A stretch of 62,898 nt of DNA, counting the filler. It is 13 parts of 13 records of this genome, joined end to end, with 100 filler letters (N's around TTAATTAATTAA, not from the genome) between each part and the next. Parts side by side here need not be neighbours in the genome. Positions count along the whole stretch, not along the records: positions 36,259 to 41,242 come from SRR7504441_4618; 12 more parts are not named here. One strand, written 5' to 3'. Both the position numbers and the translations under genes were made by a program. Of this stretch, positions 1 through 62,898 are shown in pieces (within the stretch, counting starts at the first letter, position 1; each line of letters starts with the position of its first letter). The notes under the pieces were generated by a model. The model was not told the DNA's origin, made no database searches, and saw only the letters and a program-made list of their open reading frames with translations.

Positions 1-120
1 ACTTTACTTGAATAAAGTTGCTCCCGAGTCCCCCCCCCCCCCAAAATCCTCTGCATGGAACTAAGCTTACGTACTGACAGAGTAAAATAATATGAGCCTT
101 GAGTTGTTTTATAGAGTTGT

Positions 121-3100
121 TTAGTTCCTAGGTTGTTTATATGTAGTTTCTAAGTTTACGTGGGCGGCGCGAGCCGTACGTTGCTGATAAACCATCTCTG
201 CTTCTATCAAATTTGGTGGCATCGATGTTGAATTCGAAGCCCGGAGCGTGCGGAGCATCTTCATCTCAGTCTCCAGTCTTTCCATCTCCATGGCGGATGG
301 GCGAGTCCTTGATATTAACGACTGCACGTCGACATCAGATTCGGAATCAGCCCAGCTGGGAGGGTTCCCTTCCGCTAGAACTTGTTGTTGGAGGTCTGTA
401 GCGGCTACTACAGGGCCAAGCGCTTCCGAGTATAATACTGAATCAGTCATCTCGATTGAAGAGAATAAGTCGGCCGTACGCTCGACAGCTTCACCCATCG
501 ATGCAAACACTTCACGCGATCTCTGATGAGTGGATGAAGCCCTCTCCGCCCTGACTCGGTTCACGCTTTCCAAAATTTTGCCCGAGTCTGCGATTGCATT
601 TAGCCTCGAGATAGACGTAGGAGAAGCACAAGGCGTGTGAGCATCTTGCCCATAGAAACCCAGCCTAGTGGCTGCCACCGCTGCATGTACACCCTCCTCC
701 TCTCCGAGCTTATCTATCAAAGTGATCACGGGGACATCGCAAGTTCTGATCCAGTCGACCCATTCTGCATCGGACGCATCTCGTGCAGGCGGGCGCCGCC
801 ATTCTGGTGGGATCTCAGACGCCGGTTGCGTCATTTGGGCTAGCTGGCTTTTCAGAATTTCTTCGAACTGCAGCCTTTTCAGCTCGTCTGCGTCTCTTTT
901 GGAGAATCTATACCACTTTGTGAGTGCCATAAAGACCGCCCACCACATGAGTACTAAGACCAGGTTGGTGTTGAGCGTCTGTAAGCAGCACGCGACTGAG
1001 CTAGTGTTTGGCCTAAAAATGTCACTCTGTGAAGTAAAGACCTGTGCTAACATGACACCCACTTGCAGTGCTAGCAAAATAGTATTGACGTGAATCATTG
1101 CCCACCCAAACTTTGATATGTGGTCATCATACACATGTGCTCCACTCAAGTTTTCGTGCCAGGATATTTTGTTAACAGAAGCAGACTCTCGTACACGCGC
1201 GATGATCAAAAGTACGACTTGAATGCCGGTGGCGATCTTGATGGCGGCAGAAACCGCAACTAGAGTCACGTTGCACTCCTCGTGATCTGACTCGTTCGTG
1301 TACAAGGTGGCCATCTCCACGGGCCCAACGATCAGATAGTAGACGCAGCCTAGGATGACAACCTGTAAGCAATCTTAGCCCCAGTCCCAGCATCAGGCAC
1401 ACCGGGTATCTATGCATTGTTGGAGCTTTCAGATTCTTGGGTAGTAGGGATGCCGAGCTGGTTTCTAGCCAGATCCTCAGGACCGCAAACAAAGAAAATA
1501 GAAGCACGAAGCACATTAAGAAATCAACCGCGAAGTCATGCCCACTCTCATGACTAAATGGCGCATCCATGAAATTTCCCGAGTGCTTGCAAGCACTGCG
1601 CCACCACAAGATTGAGAACCACCCAGATATCCCCACCGCAAAGCCGTACATCCGGCTCCAACGACATGTCACAGCATGCATGTATCCAGGTAGATAGAAG
1701 CACGTATACAGCATCGTCGGGACTTGATAGGACCAAAACAGCCAGCTGTAATGACCATCGTCATTCAGGAGCTCCATGATATCACTCGAGTAAGTCAGAT
1801 AGAGAACTAGTGCCATCTGTGCAGGCAACATGTCTAGCGTCAAGAGATACCAAAGCACCAACTTGCAACTCCATAGCACGACCTTACAATTGCCCCATTT
1901 CCAATTGAACGCGTCCACTCCTAGACTCGTTCCTGTGCGATTGAATACGCCTAATGTAGGCCAGAGATTCATGGTGTCGAACTGCACTTCCCTCATTTTC
2001 AGCCTAACAAAGTCGGGAGCCTCGTTCTTTGGCTTGCTCTTAATAATGCCATCTGACACATCAGTCTGATTAGTATCACGATGCACGAGGGCCAAGCTGT
2101 CACCTATGACGTCATGTAGTGTAGAGAGCGCTCTGCAACTCACCATGACTAGAATGTAAGAACTGCGCACGTCGATTTGGTGATAGTCTATGGCACTGCA
2201 GACACACGTATGGAAGGCATCCTGTGCGTGCTCGGCTAGTGCATCTCCATAAACTCCTCCGTACTTTTGCTGCAGTAGCCCACCAAGAGCATTTCTAAGC
2301 CTGTTTGGCTCCCCGAATGAGCATCGAAGAACCCAGATGGGCCGGTCTGTGTGAGTGAACAGTCGCATCCACGGGATCACCTGGCCATGCACTTTGGACA
2401 GCAATTCTACCTGGGCCACAGCGATAGATACAGTCAAGAGCTCCGCGTGCCTCGTGACTAGAGACCGTTTCTTGTTACTGTCCACCAGAGCATCGATTGC
2501 ATTCTTGCAATCATCAAACTGCTCGCTGGTCATCCCACCTTCATCGAGCTGCTTCATTGAGGCATCGATCTTATCGAAAGCCCACGCAACCTGAGAATCA
2601 AAGTGCGACTTGCACATGGACACAGCCACGAGACCTTCGACCCTCAGCTGGGCGGCCTTCACGCAGAAGACAACAGGTCGCTCACGCTTCAACTGCATAT
2701 TCAGCTCAGGGACAGTGATTGCCAAGCCATCAATTGCGCGCCGCTTTAAGATGAAGCGTATCTCAAGGCAGGAGGCATCATGCATATCGGATGGCAAGCC
2801 ATCGGAGTCATTAATGTGACCATCGGGGATACTAGTCACAACAGGCATTCGAAACTGAAGGTGAGTGCCAGCAACTGATCGACTTCTTTCTTCGGTTGCT
2901 TCGAGCATTTCAAGAAGGCTGTCTTCAAACGCCCCAATTCCTTGGTATTTGTTATCGGCACAAATGACTTGAACCATTGTCTTCACATATGCTGCCAGGT
3001 GTCCTGTGTTGGCATCGAACTCTAGCTTTGAACACTTGAACGAAGACGACAGTCTGCCAGCGATGGAGAGAGACATGCCTTGGCAGAATGCTGACAAAAC

Positions 3101-6100
3101 TACATTGCCAACCGAATCCTCGTCCGCAGGATCCGGTTTCGTTGAAGCTGTGTGTTGCTGTTGAACACAGCAACCGACCCAGAAGTGGCACAGAATATTC
3201 AGGTGGATCCATTCCTCCAGAGATGAGCTGCCTATCAGCCATTCCTGGTACATGGTTCGGACCATTAGCTGGGCGGACCACAGGCCTTTGAAGACCTCCC
3301 ATTCGCGATTTTCAGATTCATCCATTGCCAGGAAGAAGGTATGCGATGTGTCTTCCACCAGTCGGAATAGGGCGCCTTGAACTTCTTTCGCCAAGTGGAC
3401 CACAAATTTTTGATCGGCTGATGGCGTCTCTTCGAGCGTCGGGATTTCTCCCAAGAGCGGGCTCAGAAATTCTTCCTCCGCATCCGCAAAATCTTCCTTC
3501 GGTTCTCTGCTGCCATAGGCAAACACATTAACGTCCACTCGAGTGATCTCGGTGAGCCAAAGCATGGTGCAGCCTGGACTGAGCGTCCACTCAACAATAG
3601 CAACGACCCTGTCCGGCATCTGCACAATGTTGTAAGGAGAGACATCATCATGCCCGGGCTCGGCCCCGTGGATAAGCATGTCACAAGAACTGATCAAATC
3701 GTCCACTGAGCTCCTCAGACCTGACGCCCCCTGCCCGTGCAGCTTGCAGCTGAGCCCAGAGTACTCGACTTTAATTTTATTGATTGGCCGGAGCTCTGTT
3801 GGGATCGTCTGACCGTATTCGTCCACACCAGCTGGACAGGTCACCAGCACCTGTCCCAGATCCATTTTTAGCTTCCCTCGCGCGCGCCCATCCACATTCC
3901 GGCCCTCCAGAATCACAACCGGGAGCGAAAGCTGCAGCCGAGACTGTATCCCCAGCGGCTGCACTCCACTCGCATTCCTTAGCCGGGTCTGTGTGAGCAT
4001 CGTGGCTTGCATAAGCTTGCCCAACGCCTGAGCAATCGGCTCGGCGTTCTGGATCCCGGGAGAATCGACAATTGCATCGAGCTCGCCAGCCACTATGCCT
4101 TGGAGCAGATCTTTCGTCAGTTCGTGAGACCATTGCAACGTCGCGTCCGTGTACCCGACCGTCGAGCCTGCAACCTTAGTATACAGCTCTTCCAAGTCAG
4201 CCCCTAGATCTGGCCTGCCGTTCCTTCTCAGCAGCTGCACACACTCCCTCAGGCTCCTATGGAACGCCGATTCGCTGCTGTCAAAGCTATCTGCGCACGC
4301 CGTGGCCCATTCTTGATCCGACACCATCCCATCGCCGTCGAGGTCCACACCGCCATGCAGCTGCGCATTGAGCGCCTGCATGAACTCTTCCCTCGACAAG
4401 CTCCCGTCGCCGTCCGTGTCCGCCTCCGTCAGCCAGCTCATCAGCGCAGTGCACAGCCAGCAGTACACTTCACACAGCGCGTATGGGTCCAGCACCATCA
4501 GCAGTTTCCCCAACTCGAGCTCAAACTCGGCCCAGTAAAGCTTCTCGTAAAACCGAAGCAAACTGAAGTTAGACATATCCAGCTGGTCCCGCAGCTGCTC
4601 CACTCGCTCCGGATTCACCGGCTGCTCGGTCAGCGCCCGCTCCAGCTGCCCCTCGAGCTGCGCATGCGCCTCCTGTGAGCTCGGTCAGCGCCTAGCTCGC
4701 GGAGCGCCTCGCCTGCGATTGCTCCATCTTAAGTCGCTCGGAGGTGCTCACGTTCCCTCGGAGCAGCCGGCTGGCACAGTCGGTCAGTGGCTGGTGGTTT
4801 CTAACGGATCACCGGGTCTGCAGGTCGCGCCGGAGCAGCTGTCTGTTCCCTGGGATCTTGTCCATCATGTTCCCGACCTACCCCCCCCCAATCGCGCCTC
4901 CTAGTTGTAGCCAACTCGCACCACAAACTTGATCAACGGCTCCGGCGAGTCCTCCTCGTGCAGAATCAAAGGGTGCTCCGCCTGCCGCGGATTCCGTTAG
5001 TTTCAGTTGGTTTCAGTTGGACCGGACCGAGCCGACGCGAAGCGCGAGCTTGTGCATGTGGCCCTCCAACCGGAAGAACACCCACTCCTCGTGCTGCGTG
5101 ACGTCCCAATCAGTCACACCTTCCCAATAAGGAAAGCACCTGGAGCTGTATCGCCGCTCCCACGATCGAGAGCTTGAGCATCGGCCCTATCTGTACGGTG
5201 ACGTTATCGAGCCCAATCCTCATTGGCATGTGTCTCATGTGAAATAGCAGCGCCTGGTTCTTGTCCGTTCGATTCAGTTGCTCATACCGCACCCGGTGGG
5301 TCCCGAAGAACTTAGTATGCTCGGCCAACACGTGGTCTATCGACAGACTCACTCGAACTGCCAGCCTCGAGTGCGGGAGCACGTGCTCGGATGAATCGAC
5401 CACTGCCTGGAGCTCCGAAGCCTCCATTTTAAGACCCATCAGCACCCAGTTGGATACGATGTCCGACAGCATACTCCCAAACTGCACCGCCCAGTCAGTC
5501 AGCTATGGCATCCTAAACCTGCAGATCGGCCGCGAGCGAGCTTCCACTCAGCATCTCGGGCCCAACATCACCACCCAACCCGGAGCTGGTGGTTCGAGTC
5601 AACGGACTACTCGGCGGGCTGAGCAGCCCGTCCCCGTGCACCACCTGCCCCCGTCAGTTTCCGTTAATTTCCGTTGAATCTCGCGTGGCACCAGCCGGCC
5701 GTCCGAGAGCAGCAGCCGCACGCCGGGTGCCCGGATCTCCAGCCGACCGATCCCGACCCGGATAAAGCAGTCAGGCCCGCTGGTCAGCCAGGCCTGATCC
5801 GGACCGGGGCCCTGGCAGTCGTAGTGCGGCTGGCCGGTGATCAACTTCTCCAAGTCTATTTCCACCTGCCGACCGTCCCGGCCGGCCCCGCTGGCCGGTT
5901 GCCTCCATCCGCCCAATCACGCTCTGGCCAATGTCCAGCCGGAGCCCGGTCTCCTGCCGCACCGCCTCGGCCACCTGCGGCTTGAGCCGGACTCTCTCAA
6001 AGCTGCCGGTAACTGCCGCGCCCTCAGACGTTTAAATTAAATCGGAGGCCGCACTCGGCCCGTCGTGCCCGATGGCGATCGTCACCTCGAGCAAACTCTC

Positions 6101-6347
6101 GAGCACAGCGGCCTGCCACCAGAGTCCGTTATTTTCCGTTGGTGTCCGTTGGGCTGCCAGGTGAGCCTCCATCCGGCCGCCGTACTGGTACTGGTAGGCC
6201 TGCTTGGCTGCAGCCGCCAGGCTTCGGGCGGCGATTGCCGTTGTCTTCCCGGCCTGCCACGCGCTGAGACCGGGCGGGGCTGGGGCGGACCAGCCGGGCC
6301 AGGCCCCACTTGCAGCCCCGCCAGGCCCGCCCGAGCAGCGAGGCCAT
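121..6347 (-). CDS. Large multi-exon protein: Chorein_N/VPS13-like N-terminus, EF-hand pair, C-terminal multipass membrane region
   Basis: Same-strand ORFs 5771-5974, 5599-5916, 5110-5487, 1172-4618 and 121-1320 can be joined by short introns (e.g. 1363-1402, GT..AG, 40 nt). EF-hands DTDGDGSLSREE and DLDGDGMVSDQE. ERVRLKPQVAE..IGRMEVEID and LPVVIL..KMDLGQV resemble VPS13 motifs. Start codon is tentative. Confidence 0.6.
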
Positions 6348-6708
6348 CCCAGCCTACCGGCCTGCAGGCCAGATCATTGTTCTAACGGTATCAATCGGTT
6401 GCGACTCCACCGGTATGGAGACTGATCGCTCAGCAGCTCAACTTAGCTAAGGCGAGGGATGCCACCTTAATGCTGGCATGATGCCTGATGTCTTCCTATC
6501 TCAACTCGCCATGGCCTTTGACAATGCGTTTGCCTTGATTACGATGAATTAACGCATGCCCATTTTGTATAAATACCGGCGCGATGCGTAAGACACGATT
6601 ACGATCGGGATAGGTGTTACCACAGCTGCGGCTTGGCTGACCCTCCCGCGCACGCTAACCAACTAGTACACACCACGTGTAATGATAGGTCTACCGCCCG
6701 CTTTCAAG

Positions 6709-7084
6709 TTACTTTAAAGTACGGCGCCTATGCGCGGTCGCGCAGCTACCGAGCCAGCCCAACGACCTAAGCTTGCCCGGGGGCACGCACCCCGCCACCC
6801 GGCGCACTCCCTGCAGTATGCGCGTCGGCCGTGGGCCCAGCCACACATCTTCGGACCCCACACTCGATGTCCGGAGGTCAGTTGTTCTTCTCGCCAGTGA
6901 TGACCTGCCGCCGAAGGTCAGCCAGTGCGGCTCAGGCCACCTGACGTTCAGATCATTCTCGTACTTGACGTTCACGTTTATCTTCAGGCCTTCGCGCCAC
7001 AACTTCTCGAGTTCGTCAGATGAAAGGTGCTGAGCGCTGGGCGCCTGCAGCAGATCAGCGGGGAGGGGGGAGGGCGCGCACCGG
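6709..7084 (-). CDS. 3' fragment of a hypothetical gene, cut by the contig end
   Basis: Open frame ..DELEKLWREGLKINVNVKYENDL with a probable short GT-AG intron; no recognisable motif. Confidence 0.35.
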
Positions 7085-7184
7085 NNNNNNNNNNNNNNNN
7101 NNNNNNNNNNNNNNNNNNNNNNNNNNNNTTAATTAATTAANNNNNNNNNNNNNNNNNNNNNNNNNNNNNNNNNNNNNNNNNNNN
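7085..7184. other. Artificial contig linker (N44-TTAATTAATTAA-N44)
   Basis: The same 100-nt spacer occurs at 11299, 15463, 22634, 28127, 32594, 36159, 41243, 44606, 49413, 54546 and 58578; it has stops in all six frames. Confidence 0.98.
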
Positions 7185-7486
7185 GCAGCCACAAGGTTTC
7201 GTGAGCCGGCGGGCCGGAGGGCGATTGCTTTGCTGCAACAACGCATTGGGGCCGTAGATCGCTCTGTTATCTCGATTCTAGCTTTATGTAAAGAGAGCTA
7301 GGCGTGTTGAGAGTTCCTCCACTCGATCGGTTATCGGTCTTGATCAAATGGAACAATTTTAATTAGGGTTAAGTTATATGCCGCATCCCGCGAGCAAGTA
7401 TCGCAACGAGCAGTGGGCGGCAATCCGCGCACAGAGCTCTGGCTCCTCGCCAACTCTTTGCAACGAATCCCGCACCCGGGCGGCAG

Positions 7487-10606
<3,120 letters not shown>

Positions 10607-11514
10607 GCAGCTACTCCGCCGCAACTGTGGCATATGCACAGCAACGCTCAGATCAAATGTAGATGCATAGATCATTTAGTGTGCATCATACGTACTGTAG
10701 ATGCGCATAGATCTTCGTAGTGGTTATAATGATTTCCAATGTCATGTACTAATCCAGCTGCGGATTACTGTGCGCACCTGTTACAGGATGCTCGCACCTG
10801 TTAATTGACAAACTGGTGTCAATAAGATCTAATTCTTACTTGCATCCGGGTGGGCACGCCGGCACGAGGATATCTTCTCGATGCACGGAGGGTGTCGTGT
10901 GAGCCGAGGCACCAAATGGGTCATCAACAAATGGTTTTATACAAACGTACCGGCCAGGTGACCGATGCGCGACGCCTTGAATAGCTACTCGTACTACAAG
11001 TTAACTAAATATCGCTCAGTATTCATGAATGAATGCTGTTGTAGCTAGCATACTGGCTAGACCCTAAGGCGCTGGCGCTGTGGATTTGTATGGATTCCGT
11101 CGCTCATCGGGACGAGAGCAGCAGCCCGAGCTGCAAGTCGGCAAGTCCAGGCTTGACATTTCTCAAACCCCTCTTCGGGCTCGGTATCTATCCACGTCAC
11201 CGTATCTATCCCTCATTTCTCCTCCCTGAGTACTCTGACCATAAGCGCTGGGCGCCTGCGCGGGTCAACGGCTGGAGGAGCGAGGCCGCACCGGGTAGNN
11301 NNNNNNNNNNNNNNNNNNNNNNNNNNNNNNNNNNNNNNNNNNTTAATTAATTAANNNNNNNNNNNNNNNNNNNNNNNNNNNNNNNNNNNNNNNNNNNNTG
11401 TAATAATTGGACCAAAACAAGTACTACACTGACACTTAGTACCTTTTAGCAGCTGGCTATCATGTTGCTTACACTCATGTTGTAGATCTACTCATGTAAT
11501 TGTTGCTCATAAGG

Positions 11515-14500
11515 TTATAATACGAGTACATGTGATTGCTCTTCATACATCTGGAGCAAGCTGGTATGATGTTGCTCATACATCTGGAGCAAGCTTGCGG
11601 CCATCCCTTGAATGTCCTCATGAACATCCTCAGAGTATTTTACCGAACGTAGCTGCTGCAGAATCAATTCCTCCTCCTCGACTGGAAGCTTGATCTTATT
11701 TTTGAGGTTCATGATTGCCTTTGTCGCTGCTTTCTTGATCTTGTCAAAAATACTATTGAACAATGAGCTAGCCAATTGAACCACGCCTGCTTTTCTGAGG
11801 TTGATCCTGCAAAACAGACCCATCAAGATTTCGATTGCCTAAATACTCACTTGACTGAATACGTATTGGTCACACCCTCGTTGTTCTCGATTTCAACTCC
11901 AAGTATCACCGATGCTCCAAGTCCCTTGCTCTGAAGACACCAACTCATGCATTGATATATTTTCGCAGGACTACCTCAAAAAAGATCTTGTGTATAGAGA
12001 ATTCGAGCAGGGCTTCGATCGCTGCAACAGCCTGCGAGCACGCACACGCATTTGGATCATGCTTTCAGACTAGCCGAGAGCCACCTTCTGGATGGCTGTG
12101 TTGACAAAATTCTTTGCCTTATTGAACGCATCTTGCCATACCCCAAGAAGCTTCTGAGCTGGAGCAATTAGGGCTTGGGCTGGACAAGGAAATGAATGAA
12201 ACGCCAACCGGGGGGGCAACTACCTGCTGCCTTGGTGGCTCCGCATGCTACTGTCATCAATCCGGACGCCGCTGCCTTTCCCGCCTGCCATTACAATGAT
12301 CATCGCTCAGTAATAAGTCCAAGCATAGGTCACCTTGCACAATGCCTTGGCCGTTGCTTTGGCAGCCTTCTTGGCCGCCCTGGCCGTTGCTTTGGCAGCC
12401 TTCTTTGCCGCCCTCGCCGTTGCTTTGGCAGCCTTGGATACGTGCTTGCCAACTGATTTGCCAAATTTGCGAGTTGCTTTGGCAGCCTTGGATGCGTGCT
12501 TGCCAACTGATTTGGTAGCCTTCGATACGTGCTTGCCAACTGATTTGGTAGCCTTCCCGACGGTTTTCCCCACGTTTTTAACAAGTTTGCCCCAAAATCT
12601 ACTTGTAGTTCTTCCTCGCACTTGCATTGCGTCATGTATCCTATCTTCTGCTGTAACCTAAGGCACATATTCCTCAGTCTCAATCTATCCACGACAAATT
12701 ACCGCGGCGTTGGCCTGCAACAGTAACTCCTCTTCCTTGCATGCTTTGCTTTCCGCTTTGAATTTGTCTCTTGCTCCGTTGCACTTCTTAATCGCCTTTT
12801 CTAGCCCATTTTGTGCCCATTTCAAACCCTTTTGTGCTTTTTCTAATCCAGTCTCCGCCAATTTCAAGAGTTTTTCAATCGCTTCCTGTGCAGCTCTGAC
12901 GGGCTTGACAGCTTTGCCACACAGCGTCTTCAAAAAATTGTTGATGTCTGGCGAGATTTCAATCTTTGAGTACAAGTCAAGCTTCAGTGGGTCGCCGGGG
13001 GATGTCTCAAGTTTGAGCTCTCCAGCCAGTGTTCCTCCAAACAGTGACACGTGACGGAGGTGAAATTTACGGGTGTCTGAAGTGATAGCAATCGATGCTT
13101 CGGCCTCAGCGACACCAGCAATCTTGGCATATCCATTGAATTTGAATTCAAAATCTCGAGATGCGGTGTCAGCACTTACTGCGAGGTGCGGTCCTTGATC
13201 CAAGTCATTCTTAGCCCTTGCAATAACAATCTTGTCCCCGAAGAACTTGACCGGTGGTCCAGTCAAAGACAACGCTATCTTTGTCCCTGTCAACTGCATC
13301 CTGAACCTCAACCGTGCACCAAATAGGTTGAGTGTGCCCTCAGTATTGAGACCCATCGCGATCTTCAGCGGAGGATTGAGTGCTTCAATTGTAACGTCCC
13401 GGAAAGAATAAGAAATATAGGCAAAGCAGGCATCTCCTCCGCCCTGCTCCTTGCATTTCTCCATATCGTACGGCTCGACGCCTGTCTGTCCTAGCCATTT
13501 AGGCAGCCTGCTCTTGCCTGCAAAAGCAGCAACGACATCTGATATAGTAATCTTAGACACAGCTGCGTAGAAGAATGCATCGCCTGCTGTATCGTAACCA
13601 AGATAGACCTTGGCACTGATTGCACCCTCGATTGACGGCCGCACTTTACCACGGATGGCCCTCTCAAAGTCAACAGCCGAGGCCTCTTCAAAATTGCCCT
13701 CGCTGTCAAAAGTGTCGTCATCAATGTCTTTGACACCGTCCTCTTTGCCCGATTGCTCATGCTGGTCATGCGCTTTCGAAAGCTCCTGCTGGTCAAGCGC
13801 AAGAAGCGAGCGAGATCTCCCGATCTTGGGCCCCTTGCGTGATTTCCCAGCAGCGAGCTGTTTAATCTGTTGGTTGGACTTGGCTTCGGAGCGCAACTGA
13901 AGCAGCAATTCCTGAGCAGCCTCCTTATCTGCCTGGTTAACATCGGATTGCTGGAGTTCTTTCAACATCTTTTGCATCAGCACTTGGGCTCGATCGCTCA
14001 TCTTGCTGGAACATTGATGTTGGATCAGTTCATCGTCACTGCCGTAAACTAGTTGACGGCATTTCTCAGCGGGTCCAAAGCACATCCCCCCACCGATGGC
14101 AAGCCCACTGATGGCTGGCACTCCTGTCGCTATGCCAACTTCACCCTTCAGCACCAGGTCGTACAGATTGAGGTTGGCGATCCCAAAGACACTCTGTGCC
14201 ATCCCATCCATGGTGAACTTCATCCCCAAGGATGCTGATGCTCCAATATTAGCAAACAGTGAGCCTGTAAACAGGAGATCTTGGTTCTTCAGAGCCACTC
14301 TAAGGCCTGCATGAACCGAAAAGCTGAGCTTCAATGGTTTCAGAGATGACTTGTAGGTCAATCCAGCGTCGGTTATTGTCACAGATTTGCCGAGCTTGAT
14401 GTCGTCGAGAGCAATCCCAAATTCCATGTCTGTGGCGCTAATGCGTGCCGTCAGACCAAGACTGGACGTGTCGCTCATACTATTTGACGCCAAATTGCAT

Positions 14501-15462
14501 ATAATATTCTCCCCACACTCAATTGTTGGTTTCAGCAGTTTGCCATCGAAACGAAACCCCTTCTTTACTGCTCGTTTAGCACTGAAAGGATCTCCTGGCG
14601 ACGAATGGAAGTCGAATAGGGAGATGTCTTCTGGCAACGAATGGAAGTTGGCACTGGCAACGAGAGCTGCTACTTGCAGATTCGAAAATAGTGCCAAATC
14701 TTTGAAAGGGTTACTACCAACAACTTCCTTGATCATGCCGCCAAACAGCATGGTATCTAGCTTAGCCGCAATGAGCACCGCGCTTTTCTTTTTGGCATCC
14801 CTGCGTACCATGACAGTCAGTGCCAGTCCTTCTGAGGTTGATGCATCAATGGCAAAGTACTTATCAGCGCTCGTAAAGTCACTTGCCATTGATGCTTGAA
14901 GGTCATACTTGTCCAAGAATTTGCTCACAGGTTTCATCGCCCATGATATAGCATCTCTTGCTTTGCCTAGAGAAGCCCTTGCTGACGGGACTGCATTGAT
15001 GACTGCATCGAGGGCAAGTGGCGCCATCTTGCTAAAGTCCATGCTGTACAGCAGCTTGTCACCGACAGCCGGACTGCCAAGGCTCAAAATATTCTTCAAC
15101 TCAGTTTCCCCCAGCTTCAGGCCCGCAGGAATTTGTGCCAGCATCAAGTCTCCTGCTGTTGGCAGCTCTGCAAGGGAACACGTGAATTTGGCCATAGTTC
15201 TCAGCTTGGGTGGGCCTGGTACGAAGGCAGCATTTCCAGGAAGCGGGACAAAGATCTTGAGCAATTGTGCGGAATCGGTGCCAAACTTGGCATACATGGT
15301 CAAGCCTGGCTCGAGTCGAATTGCTGGCTCGACGTCATTCAATTCAAACTCCTTCGTGGTCAGTGCAACCACCCAGTAGCATTCGTCGCTTGCTTTTTCA
15401 TCCTCCGTGTCTTGCTGCTCCTGCTGCTGGTTGTGCTCTTCCTCCTCTTCGGGCTCATACTG
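11515..15462 (-). CDS. Large uncharacterised protein (beta-rich region, Lys/Ala 11-residue repeats), 5' truncated, multi-exon
   Basis: ORFs 12685-15372, 12307-12627 and 11515-11826 are on the same strand with short intron-like gaps; frame stays open to the contig end. Confidence 0.75.
12349..12555 (-). repeat. Coding 33-nt imperfect tandem repeats (KSVGKHVSKAT / ARAAKKAAKAT)
   Basis: Repeated ccgttgctttggcagccttctt and gtgcttgccaactgattt units on the + strand. Confidence 0.9.
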
Positions 15463-15798
15463 NNNNNNNNNNNNNNNNNNNNNNNNNNNNNNNNNNNNNN
15501 NNNNNNTTAATTAATTAANNNNNNNNNNNNNNNNNNNNNNNNNNNNNNNNNNNNNNNNNNNNTCGGGGCCCTAAGGCTCACATAACCTACATACATGTAA
15601 TTATGCGAGTAGCTATTTATTTGTGAAGTCGGCTTACATGTAAGCCATAGACACATCCTATTCAATTGATTATCAAATTGATTATCACTTGATCATTTGA
15701 CCCGCACAATCATGCACATTATGCATGTACGAGTACTCGTACTAGTACGAGTACAATCTAGAATGATAGACTAATCTAATGTTACAAGCGCACTTTGC

Positions 15799-18700
15799 TC
15801 AGGGGGTCCCAGGCAAGGACGAATAGCCGGTCGGAGCTTGCTTATGTCGCGAACACTTCAACAACTTGGCTAATGCGTGTGAGAGCTGCTCAAGCGAATG
15901 AAACATGCCATGCACATGCCATTGCAGAAACAAGAGCAGTAGCGTTGCACACAGGTATGCGAATCCAAATGACGGCGCCACTGCAATGCCAAATTCATTC
16001 TGCACTCCTGTACTCCAGCAGTCAGTAAGCGCGGCAGCAATCGAGCGCAACCTTCAGAGTAGCAACTGTGCCTGTATTTGTCGATATCGTAGCCATGAAT
16101 CAAGCCGACCATAGAGAGAAGTGAGGCCAGCAAAGTCCATGCGGCTGCGCTCTCGAACTCGCGATCGATAATGAACACCATGCAGGCTGACCAAATGATT
16201 GACGTAAAGAGGTATCCCTGCAACAGACCACTCAGCAGCTGCAGGCTAGCTGACAGCCCACCTGGGATAGCGCAACTATCCCGTCCAGGTACAATCCAGA
16301 CCCAAACTTCTGACTGAGTTGGTCCCACGAGGCACAGTTTGGCTGTTTGGGCTGGAGCTGTTCGAATACATTGGCCGTTTCAGAAATAATGGAGAAGCCC
16401 CAGCCTGCGAGGCAAGGCACCAGCCCGACCTGTGCCCAGCAGGCTCACCAGGAGTGTTTAATGAGGCCGTACCACAACAGCCAGCCCGTGGGCCTTTCGA
16501 GAGTGTAAGTCCTCGTCAAAAGCCAGCGCAGTGATGACAACACCGATCCATACAAGCAGCCCAACGGCGACCTCTGTTGGAATGTAGCGCACTGCAGCAC
16601 AAGAGGGTGTCAGGTGGGACAGTCACGTGGCTGAGCGCTCACAGAATAGAACGCCAGCATTGACCATAGCAGCTAGCAACGTGAGTACGCCGTTGACCAC
16701 TGAATATCCGGACCTCGCCCCCATAGACTTGTAAGCCGCATGCCCGACATAAATGCATCCAGGGAACGGATTTCCGAGCAGAGCAGAGAGAGTATTGGTA
16801 GCACCAACCAGAATCATCGTGGTGCGAGCATTGTAAGTGTCACCGACAACTCCGGCCGCATCGCAGTTTACAAAGTCGTTCACTGCGTTTTGTAGTGCCA
16901 GTGGCAGAATTACACCAATGTATTGCCACCCTGATCCTCGTTCAAATACACGAATCAGCCTGCTTATTTGAGGGATAGGCAAGTAAGGGTATTCCAGACT
17001 GTATGCGGCTGAGTCATTTGGCGCAAAAACAGGATCCAACGCCGTGAACCCGGCCTGTGAGAGGCCATAGCTTCCCCACGCGATGATCATGCCGATGATC
17101 ATGGCTGCGAGGGTGCCTGGGCACGAAAACGGGAGCAAAATGCCACTCCCATATGCACAGAGGATGATCACAAGAGGAGCCAGGGCAGTGACCGGTTTGG
17201 CAAACATCTGCAGCCGCCTAGTCAGGTAAAGGCGGCGCAGGCGGGGCGCTGACCTCGAACGCGAACCCCATCGAAATGAAAGAAATAGAGACCCCAGCCA
17301 AGCAGGAGAGCAGCGCAGCCCTGGGGATCAGTCGACGCAGGGGCTCGATGGTGAACGCGAAGCCAATCTCGAGCAGTCCAGTCATGAAGCATGCAAATAC
17401 GCCCACATCAATCGCGTCATCAACCTTGGCAGTCCTGTTGTATTCGATAGCCATCACTGAGTACGTGAATGGGAGCGTGAGCACCACGTTGATCCCGAAT
17501 GGCATGGCCATATGGTCAGCGTCGCCCAGCGCCGACATTAGCCGACGGCACATCCAGGCGCACCACATGTTGCCCACAAATACGCACACCGCCGTTGCCG
17601 GAATCAGCTCTTTTACGATATACCCCGGCTTGGTGTCAGCTCCAAAAGAAGTCGTGATGGTCAAATAGAGAACAAAACCTGCCTCGCCCCTGAGACCTCG
17701 CCGGTGGCACCGCACCGATGATCGTGTTGGTGAATAGCGCGACACAGCCGTTCACGTCCCCTGTCACGCAGTGCCGTGGCTGCCGAAGGCTCTCTGTCGA
17801 ATCCAGCTCAAGCCGGTCCTGTGAGGCCTCCAGATCGCCTTCAGTCACAGGCCCCACCACGCAGCACGAGTGAGACCCTCCGGCTGCGATCGTCTTGACT
17901 GCCAGCGTGTCCAGGGTCTCGACTGGCGCGAAGCTGGTCCGCCGTCGAGTGTCTTGCAGACCCAGCTCTCCATCTTGCCCCCAGCCAGCGGAGAGTACTC
18001 GCCCATTGTCTAGCATTACGAGCGTGTGCTTCCGGCCACTGGCCACCTGGGCCACCCCGGACTCGATCACCTTGACCGGGGCGTACACCACTCGGCCGGC
18101 CGAGCCCAGCCCAAGTTGGTAGTATGCGTTCCATCCCCAACACCACAGCGCGCCATCCAGATCAATCCCAAACGAGCTGTGGTCTCCGCACGTGAGGCTA
18201 GCCACCCGGTCCATCAGCGCGAGCGGGCTAGCGCTGCTCAGCGTGTCCGTGCCCAGTCCGAGCTGCCCGACGTCCCCGCATCCCCACACCATTAGCTGTC
18301 CGGACTGCGTGAGCGCCGCGCTGTGCCTCCAGCCGGCCGCGACAGCAGTCACCTGCTCCAATCCCGGAATCTGCTGCGGTGTGAGCACGCGGGAGCCATC
18401 GGCTTCCACCCCCACTTGGCCGTCGGAGGTCTGTCCGAACCCCCAGCAGCTCCCATCGCGACAGACCACGAGCGAATGCTCGCCTCCAGCTGCAGCGCAG
18501 ATGGCACTCCTGCCTTCGCCGCCAAAGCCTGGTATCCGGCGAGGCTTGGTGCACTCGGTGCAATTGCCCAGCCCGAGCTGCCCTTCCGCATTTGCGCCCC
18601 ATCCGAACGCCCGGCCCTCCTCGGAGACTGCGCCCCTGACTCAGCCGCCGGTGCGCCAGCCGGGTTTACCGCAGATAACGTGTTCAGCCCGGCAAGCCAC

Positions 18701-19178
18701 GCTGAGCACCTTGACCGAGAGCAATCCGTCGATCACCCGCGGGTACCCGAGCAGCAACGCCTCGGGGCCGTGTCCCAGCCCACCAGACACGCCCCTGCCG
18801 CAGCTGTACAGCATGCCGTCGTCAGTGAGCATTAGCGTGCAGCAGCGGCCGCAGGCTGCGGCAGTGACCACGTCATCGGCAACGTCGTTGCTCACCAGTG
18901 CGGGCGAGAGCACATTATCGAATGGGGGCCCGAGCCCCAGCTGGCCGTAGGCTGCCCCCCCGGGTCAGTTTGAATCGGGAAGGGCCGACTCACCGTTCCA
19001 GCCCCAGGTGAGCAACGCGCCGTCCGGCGGCGAGAGGCTGCTGACCGAGCTCCGGGTGTTCAGCAGGCTCGCCCGGGACTCGAGCACCCCGACCAGCGAG
19101 CCACTTCGGCCGTGACCTCCAGGCATTGGCCACCGCCTTGTTCAAGTGCTCGTTGTCCGTTGGCTGGACGATCTGCAT
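15799..19178 (-). CDS. RCC1-repeat domain fused to an NCS2-like (xanthine/uracil/vitamin C) permease, multi-exon
   Basis: RCC1 repeats (WGWNAYYQLGLG, VAAGWRHS, ASGRKHT) run in one ORF (17636-18469) into GDVNGCVALFTN. Permease motifs AMPFGIN, IPRAALLSCLAG, GNPFPGCIYVGHAAYKSMGARSGYS, QGYLFTSIIW..GLIH. Confidence 0.8.
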
Positions 19179-19205
19179 GGCTGGGATATGACTTGATGCG
19201 GCCGT

Positions 19206-21735
19206 GTGCGCTGGCGGCTGGCGGTGCTGCTCCCACTGCTCGCCGTGGCAGCGCAGCCGACGGACCTGACGGTCGCCTGTGGCCCATCCGGCCGGCGTCA
19301 CCGGTTCGGGCAGGCCAAGGCCTCGCTGGCACGGCGGGAGGAGCACAAGATCTCCCAGGAGGCCTCGGCCGCCGAGCGCAAGGTGCGGGCGATCCGCCAA
19401 CGGAACCAAGCGTCGGCGGCCACGTTTGCCCGGTGCGCACGGGTGCCTTCTGAGCTCAGCGGGCGGGCGCAGGCGGGAACGGTTCCTGCAAGCCGAGCTG
19501 CGGGCCGAGGCCGACACGGAGCCCCCGAGCCGGGTGGCGACCGCAGAGGACTTGGATCCGGCCTGCGGGTACCAACGGACTATTCAGAAGGCGACCCGGC
19601 AGTTCCTGTCAGCCTCGATGAAGCTGCGGCGAAAGTATCCGCGGTGCAGGCAGGCCGTGTACTCAAAAGGGACTCAGAAGGAGGCTGCCGCGCTGCTCCG
19701 TCGCATGGCGAACGACACGTCCCGCGTGCAAGCTCGCAGCAAAGCTTTTGGCGCGGGACAGGATACACTGTGGCCTACACTCACCTCTCTAGCCTCTCGG
19801 TACTGTGCGGGCAAGTCTGCGCAGGAAGCAACATTCTGTCAGCTCCTACAAACACTCAACCAGCTGTATGCATCGCAGTCGCACGGATTTCAGGTGGTCC
19901 TAAAGGACGTAGTGTTGCACTATTGCGGCAAGGTGCGCAGAACACCACAGCCATGGCATTTGTCTCACCAACAGTCAGCAGCAATGACGTTTGACACCAT
20001 CCACGGTGTGCTTCAGAGTTATTGCAGCACGGGAGTGGCCAGGGCCGATGACCAGCTCGGGCCCCGTGGGACAGATTGCGATTCATCCTCGGACCACAGA
20101 GAGCTTGGCGCGAGTGTGCTTGACGATGCCGCTGTCAGCGCAGCAGGGACCTACCTGCAGCGAGTCCAGAGGATAATCTCAGATCTCACCAAACTGTGCA
20201 AGCATGACGACAACTGCGGACTCACGAAGTCTTTGCTTAAGGGCATCAACTCAACTGCATTTCAAGCACAGGAGTCGAACGACTACACTAACCACAAGGC
20301 TTACATCAAAGGCCTGATGGACCAGTACTGCTCTGAACAATCAGACCGCCAGATCTGTGCCTCATTAAAGGGGCTCTTAAAGCACACACCTGCCGGCGCC
20401 CGCCAGGAGACGTCTGCAAATAGTGAAGGTGGGTTGGAGAGCAAGGTGGCCATCCTGGCTGAGAAGTCTAAAGCAGCTGTAAACGCTGCAAATGCCAAAG
20501 CTGCTGCGCTGAAGCGGCAATTAGACCTGGAGGTTGCTAGACTGCGCAGTGTTACTCCTGATGACCCAAAGGCGGAGACTGTCACCTACCCTATGCACTC
20601 TTCAGTGCTTGCCATCTTACGAACAGAAAAAGAAATTCCCATTCTACGAACAGAAAAAGAAACTCCATGTAAAGGTAGCAACATGGAGGGGATATTCTGT
20701 GCGCTTTTCCGTGGAGTGCAGGTGCTGCTCCGGAAGGCTGAGGCTTCTGGAGATTATGACGAATTTGATGTTTATGTAAAGAAGCTCCGCGATCGATTCT
20801 GTGGACAGTCGCACTCAGGTAGATGCAGCATATTCCCACTTCTGCTACGGCACAGCAAACGGGCAACTTTGCACGGGAGTGAGCCCATTATTTCGCCGAA
20901 TGAAGAGCGATGCTCGGTATTGCATGGTCTTCAAAATCAAGCCAGATCAATAATATCTGGCGCTGACCTGGGCGAGGCTGCTGCAGTGGAGACCTCTTAT
21001 GATGAAAAACTTCTGAAGTCCATGAGGAGCGCTGTTGACTTTTATAATGCATCTTCGGGGGATTGGTCGCCGATGCAGCTACCAGCAATGCAAATGTGTC
21101 AAACATACCGCACTGAAATGAAAAGACTCGTCGAACAGCACACTAAAAGTACTCGACAGGCAACGCAAAGGTTGATGAGACGCACTTCCTCAGGCAAGAG
21201 GAAGGTCAGCAGCATGCTTGGGAAAATGGAGAAGGATCACTGTGGAAGTTCATACAACTCAGTATTTTGTCAGCTGGTCACTGGGCTAGGCCAGGTCTAC
21301 CTGAAGTCTAGCAAGACGTGTGACCTGCAACAGCACAACCAGTTCAAGGCACTACTCCAGCGGCTACTGGGCCATTTTTGTGACACAGATGAAACTCTGC
21401 GTGAGTCAGTAAGCTCCGAGCACAGCGCACTCAAAAGTCTGTGCGGCCAAAGCAAGAGCAAGCGCTGCGAACTTTTGCAACAGCTTGCAACAACAGTGAA
21501 GCTGGCTGACTCAACATTGCCCAAAAGGAATCTACAGGGCTTTGAATCTGGTCTAAGTTCACTTGTTCCACAGTTCTGCTTTCCGAACGCATCAGCTGAT
21601 GTTGCCGCTTGCTCTGGCCTGCAGACCTTTTGGAGACAGTGCCAGCGCAACCATCTTCCTCAACAAACTATTGTCATCCTTATCCGAACTTGCAATAATA
21701 TCCTCACTCTTGGCCTGGTCGAGATTGTAGTGTAG
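19206..21735 (+). CDS. Putative secreted helical protein with repeated Cys-X5-10-Cys modules
   Basis: Signal-like RWRLAVLLPLLAVAA, two short introns, then a long ORF with YCAGKSAQEATFC, YCSEQSDRQIC, FCGQSHSGRC, HCGSSYNSVFC, LCGQSKSKRC. Start codon unclear. Confidence 0.7.
20614..20667 (+). repeat. 27-nt in-frame tandem duplication (ILRTEKEIP/ILRTEKETP)
   Basis: atcttacgaacagaaaaagaaattccc followed by attctacgaacagaaaaagaaactcca. Confidence 0.85.
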
Positions 21736-22542
21736 ACAAAGCCTGCGAATCTCATCCACCGAGATCTTCCCCGAGCGGTCCTCATCCATCTCTAAGAAGG
21801 CCTTGCTCAAAGATGTGAACCTCTGCTCCAGCTTCTCCACCAGTTGCTCTTTGGTTGGCTCGCACCGTTGAGCCATCAACTCGCGGCAGTGTGCGACCAG
21901 GACTCGAAACTTAGGCGCGCCAATCTGCGAGCACACCATGACCAGGAGCTTTCGCAGCTCGCTCCCAGGCATCTTTGATCCGTCGCCATATTCTTCGAGC
22001 AGGCCCTTGGCTTCACTTTCCACTGCCTCCGCATCAGGCTCCTCGCCCTCCAGTTTCAGCAGCGTTGTCTGAAAAGTGATAAGCTCTGCCAGGTCGATAT
22101 CGCTGTCTCGATTGGCATCCACTGCATCGACCACAAGGTCAAAACTCTCGTTAGGAAAGCTGTACATCAGGGCTGCCTCGTTGCCGTCGGAGCCCTCAAG
22201 CTTCCAGTTCTGGCCGAGCACACTTGCCATGTACTCCCGGAAGCAGATAGCACCATTTTCATCGGCGTCAAATTCGGCCATGAACACCTGGAACTGCTGG
22301 GCGGTCGGCTCGGCGCCGAGCTGGCCGGTCAGCATCATGTGGACCTGCTCTGAGTCTAGTTGGCCGGTGCCCTGGGTGTCCAGCTTGAGGAAATCGGCAT
22401 AGTAAACGTCGTACTCGGACTGGCTGATGACACGCCCGGTGTCGCCTTCGCCTGCGGGCGCCTCATTTCCAGCAGCAGCCGCCACCGCCTCTGCTGCCGG
22501 TGCCTCCTCTGATGCCATCGCAGCCGACTCAACGTTAGCCAA
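21592..22542 (-). CDS. Multi-EF-hand calcium-binding protein
   Basis: DTQGTGQLDSEQ, DADENGAICFRE, DANRDSDIDLAE, DEDRSGKISVDE. Confidence 0.85.
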   Translation of the reverse strand: MANVESAAMASEEAPAAEAVAAAAGNEAPAGEGDTGRVISQSEYDVYYADFLKLDTQGTGQLDSEQVHMMLTGQLGAEPTAQQFQVFMAEFDADENGAICFREYMASVLGQNWKLEGSDGNEAALMYSFPNESFDLVVDAVDANRDSDIDLAELITFQTTLLKLEGEEPDAEAVESEAKGLLEEYGDGSKMPGSELRKLLVMVCSQIGAPKFRVLVAHCRELMAQRCEPTKEQLVEKLEQRFTSLSKAFLEMDEDRSGKISVDEIRRLCLHYNLDQAKSEDIIASSDKDDNSLLRKMVALALSPKGLQARASGNIS

Positions 22543-22789
22543 GGATAGGACTCAAACGGAAATCCGTTGGTTATTACACGATGCACCAGGATGGAGACAT
22601 CGAGGAGCAGACCGACTTCTGCGACGATGCCTTNNNNNNNNNNNNNNNNNNNNNNNNNNNNNNNNNNNNNNNNNNNNTTAATTAATTAANNNNNNNNNNN
22701 NNNNNNNNNNNNNNNNNNNNNNNNNNNNNNNNNGGAACCCTGGGTGCTGCAAGCTCTTTTGCACCGCGCGTTTTACTTTGGCGGTAAGG

Positions 22790-24196
22790 ATGGTCGTACT
22801 ACGCGGAACAGTGGTGTGCTTCGTGGGACTGCTCCTCGGCGCCGCGGGGCTGATCCTTCCGCTGCGGCGGCCATTACCACCGCCAGTGCCGGTGCTACCC
22901 TACGAGGTGCACTGGTTCAACCAGAGTCTGGACCACTTCAATCCAGAGCGAGCCGAGCTGTTCGGCCAGCGCTTCCTGATCAACCGGACCCACTGGCAGC
23001 CCGGCCGGCCGATACTCGTCTTCACGGGCGCAGAGGGTGGCGACATCACTCGCGTCTGCACTGGCTACGGCCAGGCCGTCGAGCGGGCCGGCTCAATGGG
23101 CGCGATGCTCGTGTTCATGGAGATGCGCTTCTTCGGCCAGAGCGTGCCGCCGTTCGCCGAGCCGCTAGCCGACAGTCCGGACAGAGCGGGGCTGCTCACC
23201 ATCGACCAGGCCCTGGCCGATTACGCCGCGATCATCCGGCGCATCCGCACGGAGTATGGCGGCTGGGCGAGCTCGGTGGTGGCGTTCGGCGGGTCGCTCG
23301 CGGGCAGTTTGGCGGCCTGGATGCGGCTCAAGTGGCCGGCGCTGGTGGACATGGCTATCTCGTCGTCTAGCCCGCAGCTCGGATACCCAGGTTTGGTCTC
23401 TCAGTTTGCCTGGCGGAGTCAGCTCACAGCCAATTTTGAGCAGCTTGCTACCGGATGTCCGCAGCTGGTCAGGCGGGCGTTCGCTGGGCTGAGCTCGGCT
23501 TCGGCTGCGCAGGTACAGCAGCGGTACAACATCTGCGAGCGGCCGTACCCTGCGCTTGTGGGTGACGTGCAGAGCGTGGCGTGGTCTCAGCTCGAGTCGC
23601 TAGGTGAGTTTGTGTATCCAGTGCATCAATCCGGAATCCCAGCCGCCTGCCAACGGATGGCCAATGCGAGCGAGGATTGGCTGATCTTCCGCGGACTGAT
23701 TGGCCCGCCGGCCCAGCCAGGCTGCTTCAACCTAACTGCGCACACTGAACAGGGTCCGGGTGCTCGAGCCTGGCTCTACCTGGCTTGCACGGCCATCACC
23801 CACCCCATTGGGGCTAACAACGTGACCGACATGTTCCCTCCATCCAACTGGACGGTGCCCGGGCTCAGGGCACAGTGTGCCTCAGAGGGCTGGCCTCGAG
23901 CTGTGGTCGATCCGGGCAGGATACCGGCTGAGATGGGGCTGGACCACTTGGATCGGTTGGCTGGCCAGCTGAGCAAGGTCGTGTTCGTCTATGGCGGACT
24001 CGACCCCTGGCACACGCTCGGACTGAAATACGCGCTATCTGCGTCGCTACCGGTGGTGAGGATTCCGGACGGCTCGCACTGTGCCGACATGGAGGCCTCG
24101 CGGCAGGACGATACCGCGACAATGAAGGCAGGGAGGGACCAAGCGTGGGGCTATATTCAGCGTTGGCTTCAGCAATCGACTAGACAACCGAACTAG
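22790..24196 (+). CDS. Serine carboxypeptidase family S28 (PRCP/DPP7-like), intronless
   Basis: Signal peptide; FNQSLDHFN, EMRFFGQS, LTIDQALADYA, nucleophile FGGSLAGSLAAWMRLKWP, GGLDPW, SHCADM. Confidence 0.93.
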   Translation: MVVLRGTVVCFVGLLLGAAGLILPLRRPLPPPVPVLPYEVHWFNQSLDHFNPERAELFGQRFLINRTHWQPGRPILVFTGAEGGDITRVCTGYGQAVERAGSMGAMLVFMEMRFFGQSVPPFAEPLADSPDRAGLLTIDQALADYAAIIRRIRTEYGGWASSVVAFGGSLAGSLAAWMRLKWPALVDMAISSSSPQLGYPGLVSQFAWRSQLTANFEQLATGCPQLVRRAFAGLSSASAAQVQQRYNICERPYPALVGDVQSVAWSQLESLGEFVYPVHQSGIPAACQRMANASEDWLIFRGLIGPPAQPGCFNLTAHTEQGPGARAWLYLACTAITHPIGANNVTDMFPPSNWTVPGLRAQCASEGWPRAVVDPGRIPAEMGLDHLDRLAGQLSKVVFVYGGLDPWHTLGLKYALSASLPVVRIPDGSHCADMEASRQDDTATMKAGRDQAWGYIQRWLQQSTRQPN

Positions 24197-24277
24197 AGTA
24201 CTCACAGGACTTGTAAATCGTTTTTTGACTTGCTTGCTCTCTACTATGTAATAGCGAGCAGTAAGTTGTCTAAATAG

Positions 24278-27219
24278 CTACACTATCTCAGTTATTGTTT
24301 CGAGATTAGGCCGAGGTCGTCGTGGAGGTGCAGAGACTGCACCTTGCCGCAGTGAGGTGTTTGCTGGACGTGCAGTCTGGCTGCCTTCTCTGCTGCGGGA
24401 AGCTAATGGACTCCGCAGCTGCTCCATCACTTGAACGTGTGTGGTCTGCAACTTTTCAAACACTTGCTCGAGTAGCTGGGTGGCCTCGTCGTCGCTCGTG
24501 TTTGTGAACTGCTGCACCTTGAATGCAAACTCGAACGAGCGCTTGAGCCACGGCGACCACACCGGCGATCCCGTGTCACGTTGGACTAAGTACATTACCA
24601 CCATCATGTGAGCTTTGGCAAACAGCAAGCATCCAGCCTCAACCTGTAAGAGACAGCAGTCAATTGCAGGCGCTTGTGGTAGCTTGCCTGCGGTATTGAG
24701 CCGAAATCGAAGGGGATGGAATACTTGAAGAAGCGCGGGCGCATTTCTTCTTGGCTCTTCTTGAGGCTATCGACGACATTACTAGCCTTACTGAACTTCT
24801 CCATGCACCAATCCAGCCATTTCTCGCTCTGCGGCACATAGACACTCGACCACGGCAGGCTGATAGGCTTATACTACCTCCTTCTGCTCCTGCAACTCCG
24901 GCATGGGCTCTTGCTGCTTCAGCCTCCCAATCAACTCCGCCAGCCCCTGCTCCTGGTCCACAATCTGCCATCAAATAGCAGCTCAGTCACAGCCTCAGCC
25001 GACTGCCACACCGTCTGCATGGCCGCGTCTCGTTTCATCGCTTCTCTCAGTGAGGTCAACTTGTCTGCAGGCCAGTCTTTAAACTGTTTGAGCACCATAT
25101 TTTCATCCGACAGCGTCCCCAGGAACTTCTCGACCCGCAGCACCTGACTCACTGCCTGAACATTAAACCCCGCCCTGCAGCACCAGCTCTGCACACTGCT
25201 GCATCGTGCTGCCCTGAAAGCCTGCCAAACGCTGCTGAGAGGCCAATATGCATTGGGAGCTTATCTATGCCCATCCCCATGTCTAGCTATGCGCCTAAAT
25301 GCCAGCCCCAATACCAGAAATCTCGGTGACGAACCCCTCAATCGCAGCTTTGTGCTTGGTTGCGTCTGCTTGCACCTAACCGGTCGGTTCAGGCCTCACT
25401 CTGCAGGGCTCAGTGCCTGGCCGAATAGCTTGGACGACTGCTGCAGCTCGTCGATATGACTCTCAAATTGAGCTGGGGCCACGTCGCTCCCTGGACGTGA
25501 TCTTCTGGGAGTAGGGCCGCGCGGAGTGCGGAGGTTCATCTCATCGACCTTTTGCTTGAGGTACATACCCCACATGCTCTTCCATTTGACCTAGCCCCAC
25601 CCGGCGGTCAGTAGCCATAGCCCTACGGTTCTGCGCGGATAGCGGTGTGACGTGCCACAATATTAGGCCACGGGAGCTGGTGCTGTGCCGGCAGACTGGC
25701 GGCACCTTAGCCTCCTTGATAGTCTGCCAATCTGTCGGCACAGCACCAGTCTCCGAAGCCCCCGCACGAGTCGGCAGCATCTGGCCGCCTTTCCCTCTGG
25801 CAGGAGGTCCTTTGCCCTTGCCCTTCCCTTTCCCCCGGACGGGAAACGATGGTGGCAGAGCCCCGCCTTTCCCTTTCCCCTGTGCCACTGCCGTAGCCTT
25901 GGCCATGTTGATCGCTGGAACCTTGGGCGGCCGCGACACATTGGCCGGCGCTGGTGCAGCTGCAGGAGCCGCGCGGGCCGGCGGCTTCTGCTCCCGGGGC
26001 GACGGCTTGGCCTGCGCCCTGCCGCCAGCCTGCGACACTCCCGCACTGGGGGGCACCAGGTCTCAGGATTCGAGTGGAACGTGCCGACTGGCCCGGGGAT
26101 TTCAGCCTCACTCGCACTGGGCTCCGGCGCGTCCTCGCTGCTCTGGAACAAGCCCTCCACCAGGGAGTCCACGCTGGCCTGAACCACCTGCCCCCGGATC
26201 GGCTTGCTGGCTTGGCCTGCGGCTCGCCTCTTTGAAGCTCGGCTGGGTGAGTTGGATCAGCATTGCGTCTCGATAGTGGTTCTGAGCGATTCGAAGTTGG
26301 CAGGAGTCGAGCAGAACCTATCCGCAGCGGCTCGCTGGGCAATCCTAGACACTGCACCTGATGCATTGCCGACTGTGGCCGGCGGAGGTCTTTGGGCATC
26401 ATGCCGCACACTTCACAGTACACTCTGTCCATCGTGTCTAGAGCCTCGTGACCACACCTGCCCCAGATTGACCTCATCCGGAGCCAGGCTCCGACCTGGT
26501 GCAGCGCCAGGCCTCGTGCACAGCCGGCAGCGCCTCCAGTTCGTCCGCGTGAGCCACCAGCATTGATGTGGACTGGGCCAGCTGCGGCGACTCAGCGGCA
26601 CAGCTAACCGGCTGCAGACCTCGCTGGGCGGCACAGCCTCTTGCTCCACCTTCGCCATACTCCGCATCACCTGCACCGACACTGCGCCTCCCCCAGGGCG
26701 GCCAGGCACCTGGAGCGTGCCCGAACACTGACTGACCATCCGCAGCATCGCGTCGATCATCTCTGGCACCGTATCGGCCTCTTCACGCGCCCGAGTCAGC
26801 TGCCGCTCCAGCCCAGCTGCCCAGGCTCGCTGCCAGATCGACCAGCCGGGCACCAAAGTCCCCGCGATTGGTGCCGCTCCGCACGTGCATGGTCTTATAA
26901 GACTGTCGGCGCAGCTGCTCTCTCTCAAACCTGCCGCAGCCTCAGTCTCGAGCCTGCGGGTGCTCGCACCAGGGCGGAGCGCTGCAGCTGCTGTCGACGG
27001 CAGTCACTCCGTCTGTGCGCGGCTGCCCGGGCACTGGATCGACCGACAGCCCCAGCGAGTCGAGGCCATCTGGAGTGGTCTGCTCAGCGGCGTAGAATCC
27101 TCTGGGTTTGGCCTGCACCAGTGGCTGAGCAGGCGCCAGCGGCAGGCGGGTACAAAGAGGTCGCCGAACGGAAGAGACCAGGAGGTCTGGCTGTCCGATT
27201 CGTCCGCTTCAGCTGCCAT
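24278..27219 (-). CDS. Multi-exon protein with Pro/Gly/Lys-rich linker and CHUP1/IPGA1-like C-terminal domain
   Basis: Exons encode VQADATKHKAAIEGFVTEI, FLGTLSDENMVLKQFKDWPADKLTSLREA, RFFKYSIPFDF and FEFAFKVQQF, matching the order of plant CHUP1 C-terminal motifs. 5' end uncertain. Confidence 0.7.
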
Positions 27220-27628
27220 CTTGCCTGCGCACTGTCAGCTGCTTGCAGGTGCTCTGACAACCGCTGGATCGATAACGTACTTGAATCCAACGTTAACCAT
27301 GTAGATCTACTGATCTAAGCTTAGAGTACAGCTGTACAGCTCAGTACTGAGCTATCAGTCCGGCTGTATAGTAGACTCTACTCGCGATCGGCTCGTCCGA
27401 GGTCTAGATCCGTAGATCTACTCGTCCTCGTTCAGTTCTTGCTGAGCAGAGTGCTCAGCACGACAGCACACGATTGAGGGCACAAATAACGTATACTACA
27501 GCAGTTACTTACAGGTATACGAGTACGTACATTCAATGTCATGACTTGTATCGGTAATTGTAAAACAACAATCTGTACTAAGTGCATCGGTGCAGATTCA
27601 ATGCAATGGGACATCAACCAACTGGTGC

Positions 27629-28126
27629 TCACATAGCCGGCGGTGATGCTGGCAGATGGATTTGGTAGTGGTTTGTGTTGACGTTCAAGAGCCGCACCAT
27701 TCGCTGAGCGGTCGGGTTGATATCGTGAATGAGTCGTGGCGGGATCGTCCTCGGGTCCACAGGCTGAGCAAACACTTCAGGATCCAGCGAGTCGTTCTTT
27801 ATCACTTGGATTCTCAGCCGGTAGGCCCGCCCAATCGCCCGGAGTTCATGCTCGCCTAGCGGCAGATAGCTCAGGCCGTCTCGCCCTTGCAGCTGCCTCG
27901 GCTGGGCCATCGCCTGTCTATAGTTGGCTATGATTCCTGGGTAGTCCACTTCCTGAACTCCGGCTTGCCACAGCTGGTTGTAGTCGACGATGCTCTGCTG
28001 GAACTCCTGCGGCATCACGAAAAAGTCCTCGATCTGCCCGAGCAGCAGGCTAATGTCCATCTCCTGCACCCAGAACGAGAACTGGGTCTGCAGATCAGCC
28101 ACGTACCCTTCGTCTTCAAACATCAA
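27629..28126 (-). CDS. 3' fragment, possible OTU-like cysteine protease C-terminus
   Basis: YRQAM..GEHELRAIGRAYRLRIQVI..LLNVNTNHYQ resembles the OTU variable loop and His box; the Cys box is absent from the contig. Confidence 0.45.
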   Translation of the reverse strand: MMFEDEGYVADLQTQFSFWVQEMDISLLLGQIEDFFVMPQEFQQSIVDYNQLWQAGVQEVDYPGIIANYRQAMAQPRQLQGRDGLSYLPLGEHELRAIGRAYRLRIQVIKNDSLDPEVFAQPVDPRTIPPRLIHDINPTAQRMVRLLNVNTNHYQIHLPASPPAM

Positions 28127-28526
28127 NNNNNNNNNNNNNNNNNNNNNNNNNNNNNNNNNNNNNNNNNNNNTTAATTAATTAANNNNNNNNNNNNNNNNNN
28201 NNNNNNNNNNNNNNNNNNNNNNNNNNTGTACCGGGCTGTATCGGGCTACACACCTACGCCTATGCTTTACCACTATACTTACGGCGCGAATAATTATATA
28301 GCTTAATATAGCGCGAATATGATAGGCAATGATTATGTGAATGCTCATGCGAATGGTGGTAGAATGACGGAATGATAGATTTACATGACATTTTAAACCG
28401 TGCCTGCTCACGAGTCTTGCTAGAGTCGTAGAGTCTTGCGGTAGCGGTGATCAGATTCATCAGCCTTGCAAACTTGAGCCGGAGCAACAGTCTGATCCAC
28501 GACCGGAGGCGGGAGACCGAGCAGTG

Positions 28527-29210
28527 ATGTGGCCGCACGAGGCGCGTGCATCGGCGCTGGCCGAGGAGCGCGATCAGCTGCGGCTGGAGGGCGAGCAGCT
28601 GCGGGCGGCGCAGGCCCGGCAGCGCGAGGCAGGCCAGCACAAGCTCCGTGGGTCCGCGGCCGGCGCGCGCGGCGGGCGAGCGGCGGACAGGAACGAGAAC
28701 TTCAAAGCCGGGCGGCTGGAGGAAGCGGTGAGCGCGTACAGCCAGGCGATCGAGATCGAGCCGACCGACCACGTGCGCCTCGGCACCGCGGCGCTGACGG
28801 TGCACAGATCTTCTGGGCCAATCGGTGCGCCTGCAGGCTGCAGATGGAACAGTGGGGCGACGCGGCGGCCGGTAGCGCGCAGGCGGGCACGCTCGGGGTG
28901 CTAGCCGTGGCAGATGCGGCCAAGGCAATTGAGCTCGACCCGAGCTTCCTCAAGGCGCACTACAGGCTTGCAGAGGCGCACCGCGGGGGTGGAGACCGGG
29001 CGGCGGCGCTGGAGGCGACAGAACGGGCGTGCCAGATCGCCAAGGCGCTCTGGGCCCGGCCAGGGGGTTGGCGAGCCGGGACAGGCTGGGTGCAAGAAGA
29101 AGGATCCGCTGCGGAAGCAAGTCGAGCAGCTGAGAGACGAGCTCAAGGCGGAGGAAGAAGCAGCGACGAAAGTCGAGCTGATAACCGACAACGAGTGCAC
29201 GCGTGTGTGA
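28527..29210 (+). CDS. TPR-repeat protein (Sti1/SGT-like TPR triplet), multi-exon
   Basis: NENFKAGRLEEAVSAYSQAIEIEP, IFWANRCAC, DAAKAIELDPSFLKAHYRLAEA. Confidence 0.85.
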
Positions 29211-29524
29211 CGTGTTGCTCCCCAGATTAACCTGCAGAGGATCGTGGCCCTCGTACATAGTAAATCTAGATAATATGTTCCTATTGATCTCATTTTATAG
29301 CGAGGACAGTTTACGTACAGTTTCCGCACAAAGGATCTGATCCGAAATAATTAGTGTACGGTCATAGTAGAGTACGGCCATGGCACAATCATACACATAA
29401 TGCGTAAATATGTCTAACACAATTTTAATCAGCGTCCTTCGTATATTCGGACATACCCGTATCGCTCGTGTATCCGCTTCGGCCAAGGTACTACAAGAAA
29501 CCTGCAAGGTTACGCACTCATTGA

Positions 29525-30955
29525 TCATTGCCGGTAGGCAAACGTCGGCTGAGTGCGTAACCTTGCTACTGTCTGCTCTAGCCCCGCGCCCGAAGCCGGC
29601 TGTTGCTGTGACATGTGCCGCGCCCACTCATTCCTGTCAATCACACCGTCGTTGTTGGTATCGATCTGATCAAACTTTGATTGGAGACCGCCCACTTTCA
29701 CATCTCGAACCTCGACGGCTGCCAGCTGCGTCCTGCCCAGCGGGCCCTTTCTGCCCTGATACGCCCTGGTCTGCTCGAGCTGCGCAGTCAGCTCCGCCAC
29801 CTTCCTCTCCAGCGCCGTCTCCCTCGTCGTGGTAATCACTCTCTGTGGGCTGGGTGGGCTGGCAATTGTGTTATAAGTCTGCGCCAGTTCAGCCCCCGCG
29901 CTCGCGGCCCGTATGCGCTGCTGGAGCTCGACCGTCTGTTGCTCAAGCCCGCGAGCCTCTTCTTTGAGCCGTTGCCCCATCCCGAGCAAGCTATCTGCTG
30001 CTGCACCCTGGCTTGCACCGGCTTGCCAGTTAGACTCACGTGAGGCGGCCACCCGCGCGTCAGCCATCTGAGCCGCGGCGACTGCGTCCTGGTAGTGCCG
30101 GATCGCTGGCTCGGTGTCTACTCGATAGTTGGCCACCTCCTTGGGTGGCTCCTCTGCTCGCGGCTCTTGCTGCGTTATCAGCAGCGGCATCGGCGGCGGC
30201 GGCGGCGGATGCCAGCCCATCATCGGCGGGGAGCCCGGCGGGTGCCCGAGCGGCACCGGTTGGCAGTTGACCGGTAGCTGGTGCACGGGGGGGCGACGAT
30301 GCACGGAGGCCATGTAGTCCCGGATCGCCTCTAGCAACCCAGCTTTGAGCGCCAGCCTATCGTGCCCTGAGAGTGTCCCGGCCGTCTCGTGCACCCAGCG
30401 CATGCAGGCGTCGGTCTCGGCGTCGATCTCGGCCTCCAGTGCGGCCGGGTCCGTTAGGCCGCCCCCGGGCTGGTTGATCTTCGTTTTGAGCTCGTGCAGC
30501 ATAGCGTGTACCCCCGCGGCGTGCTCCTCGAGTTCGGCCACCTGGCGCTGCATCTCCGACCGCGGCATCGCGTTCCGCAGTCCCGGCGCCGGAGGGGCGG
30601 CCACGGCCACCGGCGCTGGACCGGGCGAGGTGACCACCGGCTGGCGCCCTGCCCGGGCATGCCTGCAGGCCTCGGCCTCTCGCTTGATCTCGTCTATGTG
30701 CTTTAGCGCCTGGTCCACCGCCTGCTGCTTGGACCTGTCCACCGACCGATCGACCGGCGGTGCGGCCACCGGCTCGGCCGGCTGCTGGGCAGTCCCGCGG
30801 CCCCCAAACCGGGCCCGGATAGCGTCGAGGGTCTGGGCCGAGACGCGCCGGTTGAGCTGGGTCTTGATCAGCGCGGCCTTGACGCTGTCCTGGGTGTCCT
30901 GGCTCACCCGATCGTTGAGCTGGCTCCGCACGGCCTGGTAGTCCCCGGGCATCAA
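29525..30955 (-). CDS. Coiled-coil/Pro-rich protein with a C-terminal EF-hand
   Basis: 476-aa ORF; FDQIDTNNDGVIDRNEW. Confidence 0.75.
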   Translation of the reverse strand: MMPGDYQAVRSQLNDRVSQDTQDSVKAALIKTQLNRRVSAQTLDAIRARFGGRGTAQQPAEPVAAPPVDRSVDRSKQQAVDQALKHIDEIKREAEACRHARAGRQPVVTSPGPAPVAVAAPPAPGLRNAMPRSEMQRQVAELEEHAAGVHAMLHELKTKINQPGGGLTDPAALEAEIDAETDACMRWVHETAGTLSGHDRLALKAGLLEAIRDYMASVHRRPPVHQLPVNCQPVPLGHPPGSPPMMGWHPPPPPPMPLLITQQEPRAEEPPKEVANYRVDTEPAIRHYQDAVAAAQMADARVAASRESNWQAGASQGAAADSLLGMGQRLKEEARGLEQQTVELQQRIRAASAGAELAQTYNTIASPPSPQRVITTTRETALERKVAELTAQLEQTRAYQGRKGPLGRTQLAAVEVRDVKVGGLQSKFDQIDTNNDGVIDRNEWARHMSQQQPASGAGLEQTVARLRTQPTFAYRQ

Positions 30956-30988
30956 GTAGCCTGCCTCTACCGTCCCCCTCGAAGGGCT

Positions 30989-31381
30989 TTGATAGCGGGC
31001 GGTCAGGCCCGGGAGAAGGGGTCAGGCAAGGGCGAGGGGAAAGGCCAGCGGAAGAAGGGAGGAGGCAAGCGCAACGCGAATAACTCCTCCGCAGGCGGCG
31101 ACGGCGAGCGCAGACCGGTCGTAGAGGATATGGTTCAGAGCGTGCCTATCCCTGCGAACGCGGTGGGCTGGGTGATGGGCAAGGGTGGCACCCACATCAA
31201 CGCGATGCAGAAGCAGTCGGGCTGCACCCTGCGCCTGCAGGACAACGTTTGGAAGGACTTTGGCAGGGAGTGGAAGTATATCAGCCTGAAGGGCAGCGGC
31301 CGGAATGTGGACAAGGCCAAAAAGCTAATTTACTTGAGCCTCGAGAAATTTAACCCGGACGTTGCCGAGAAGAGCGAGTGA
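30989..31381 (+). CDS. KH-domain RNA-binding protein, probably lacking its 5' end
   Basis: IPANAVGWVMGKGGTHINAMQKQSGC (GxxG loop)..ISLKG..VDKAKKLI. Confidence 0.85.
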   Translation: MIAGGQAREKGSGKGEGKGQRKKGGGKRNANNSSAGGDGERRPVVEDMVQSVPIPANAVGWVMGKGGTHINAMQKQSGCTLRLQDNVWKDFGREWKYISLKGSGRNVDKAKKLIYLSLEKFNPDVAEKSE

Positions 31382-31641
31382 ACCCGGTGCTGCTGGCCAC
31401 TCGGTACGACTGCGCACTGAGGTGTGCAGAGGCACTTGATTAATTTAGCTGTTACGGTGACTCATCAATCACCGGTGGGTTGCTTACGTAGTAATGCAAG
31501 TACATGTAATAAGCACAATAAACTGTAATCGTATACGATTGTCATCCCGCTGGCCGGCGGGTTGTCCAAAAAGTAATGCAAGACATGTAATAAAGCACAA
31601 TGAACCGCAATCGATATTATAAATAATGACTTGTATATCGG

Positions 31642-32593
31642 TCATCCTTGTCTGAAGCTATCTCGCAAGTTGGCACTATCTCGCAGGTTGGAACTCTCCC
31701 TCATCGATGTCCAAAACGTGACCGCCGCCTTCTTGGCATTCGCCAGCTGCAGCTTTCTTCGCTGGTCCTCGGCCTCGGCTACCGTAGGCGAGTACCGCAA
31801 GAAGAAATCCTCAAACTCGTCTCTAGTCAGATCACCAGATCGGTCAGTATCAATAGCCTGGAAAAGCTGCCTGAGCAGTTCCGAACTCGGGCTCGCTATC
31901 CCCAATATTGCCTGAGCCTGCTCAGAAGAAGTGACGGCCTGGTGGAACTCATCCCGCGAGATCCGGCCGCAGCCATCCTTGTCGAATATCTTCCAGAGCT
32001 CTCCCACCGACAACTCAGCGCCCGGCTGCTGTGCTTGTTGCTTGCTGGCCACCACCTGCCGCAGCTGGTCCTGCACAGTCCGGTGCAGATCGGCCCTGTC
32101 CTCCCCCTCCTGCACCAGCAGCCCCTCCGCCTTAGCCAGCTGCTGGAGCGACCCAATGTCGTAGCATTTGTCGAGCCGCTGCTTGTCCACCCCGCGGCTG
32201 CCCAGGTGCTTTTTGAGCCACCCGTACTTGCACGCATCTCGCGTGACCTCCTCGCCGCCTGCCCGGCCTCGAATAGCCCCCGGCCCGCTCATACCGGAAG
32301 TATACAGCCGCCTGCCTGGCGCTGATGGCACATACTCGCAGTCCTCGACCTTCTCATGCAGCGACACGTCCACGTCCAGGACCCTGTTGTCGGCGGTGGG
32401 CGCACGGCAGCGCAGACTAGCGTGCTGCCCTCCCGAGCGGCCTGTCTGAGCCGGTGGGCCCAGGCGGTCGAACAACTGCTGCCATTCGATCCGGCTGACT
32501 GACTGATCGTCATCGGTGTCGGCCCGTTTGAACAATAAGAGCAGATCCAGCTCGGCTAAATCATCCGGCCGGAGCCCCATCATCTCGCACAGC
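31642..32593 (-). CDS. EF-hand protein, 5' truncated
   Basis: DTDDDQSVSRIE, DKDGCGRISRDE, DTDRSGDLTRDE. Confidence 0.85.
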
Positions 32594-33149
32594 NNNNNNN
32601 NNNNNNNNNNNNNNNNNNNNNNNNNNNNNNNNNNNNNTTAATTAATTAANNNNNNNNNNNNNNNNNNNNNNNNNNNNNNNNNNNNNNNNNNNNTACTCGC
32701 TTGTCAGCGCATTAGGGTCCTGATCAGCGAAAGCCCACCGGCCAGCCACCTGGACAGCTGCCGGTTGCACGGCAGGCCTGGTTTGCATCGGCAACCCTCG
32801 AGCCGCCAGCCCATGCCGCGGGAGAGCTGCCACACTGCCAGGGGCTACAGTGCCGTTGCAATTGTCGTTACCGGTTGCACAAGGAGCCGAAAGCTCATGG
32901 ACCTACATGAGTGCTATGCGTTCGCAAGTATGTCTGTCCTACTCGTGATCATCGCCATACAAGACACCATGCCCGTACTGCGACCGATGAGACGCCGATG
33001 AACTCATTTAATGTCAGGAAGCTTAGTTATAATTAGTGTCACGCAATCAACACATTGCAGTGCCGTGTGCACTTACAGTACTGCACTATACGTGTGCAAT
33101 CTTTGAGTGCATTATACGTGACCCCGTCGCGAGATCCATTTGAGTTAAC

Positions 33150-34989
33150 TTATTTAACGTTGGCCCCCTTATCTCGCGGGAACTTGCTCAGGTCAACGGG
33201 CCGGATTAGATTGTGCGACAGTGCGGCAACAGACACGAGCCCAGCCATTGTAAACATTGAGCTATCGTAGATGAACGGCGTGGGGTCAGCGATCCCGGCG
33301 GGCGCCAAGCTGAGCAACTTGCTGATGCTCACGGTCTTGGCATCAACCAGCTGTTGGCAGTCCGAGACGTGCACGCCGAACCGGTCATAAAACCTGCTCG
33401 GGTCCACCTGAGTGAGCAGCTTGCGGATCGCCTCGGCCTCCGAACTCGACCTGAGGCTGATGAATAAATTGGGGCCGGCTACGGCCGCCAGGGAGTTGAA
33501 GAGCAACATCCGTCCGTGGATAGCGCCAACGTCACGAGCCCCAAAAAGCGTGGCCTCGTAAGCTGGTGTGGTGGAAATCACTCCGCACGCCAGAAACACG
33601 GCCACAGAGGTGCCGCCCACGAACGCATAGAGCGGGAGCTGTGAGCCAGTAGCTGCCACCTGGTGCACCATCGTGGGAGCCGCCAGGAAGATCGGCAGTG
33701 ACCCAGCAATGATTGAATTAAATGCTGTTCGGCAGCCCACCCTATCCGACACGGCGCCCATCCCGAGCCGACCGGAGACATTGGCTGCGGAGAGCAGCAT
33801 CAGATAGGATGATGTCCAGGAGGCGGTGACCACGCCTGGCAGTGCGCCTGAGAAGACTTCGGAAGTCATCCCCTTGGCCACGGCGAAGAGCCCATACGTG
33901 CCAGTAGTTAGACAGGTGAAAGTGACCCCGAGCAAGTAGAACTGCGGCGTCCGCATCACCTGGTCGACCGTGAGCGACGGCGCTTGGCTGACGTCCGGGG
34001 GGGTGTATCCGTCAGGCAGCCACCCTGCCAGGCCTGTGAGCTCCGGGCCAGGCCGAGCAGGCACCGGGTCTGGGCGTGCGGATGGTCATTGCAGCGGCCG
34101 ACATCACTCCAAAGTAGCCAGCTCCGCAGAGCATTAACGCCTCGGCTGCACCGGTGCTCCCAGACCCGACTAGGTAGAGACCCTCCGATAGCCCAGGCCA
34201 GTCCAGGTGCGCCAACTCGGCACTGGTGGCCTGGACCACCTCCACCCATTCGCCGGCCGGCTGCTGTGCGAACAGCACCCCGTCCCGAGTTGTGGTCGGG
34301 CAGCTGTCCATTGGCCCGACAAACGTGGGCAGTGACCCAAACTGCCTCATCAGCTGGCCCATCAGCGGCACCGTCACCAGCGCGCCAGATCCAAACCCGG
34401 CCACCAGCGTGCCCACCGCCAGGCCCTTCCGGTCCGGAAACCACTGCATCAGGGCCTGTATCGGCGGGGTGTACGCCATCCCGACCCCGGCCCCGGCCAT
34501 CACCCCATACCCCAAGTTGAGCAGCCCTAGGCTGTGCCAGGCCACTCCGCAGCCGCCCAGCGCCACCCCGCCCCCAAACAAACCGGCCGCCACCGCCACC
34601 GACGCCCGGGGTCCGGCCGCCGCCTGCCACTTGCCTGCGGCCGCCCCGACCAGCCCGAACGCGGTGAACAGGATCGGCATCGGCATGGTGCTCTCGAGCA
34701 GCCCCCAGTCAGAGGCGGCCGGCGAGACCCAGCCGTGCTCGCGCACGATTGTGCTCGACACCACGCTCCAGGCCCAGCCGGTCCCAATGCACATGTGGGT
34801 GGCGAATGCCGGGAGCATCACCCGCCAGCGCGCCTCGAACCCTTCGGCCGCCACCGCCGACTCGGGCCGGAGCACTTGCGGACACCAGGTCGGGAGCGGT
34901 GGGGCCGGGCTGCTGCTGGCCAGGCCCCGCACCGCCAGCGGCACTTTGCCGGCCCGCCCCGCGGCGAGCCTGCAGCCCACCGACAGCAT
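33150..34989 (-). CDS. MFS transporter, oxalate/formate antiporter (OFA)-like, one intron
   Basis: HMCIGTGWAWS, GYGVMAGAGVGMAYTPPIQALMQWFPDRKGLA..GFGSGA, ANVSGRLGMGAVSDRVG; Arg-rich presequence-like N-terminus. Confidence 0.9.
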
Positions 34990-35143
34990 TGTACACGGCA
35001 ACACGTCTCCGCAGCGACCAGTCAGCTGTGCACTGATGAATGTACCTGCCGGTGCAGCATGTATCTACAGTAAATATGTACAATGCACGGTTTTCAAGAT
35101 CTATGAACTGACTAGCGGTTTGAACTGACTTGCTGTATTATCA

Positions 35144-36158
35144 CTAAAACAATGAGCTATCTAGGGATACAAGGGTCTCAATTGCAAGAGCAAGAGAGCT
35201 GTTTGTACTATTCGGCTTCACAGCCGGCGGAGATGGTGCAACAATTGGATTTGCAACCGTGGCATTTGCAGGAGCAGCTTGCAAAGCAACCTTTGTCTTA
35301 TTGTTATGTTTTGCCATGCTAGACATCGCTTTGTTGTATTCTTGTACACTTTGCGAAACCTCTTTGTCCGCAAACCCTTTAGCTTCAACTGCTTGTTGGG
35401 CCTCCATCTTTGCTGCATCCCGTTTTTCTTGCGCATCTAATAATTTCATTTTGGCATCTGCTATGCGCTTTGCTGCACGCGCAGTCTCCCTTTTGCTCTC
35501 ATCAACTATTTTTTGTTGGCCATGATAACTGCTTGTTGTAAAGTCCAGCTTGTCTTTTGCCTGCTTCATGGCAAGCTTCCTTTTCATTAACTCGTTCTGT
35601 TGGTCGTTGAGCGTTGCGTCGACTTTTGTCTTGTCAGTTTGCAGATCCTTCACCTTGTCATTCAATGCAGACAACTTCTTCTCAAGTAGGATGGCCAGCT
35701 TCTGCTTCTCAGCTGCCTTCTTGGCCGCTCGCTGCTGCTTCCGAGCTGCCTTATCCTTGTTTCGTGCCGCAAATTCCTGTTGCTGAAGCCACCCAGGAAT
35801 GAGCCGAGAGACGAATGGGGCGGGGTACCTTCTTAAGCAGGCGTGCCTGCTCTTTTACCACTCGCTTTTTGTCCTCTTTCTTCTCTTTAATCCTCTGTTG
35901 CACAACAGCCCGTCAGACAGTTGAGACCAGCATGCACCACCTGCTCCTTTTCCTCCTTTTCATCCTCGTCGTTCTGCGACTCTTGTGTCAGCTTTTTAAT
36001 CTGCACAAGGGCCGTCGTTAGCCAGGTGCAGCTCCTGCAGTGGCCACCTCATCGCTTGCCTTATCAGCACCAGAATCTGCCGCATCTGCAGCTGCGGGCT
36101 TCTCCTCTGACTCATCCTTTTGTTCCACTTTCTCTAGTTCTTTCTTCTCCTGTCATTA
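35144..36158 (-). CDS. Lys/Glu/Ala-rich coiled-coil protein, 5' truncated, multi-exon
   Basis: ORF 35144-35674 plus upstream charged exons separated by short introns. Confidence 0.65.
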
Positions 36159-36258
36159 NNNNNNNNNNNNNNNNNNNNNNNNNNNNNNNNNNNNNNNNNN
36201 NNTTAATTAATTAANNNNNNNNNNNNNNNNNNNNNNNNNNNNNNNNNNNNNNNNNNNN

Positions 36259-38681
36259 CCCGCAAGTTTGACGGAGTCGGCGCACAGCCGAGCCCGGCGG
36301 CCCAGCCCGAGCCAGCCAGACCCGCCGCCCCGCCCGAGCAGCCGTCCCCGGCAGCCGACCCCCCAGCCAAGCGGCCCAAGCCCAGCCCGGGCCCTCGCGT
36401 GACCAAAAAGTGGCTGAGCGGTGACGGCGGAACAGCCGACGGCTCCCATGAGGAAGACACCTCCGGCTCGCTGGCTGCCCGGTGAGCTGCTGCGGCGCCG
36501 GGCTCTAGATAAGCAGAGGGGCAGCTACCTCCAGCGGCAGCGGCTCAAGCAGGCGCCCAAGGGCGGGCCGGGCACAGTGCTCGTGTCCGGCATGTCCAAC
36601 TACACCGCCGAAGCCCAGGTGCGGCCCGGCCGGGGCGCGCGAGTGGGCCTGGCAGCTGTGGGAGCTCCTGTCCAAGGCTGGCACGGTGAGGCTGCTGGTG
36701 CTGGGGATTGATCGGTGTGACCGCAAGCCCGTCGGGTGGCACGGCCGCAGGCCGCAGTCAACCGGGCGGGCAGGTTTGCGTTGGTGGCGTTTGACTCAAT
36801 CGCGCAGGCGCGGGGCCAGTCCGCGGTGGGGGCTGAGGCGAGTGGGCAGGCAAGCGCAGCGGTCGGGCTGTTTGATGGCAAGGCTGTTTAATTCATCAGT
36901 CGATTCAGTGCTGATAGAGCCACAGGTGCTGGATGAGGCGACCATCAAGGCTAGCCTGGTTGATCCGCTCGAAGGCCCCGAGGACGCGCGCCGGTTCGGT
37001 GTGCCGGCCGATCAATGCACCTGGCTAGTAACATGGGCAGGCAATCGCACCCGGGTGTGCACTGCAGCCAACTGGGAGGAGCCGGTTCTCGGCGCTGACT
37101 GGCGAGAGGCCGCGAGCGCGTGGCCAGGCGCACAACCGGCACGTGATCCAGGCAGTCGCGTTTGACAACCGCGAGAAGGGGTACTCAGTGTCGGTGCCTT
37201 TGCTCAAAGCCCAGGTAGCGAACAAGCTGTCCAGGTCGGCCAAATCGAATTCGACCGGAGGCTGCGGTCCGAGGCCCCCACGCTCAAGTACCGGAGGCGG
37301 AAGGACGAGCTCAAGACAGTGCGGAGGGCCGGTTTGGAGCGTTCAAGAGGGGGCTGCAGGTGTGTCACTGGGGCCAGCGGAAGCTGCTCATGGCGGAGAT
37401 TGAGTTTCTCACGCTGCACGCCAACCCAGGCCAAGAGGCCACTGTAGTGTACATCGGAGCGGCCCCAGGAGCGCACATCCCCTATCTATGTCAGGCGAGA
37501 TGCCACTGGCTGCCTGTTGCTCACCGCTCAGCAGCTTTTCCCCAAACTCAAATTCGAATTGATAGACACAACCCCATTCAGCTGCGGCGAGACCCACGCG
37601 GTGCGGATCCGCAGACAAGCGATGACTCCGCAGTTAGCCGAGGAATTTAAGGACCGCGAGAGGTATGGGCCCTGGGCTGGCCTGCAGTAACGGCGGAGCA
37701 GGTACCCGCAGCTGCTGTACATTAGCGACACACGAAAGTCTTCTGATCCTGATGCCCAAACCGAAGACGAGAGTGATGCTCAGGTCAGCACACCTGTTCA
37801 GTTCCAGTTGGATTGAGTGATCTGGCAGGCGCGGCGGGAAATGGAGAACCAGAAGCGATGGCACCAGGTCTCAAGCTGGGTTGTATTGAGGATGAGTGCC
37901 TGGGTTCAGGCGATGCAACCGACTGCCTCAATGTTGAAATTCCGACTGAGCTGGGAGCCGGGACTCACTGAATATCTGGAGGGCGACGTGAGAGTGCCCA
38001 TCCTGGCTGCTGCTGACTAGTGTCAGATATTTCTGCCTATATGGGGCCCAGTGACCACCTCAGAGAGTCGGTGACTCCGTTAGCTGTGTCCAAGCTGACA
38101 GCACGGACAGGTTGCACTGCACCGCTGGGGCTAAGATGGTGCAATGGGATAACACCAAGTGGAGCGCCGTTGTTCCATTCGGCTGAGCTAGTGCAGGTAT
38201 GAGCGACAAATGTTCTATTTCAATACGCACACAAGAGTGGCTCTTTACGCTCATCCAGTGGAATCAGCACACGTCTGCCAGCTGCTCTAATACTCTGAGC
38301 CTTAGCAGGTGAGTGCACCGGGTTTGGATCACTGCTACGACTGTACAGCTGAGGTAGGCCAGGCAGGCAATGGCAGTGGCAGTGTTAGCGCACGGGCTTA
38401 GGTGCATGTGCTTAAGTCTTATCTTGTCAAATTCCACCAAGAGGAGGTGCCACTCTCTCGCTGCTGTGGGTCGAGCTGGCCGACCAGGTGAGCTCCTTCA
38501 GCGACAAAGAGCTGCGTGATGAGCTATCGCAAATGGTCATAACGGTGCGGCATTTGTATGTCAGTGGCTCTTAATACGTGGGGCTGGACAGGTTGGTAGA
38601 AAGTGCTCACTCAAGCGAACCCTTGAGGATGCCAATCCGGGGCCGAGGACACAAGCTCCGGAAGTTCGGAATTGGCTTTGA
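36259..38681 (+). CDS. CBP20-like RRM fused to a VP39/PARP-regulatory-subunit-type cap 2'-O-methyltransferase; about 20 introns; 5' truncated
   Basis: Hand-spliced RRM: NYTAEAQLWELLSKAGTVRLLVLGIDR..VGFALVAF..DGKVLDEATIK. MTase: KYRRRKDELKTVCHWGQRKLLMAEIEFL, VYIGAAPGAH, YISD, MLKFRL, WGPVTTSESRL, YFNTHTR, DHCYDCTAE. Stop TGA at 38679-38681. Confidence 0.88.
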
Positions 38682-39098
38682 GGAGACGAGTAGGAGCTCA
38701 CGCCCATGATGCTTGAAGCTATAGAAGCAGTTAGCTACATGTACGGTATACAAGCATGCTGTTCATGTGTTAGGCATGTGTTGTACTGAGGCCATAATGC
38801 ATACATGTATAGGCTAAAATGCATACATCCGCTTAGTATCCGCTACCTACCGCTACCGCACAATCATGTAGGGTATACGTAAACACTAGTTAGTCATCGG
38901 TTCTGAATCAATCATCAACCTGATCTAGAGGACCGACACCAGAGATCCTTTATTATAATTATTATAAACAGTTAACTCTGAGTTAACTCTAGTATCATTC
39001 TCTAAGTACTATCTAAGTACTATCCAAGTACAAGTACGTTACCTATGCACCCTACCGTTCATGAGTCAAAGAGTTACCCTCAACCTACCCTTGACCAC

Positions 39099-39480
39099 CT
39101 ATCGACCACCTCCAGCTCGCCGTTCAATCGCCTCCAAGCCTTGTTGAAGCTTTCTTGTCAACGAGTTCTCTTGGTTCGACGCTGTGGCTTTCTTCTTTCC
39201 TAGGCTCCCGAGGAATCCCAGCATGACCCCTGCTACTGCCGCACCTATCAGCAAAAGTCAACCCAATCAGATGCACAAGGTGCACCATCTTCGCTGGGCA
39301 TTAAGTTGGGCGCGGGAGCCTAAGGGGAGCCATCATTAAAAGTTGTCCCGGGCAGAAGGAAGGGCGGACCGCACCTCGCGACCGTGCATTGTGTTCATCA
39401 GCAGCGAGGGCGCCACCGAGGCCCCGGTACATGACGGGAACGTGCTGATCCGGGTGTCCATGACTGCCAGGATCACTGAA
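39099..39480 (-). CDS. Possible small spliced hypothetical gene
   Basis: Terminal exon AAVAGVMLGFLGSLGKKK..ERRAGGGR* follows an AG acceptor; upstream structure unresolved. Confidence 0.25.
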
Positions 39481-40224
39481 GTTGCGCCGCCGCCATCATC
39501 TGAGTCCAGAATTAACTGGAGCCCCGACAGTAGTGCGACAGGGTATGAACTGACCGATGCAGGCCCGGCCGCAGTCTGCCGCTCCGCGCTCCAATGGACT
39601 CCGGCAGACTCTGGCAGACTCCCGCTGCGACTTGCTCCAGCAGGTGCCCGCCGGCGCTCACATTCTATAGCCCGACGGCCGGTCTTCTCACTAACTTCTC
39701 ACAACTCTAAGATTAGGGGGCAAGATTGTTTGTATAATAGATCATTCGTGTTGTCCTGTTCAGCTGTTGTTATCATAGTTGTTGTCATACTTAGAGCCTC
39801 AACTGCTTCTCAAGATTAAGAGCCTCAATGCAAAGGCTCACTACACGTCAGACTCTAACGACTCTAATACCGCTGAGATGGTTATGAGATGGTGTATTGA
39901 CACTCTATTGACACTCAACAGACGATCCGGTAACGATTCGGTGCTCTCGAGCTTCAATTAGTACTACATGTACGTGTACGTGTACTGTACTGTATTACTG
40001 AATTAAAGCCGCACCTACTTGAATAAATTGACGCTCATCTGCGAAAAAAAACGCACCGGCTAAATCCAGCTGCAGCAGTGCAGAAATTCTAACACCTATG
40101 GCTATTTCGAATACCCAATTACTCTTTTGAGCACTCATTTCAAATACAAATAAATATTCATGTGAAACCCGGATTGTAGATCTTAGAGCATATACCAAGT
40201 ACCGGTAACAACTCTCATGGTCAT

Positions 40225-41242
40225 TTAGCTCTCATTCACTGCCTGACGCCGCACCTCCTCTACGGGCACTTTGGTGCGAGCAAATTTGATGAGCCCTTTG
40301 GGAGAGCCTCTCTTCGGATCGGCAGTCACGCAAGCCAAGTACATATCGCCGTTCTCTAGATCGACTCCGACCTCGTGTGGCGTCACACAAAGCTTAGTTG
40401 GGATCTGAATCGATTGGAGCACGCGGCAAGGACCAGGACCGTCTGCGGTAATCTGGGAGCCGTCCAAGACGTGCAAAAACTGATCCCGGCCTGTTTCAGG
40501 TGAGTCGGCAACTGCCAGAAAGATGAGATCGTCTCGAGGGAAGCTCGAGCGGACACCCCAGGCCTTGCCTGCATGTCCAAGCGAAGGGCAGGTCCACTCC
40601 CCAAGCACCTTCCCAGTCTCGGCCGAGAGAATTTGGGTGCGGTTCATCTCCCTGTCAGCAACGAACAAGCTGCGGGTTCGGGCGTGAAAGCAGAGCGAGT
40701 GTGGTGACGAGAAGTGAGGGTCAGGCAGAGAAGACGCCCCATTGCCTGCGATCCAGAGCACAGCATCCGGGTCATTGATGTGCTTCATCGCGTTCAGCGC
40801 AACCACCCGGTCGTTAGGGCCGCCATCTCCGTCGGCGACGTAGGCGATTCCCCGGGCGTCGTCGAAGTCCCCGTCGGCGACGCATCCGTACTGCAGGAAG
40901 GGTGACGTGTCAGAGCCCTGCTTCCCGGTGCCGCCGCGCATGACGAAGCGGCCCGTCCGGGAGGAGTGGACCAGGACTGAGCCAGCGAACATATCGTAGA
41001 TCCACAGGCGAGGAGTGGCACCCTTGGGGAACTCGAGGTTGATGCCGTGAGCGCCCCATGTCCCGTTGTTGTACATCACTGTGTCGTTGCCGAAGCTTCG
41101 AAGCAGATCGCCCTCCCCGCTGAAGACCAGGACCGGGCCGTTCGTGCTAGCCAGCAGGTTCTTGCCCCTCTGAGAGACGAACACCTCCTTCCCGGGAATG
41201 GTGTGGTCTACTGCCACGGCGGAGATCCCGAGCGACGCGGGC
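40225..41242 (-). CDS. NHL-repeat beta-propeller (NHLRC3/PAL-like), 5' truncated
   Basis: WGAHGI, YVADGDGGPNDRVV, FSSPHSL, LFVADREMNR, PHEVGVD. Confidence 0.85.
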
Positions 41243-41641
41243 NNNNNNNNNNNNNNNNNNNNNNNNNNNNNNNNNNNNNNNNNNNNTTAATTAATTAANN
41301 NNNNNNNNNNNNNNNNNNNNNNNNNNNNNNNNNNNNNNNNNNTTTGGGGGGGGGGGGGGGGGCGGCGGCGAGGCAGCGGGCGAGGGCGGGCGGTTGCCTG
41401 CCGCAGGCGGGGCATTGTACAATATTCATACGAGCGACGCAATGCGATCCGAGCAACGCTGGGGGCATCGAGCGTTGGAGTGGCGGTATGATGACAATAT
41501 AACATTCGACAAGAGATCGTAGCCAATAGTTAGAAGCACTCATTGCTTTATATGGACCAACTCGAGCTGACGATAGACGCACAACTAGCAAACATCGGGT
41601 TACTTTAGTAAACTTCATCGATCAGTGTTACTATTACGCAA

Positions 41642-42945
41642 TCACTTGCGGGTGCTTAGTTCGACTAATCGGTTGAACTCCTCCCAACCAAACCGCTCGC
41701 TCTCAGGGCTCACTAGATCCACCAGCACATAAACCTCCGACTGCACCTGCTCGGCTGGCCTCGGCCGGCCCGACTCGGCATACACCATCCTGAGCGCCCG
41801 GGCTGCCTCTGCCAGGCTCAGATCACGACCGGAGCGAGCCTTGTCAAAGACCCGGCGCAGCAGCTGCTCAGATAGCACCTGCCGGTCCTCCAGCGGCAGC
41901 ATCCCAGCAAGCTCCGGCCAGCGCTCCTCGAGCCCAGTCCGCCTGCCCGCGCTGAGCCAGGCCAGGCACACGCACCAGCGGTCTGTCATCCAGCGCCGCT
42001 TTGTCAGGCAAACACTCCAGACGTCCTGCAGATCACACGGGGCGGCCAGATTCTGGGTGACTGACAGCGTCAGCTCCAGATTGAGCACCGCGTGCCACCA
42101 GCCGGGCGGAACGTAGATGGTCTCGCCCGGCCGCTGGAGCACCTCGACAAGCCCCAGCTGCTCCCTCTCAGCTATCAGTCGCGGGAGCGCGCTGTGGTAC
42201 CACCCGGCGGCTCCATTTATCCGAGCATCGGCCTGGTGCTCGTCGGGCCTCAGCCGGGCTAGCTCAATGCTGGGTGGGAAGAGCAGCCAGTATTTGGACC
42301 CGGTGAGCACTGTGTTCCAAGCACAGCTGCTCAGAGGATCTACATGCAGATCCGACCCGGTCAACCGCGGCCCCAGGCACACCCATCGGTAAGGCGGCCG
42401 GGCGGTCCCCGCGCACTCGAAAAGGTCCTCGCGAAACACCTCGGGCACTGTATAGCCACTCGCAATCCGTACGTGCTGCGACACGTCTGCTGGGTCGCCC
42501 GGCTTGGCCAGTGCCCTGCGCGGATCCTTGACCGTCATCGCCTCGCCCAGGTGCTGGAACAGGTACAGCGGGTTATCGTCCCGGGCAGCCTGCTCGTCCA
42601 CGTACCGCATAAAGCTCGCGGCCCGCATACAGACCGGCTCCGACTGATCATCCGAGCCCACCCGGAACCAGCTCCCACCGAACAGCTCCGCCCAGCCCGC
42701 CGGGTCCCGCCAGCCGTCCGCCGCGCCCCAGTCCTCCGCCAGCCCGCGCAGCACCACCGGCCGCCGCGGCTTCATGAACTCGGCTACGAAGCGCTCCTGC
42801 GAGATGTGCCGGCCGTCCAGTCGCTCGAGCGTGTCGCCCACGGCCCCCGGCACCAGATGGGCCAGTTTTGCCTGCATCCCGGCCCGGCCCCAGTCCCGGA
42901 GCCCGGGCCGCACCCGGCTCCTGACAGCAGCCAGCTCCACGATCC
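41642..42945 (-). CDS. JmjC-domain oxygenase, JMJD6-like
   Basis: RPGLRDW, RPVVLRG, DDNPLYLF, RPPYRW..GSDLHVDP..AWN..GSKYW, QRPGETIYVPPGWWHAVLNL (HxD..H triad); start unresolved. Confidence 0.9.
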
Positions 42946-43045
42946 CGCCGGCCGCTCCTCGCACAAGCACCACTTCACCCGGCTGGATCGCCCCACGCAG
43001 CTTGAGCGCATAGTAGCTGGTCAAGTAGTTGCCCAGGAAGGCCGT
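42946..43045 (-). pseudogene. Isolated fragment of a zeta-crystallin/quinone oxidoreductase (MDR) gene
   Basis: AFLGNYLTSYYALKLRGAIQPGEVVLVRGAAGGI matches the MDR segment leading into the NADPH-binding motif; the rest of the gene is absent. Confidence 0.7.
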
Positions 43046-43227
43046 CTTCAGCCAGGAAGGCCCACGCTGAAGCCGGTGCAGCCAGGCCCGACCTGGGTGT
43101 ATTGACGCCGCGTCCAAGCTTAGACGTCTTAGCTCGGCCGCTTGGGTGTGTTGACGCCGCTGCCCCACCGCTGGCGCGGGAAAAATGTGCAACGTACAAA
43201 TCTACGAGTGTGACCGACAGTGGCGGG

Positions 43228-43688
43228 ATGCGGCGGACCGCCCGGGAACGCAAGCCAGCTAAGAAGTTCGAGGCGACTGAGCAGCTCCGGGCTTCTGGGC
43301 GCCGGCACCGGGCCAAGAACAAGCGTGAACTAATTCCGCGGGTGAACATGAACTACACAAACGCGCAGTTGTGTGAGCGACGAAACAAGCGCGAGTGTCG
43401 TCCGTGCTCCACCGGGCGCAAGCCCGATGTGCAAGCCCGCTCGGACTCGTACGAGGCTACAGTCGGTGCGCTGTTTGCTTGAGCAGCACTCATATCTGCG
43501 TTGTAGTCAATCGGACACAGATTGCCGAGCATCACGAGCTGCGGTCGAAGAGGCGGAAGGTCGAGCAGGAGCAGAAGGACGCAATGGCGGCGGACGAGAA
43601 CGGCATGCTCTACGCTGCCCCACCAGACGTCGAGCCGCTGGACGACGACGCCATCGACCCGGATTGGGAAGTTTCTGGCCTCGGGTGA
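43228..43688 (+). CDS. Small basic/acidic hypothetical protein, spliced
   Basis: MRRTARERKPAKKF.. and ..HELRSKRRKVEQEQ..DPDWE exons with short introns. Confidence 0.5.
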
Positions 43689-43775
43689 GCCCGCCCGCCC
43701 CATCCGGTTAATTAGGCCACGCATAAGATGCATCATTAAGCCAGGCCTGGACACACTCGCGGCGACGAAACATTC

Positions 43776-44605
43776 ATGGAGCTGTTCGACAACTACCCGC
43801 GGCCACCCGACCCCCGATCGACTACTATCTATGGCCATTCTACTGTTTATTGGATACAAGTCGCAGCGAAAGCCAGCCAAAGGCGCATCGAATCTCTGCG
43901 GGAAATTATCGAAAGCCTGCCCGCGCCCGGCGCCAGCCCCACAGACCCCCCCCGGTGCTGAGCGGCCACAGCCGCTGGCCCCAGCCCCGGTTTCTGACAG
44001 CTCTGTGCACCTGCCCCGAGCGCCAAGCAGACGACAAACACAAAGTTTGGCTGCACAGCTGCCCCAGATCGGCGATTTGGTCCCGGACCCGCGACCCCCA
44101 CCTGCCCCTGCCCACCGGCCAGCCGGCCGACACCGCTGAGCAGCCTCAAGCCTGACCCCGGGGCAGGCCGGGCACTGTTTTCAACCGCAAGCACTGCTAC
44201 CGGTACTTGAGCGTCTGCTACGGTGTGCCTTTGAGCTGGACCAACGCGGATTCCTGTACAACACCGCAGCTCATGGCCGCCCTGACCGACCCCGCCACAC
44301 CAATCGACCTGCGGGTCCTCACCGACTGCCGCTCCACCACGATCTACACCTGCGCCAAGCTCACCTGCGCCCGGCATCAGGCCATGCAGCGGGAGAGAGT
44401 GAACGGCGTACCCTGCTGCACCTCAAATGCGCCAAATGCCGCTGCCTGCCGCGCGCACTGCGCCCTGCACCCCGACCAGCTGATCGTCGGCTTCGGCCTC
44501 ACTGAGCAGTTCATGCCGTGCCGCTATGCCCACCAGACAGCGAGCGAGGTCTTCACCGACTCGGCCAACCTAGTCATCCACCTGGCCCACAGCCCGGTGC
44601 CGCCC
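43776..44605 (+). CDS. Hypothetical multi-exon gene, 3' truncated
   Basis: ATG at 43776, short intron-like segments, Cys-containing ORF running to the contig end. Confidence 0.35.
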
Positions 44606-44705
44606 NNNNNNNNNNNNNNNNNNNNNNNNNNNNNNNNNNNNNNNNNNNNTTAATTAATTAANNNNNNNNNNNNNNNNNNNNNNNNNNNNNNNNNNNNNNN
44701 NNNNN

Positions 44706-45250
44706 TCACGCTTTGATTCTGTGGGATCTGGAATTTGGGGTCGGGGCAATAGTGCTGTCCGGAGTCCTGCTTGTAGTCGAGTTGTGCGTTGTGTTTCTGG
44801 TTCACCGAGGGAGCACGTTCTTACGCCGGAGCTGGCTTATTAGCTCTTCCAGTGGCAAGAAGAGCTCGGGTATCAAGCTTAGCCGGAACCCGTTGCAGAC
44901 AGGCGACGGAGAGCTTATCATTGATAGTGTGGGCATTGAGATGAAGGAGGAGCCCCGGCTTGTGGAGGTCCAAAATGCTCCTGGAGTTTGGCCAATTCAT
45001 TCGAAGCACCTAGAGTTTGAGTGCGAGGTTTATCTGCCTCGATTGCAGTTGGCTTATTCAGAGGTGGGGACAGGCGTGTGGCATGATGTTTTCAACAATC
45101 GAGGAAGCCGAGAAACACGAAGCTGGGTGTGATAGTTCCAAAGCCAGCCTACACGACCAATCACTAGCCACTAAGATCGAGTCGAATCCCATCGCGGGAG
45201 ATGCATTCGACGTCGAATCCCCATTGCACAATGAAGACGGGGGCACCTAA
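44706..45250 (+). CDS. 3' end of a membrane protein with a C2H2-like zinc finger
   Basis: Hydrophobic helix, then spliced FECE|ACGMMFSTIEEAEKHEAGC. Confidence 0.6.
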
Positions 45251-45716
45251 CAGAGCAATCATACACGAGAGGTACACCATGAGTATATAAACCACAAAGC
45301 AGATCTAGAGATTATAACTGGTCACTTTAACGTCTAGACTGAAACTAACTGAAACAGACATGTAATTTCAACTGACTTGGGAGCCTGAGAGTAACTAAAT
45401 TTACTTATTGTTGCACACTAAAAGCATTGCACTACTGTAATGAGATTTCGATAGTCTACCATGAATTATTTTTCAGTGCTGCAGTCGTGTAGCAGTCGTG
45501 TAAGCAATTACATCGCCCGAGATAGGATGCGCCGCCCTGTGTAGGATGTTGCACGCATGCATGGTCGATCTGTACAATGTCATGTAGCCGATCCAACCGC
45601 CGGCAGGGCAAAAGCAAGTGTTCCATAACTGTTGTACGTATAATAGCAAGAAGCTTCTTATTCTATTAGGCGTGTATACCATAAGTTATTAATAAGCTAT
45701 CTGCTTTAAAATTGCT

Positions 45717-48398
45717 TTAGTCTAGCCCGTTCAAATCGGCGAAGCCACTCGGCTCCTCACGAGACTCGGGTTGCTCGGCTTCGCCCAGCTGGTCGTCATC
45801 TGAGTCCTCCTCCCCCGCCAGGTGCTTAGTCGCTTGCTCCTGCTCGATCTGTTCCCGTGCACCGCTGGTCACAAACTCCTCAACCTGCTCCTCTGCTGGA
45901 CTCGGCTCACTTGACGACTCTTTCACAGAGTCCTTGACAGGCTCCTCTGGAAGGCACACCGCCTGACTCTGCGTCCCTGGCCACCACTCCTGTCCGCATG
46001 TTCAGCCTGGGCCCATCTTGGGCGACATACCGTGGCCCACTCTGGCCTGCCGCCCTTGGCCAGCCCTGCCAGCCTCTTGCGAAGATCCGGGTCTGTGCAC
46101 TGAGCTGTCTGGGCCTGCGCTCAGCAGTCAGCCATCCGCATACATCAGCCGCACCCGGCAGAGATCGAGCAGCTCAGCTGCCTCCGGGGCAGGCACAGCC
46201 GGCTGCCGGGCTGCCTGTTCCAACACACGCACTGCCAGCTCGCCAGCCGCGCCTTCACGCACAATCGCCAGCATCAGCCGCCAGCTCCGACCACCAGGAG
46301 GCTTGCGTGCGAGCACAGCGGCACAATCGGCCGCCGAGGCCGCCACAGCCGGGGAGCTGCTGCCGGCAGCGCCTTCGAGCACGTCATGCAGCAGCTCCAG
46401 CTCTGGGGACTCGCCATCTGCCGCCCGGAGCACCTCGGTCAGCATCGCCCGGTGCCGCGCACTGAACGCGAACGAGAACCGACCATCGTTGAACGCCTCA
46501 GTGATCATGCCCAGAAGGGGGCCAGCATTGGCCGCCAGCAGATCCGGGTATGCAGCTGGGATCGGCAGCGGCACCGCGCGTGCATCTTCACTGTTGGCGG
46601 CGATCAGCCCACAGGCCGCTAACGCAAGATCCTGCTGCAGTAAGCCTTCAGCGCCAGTCTCGAGCACAGCCTCGAGTGCCTCAGACACGGCGGTCCGCAT
46701 GCCGTGGTCGGCGCTCTCAAGGGCCTGCTGCTGTACGAACAGCTTGAATGCGTCCGGGGCGTGCTGCTGGCACTCGCCCGATCGCTGGAGCATCCGGGCT
46801 AGCAGCTGTGTGCACGCAGCTGGGCAGTTGGCATACAACTGTGAGGTTGGCCCGATCACGCTGATCATCGGTTCGAGCTCGACGAACACGGCCAGGATCC
46901 CGGCAGCCTCGAGCAGCACGGCCGCCAGTTTGGCATCCTCAGGGTTGTGATGCAGAGCCGCAGCCCAAGCTTCGAGCAGCTTCGGAGCAAACTTTGTGCT
47001 GTGATCCTCGAGCAACACCAGAATGTTCCGGATGAGTGTGCCCGCCCGCAGCCTGACCGCCTCTGTGAAGAGTGTCTCCCTGAGCTCCCTGATGCAGGCA
47101 GGGAGCATCCGATACGCGTGCGACTTGACAAACACTCTCGTGCCCAGCCTGGGTCGGCCTGTGAAGGGCTCCGGCAGCTTGCCCTTGTGGAAGCTGTGCC
47201 ACTTCTGGGCCTCGCGACGGACCTGCCCGTACTCGATCGCCTCCTTAAAATCCAGCTGGTTGTCTTGCTCGTATCTCTCGCCCACCTGCGATCAGTCAGC
47301 ACGGTGCCAGCGCCAGGCACCAACCCGGTCGAGCATTTGCAGAGTCATCCGGCGGACTTCGAGCGCATTGTCCGAGAGCCCGGAGAGCAGGTACGGGGCC
47401 AGCTGGTGCTCGTGGTCCATTTTGTCCTCCACAACTGACAGCCAGTTGCCAAGCATCTCATAAAACCGCCTGCGGACTGCATTATTCCCATCGTGGATCA
47501 TCATCGCAAAGAAGTTCCTCTTGACTCGGTTCAGCTTATCCGGCTGCTTGCCCCGGTTCTCCGGGAGCGTCTCCGGGAAGATGTCGCCCCAAGTCTGTGG
47601 TTTAATCTGGTCTCCGCACACGGTCTGGATGTACTCAGCCGCCCCCCCAAGCTGCACGAGAGCGTCGAGCGCCTCAAGCCCCGCCAGCCGAACTTTAGCG
47701 TGCCGGTGAGCCAGCGCCGGCTGCACTCCGGCGGTGACAGCCTTGTGCTCCTCCTTCCAGACCGAGTAGTGCGCCACGGTCTTGGTTATGCTTGGGACCA
47801 TCGCTAGGCACGCGAGCTTCACCTCCGGATGAGGGTCCACCAACCCGGCCAACAACACAAACAGCACCTCCTGCCCGTGCACGGCCATCATCCCGGTCGG
47901 GTGCCCCTTGAGCCCGGCCAGCAGCAGCTGGGCCAGACTGAGCCGGGCTTCTTCGGACGGGTCCCATTTAAACTGCTCGGCCTTAACCAGCCGGTCGATA
48001 AGCACCGGCATCACGAACTGCATGTGCCCCAGCATCAACGCCGGGACCTCCCAGCACCGTGCCAGCCCGCCGGCCGCCGCGATCCGCACCGCCTCGGCGC
48101 TATCGTACAGCCGCTTGATCAGCGGCTTGACCGACCCCTCCATCAGCTCCTCCAGCCCCTCCCCGGCCGCAAGCCCGGCCCGGAGCGCCGCGCACACCCC
48201 GTTCACGCCGGCCAGCCGATCCCGCCTGGACGCCTCCTTGTCGCCCATGGTGTTGATCTGCCTCTGCAAATGGCCGGCCGTCGGCACTGCGGCGAGCTCC
48301 AGCTCCGGCTCCGGGGCGGCGGCGGGGCGGGCCGGCGGGGCGCGGGCGGGCGGGGGGCGAGTCGGTGGGGCGTGGGCCGGTTTGGCCTGGTCCTGCAT
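45717..48398 (-). CDS. DNAAF5: Dynein axonemal assembly factor 5 (HEATR2)-like HEAT-repeat protein
   Basis: LQRQIN, KPLIKRLYD, PSEEARL, DPHPEVK, HRHAKVR, PYLLSGLSD, LPEPFTGRPRLGTR; frame extends upstream of 48398. Confidence 0.8.
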
Positions 48399-48623
48399 CT
48401 CGGCCCATATGTCGTCGATCTTGTCGGGCGTCGTGGCGACGAGAAGAGCCTCCGGCCTGTCGTGCTACCCGATTGATTGTGCGTCTAAAAACAGAGTCCC
48501 CTGCTCTCTCTCAGCTCTGCCAGTCTGGACGTCTGGACATCGAGGCCAACGGGCCAACCATTGCAAACATTGTAGGCTCTATATTAGAATGTACGTATAT
48601 CTATCAATTATTCTAGGGGAGTG

Positions 48624-49412
48624 CTAGCTAGACTGCGGCACAAGCTGCTCCAGCCGCGCCTCGAGCACCTCGCGCACACCGTCGACCGCCAGCCCGCGCT
48701 TGGACAGCTCGGCCCGCAACTCCGACACCTTCATCTTCTTGATCGCCCGCGCCGTCAGGTCCTCCGAATCGTCCTCGCGCGGCCGCTTCCTCGCATCGGC
48801 CGGCTCCAGCCCCAGTGCAACATCCGTCACCTCGACTAAGAGCTGCGGTGCTGCCACTAGCTGGGAATAGCCGTCGCTCTTACGCACGGCGGCCATGTTC
48901 TGGCTAATGTACTGCAGCGCGTCCTCCTTAAGCTGGTCGGCCTTGTTGGTGTCCGCCAGTATGAGCCGGCTGACCGCATTCTCCACACTGAGCGTCTTGG
49001 CCAGCTGGAGCTCGGCCATCACTTGCAGCCGCCCGATCTGATACCGGCTGGCCGCTACCAGCAGATGGTCCGCCATGCCCTCCAGTGCGCCCTCGTCGCA
49101 GTCGTCCGTGTACACGAATCGGAGCAGCTGCTGGAGCACCTGCGGTTCCATCCCCTCAATGTCAACCACTCCGGAACTCGACTCGGTGCCGCCCGCACTC
49201 AGCACCCCTTCAAACACCGGGGACTGCGCCGCCAGTATGTTTCGATGCGCGCGCAGCTCGAGCCCCTGGCAACGCAGTGTGACGTCTGCAAACTTGCCGC
49301 CATCCAGCAGCGCTGACAGGTTGCGCGCCAGGCTCCCCGGGACCTCGGTCAGCTCGTTCACTCGGTGGGACACCGCGCCCGAGGTCTTGCTCAGCTCGGC
49401 CTCGAAGATCAC
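48624..49412 (-). CDS. SPOP-like BTB protein with C-terminal SAP motif, 5' truncated
   Basis: FADVTL..AHRNILAAQSPVF..LLRFVYT..LLVAASRY; then KMKVSELRAELSKRGLAVDG..LEARL. Confidence 0.88.
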   Translation of the reverse strand: MIFEAELSKTSGAVSHRVNELTEVPGSLARNLSALLDGGKFADVTLRCQGLELRAHRNILAAQSPVFEGVLSAGGTESSSGVVDIEGMEPQVLQQLLRFVYTDDCDEGALEGMADHLLVAASRYQIGRLQVMAELQLAKTLSVENAVSRLILADTNKADQLKEDALQYISQNMAAVRKSDGYSQLVAAPQLLVEVTDVALGLEPADARKRPREDDSEDLTARAIKKMKVSELRAELSKRGLAVDGVREVLEARLEQLVPQSS

Positions 49413-49512
49413 NNNNNNNNNNNNNNNNNNNNNNNNNNNNNNNNNNNNNNNNNNNNTTAATTAATTAANNNNNNNNNNNNNNNNNNNNNNNNNNNNNNNN
49501 NNNNNNNNNNNN

Positions 49513-50547
49513 TGCAACCGGCATCCGGCTTTGATCAACTGCAAAGTGTAGCCGCGATGGGTCGGTGCCGGCTTTAGCATATAGCCCGTCCAGATATTGC
49601 TTGTAAGCCGGCATGTACCTGTCCACGAAATCCTTCACCTGCTCTTCGGTCATCGCCGGCCGGCCCTCTGCGCGCATGGCCGCCTCGGCCTGCTCGCGCC
49701 ATTGGTAGATGACCTGCAGCTCCTGCAGCTCCACCACCACCACGGCATCGAGCCCTCCCCACACCGGGACCCACGGCCGCAGCTCCCGATTCACCGGCAC
49801 CAGCGCCGAGTCGTGCAGCTGGCTCTCGGGAACCGGCTCGAACCCCAGGCACCAGCCCTCGAACAGCACCAAGTCCACAGGCGCCGGCACAGTCGGCCAG
49901 TCAGCCCGGTCAGCCCGGTCGCCTCGGCCCTGACAGGCGCTCTTGTCATACCTCGGGACGGGCACACTGCCGGAGTGGGCGGTCTTGAGCTGGTGCAGCG
50001 TGTCGAGCGCCAGCGGGAGGTCGTGCGATCCGAAGTTGCCCCGATACTGGAGCAGCGGGTTGTCCGGGTGGGCGCTGGCCAGCCGGACCTGCGCGCTGTT
50101 GGTGAGATAGAAGTCGTCGATCGAGACCACCGCGCAGCTCACCGCCTCCAGCCCGAACAGCGCCTGCAGGTGGTTCACCAGCGTGGTCTTGCCCCCGCCC
50201 TGCGGACAGGACAGTCCGACCATCATCGCCCCCTCCGACTCCGTCCGCCGGCTGTGGAACTGCCGGCGGAGCCAAAAGAAGAGCGGCAGATAAAGCTGGT
50301 ATACCCGGTCCACCTCGTCTGGCCGCATCGGCCGGTCCGGTTCGTTGCCCCGCAGATCGGCCCACAGCCGTTCGCCGTGCCGCCGCCAGAGCTCCAGCTC
50401 GAGCGGGCCGTCGCCGACCGCCCGGCGGTACAGCGGGCCGGAGCGGACCCGCGTCTCCAGCCACGCGTCGCTCATCCCCGAGGATGAGTACCACCGCACA
50501 GCCCCGCCGCAACGCGACAGTCGCCCGACTCGCCCCAGCTGCAGCAT
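49513..50547 (-). CDS. GLYK: D-glycerate 3-kinase (plant/fungal GLYK-type)
   Basis: P-loop PQGGGKTT, SIDDFYL, RGNFGSHD, VPRYDKS..GRGDR, FEGWCLGF, FVDRYMPAY. Confidence 0.9.
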
Positions 50548-50589
50548 TCTTTTCCGGTTCGCCGGTGGGCGCCTCACTGGGCACTGGGC

Positions 50590-53500
50590 ATGGCTCGGAC
50601 CCGCGCAGGCCCTGGGAGGCCGCGCAGCCAGCCCACCGACGAGCCGCCAGCTACTGAGCCAGCCGCCGGTGACGAGGCCGAGCCTCCGGCTGGCGCGCCA
50701 GGGGAGCTGCCCGCAGAGCCGCCCGGTGAGACACCGGGTTTCGCGTTCGCAGCCCCGAGCGACCCTTCGAAACCGGGTTTCGCGTTCGGAGCCGCGGCGC
50801 CGATGCCGCCTGGATTCGGAGCCCCGGCGCCGATGGCTGGATTTTGTAACAAAGGAGGTGGGCTGTTCGGAGCCCCAGGAGAGCAACCCTCGCCCAGCCC
50901 TGCAGCCGAGTTGCCGGCGCTCACCCGGGCGGTGCGGAACATCAACCACGCGCTCAGCGGGGCGGAAGGCCATACCCGAAGGCTGGTCGAATGGAGCGGC
51001 GAGTTCGACTGGAAAGGCTGGCCGGCCGGCGCGGAGCCTGCCCTCCCAATGCCGATCGACCTGGCTCCAGTGAAGTCGGCAACAGGCGGCCTGTTCGGCG
51101 GCCCGTTCGGCGGCGGGTTCGACGGCCAGGAGCTGAATTGGATGGACGGGCTGACGGAGGAGGAGCCGGAGGTGCTTCATGAGCTAGAGCGGGCGATGCT
51201 CGAGCAGGTGAGGCTGCTTGAGCAGTGGGTTGACCGCCACCAGCCGTTGCTGCACGAGCGGTGCGAGCATGCCACCGAGCTCGTGCAACAGGTGGCCACG
51301 CTCTCCCGCAGAATGTACCAGGGGACAGCTCTCCGCGATACAGTGGATCCAGTCACACCCGAATCGGTCAAGGCTGCCAGAAGGGACCCAGTAGACATCT
51401 CCGAGAGTTCGCTGGCCACTCTGAGGCGGTGGTGCGATGCAGCAGCAGCCGAGTGCGCTGTCAAGTTGGATTTGATTGCGCAGCTGGCAGCCGAGCTGGC
51501 CAAGCTGTGGGAGCGTGCTGCTGTTGAGCATGTGCCTGCTGTGACAAGTCCCTTGGTCGCTTCGCTGGTATTGGGCATCGAAAACGGCAAAGTTTCCACA
51601 GAGGAGGCCCTTTCTAGCCTTGAGCCCGCAGTGCAAGTGTGGCGGCGGGCCGTATGTCCGGACGAGATTGTGAGGCCTCTCCCCAGACTGACCTCAGATT
51701 TGGTCCTGCACTGCCTGCGCCAACTACTGCCATGGGGTGAAAATCTCAGAGAGGGGATCTTGCAGGGGGATGAGCAACTCAAGATGGGACTGGTGCTTAA
51801 CGAGGGACTGCGCATACTACAGATATTCTCTGGGAGCTGCCGCTGGGCGTGCACACCTTGTGAGGACACTGATTGGTTTGCGCCACCAGAGGCAGTCGCC
51901 GTGTCTTCTTGTATGTGTTGGGGCATTCTTGGTGCTTCATTTGGTTTGAGCGATGTGCGTGCCGCCCTGGCTCAAGCTAAAAGAAAAAGGGCCCTCACAG
52001 GTCTTTTTGCTTTTGATGATAAACCGACAGTTGCTGATCGAGGAAAAGGCAGTATCCTGTGCAATCTGGATTCTCTGGTACAAGATGCACTACAGCGCGG
52101 TCACGAGTGGAGACCGACAGTTGCTGACTGGTCGCGTGTTCTGTTCCCGGAGCCAGAAAAACTGCTCGAGCCCAGACAAATTGAACCCGAACACTGCACA
52201 ATTGCCCGGCGGCGCAGCACAGTCACCAAGCTTGCCACAACAAAAGATCTACAATCTGGCACTGGGGGATTCCTTCTGGCCGCATCTTCATGGGATGGCG
52301 CCGCAGCTTCCTGGAGAGTCTCATTCGATAATCTTGCTGATCCAGGGTCGTCGCTCAGGGTGCAGCTCCTAGCGGAGACGCAGCACTGCGGGCCTGCACT
52401 CTGCTGTGCGCTATCTGAGCGGCTCTTACTATCGGGAGGCTGTGACGGTACTCCCACCTTTGTAGCTGTCCTGACTCGTCAGGTTTGCAGGCGTTGTAGC
52501 TGCGTTACCTCTTCCAGGTTCAGGCCTGGAGCGACCAGCTGGGCCACACTACGTGCTCGCTCGGCTCGAGGCGGCAGTGTGCCAGATGGAAATATTTGTA
52601 GATGGTGCTTCGAATGAGTTCTGCATTGCTGCTACCTGGGACGAGCATCTTTGGGTTTGGCCAATTGATTCGGACCTAAAGGATGTTGCCCCGGTGGGGT
52701 GTGCTTTGCTGCCTTCGCGCCCGCAGCAGTTGCAAGTGAACTGGCCAATCTGTGCATTGGCACTTTCTGACAAGCGACTTGCTATTGTAGACCTGTCGTC
52801 CTGGGGCGATAATTCAGATTGTGCCACTGCCCTGAATAATTGCCTTCACCTGCGTACTTGGAACCTCGGAGTCGACACATGCATCACTAGCATGGCAATC
52901 ACCGGGTGGCCCCAAGCGGCAATATGTAAATTGACTCGCTGCTGCAGGCCACCAGGTCAGAGCGACGGCGTGATACTTGGATCAGTGGCGGGGCGATGCC
53001 AAGTGATTTATTTTTCACAAAGTCAGCAGGACAGAAACTTCCTTTTCAAGTGCCACGATTGTCGTCGCTGGCAGCCAGTAAGAGCCCCTCTGGACGAAAA
53101 TCAATATAAGTGTGGTGTTGTTACCTCCATCAATGGCGTTGCGTCGCACCCTGACAACGAATCGTTATTTGCCACTATCGGTGGCGATGGAAATGTGAAC
53201 TTGTGGAATCGAGATCAGAGGCAGCGCGTCAGACGGATGGGATCGACGGCAAGTTTGGCCGAAGACAAGGACACTGTTGTCCGTTGTCCAGGTACCGCCT
53301 TGGTACAGGATCCATACGGAGTGTCTGTTTGCTATGCAATAGGCTATGACTGGTCGGTCGGCGACTTTTGGGAACTAGAACGGCGACACACAGGATACCC
53401 ACAGACCGTGCCTGAAAGTTGCATTTACTGGGCACGGTCAAATGAGGAAGCTAAATTTTCGTGGGCAACGTCAAATGAGCAAGAGATGGCAAAAGTCGTT

Positions 53501-54064
53501 CCCAAAGTCGAGACCCCAGCGGAAGAAGCCGATTCAGAATCAGCCAAGACAACGTTTAGTCCTACAGACGGGGCAGAGCCCTGGAAAATGGACCTTATGG
53601 GCATTGAGGCCCAGGTCCACGTCAACACCACCGTCGATGCCATTGATACAGCATCCGAAGAGCTTTGGAAGCTCCCAAGCCATCTGGTCAAGCTTTACAA
53701 TCGGCCAGGAGGTGGCCGTCGATTCCATCCACAGGAGTGGTGCCTTGCTCACATGTGCTCGCGCAGAGAATTACCCTTAGTTTCACTTGCACAAGCGCGC
53801 TGGTCTCGTCAGAAGCCGGAAGTAAAAACAGCTCATTGCAGATTGGTTGCGGCTGTCATAGCGGCAGTCTCGTCTCATTGTGAGATATCTGGGGCCGCCG
53901 GCGAGGCGAGCCCGGAGGCTGTCCGGCTTACGAGCGGCATGCCGGTACTCCCGGGCAATCCTGTGGAAGCTGGACCTGCGACCTACCAATTATGCGTTGT
54001 TGTTCGGTTTCTTGCTCAGTTATGGGCACCTCTGCTACACAAAGCGCTCGAGCCTTATTTGTGA
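50590..54064 (+). CDS. FG-repeat N-terminus, helical middle, Rae1/Gle2-like WD40 propeller
   Basis: GFAFG/GLFG repeats; ASSWDG, SGGCD, GSVAGR, NFLFKCH, FATIGGDG, GYDWSVG; ORFs joined in frame by intron 52448-52490. Confidence 0.75.
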
Positions 54065-54645
54065 ATCAAACAGCACCCTTTGGATAAAAATTAAATGCAC
54101 ATAAAATTAATAAAACGCAGTGAAAAGGCAACAGCCCCCGGCTGGTATGCGTAACCGTACCACAACACTACCACAGCACGCGTGTGCCCGCGACCCGAGA
54201 TGTCGAGTCTGGCCGACATTCCGTTATTTCCGTTACTGTTACCGTCATCTCGCCTTTGCAGGGTCGGATCCTTTGCTGGCAGGTGGTCCAACCCATCCTG
54301 CCCCATTTTGCCCCCCCTCCGCTTTACGAGCTCCTACTGCCATCACCGTTGCCTTGTCCTCCGCTGTCCCTTTACTCCGGCCGTTCGTGGGCTGTTCGGT
54401 AGTCAAACGCCCGGGCCCGATCGATCGTCCAGCATCAGCGGGTACGAACGGTGTCTACCCGCCGACGAGCGGCCGTCGGAAGCAGCTGGTGGAACGCTAG
54501 CAGATTAGCCGAGCCCAAGTTGCACCGTCGGTCTGACTACCAACCNNNNNNNNNNNNNNNNNNNNNNNNNNNNNNNNNNNNNNNNNNNNTTAATTAATTA
54601 ANNNNNNNNNNNNNNNNNNNNNNNNNNNNNNNNNNNNNNNNNNNN

Positions 54646-54699
54646 GTGGTAGTAGTACGGCTTGCCGGTGGTCGGATCGTTCGTCTGACTCCACGGCAT
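54646..54699 (-). CDS. 5' end of a WW-domain protein
   Basis: MPWSQTNDPTTGKPYYYH at the contig end. Confidence 0.65.
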
Positions 54700-55078
54700 C
54701 GTGTTCTCCTCCGGGTGTGGACCGCCGGGGAGATCACCACTCTTTTGCCGTTGGGCTATGGAACCCGGACTCAACAGGCACCACCACCAGACTGACGGAC
54801 CCGTACCCTGCCGACCGCAGCCGACGGGTTCCAAGGGCCAACAGAACCCGACGGCGGGCACGGTCACCCCCCTCTAGGAAAGTTCCGGGTGGAAATTGTA
54901 TTGACGGGACTTTTCATAATCAATCCAGAATCGCAAGCGCAAATGTATTGGTAGATCGGTTGGGTAGATGGTATGTATCGGATTACGGAGGGTAACGGCT
55001 TCATAATTGCGACAACCGCGATGCGAATCAAGCCAATATTAATTGAATTGGTACCTAGGAATCGCATGCCTCTAGTGC

Positions 55079-57616
55079 TCACGCCTCCATGTCTGAATTT
55101 GAATCATAAAAAGAAGGGTCCGGCTCACCAAAGTACGAATCATCAGAGAGCCCATCTTGGTCGTAAAACTCGTCTGGATCATAAAGAACCTCAAACTTGT
55201 TCAGGCAGAGCTCTGACTGCAGCTGCTCCAACTGCCTAGTGCCCTCTTCACCAAGCTCCCATACGTCCCATAAGACTAAGCTCAGTTGCTCTAGTGAATG
55301 CAGTCGCCTCACTGCTCGACACAACCCGCTCAGATCCGACAGCTCATTGCACCCCGCAAAATTGATCGCGAGCTTTGTGACTGCGGGCTTATTGGACAGC
55401 ACGTCAACCAACCAATCGGTATCTGTGACACCATTGCAATTCTGTAAGCTGAGCCTCAATTCGGATCGGCTGGAGTCATCCTCTGCCAAAACTTGCACAG
55501 CGAGATCAAGCCTCCCTCTCTTAGCTGCACCACCGACTGCAGCCTCAGAGAACACGCCTCGGAGGGCCCTGTTCACTCTCGCACACTCCAGATGGCCTAG
55601 GTCGGGCTGGACAGTATCGAGGTTTTCAGTGAGACCGTTGATTGTATTCAGAATCCGCTGCTTGTCCGACTGGACCGATGCATTTGCAGTCGTCACGTCT
55701 ATCCCAAATCCTCGCTCAATCAGTTGGAGCGGGAACTTGGTCTCACGGGCACTTTTCAAGGTGGTCCCTTCCCCGGCCCTTTGCGCTTCCTTTACACTCT
55801 CCCAATCAGTGAGCCCGCGAGTGATTAGTTGTGGCTCTCCACTGAGCACTGTTGCAATATCTAGAGGCAGCTGGTCCCGCAGCTGCTGGATCACCATTGC
55901 CATCTCGAAACAGCACTGTCACACAGTATTGTGAGCAGATCTATAGATGTGCTAAGCACGTTACCCAAACTCTGCTGAACGGCATCGCATGCTCGTCAAG
56001 AACCAGCAGCAACCCTCGGCACTGGCTCATAGCCCGAAAGAATGAAGTCTGGAGCGGGTCACTTGAGACGTCTTCACTCAGCTTCCACTGATTGTTGGCC
56101 TGAACAGTTCACAAAGCTCAACAGTCGGCCCAACACACGCTTGCAGCTACGTAAGCGCAGATCCAATACGTAGTTTGTTCGGGGTCAGGCCCTTCGAGAA
56201 GCTTTTGATATGTGCGACTCGCCCTGTTGGCTTGCCCACCCAGCCTGATTAGAGCATGATTCTCGACCGCCAAGATGAAGTCCATCACAGGCTCACCTTG
56301 AACCAGACACACTCAGCCACCAGATGCGCGCCCCACGGAGAGCTCTCACCCCAGCAGTGACTAACCTGTCAGCACTAGTATAGTATAGTATAGTGTATAG
56401 TATAGTATAGTGTAGCTCACCCCACCAGTGACTAACCTGTCAGCACACAAAGCCCGTCAATCAGCGTGCCGGATCAGCGGCTTACAAAGAAGTACGGGAT
56501 CTGCGGGGCACTGCAGAGGCGCTCGACCAGGCTGCACTGATGCTCGTAGGTTGCTGCTTTGATCACCCAGGTGTCAAGCTAATCAGACACACACCCATCG
56601 ATCAGTTGACACAGCTGAGATTTAGTCACCTGGTACAGGTTGATCTTCCTCAACGGAATCCTGTCGCCTGCGGCCGGGCTATACTCTGGCGACGACAAGT
56701 CGATCCACTGTAAGAGCCCCAGCTCCTTCCTCTTTGCAGCGAGCTTCGATGGCTTTTTGCGGAGCTTAGCCTCAATCTCACAGCTGTCTATCAAAACGCA
56801 TTCAGCCTGTTCTGTGGTAGCAAGCTTTTGGTAGCATTCGTTGCAGTAGGATTGGCCTTCACTTTCTCTGGTGAAGCACGGCCCGCGGACAGGGTCCATC
56901 CCACACTGTGCACACTCCTCGTAATTGTGCACCCACCAGCTCATGTCGCCTGGCCCTCAACAGTCAGTAACCCACCTACGATTTCGCGATAGCAACAAGG
57001 TCAGGCGGCCAGCCTGGGGCTCACTAAGGTGTTGTTCGAGCTCGGTCTCACTGCATTCTTCAGCATGAACCGCCACAAACTCGCGCACACGCTTCAGCTG
57101 CCTGACGGTGATGCCACGGTTGTGCGCGCCATCAACGCGTGTGCACTGTTGCGAGCCGGTGAGTGTTCCAAACGGCAGATCTTCCGGTGCTGTGACCCGT
57201 CGCCCCTCGAGGGTCCACTCTGCCTCGAGCACCGTGCAGAGCTGGTCGATTACCCGTACTGGACTTTGGCCGCGCCGGTTTCGCCAGATGGCTGCAACAT
57301 CGGCCACCTCGGCGTCTGTCGGTTGATAGCCTAGATGCCCGGTGATCGGTTCAGATACACGGCCGCCGTGGAAATCCCCAAGATAGGTCCGAAACTTTTC
57401 AATGCTCAGCCCGAGCATGCGCACGGATGCCTCAGCGGCTGGATCAGGCTGCACGCACTGCGGAACCCGGGGCGCAACAGCTGTGACTGGGACAGGTGCG
57501 GCCGCCGAGGTCTGGGATATCGAGCGTTGCGGGATTTCGAGCGTTGTGCGATCCCCGACTGACCGTCCAGCAGCGCTGCCGCCGTCGTCTATCTGTGTTG
57601 TGTTGCCGCAGCCCAT
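55079..57616 (-). CDS. Multi-exon protein: MGCG N-terminus, ZZ-like zinc finger, SHxW-motif domain, C-terminal LRRs
   Basis: MGCGN; CAQC..CNEC; INLYQV..CSLVE..FVSHWWGEPV..YWICAY..TSFFRAM..LVLD; LRLSLQNCNGVTD, INFAGCNELSDL. Confidence 0.75.
56345..56446. repeat. ~31-nt direct repeat flanking a (TATAG)n microsatellite
   Basis: ctcacccca[g/c]cagtgactaacctgtcagcac occurs twice with one mismatch. Confidence 0.95.
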
Positions 57617-57943
57617 TGGAGTCGTAACGGAAAGGCTTCGCCAATGATGAGTCAGGCGCGAGCGCTGAGGGCGGCTATCGAGTCGAGATGCATATGCCAC
57701 CTCAAGAAGAGGAGAGGTGGGTTGCGCGTTTGCCGCTGGCCAGACCCGGCTGGCACCAGTGACGACCCAATCTTAGTACAAGAAAGTCGCGTTTTCTCCC
57801 TGCGCCGCTGGCCACGTTTAAATATATTTGCATCCGAGCTTAAACATTAAAACTAATCCACCCCGGCGACCTTGTGCCTATTGGATTCACTCTTGTCGAG
57901 CTTGAAACGATTCGAGTCAAGAGGCCGAGGTGGGATCAAACCT

Positions 57944-58577
57944 TCATTCACGTGCAGCTGCTGCCCGGCCAGTGGGCCTTGCGGATTCGCCTGGTACCCG
58001 AGCAGCGGCCTGTGGCGCAGCCGGGGGGTTCCACGCAGCCGGGGGAGGCATCACTATCCCTGCGCATGCTGCGCTCCCGGTCGTTGGCACGTCGTTCTCA
58101 GAAATAGGCACGGCGCCCATCCTGGCCGCACTCCTTGTATCGACTCTACCGACGGCCACCCCCGGCACAATCCCGGCAACCCCAGTGCTGCCTGCGGCAG
58201 GCCCGACGGCTACCTCCAACGCGCCCCCTGCACCGACTGCGCTCCCACCCGTGGGGATTGAAGCCGGCAGCGCGGCCAGGCTGGCGGGTATCGATCTGGA
58301 GGGTCCCGGCTTTCTCCTGGAGCTGGCCGCATCGGCGAGGCAGGCGATTGGGGCCAGCAGGTACATGATATCGCTCCCAGCTGGCCACAGCTGCCTGCTT
58401 ACTGCGCCGGGCGGTACCGACGACTTCTGGGGCTGAACCAGCGCCACTGCGGCCTTGCGCTTCCGGCCTCCCTGGCCGCACTCCCCCTTGCACTCCTTAC
58501 ATCGACTGCGCCGCCGCCCGTGGGTGCAAATGCTGCCCCCGCCGCAGTCCTTGCACCGACTGCGCACCCGGCCGTGG
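57944..58577 (-). CDS. 3' fragment with HGR-x-R-x-x-CK-x-C Cys/His repeats
   Basis: HGRVRSRCKDCGGGSICTHGRRRSRCKEC followed by basic RKRK. Confidence 0.65.
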
Positions 58578-58677
58578 NNNNNNNNNNNNNNNNNNNNNNN
58601 NNNNNNNNNNNNNNNNNNNNNTTAATTAATTAANNNNNNNNNNNNNNNNNNNNNNNNNNNNNNNNNNNNNNNNNNNN

Positions 58678-60544
58678 CCTCCTCTTCATCGAGGTAGTTT
58701 GGGTTGACTGACGGTCGTCTAGAAATGGCTCTTGAGCGAGCCCGAGCCCGGGAGCCCCATTTTGTTCCAGTAATTTCATTAGATTCAAGGGAATCAATAT
58801 CAGCTGCGTCACCATCGATTTCATGACTGCTTTCCTTAGCAAAGATCTCTATGGGAGTGGTGCTGCCGGTCTGCTGCCCAACACCTGCCCCGCTCCCAGT
58901 GCCTGCATGCATCTTGCTCTCAGCAGAAAGGTACCCAACATCCGGGTCGTCGCTGGGCGCGGGTGGAGGAACGTCTGAGAACTCTTCTAACTGCAAGTCT
59001 AAGTCTCCTTGGGAGCCGAAACCTAACTCATCCACGGAGGTACTTGTGGCCACCATCTGCTCTGCAAGCATGACGAAATCCTCGTCGACAGTTGCGTCTG
59101 CCAGGTCGTCAGACTGCTGATCTGGTGCAGCATCCGCTGTGGCAGTGCCCTCTACAGGAGTGCTCGTTGTGACCAGCTCCTCTGCAAGCCTGACCAAATC
59201 GTCGTCGTTTGAAAATCCCAGTGCACTGTCGATCGCAGTCACCTCGTGCAGAGGAGAATCTTGCTTCTGCCCGACCACGTTGGCGGGCATCGATCGAGTC
59301 TCCTCGCCCACACTGTTCTCTGGTGCCGGGATGCTGGATAGCGTTGGTGTGGTCCTCACAATTTCCTCTGCTAGTGGCACCAGGTCCATTTCTTCCTGAG
59401 CCATGGGGTCGGCTTTAGTCCCCTCAGCAGCAGTCAAAGCGCCCACCGGCAGGGACCCTTTATCAAGCTTTGTGGTATCACATTTAAGTGGATTGTCTAA
59501 ATGCTTTACACTGTCCTGCTCTGGAAGAGTGTCAGACACTTCTGTTGTTTCACTCGAGGACACTGCGTCTACACCCGCGTTTTGCTCACACATGTCTTCG
59601 AAACACGCCTTGAGCACCGCCGGCGCCAGGTTCATGCACAATCCGCCACCTATCAGCACAACCGAAACAAACCAGATCATCACAATCCAGTATTCGGAGT
59701 AGTCGGTCGAGTCCTCAACAAACACGACCACATTGGTCCAGCTCTCGACTGTAGCTACCAGGAATGCCACCAGGAGCGAGGTGCCGATGTTATCAAACGA
59801 AATGGTGGATGACATTGGCGTTTGGAACAGCTCGATGCATCGGTACCCCGCGGAGCACTCGTAAACTGGGTCTTTCCCCGTGCCACAAAGCTGCAGGCTA
59901 TCCCCAGCAGCCACTGTCCCGAATGCCTCTGAGACGCAGTTCTGGTGCAGCGCACCGTCGAACCAAATCTGCAAGCCTATTAGTGCAAACATCATGTAGA
60001 TGAATCCGCAGAGAAGGACCACGTTCAGCAGCTGGGGTGCTGACGAGAGCAGCGTGTTGACTATCACCTTAAGCTGCGGCAATCTATTGATGGTTCGCAG
60101 TGGCCTGAGACACCGGAAAGAACGCAGAGCCGACATCCCCTCAGCCGCGTCCCCTAGGATCAACTCCAGGTACCCAAGCAGCACAATCAGCGCGTCAAGC
60201 CTGTTCCAGTTGTCGGCGAGGTACCCGCTTTGTCTGCTGCACCCGAGCGCGATCACCTTGATGATCAGCTCGAGGGTGAACAGCGAGAGGAACGCGATCT
60301 CGCAGCTGTCGACAACATCCTGCCGCTCGGAGTGCAGCCCAGTCGGGTCGTCGCAGGCCAGGCAGACGCTGTTGAGCAGCACCAGCCCGAGAATCACGTC
60401 ATCGAACCGCTTGTGCGATATCAGCCGGAGGCAGCCCTGTTGGGCGGCCTGGCAGCACCTGGCGCAGCAGCCCTCTGCCGGCGGTGGCTCTCCCTCCGGC
60501 TGCACCAGGTACCGCTCGTCCGCCGGATGGACGGTGGCGCTCAT
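58678..60544 (-). CDS. Voltage-gated Ca2+/Na+ channel alpha subunit, domain I and long linker, 3' truncated
   Basis: NWNRLDALIV, S4 LRSFRCLRPLRTINR, pore SFDNIG..TVESW. Confidence 0.92.
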
Positions 60545-60691
60545 CGTGCTCTACTGATGCTCGGGGCTCTGGCAGCCTGGCCGGACCCCGCTCGGGCCCG
60601 CGCTGACCACTGCCGGACGGTCCATTGAGCCAGGCCTGTTCGGCCCTCTCCCGATCTCGCCCACCGCTCAGCTGGAACTCGAAATAGACTT

Positions 60692-62155
60692 GTGACTTGG
60701 CGCGCCCCGGAGGACGAGATGTGCTGGCACAAGCGGCTGTCCCGGTCGATGAAGCTGCCGGTGCCGTCGGCGGCGCCCCCGGCCGGGGCCAAGGGCTCGC
60801 ACATCACCCGGGCCACCGAGCTCGACTGCGGCAACCCCTACCCGCACACCATCCGCAAGAGGATCGCGCGCTCGGCCGGGCTGCACACTGTCCGGGCCAC
60901 CGGGCCCCGGATGCGCGATCCGGTGTCGGACGGTCTGCCCCCGGGCCAGTACACCGCCAAGCCGCGGCCGAGCACCAGCGCCGGCAGCTTTGACAAGCAG
61001 CTGGATCGGGGGGCGGCCTCGGGCTCTCGGCCACTCAAGCTGGAGCAGCAGGCCGAGGTCGGGCTGCTCCAATCGCCGTGCTGCAGCTACATCCCGCCGT
61101 CGAGCATGCTGCACCGGCCGGGGGGGACCATCTCCCGGCTCAAACGGTTCGGCACTAAGCACTTCCCGGACGCCAAGATACAGAACGGGTTTAGGACCGG
61201 GCTGCTCACCGAGCAAGTCTCACTCCCGGACCGGAGCTACAACGTCGAGGTCGGCCGGTGCAGCTCAATCGGGGGTCTGGCCGCCCGGAGTCGGTCCCGC
61301 GGCTCGCACCAGTTCAGGTCTGGCAGCGAGCGCATGGCGGTGCACAGCCCGACAGGCAGCATGCTAGCGCCGGGTGCTTACCATCGGCCGCAGACGGTGC
61401 CCGAGCAGCTGGCCGGCGACTTCAGGCGGACCCGGACCGGGCAGCCGGCCAACAGCGCCAGCTTCACCAGCAGCGGCCGGGGTGGTACGCACAAGGGCAA
61501 AGGCGGGATCCAGCGGTGCATGCTCTCGCTGGACAAACAGGAGGAGCGGAATGGCTGGCGGCGGGAAGGCAGCGGGTTCTCGGGGAGCGACCGTTGGCGG
61601 GGCGGGATCTTCGACCAGCGGGACCCGGAGGTGGCGGGCGCCAGCAGGCAGGGGAGCAAGCCGGGGCTGTGGGAGCGAGTCCAGCGGAGCCCTATCAAGT
61701 ATTCGGGGATGGACTCGGGCACATGCAGGACGATCGGCACCCCGGCATTCCAGGTCAGCCAGGGCGTCCGGGCCGGGTCGGCCGCCTCGATGGCGCTCGC
61801 CTCAGACAAGGTCGGCCCGGGGCACTACTGTGACAGCTCCGGCCAGCCCCCCGGGCCTCGTGCGATAGAGCGCACTCCCAACAAGCCGTGGCCCTCTTTC
61901 GTGAGCCGGATACCCCGCTTCTCCGAGCCGAGCGAGCCTCACTTGGACTCGCCGGCCGGGCTAGTTCGGCTGGACACGGAGCACTGGCACCGGTCCAACC
62001 GGAAGATATCAGCTGTGAAGGCACCCGACATGCTAGTGCACCGAACCGACGCGCCGGGGCCCGGGCACTACTTCCAACCGCAGACCGACCGGTGGGATCG
62101 AGAGGTGGCGTTGGTGGCGGCGGCACTCGATCCTGGCTCGCCCAAGCCCCATTAA
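60692..62155 (+). CDS. Sperm-tail PG-rich repeat (STPG/ODF3-like) protein
   Basis: PPGQY, APGAY, VGPGHY, APGPGHY with F-x-S-x-x-x-R type spacers; first ATG at 60719. Confidence 0.75.
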   Translation: MTWRAPEDEMCWHKRLSRSMKLPVPSAAPPAGAKGSHITRATELDCGNPYPHTIRKRIARSAGLHTVRATGPRMRDPVSDGLPPGQYTAKPRPSTSAGSFDKQLDRGAASGSRPLKLEQQAEVGLLQSPCCSYIPPSSMLHRPGGTISRLKRFGTKHFPDAKIQNGFRTGLLTEQVSLPDRSYNVEVGRCSSIGGLAARSRSRGSHQFRSGSERMAVHSPTGSMLAPGAYHRPQTVPEQLAGDFRRTRTGQPANSASFTSSGRGGTHKGKGGIQRCMLSLDKQEERNGWRREGSGFSGSDRWRGGIFDQRDPEVAGASRQGSKPGLWERVQRSPIKYSGMDSGTCRTIGTPAFQVSQGVRAGSAASMALASDKVGPGHYCDSSGQPPGPRAIERTPNKPWPSFVSRIPRFSEPSEPHLDSPAGLVRLDTEHWHRSNRKISAVKAPDMLVHRTDAPGPGHYFQPQTDRWDREVALVAAALDPGSPKPH

Positions 62156-62233
62156 TGGGAATTAACCCGACCAACGATTAACCAGAGATAACTAGCTAGC
62201 TAGTGAAGCAAGATTTATGTCTGACTAGAGTGC

Positions 62234-62898
62234 TCAAGATCGATTGATTAGCTTAAGATGGGCTGGCTGCTCAGGCTGCTCTCGCATCTTGCGGATGGCA
62301 TCGACTGTCGGGGAGCCAGCACGTCGGGCCGACCGGAGCGCTCCCCTGTCTGGCGCGGCCGGCTGCTGGGGCAGTAGCGCGGCGCACTTGCTGAGCAGCT
62401 GCGGGCTCGACGGCCAGTCGCCCGGGCTCACTGGCTGGGCCCCGAACGGCGGGGACCGGACCACTGGCCACTCTGTCCGGGCGCCGTCCGGCAGCTCAGG
62501 GAGCAATCCGTTCACTAGGGCGGCCATCAGCCAGACGGCCGGATCCCGCTCCACTGGCGGCTCGGCCAGCCTCCAGCTCGACCCGGCCACTACGCTCTCG
62601 ACCCAGGACGGGCCGCCCGGCCGGAGACTCATCCGCTCCAGCCCGGCCGCCCCCAGCTCGAGCCAGACGGTGAGGCAGCCCTCGCTGGCCTGGGCCGGCA
62701 CCTCGGACTGCCGGGCGCGCATCGAGAGCGCCACTGTACGGGCGTACCGCTCGACCCCCACCCGGTCTATGCAGGCCCGCAACCGGCCCACCTCGCCGGC
62801 CTCGCCGCCCAGCTCGGCAAGCACCGCCCCGAGCAGCCCAGCCCACTCTCGCTCCACCGACTCCAGCTCGCTAGCCCTCCCTGCCAGGTGCGCTAGCC
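62234..62898 (-). CDS. 3' fragment of a hypothetical protein
   Basis: ORF of at least 207 aa near the window end; no recognisable motif. Confidence 0.5.
   Translation of the reverse strand, partial: LAHLAGRASELESVEREWAGLLGAVLAELGGEAGEVGRLRACIDRVGVERYARTVALSMRARQSEVPAQASEGCLTVWLELGAAGLERMSLRPGGPSWVESVVAGSSWRLAEPPVERDPAVWLMAALVNGLLPELPDGARTEWPVVRSPPFGAQPVSPGDWPSSPQLLSKCAALLPQQPAAPDRGALRSARRAGSPTVDAIRKMREQPEQPAHLKLINRS

What the first reader, a model, noticed from the sequence alone, without database searches (positions are those of the whole stretch)
36259..38681. Cap-reader/cap-writer fusion: CBP20-like RRM joined to a VP39-type cap 2'-O-methyltransferase
The gene is almost invisible in the ORF track because about 20 introns of 37-51 nt fragment it. 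Spliced, 36571-37000 reads TVLVSGMSNYTAEAQLWELLSKAGTVRLLVLGIDRCDRKPVGFALVAFDSIAQASAAVGLFDGKVLDEATIKASL..RRFG. This aligns closely with CBP20/NCBP2 ([46 protein letters not shown]..RQYG). One 41-nt GT-AG intron (37194-37234) joins it in frame to a VP39-family MTase with the full K-D-K-E tetrad (GQRK, YISD, MLKF, SESR) and the SAM motif YIGAAPG. Known: this MTase family occurs in poxviruses and giant viruses and among the trypanosome cap-4 enzymes acting on spliced-leader RNA. The CBP20 cap-stacking RNP2 Tyr is Leu here. Inference: a dedicated cap-hypermethylation module that binds the cap or docks on CBP80, possibly for an unusual cap or trans-splicing system. I know of no description of this fusion.
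Basis: partly seen in the sequence, partly recalled or inferred. Interest (0 to 1): 0.85.

Follow-up and report, generated by a model that had tools for sequence, protein, structure and literature searches.

The report
CBP20-like RRM fused to cap methyltransferase
A marine protist gene, split by 20 tiny introns, joins an RNA-binding domain descended from the nuclear cap-binding protein CBP20 to a poxvirus-type mRNA cap 2'-O-methyltransferase; the same rare fusion occurs in other protists and links cap binding with cap methylation.

Summary
Window 36261-38681 (+) is one gene of 21 exons and 20 introns of 36-48 nt (18 GT-AG, 2 GC-AG). It lies at the start of a 5-kb contig, so its 5' end may be missing. 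Spliced, it gives about 534 aa: a low-complexity N-terminus, an RRM, a short linker and a VP39/PF01358 cap 2'-O-methyltransferase. The methyltransferase keeps K-D-K-E, the SAM motif and two of its own cap-pocket residues. PolyA metatranscriptome contigs confirm 4 of the 20 introns exactly. A single BLAST alignment (E 1e-92) to a Calcidiscus leptoporus transcript product covers RRM, linker and methyltransferase, so the fusion is real and is not unique. The RRM is CBP20-derived: the one informative window exon hits only CBP20 chains in the PDB (weak E-values), and the RRMs of two fused homologues hit CBP20 first (E 2e-17 and 6e-12). The CBP20 cap-stacking tyrosine and the W-D pair are lost, so "cap reader" is not supported. 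A tether to CBP80 or to nascent RNA is more likely. Nothing supports an unusual cap or trans-splicing. The fusion is rare: 3 RRM-bearing proteins among the 150 best family hits, and none in 78 giant-virus loci. It sits auto-annotated in UniProt, and four literature searches found no description. Verdict: new variant of a known kind, moderate interest.

The parts
36261..38681 (+). Whole coding region as modelled: 21 exons, 20 introns, 534 aa, stop TGA 38679-38681. It is 5'-open at the contig edge 36259.
   Evidence: Collinear with P0066 and P0056.
36261..36481 (+). Exon 1, uncertain: a low-complexity Pro/Ala-rich N-terminus with a KRPK motif, or a 5' UTR. The alternative start is ATG 36448 in the frame of the next exon, without intron 1.
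   Evidence: Frame 2 is open with no Met. An oligo-dT RNA contig covers 36259-36424 and runs 24 nt beyond the contig start. By my own estimate from base composition (no call), an open frame of 73 codons at this GC content has roughly a 0.15 chance of arising by accident, so coding is not shown.
36519..36998 (+). CBP20-like RRM, in exons 36519-36618, 36656-36735, 36774-36807, 36850-36885 and 36926-36998.
   Evidence: Exon 36656-36733 gives 5 of 5 PDB hits to CBP20. phmmer to the P0056 RRM gives i-E 1.8e-10. Alignment.
36571..36573 (+). Leu codon at the position of the CBP20 cap-stacking RNP2 tyrosine.
   Evidence: Alignment of ours to P0056 and of P0056 to human and yeast CBP20.
36775..36792 (+). 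RNP1 strand. The first aromatic is kept and the second is Leu.
37041..37318 (+). Linker plus the conserved N-terminal extension of the methyltransferase, in exons 37041-37084, 37128-37193 and 37235-37318.
   Evidence: Homologous to P0056, P0120 and P0066 across the junctions.
37360..38681 (+). VP39/PF01358 methyltransferase core and C-terminal helical region (12 exons).
37381..37383 (+). Catalytic Lys 1 (GQRK), equivalent to VP39 K41.
37450..37470 (+). SAM-binding motif YIGAAPG.
   Evidence: alignment to VP39.
37727..37729 (+). Catalytic Asp (YISD).
37937..37939 (+). Catalytic Lys 2 (MLKF).
37952..37954 (+). Trp at VP39 position 180, the aromatic wall of the methyltransferase's own m7G pocket.
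   Evidence: The role of the position is taken from PMC13393146 (passages) and from recall.
38063..38065 (+). Catalytic Glu (SESR).
38201..38203 (+). Glu equivalent to the VP39 cap-pocket Glu (in YE..M.Y.N).
36482..36518 (+). Intron 1, 37 nt, GT-AG. Uncertain.
   Evidence: Model only.
36619..36655 (+). Intron 2, 37 nt, GT-AG.
   Evidence: Needed for the frame. RRM alignment.
36736..36773 (+). Intron 3, 38 nt, GT-AG.
36808..36849 (+). Intron 4, 42 nt, GC-AG, in frame. Its removal gives an ungapped RRM helix 2.
   Evidence: There is no RNA cover.
36886..36925 (+). Intron 5, 40 nt, GT-AG. The alternative GC donor at 36883 (43 nt) fits P0056 without a gap.
36999..37040 (+). Intron 6, 42 nt, GT-AG, in frame. 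The frame stays open if it is retained.
37085..37127 (+). Intron 7, 43 nt, GT-AG.
   Evidence: The junction falls inside a conserved motif shared with P0056, P0120 and P0080.
37194..37234 (+). Intron 8, 41 nt, GT-AG.
   Evidence: P0066 and P0120 run ungapped across it.
37319..37359 (+). Intron 9, 41 nt, GT-AG.
   Evidence: A related transcript contig continues directly into the next exon's sequence (record 4).
37495..37534 (+). Intron 10, 40 nt, GC-AG.
   Evidence: No GT donor fits the frame..
37663..37701 (+). Intron 11, 39 nt.
37784..37828 (+). Intron 12, 45 nt.
37868..37909 (+). Intron 13, 42 nt.
37988..38026 (+). Intron 14, 39 nt.
   Evidence: RNA contig joint in X4.
38071..38110 (+). Intron 15, 40 nt.
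   Evidence: RNA contig joint in X4.
38159..38196 (+). Intron 16, 38 nt.
   Evidence: RNA contig joint in X4.
38273..38308 (+). Intron 17, 36 nt, revised from 38258-38308.
   Evidence: P0066 alignment without a gap. One RNA contig reads through it unspliced (record 6).
38354..38401 (+). Intron 18, 48 nt, ends TAG.
   Evidence: The same unspliced RNA contig covers it.
38447..38487 (+). Intron 19, 41 nt.
38545..38591 (+). Intron 20, 47 nt.
   Evidence: RNA contig joints in X15 and X16, from two studies.

Best explanation
This is an expressed nuclear gene of a marine protist, probably a picozoan. It encodes an mRNA cap ribose 2'-O-methyltransferase of the VP39 family with a CBP20-derived RRM at its N-terminus.

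Shown:
- One reading frame runs through the RRM, a linker of about 25 residues, the family's conserved N-terminal extension and the catalytic domain.
- The catalytic domain keeps K-D-K-E, the SAM motif, and the aromatic and glutamate positions of VP39's own m7G pocket.

Inferred:
- The methyltransferase recognises the m7G cap by itself and methylates the 2'-OH of one of the first transcribed nucleotides. Which nucleotide cannot be read from sequence.
- The RRM has lost the CBP20 cap-sandwich and is not a second cap reader. It acts as a flexibly tethered targeting module.
- The module brings the enzyme to newly capped polymerase II transcripts, either by holding the RNA just behind the cap or by sitting on CBP80 in CBP20's place.
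- It would then play the role that G-patch or WW domains play in sister proteins of the same family and in animal CMTR1.
For: Gene model and expression:
- Searches give the model.
- 4 of 20 introns are confirmed in polyA RNA contigs, and the 3' end is collinear through the stop codon in two runs.

Fusion:
- One HSP to P0056 covers model aa 93-533 against P0056 aa 5-469 (38% identity, E 1e-92).
- The linker is homologous across intron 7.
- Frame 1 is open from 36926 to 37084.
- Pfam finds RRM_1 plus PF01358 in P0056, P0048 and P0057.
- L118 is a further 5'-cut copy of the P0048 type.

Methyltransferase:
-. All 12 PDB hits of P0066 are VP39 (E 5e-13), and the motif positions map onto the model.

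CBP20 origin of the RRM:
- 5 of 5 hits are CBP20, but E is only 0.19-1.6.
- the top 5 hits are CBP20, E 2e-17 to 2e-14, and the alignment includes the C-terminal PGF.EGRQF extension.
- the top 6 hits are CBP20, and the next is U1A/U1-70K at 3e-8.
- the nearest RRM cluster by structure is NCBP2.

Loss of the cap pocket:
-, read against the residue roles stated in PMC11735809 (passages).

Hint for CBP80 docking:
- The tyrosine seven residues after the stacking tyrosine is kept in ours and in P0056. The same paper places its trypanosome equivalent, Y52, in the pocket between CBP20 and the large subunit. P0048 has Phe there.

Accessory-domain parallel:
- Of the 79 proteins of at least 400 aa among the best 150 hits, 8 carry G-patch, 3 RRM_1 and 1 WW.

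Variable linker:
- The linker is about 25 aa in ours, about 50 aa in P0056 and about 230 aa in P0048. This argues for a tether rather than a rigid part of the active site.
Against: - No RNA contig covers the RRM exons or the RRM-methyltransferase junction, so a single transcript is inferred and not seen.
- One RNA contig (38265-38437) is unspliced over introns 17-18. It could be pre-mRNA or DNA carried over into the RNA library.
- Three of the four window pieces of the RRM region sent to the PDB gave no hit at all. The one that hit did so at non-significant E-values. The CBP20 assignment of our own RRM therefore leans on its homology to P0056.
- The closest methyltransferase relative, P0066 (53-57% identity), shows no RRM. 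It starts right at the N-terminal extension and may be a cut gene call, which I could not check.
- The AlphaFold model of P0056 left residues 1-130 below pLDDT 50, so nothing is known about where the RRM sits.
- Neither CBP80 binding nor RNA binding was tested.
- The methylated position is unknown.
Confidence: 0.72

Rival explanations
1. CBP80-docking variant. The RRM is a CBP20 surrogate that pairs with CBP80, so the enzyme is a subunit of an alternative cap-binding complex that writes the cap it sits on.
For: - The domain is CBP20-derived.
- The interface tyrosine in the SxYTxExQ stretch is kept in ours and in P0056 (its role is from PMC11735809, passages).
- P0048 keeps the CBP20 C-terminal extension.
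Against: - No CBP80 sequence of this or a related organism was at hand, so nothing was folded or tested.
- Most CBP20 features outside the core RRM are gone in ours.
- P0056 and P0048 lack the N-terminal arm that in CBP20 folds on CBP80.
Confidence: 0.3
2. True cap reader plus cap writer. The RRM binds m7G and hands the cap to the methyltransferase.
For: CBP20 ancestry of the RRM.
Against: - The stacking tyrosine is replaced by Leu in ours, Arg in P0056 and Val in P0048.
- The W-D pair is not conserved in ours.
- The second RNP1 aromatic is Leu.
- Homologues have no N-terminal arm for the second tyrosine.
- The methyltransferase keeps its own cap pocket.
Confidence: 0.08
3. Two neighbouring genes, or a chimeric assembly, wrongly joined by my splice model.
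For: - The window is made of short concatenated contigs.
- There is no RNA cover on the junction.
Against: - The join lies inside one contig.
- Frame 1 is open from the last RRM strand into the methyltransferase's conserved N-terminal motif.
- A transcript-derived protein from an unrelated lineage has the same order, including a homologous linker.
- There is no room for a terminator and a promoter between the two parts.
Confidence: 0.04
4. An inserted giant-virus gene or a dead viral relic.
For: - PF01358 is common in Nucleocytoviricota.
- Viral loci reach 46% identity to P0056, including the N-terminal extension.
Against: - The gene has 20 spliceosomal introns, and spliced polyA RNA exists.
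- All catalytic residues are intact.
- GC content is like the rest of the contig.
- The neighbouring gene is 87% identical to a picozoan protein.
- 0 of 78 viral loci carry the RRM.
Confidence: 0.03

Closest known systems
Vaccinia VP39 (Pfam PF01358, cap-specific mRNA nucleoside-2'-O-methyltransferase)
   Same: Same fold family by sequence. K-D-K-E, the SAM motif, and the aromatic and Glu positions of the m7G pocket are kept.
   Different: VP39 is a single-domain viral protein that also serves poly(A) polymerase. Ours is a cellular, intron-rich gene with a conserved N-terminal extension, an RRM and a different C-terminal region. The target nucleotide is unknown.
Trypanosoma brucei TbMTr2/TbCom1 and TbMTr3 (VP39-like cap 2 and cap 3/4 enzymes)
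   Same: Cellular members of the VP39 family acting on nuclear transcripts (PMC4615557 and PMC13393146, passages). JGI names some relatives 'cap2 methyltransferase'.
   Different: I had no trypanosome sequence in hand, so no direct comparison was made. No RRM is reported for them in the passages I read. Their role is tied to the spliced leader cap 4, for which there is no evidence here.
CBP20/NCBP2, small subunit of the nuclear cap-binding complex
   Same: The RRM of the fusion family matches CBP20 better than any other solved RRM.
   Different: The cap-stacking tyrosine and the W-D pair are lost. In ours the C-terminal extension is reduced to a short RRFG-like remnant. The domain is fused to an enzyme instead of being a free 20-kDa subunit.
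Calcidiscus leptoporus A0A7S0IU63 (P0056), and P0048/P0155/L118 from environmental data
   Same: Same architecture: an N-terminal CBP20-like RRM, then a VP39-like methyltransferase. P0056 also shares the linker.
   Different: 38% identity to P0056. P0056 has a long C-terminal tail with a weak WW match. P0048 has a linker of about 230 aa. Both are automatic predictions without study.
Animal CMTR1 (cap 1 methyltransferase with G-patch and WW domains; domain make-up recalled, not from a call)
   Same: Works alike in outline: a cap 2'-O-methyltransferase carrying small RNA-processing or polymerase-docking modules. Sister proteins of our family carry G-patch (8 of 79) or WW.
   Different: CMTR1's catalytic domain is of the RrmJ/FtsJ type, not VP39-like (PMC4615557, passages). 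It has no RRM.

Membership tests
VP39-like cap 2'-O-methyltransferase (PF01358) | Match to the family profile above the curated cut-off | tested here: met
   One exon alone scores 32.7 bits against a cut-off of 25.4, E 4.9e-8. The spliced model aligns with family members at E 1e-92 to 3e-124.
VP39-like cap 2'-O-methyltransferase (PF01358) | K-D-K-E catalytic tetrad | tested here: met
   GQRK, YISD, MLKF and SESR align to the VP39 positions through P0066.
VP39-like cap 2'-O-methyltransferase (PF01358) | SAM-binding glycine-rich motif | tested here: met
   YIGAAPG aligns to VP39 YIGSAPG.
VP39-like cap 2'-O-methyltransferase (PF01358) | Own m7G pocket (two aromatics and a Glu) | tested here: inconclusive
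   The Trp at VP39 position 180 and the Glu of YE..M are kept. The N-terminal aromatic lies outside the aligned range.
VP39-like cap 2'-O-methyltransferase (PF01358) | Cap-dependent 2'-O-methylation activity and its target position | not testable with these tools
   Needs an enzyme assay.
CBP20/NCBP2 orthologue | RRM whose nearest relatives are CBP20 | tested here: met
   Window exon: 5 of 5 PDB hits are CBP20, but E is 0.19-1.6. Fused homologues: the top 5 and top 6 hits are CBP20 at E 2e-17 and 5.6e-12.
CBP20/NCBP2 orthologue | Two tyrosines that sandwich m7G | tested here: not met
   The RNP2 tyrosine is Leu in ours. No conserved N-terminal arm is present, and P0056 and P0048 start at the RRM. 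Residue roles are from PMC11735809.
CBP20/NCBP2 orthologue | Trp-Asp pair that bonds the guanine N2 | tested here: not met
   An ungapped alignment gives Leu-Val in ours. An Asp follows one residue later.
CBP20/NCBP2 orthologue | Heterodimer with CBP80 | not testable with these tools
   No CBP80 sequence was available and no whole genome is held.
Kinetoplastid cap-4 machinery | Spliced-leader trans-splicing and a hypermethylated cap in the organism | not testable with these tools
   No genome is held and there are no cap data. Relatives occur in lineages that, to my knowledge, are not reported to trans-splice.

The most novel reading that the evidence does not exclude
The fusion is a Rosetta stone. 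In these protists the CBP20-derived RRM takes CBP20's seat on CBP80, making a second, enzymatic cap-binding complex that couples complex loading with ribose methylation of the nascent cap. More broadly, VP39-like enzymes carrying RRM, G-patch or WW modules would be the working cap 1/cap 2 methyltransferases of many eukaryotic lineages, standing in for CMTR1/2. The family would then not be a viral loan to trypanosomes.
Probability: 0.18. Interest if true: 0.75.

Novelty: new variant of a known kind. Interest (0 to 1): 0.5.

Why it matters
A domain fusion is a natural experiment. It says that in at least three protist lineages the cap 2'-O-methyltransferase profits from carrying a piece of the nuclear cap-binding complex. 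None of the papers or passages I read describes a physical link between the cap-binding complex and cap ribose methylation.

The cellular VP39-like family also proved large. There were 3768 hits at E up to 1e-3. Named members come from haptophyte, choanoflagellate and amoebozoan transcriptomes. Their accessory domains mirror those of animal CMTR1. The review I read still treats the trypanosome enzymes as probable viral acquisitions (PMC4615557, passages).

The Calcidiscus orthologue comes from a cultured alga, so the idea can be tested at the bench.

Tried and rejected
- Whole-genome search: no genome is held for this window. I could not look for a canonical CBP20, CBP80, CMTR1 or a spliced-leader RNA.
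- PDB searches with three other window pieces of the RRM region gave 0 hits each: 36520-36618, 36926-37084 unspliced and 36775-36882 unspliced.
- A word-index search with the P0048 RRM at 'near' lengths gave 428 candidates, none at E up to 1e-3. I therefore obtained no free CBP20 sequences and built no RRM tree.
- The first metagenome scan, with 36448-36618, matched 598 pattern stretches but no relative.
- The second metagenome scan (A2) returned 80 loci. Only L118 carries a piece of the RRM.
- The viral scan returned 78 loci. None had an RRM match better than E 0.4.
- The AlphaFold2 model of P0056 folded the methyltransferase at high confidence, but residues 1-130 stayed below pLDDT 50. There is no statement on how the RRM docks.
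- RNA runs gave no cover on 36425-37288 in the four runs laid. This is a hole and not evidence of absence.
- The FastTree of 150 methyltransferase domains does not put the four RRM-bearing rows together. Support is local and weak, many rows may be cut gene calls, and I ran no clade test. I draw no conclusion on one origin against several.
- Earlier findings of this scan: nothing on this genome, these words or this sequence.
- Supplementary files of papers were closed. They might list domain architectures that I could not see.
Full report
**Setting.**
- The window is not one stretch of chromosome. It holds 12 linkers of the form N44-TTAATTAATTAA-N44, which cut it into 13 contigs of about 3-7 kb.
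- The finding lies on contig 36259-41242 and begins at its first base, so the gene may lack its 5' end.
- No whole genome is held.
- The only other long frame on this contig is an intron-free NHL-repeat gene at 40228-41241 on the minus strand. It is 87% identical (68% of the query covered) to a protein that EukProt lists under Picozoa sp. COSAG05, and 88% identical to an unnamed protein.
- I therefore take the organism to be a picozoan-like marine protist. All 18 sequencing runs that hold parts of the gene are labelled aquatic, marine, seawater or estuary metagenomes or metatranscriptomes, each with a small share of its words.

**Gene model.**
- I read the three forward frames and joined the coding pieces through short GT/GC...AG intervals. 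This gives 21 exons and 20 introns.
- The introns measure 36-48 nt, 816 nt in all. Eighteen are GT-AG and two are GC-AG. Nineteen end in CAG.
- The coding sequence is 1605 nt (534 aa plus the stop), ending at TGA 38679-38681. That is about 12 introns per kb of coding sequence.
- The model is not a product of choice among many paths. The spliced protein aligns with P0066 at 53% identity over 333 residues with a single one-residue gap, across 13 junctions (E 3e-124).
- It aligns with P0120 at 47% over 297 residues, and with P0056 in one alignment from residue 93 to 533 (E 1e-92).
- Contigs from polyA metatranscriptomes show joints at exactly four of my introns: 37988-38026, 38071-38110 and 38159-38196 in run X4, and 38545-38591 in runs X15 and X16, which come from two studies.
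- Those last two runs also read without a break from 38591 through the stop codon to about 38720.
- Against this, one X4 contig (38265-38437) reads straight through introns 17 and 18. It may be unspliced RNA or DNA in the library.
- No contig of the four runs covers 36425-37288.
- An oligo-dT contig covers 36259-36424 and runs 24 nt past the contig start, so the transcript begins further upstream.
- Whether 36261-36481 is coding (joined by a 37-nt intron, no Met in it) or a 5' UTR with the start at ATG 36448 is open.

**The methyltransferase.**
- The exon 37360-37494 alone finds only VP39 chains in the PDB (12 of 12, E 2.4e-5 to 3.5e-5).
- The same exon passes Pfam's own threshold for PF01358. 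In that of 9 exon translations matched PF01358, one gave a sub-threshold WW match, and seven gave nothing.
- P0066, the nearest relative, aligns to VP39 over residues 32-254 (E 4.8e-13). Through it the model's GQRK, YISD, MLKF and SESR fall on the K-D-K-E positions.
- Its Trp after MLKF falls on VP39 position 180, and its YE..M Glu falls on the cap-pocket Glu.
- A recent paper calls the aromatic-aromatic-Glu set the cap-binding motif of VP39, TbMTr2, TbMTr3 and a medusavirus Cap3 enzyme (PMC13393146, passages).
- So the catalytic domain looks complete and able to recognise the cap by itself.

**The family.**
- A full HMMER search with P0002 found 3768 proteins at E up to 1e-3, 297 of them at E up to 1e-30.
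- Named members among those I looked up are transcript products of Calcidiscus leptoporus (haptophyte), Salpingoeca urceolata and Hartaetosiga gracilis (choanoflagellates) and Ceratiomyxa fruticulosa (amoebozoan). JGI labels some 'cap2 methyltransferase'.
- They share an N-terminal extension before the catalytic Lys. Our exons 37041-37318 encode it.
- Giant-virus contigs hold relatives at up to 46% identity to P0056, including that extension.
- Of the 79 proteins of at least 400 aa among the best 150, all 79 carry PF01358, 8 carry a G-patch, 3 an RRM and 1 a WW domain.

**The RRM and the fusion.**
- I ran phmmer with the model's first 243 residues against the 153 proteins fetched up to that point: the 150 rows listed, which include the query P0002, plus P0001, P0003 and P0004.
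- It matched the RRM part in three of them: P0056 (i-E 1.8e-10), P0048 (6.9e-7) and P0057 (6.3e-7). In P0057 the RRM is C-terminal.
- All other matches were to the linker and extension only.
- Pfam confirms RRM_1 plus PF01358 in these three.
- P0056 is UniRef100_A0A7S0IU63 of Calcidiscus leptoporus, from a culture transcriptome.
- Its alignment with our model is continuous through the RRM, a homologous linker and the enzyme. The conserved motif at the start of the extension spans our intron 7 junction.
- In the DNA, frame 1 is open from 36926 (last RRM strand) to 37084 (that motif) even if intron 6 is kept.
- A third example, L118, is a metagenome contig whose 5'-cut 527-aa frame starts in the CBP20-like C-terminal extension and runs into the methyltransferase.
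- The fusion is therefore real, is found in at least three sequence clusters from different lineages, and is rare. None of 78 giant-virus loci, and only L118 among the 80 best metagenome loci, shows the RRM.

**Is the RRM CBP20-like?**
- For our own sequence the direct evidence is thin but pointed. The 26-aa exon 36656-36733 retrieves five PDB sequences and all five are CBP20/NCBP2, at E 0.19-1.6. Three other pieces retrieve nothing.
- The fused homologues settle it. The P0048 RRM hits yeast, another species' and human CBP20 at E 2e-17 to 1.9e-14. The next hit is a multi-RRM poly(A)-binding protein at 5e-12, and the next single-domain hits fall at 2e-7 or worse. The alignment runs into the CBP20-specific C-terminal extension.
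- The top six hits of the P0056 RRM are all CBP20 (5.6e-12 to 9.7e-10), and the next is at 3e-8.
- The Atlas structure search also puts an NCBP2 cluster first among RRM clusters (a lead only).

**Is it a cap reader?**
- In T. brucei CBP20, two conserved tyrosines sandwich m7G, and a Trp main chain and an Asp side chain bond its N2, 'as in human CBP20' (PMC11735809, passages).
- In the ungapped alignment of P0056 to human CBP20 (offset 36), combined with ours to P0056, the RNP2 tyrosine is Arg in P0056, Val in P0048 and Leu in ours.
- The Trp-Asp pair is Leu-Val in ours, and the second RNP1 aromatic is Leu.
- P0056 and P0048 begin four to six residues before the first strand, so they have no arm for the other tyrosine.
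- The human residue numbers I use in thinking about this are recalled. The roles come from the paper.
- By contrast, the tyrosine seven residues downstream is kept in ours and in P0056, and is Phe in P0048. The same paper places its trypanosome equivalent in the pocket between CBP20 and the large subunit.
- I conclude that the domain is a CBP20 offshoot that no longer clamps the cap, and that it may still recognise CBP80 or RNA.

**How it most likely works.**
- Shown: a complete cap 2'-O-methyltransferase and a CBP20-derived RRM in one frame, and the gene is expressed and spliced.
- Inferred: the enzyme finds the cap with its own pocket. The RRM, on a linker whose length varies from about 25 to about 230 residues among homologues, targets it to fresh polymerase II transcripts.
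- I give about 0.4 to plain RNA binding behind the cap, 0.3 to docking on CBP80 and under 0.1 to cap reading. The remainder is unassigned.
- Which nucleotide is methylated cannot be told. The family holds cap 1, cap 2 and cap 3 enzymes.

**Known and new.**
- The methyltransferase is a clear member of PF01358.
- The RRM is not a functional CBP20 orthologue by the cap-pocket test.
- Four literature searches found no paper on an RRM or CBP20 fusion with a VP39-like enzyme: 118 papers held at least 4 of 5 terms; 1 paper; 248; 108. I read only listings and, for three papers, passages.
- The one paper holding both CBP20 and VP39 is a trypanosome review that I saw only in the listing.
- Supplements were closed.
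- The proteins themselves are already in public databases under automatic names.
- I rate this a new variant of a known kind, of moderate interest. It offers a testable link between the cap-binding complex and cap methylation. It does not point to an exotic cap.

Noticed in passing
window 7085-58677 (12 sites, e.g. 36159-36258): The window is 13 contigs of about 3-7 kb joined by artificial N44-TTAATTAATTAA-N44 linkers. Neighbouring 'genes' across a linker are not neighbours in the genome.
   Followed up: yes
window 36261-38681 compared with 40228-41241 (-): Intron load is very uneven. This gene has 20 introns of 36-48 nt (about 12 per kb of coding sequence, two of them GC-AG), while the gene 1.5 kb away on the same contig is open for over 1 kb without any. 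Other contigs carry frames of 500-1170 codons.
   Followed up: partly
window 34025-34064 (-), 12648-12692 (-), 18628-18669 (-), 19933-19978 (+): Candidate 40-46-nt GT...CAG introns that would join long open frames in other contigs. The screen is noisy (278 candidates) and none was checked against homologues.
   Followed up: no
window 38265-38437: One polyA-library contig (X4, record 6) is identical to the genome and unspliced across introns 17 and 18. It may be intron retention, pre-mRNA or DNA carry-over.
   Followed up: no
window 37289-37321: An X4 RNA contig matches only 33 nt (2 differences). Past the exon end it continues with a sequence like the next exon's start. It is a spliced transcript of a close relative or paralogue in the same sample.
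   Followed up: no
P0029, P0080, P0056 and others: Cellular VP39-like methyltransferases often carry G-patch (8 of 79) or WW domains. These are the same kinds of accessory modules as in animal CMTR1, although the catalytic domains belong to different families.
   Followed up: partly
P0057 (Salpingoeca urceolata), residues 469-530: Here the RRM sits at the C-terminus of the methyltransferase. This is either an independent fusion or a rearrangement. I did not test whether this RRM is CBP20-like.
   Followed up: no
L001 and L002 (giant-virus contigs), 3001-4029: Viral relatives at 46% identity to the Calcidiscus protein include the 'cellular' N-terminal extension. Gene flow between protists and giant viruses in this family looks recent, and its direction is unknown.
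   Followed up: no
P0048 residues about 130-200; L118: The long linker of the P0048 type holds two similar short W...P stretches that look WW-like to the eye. Pfam did not call them.
   Followed up: no
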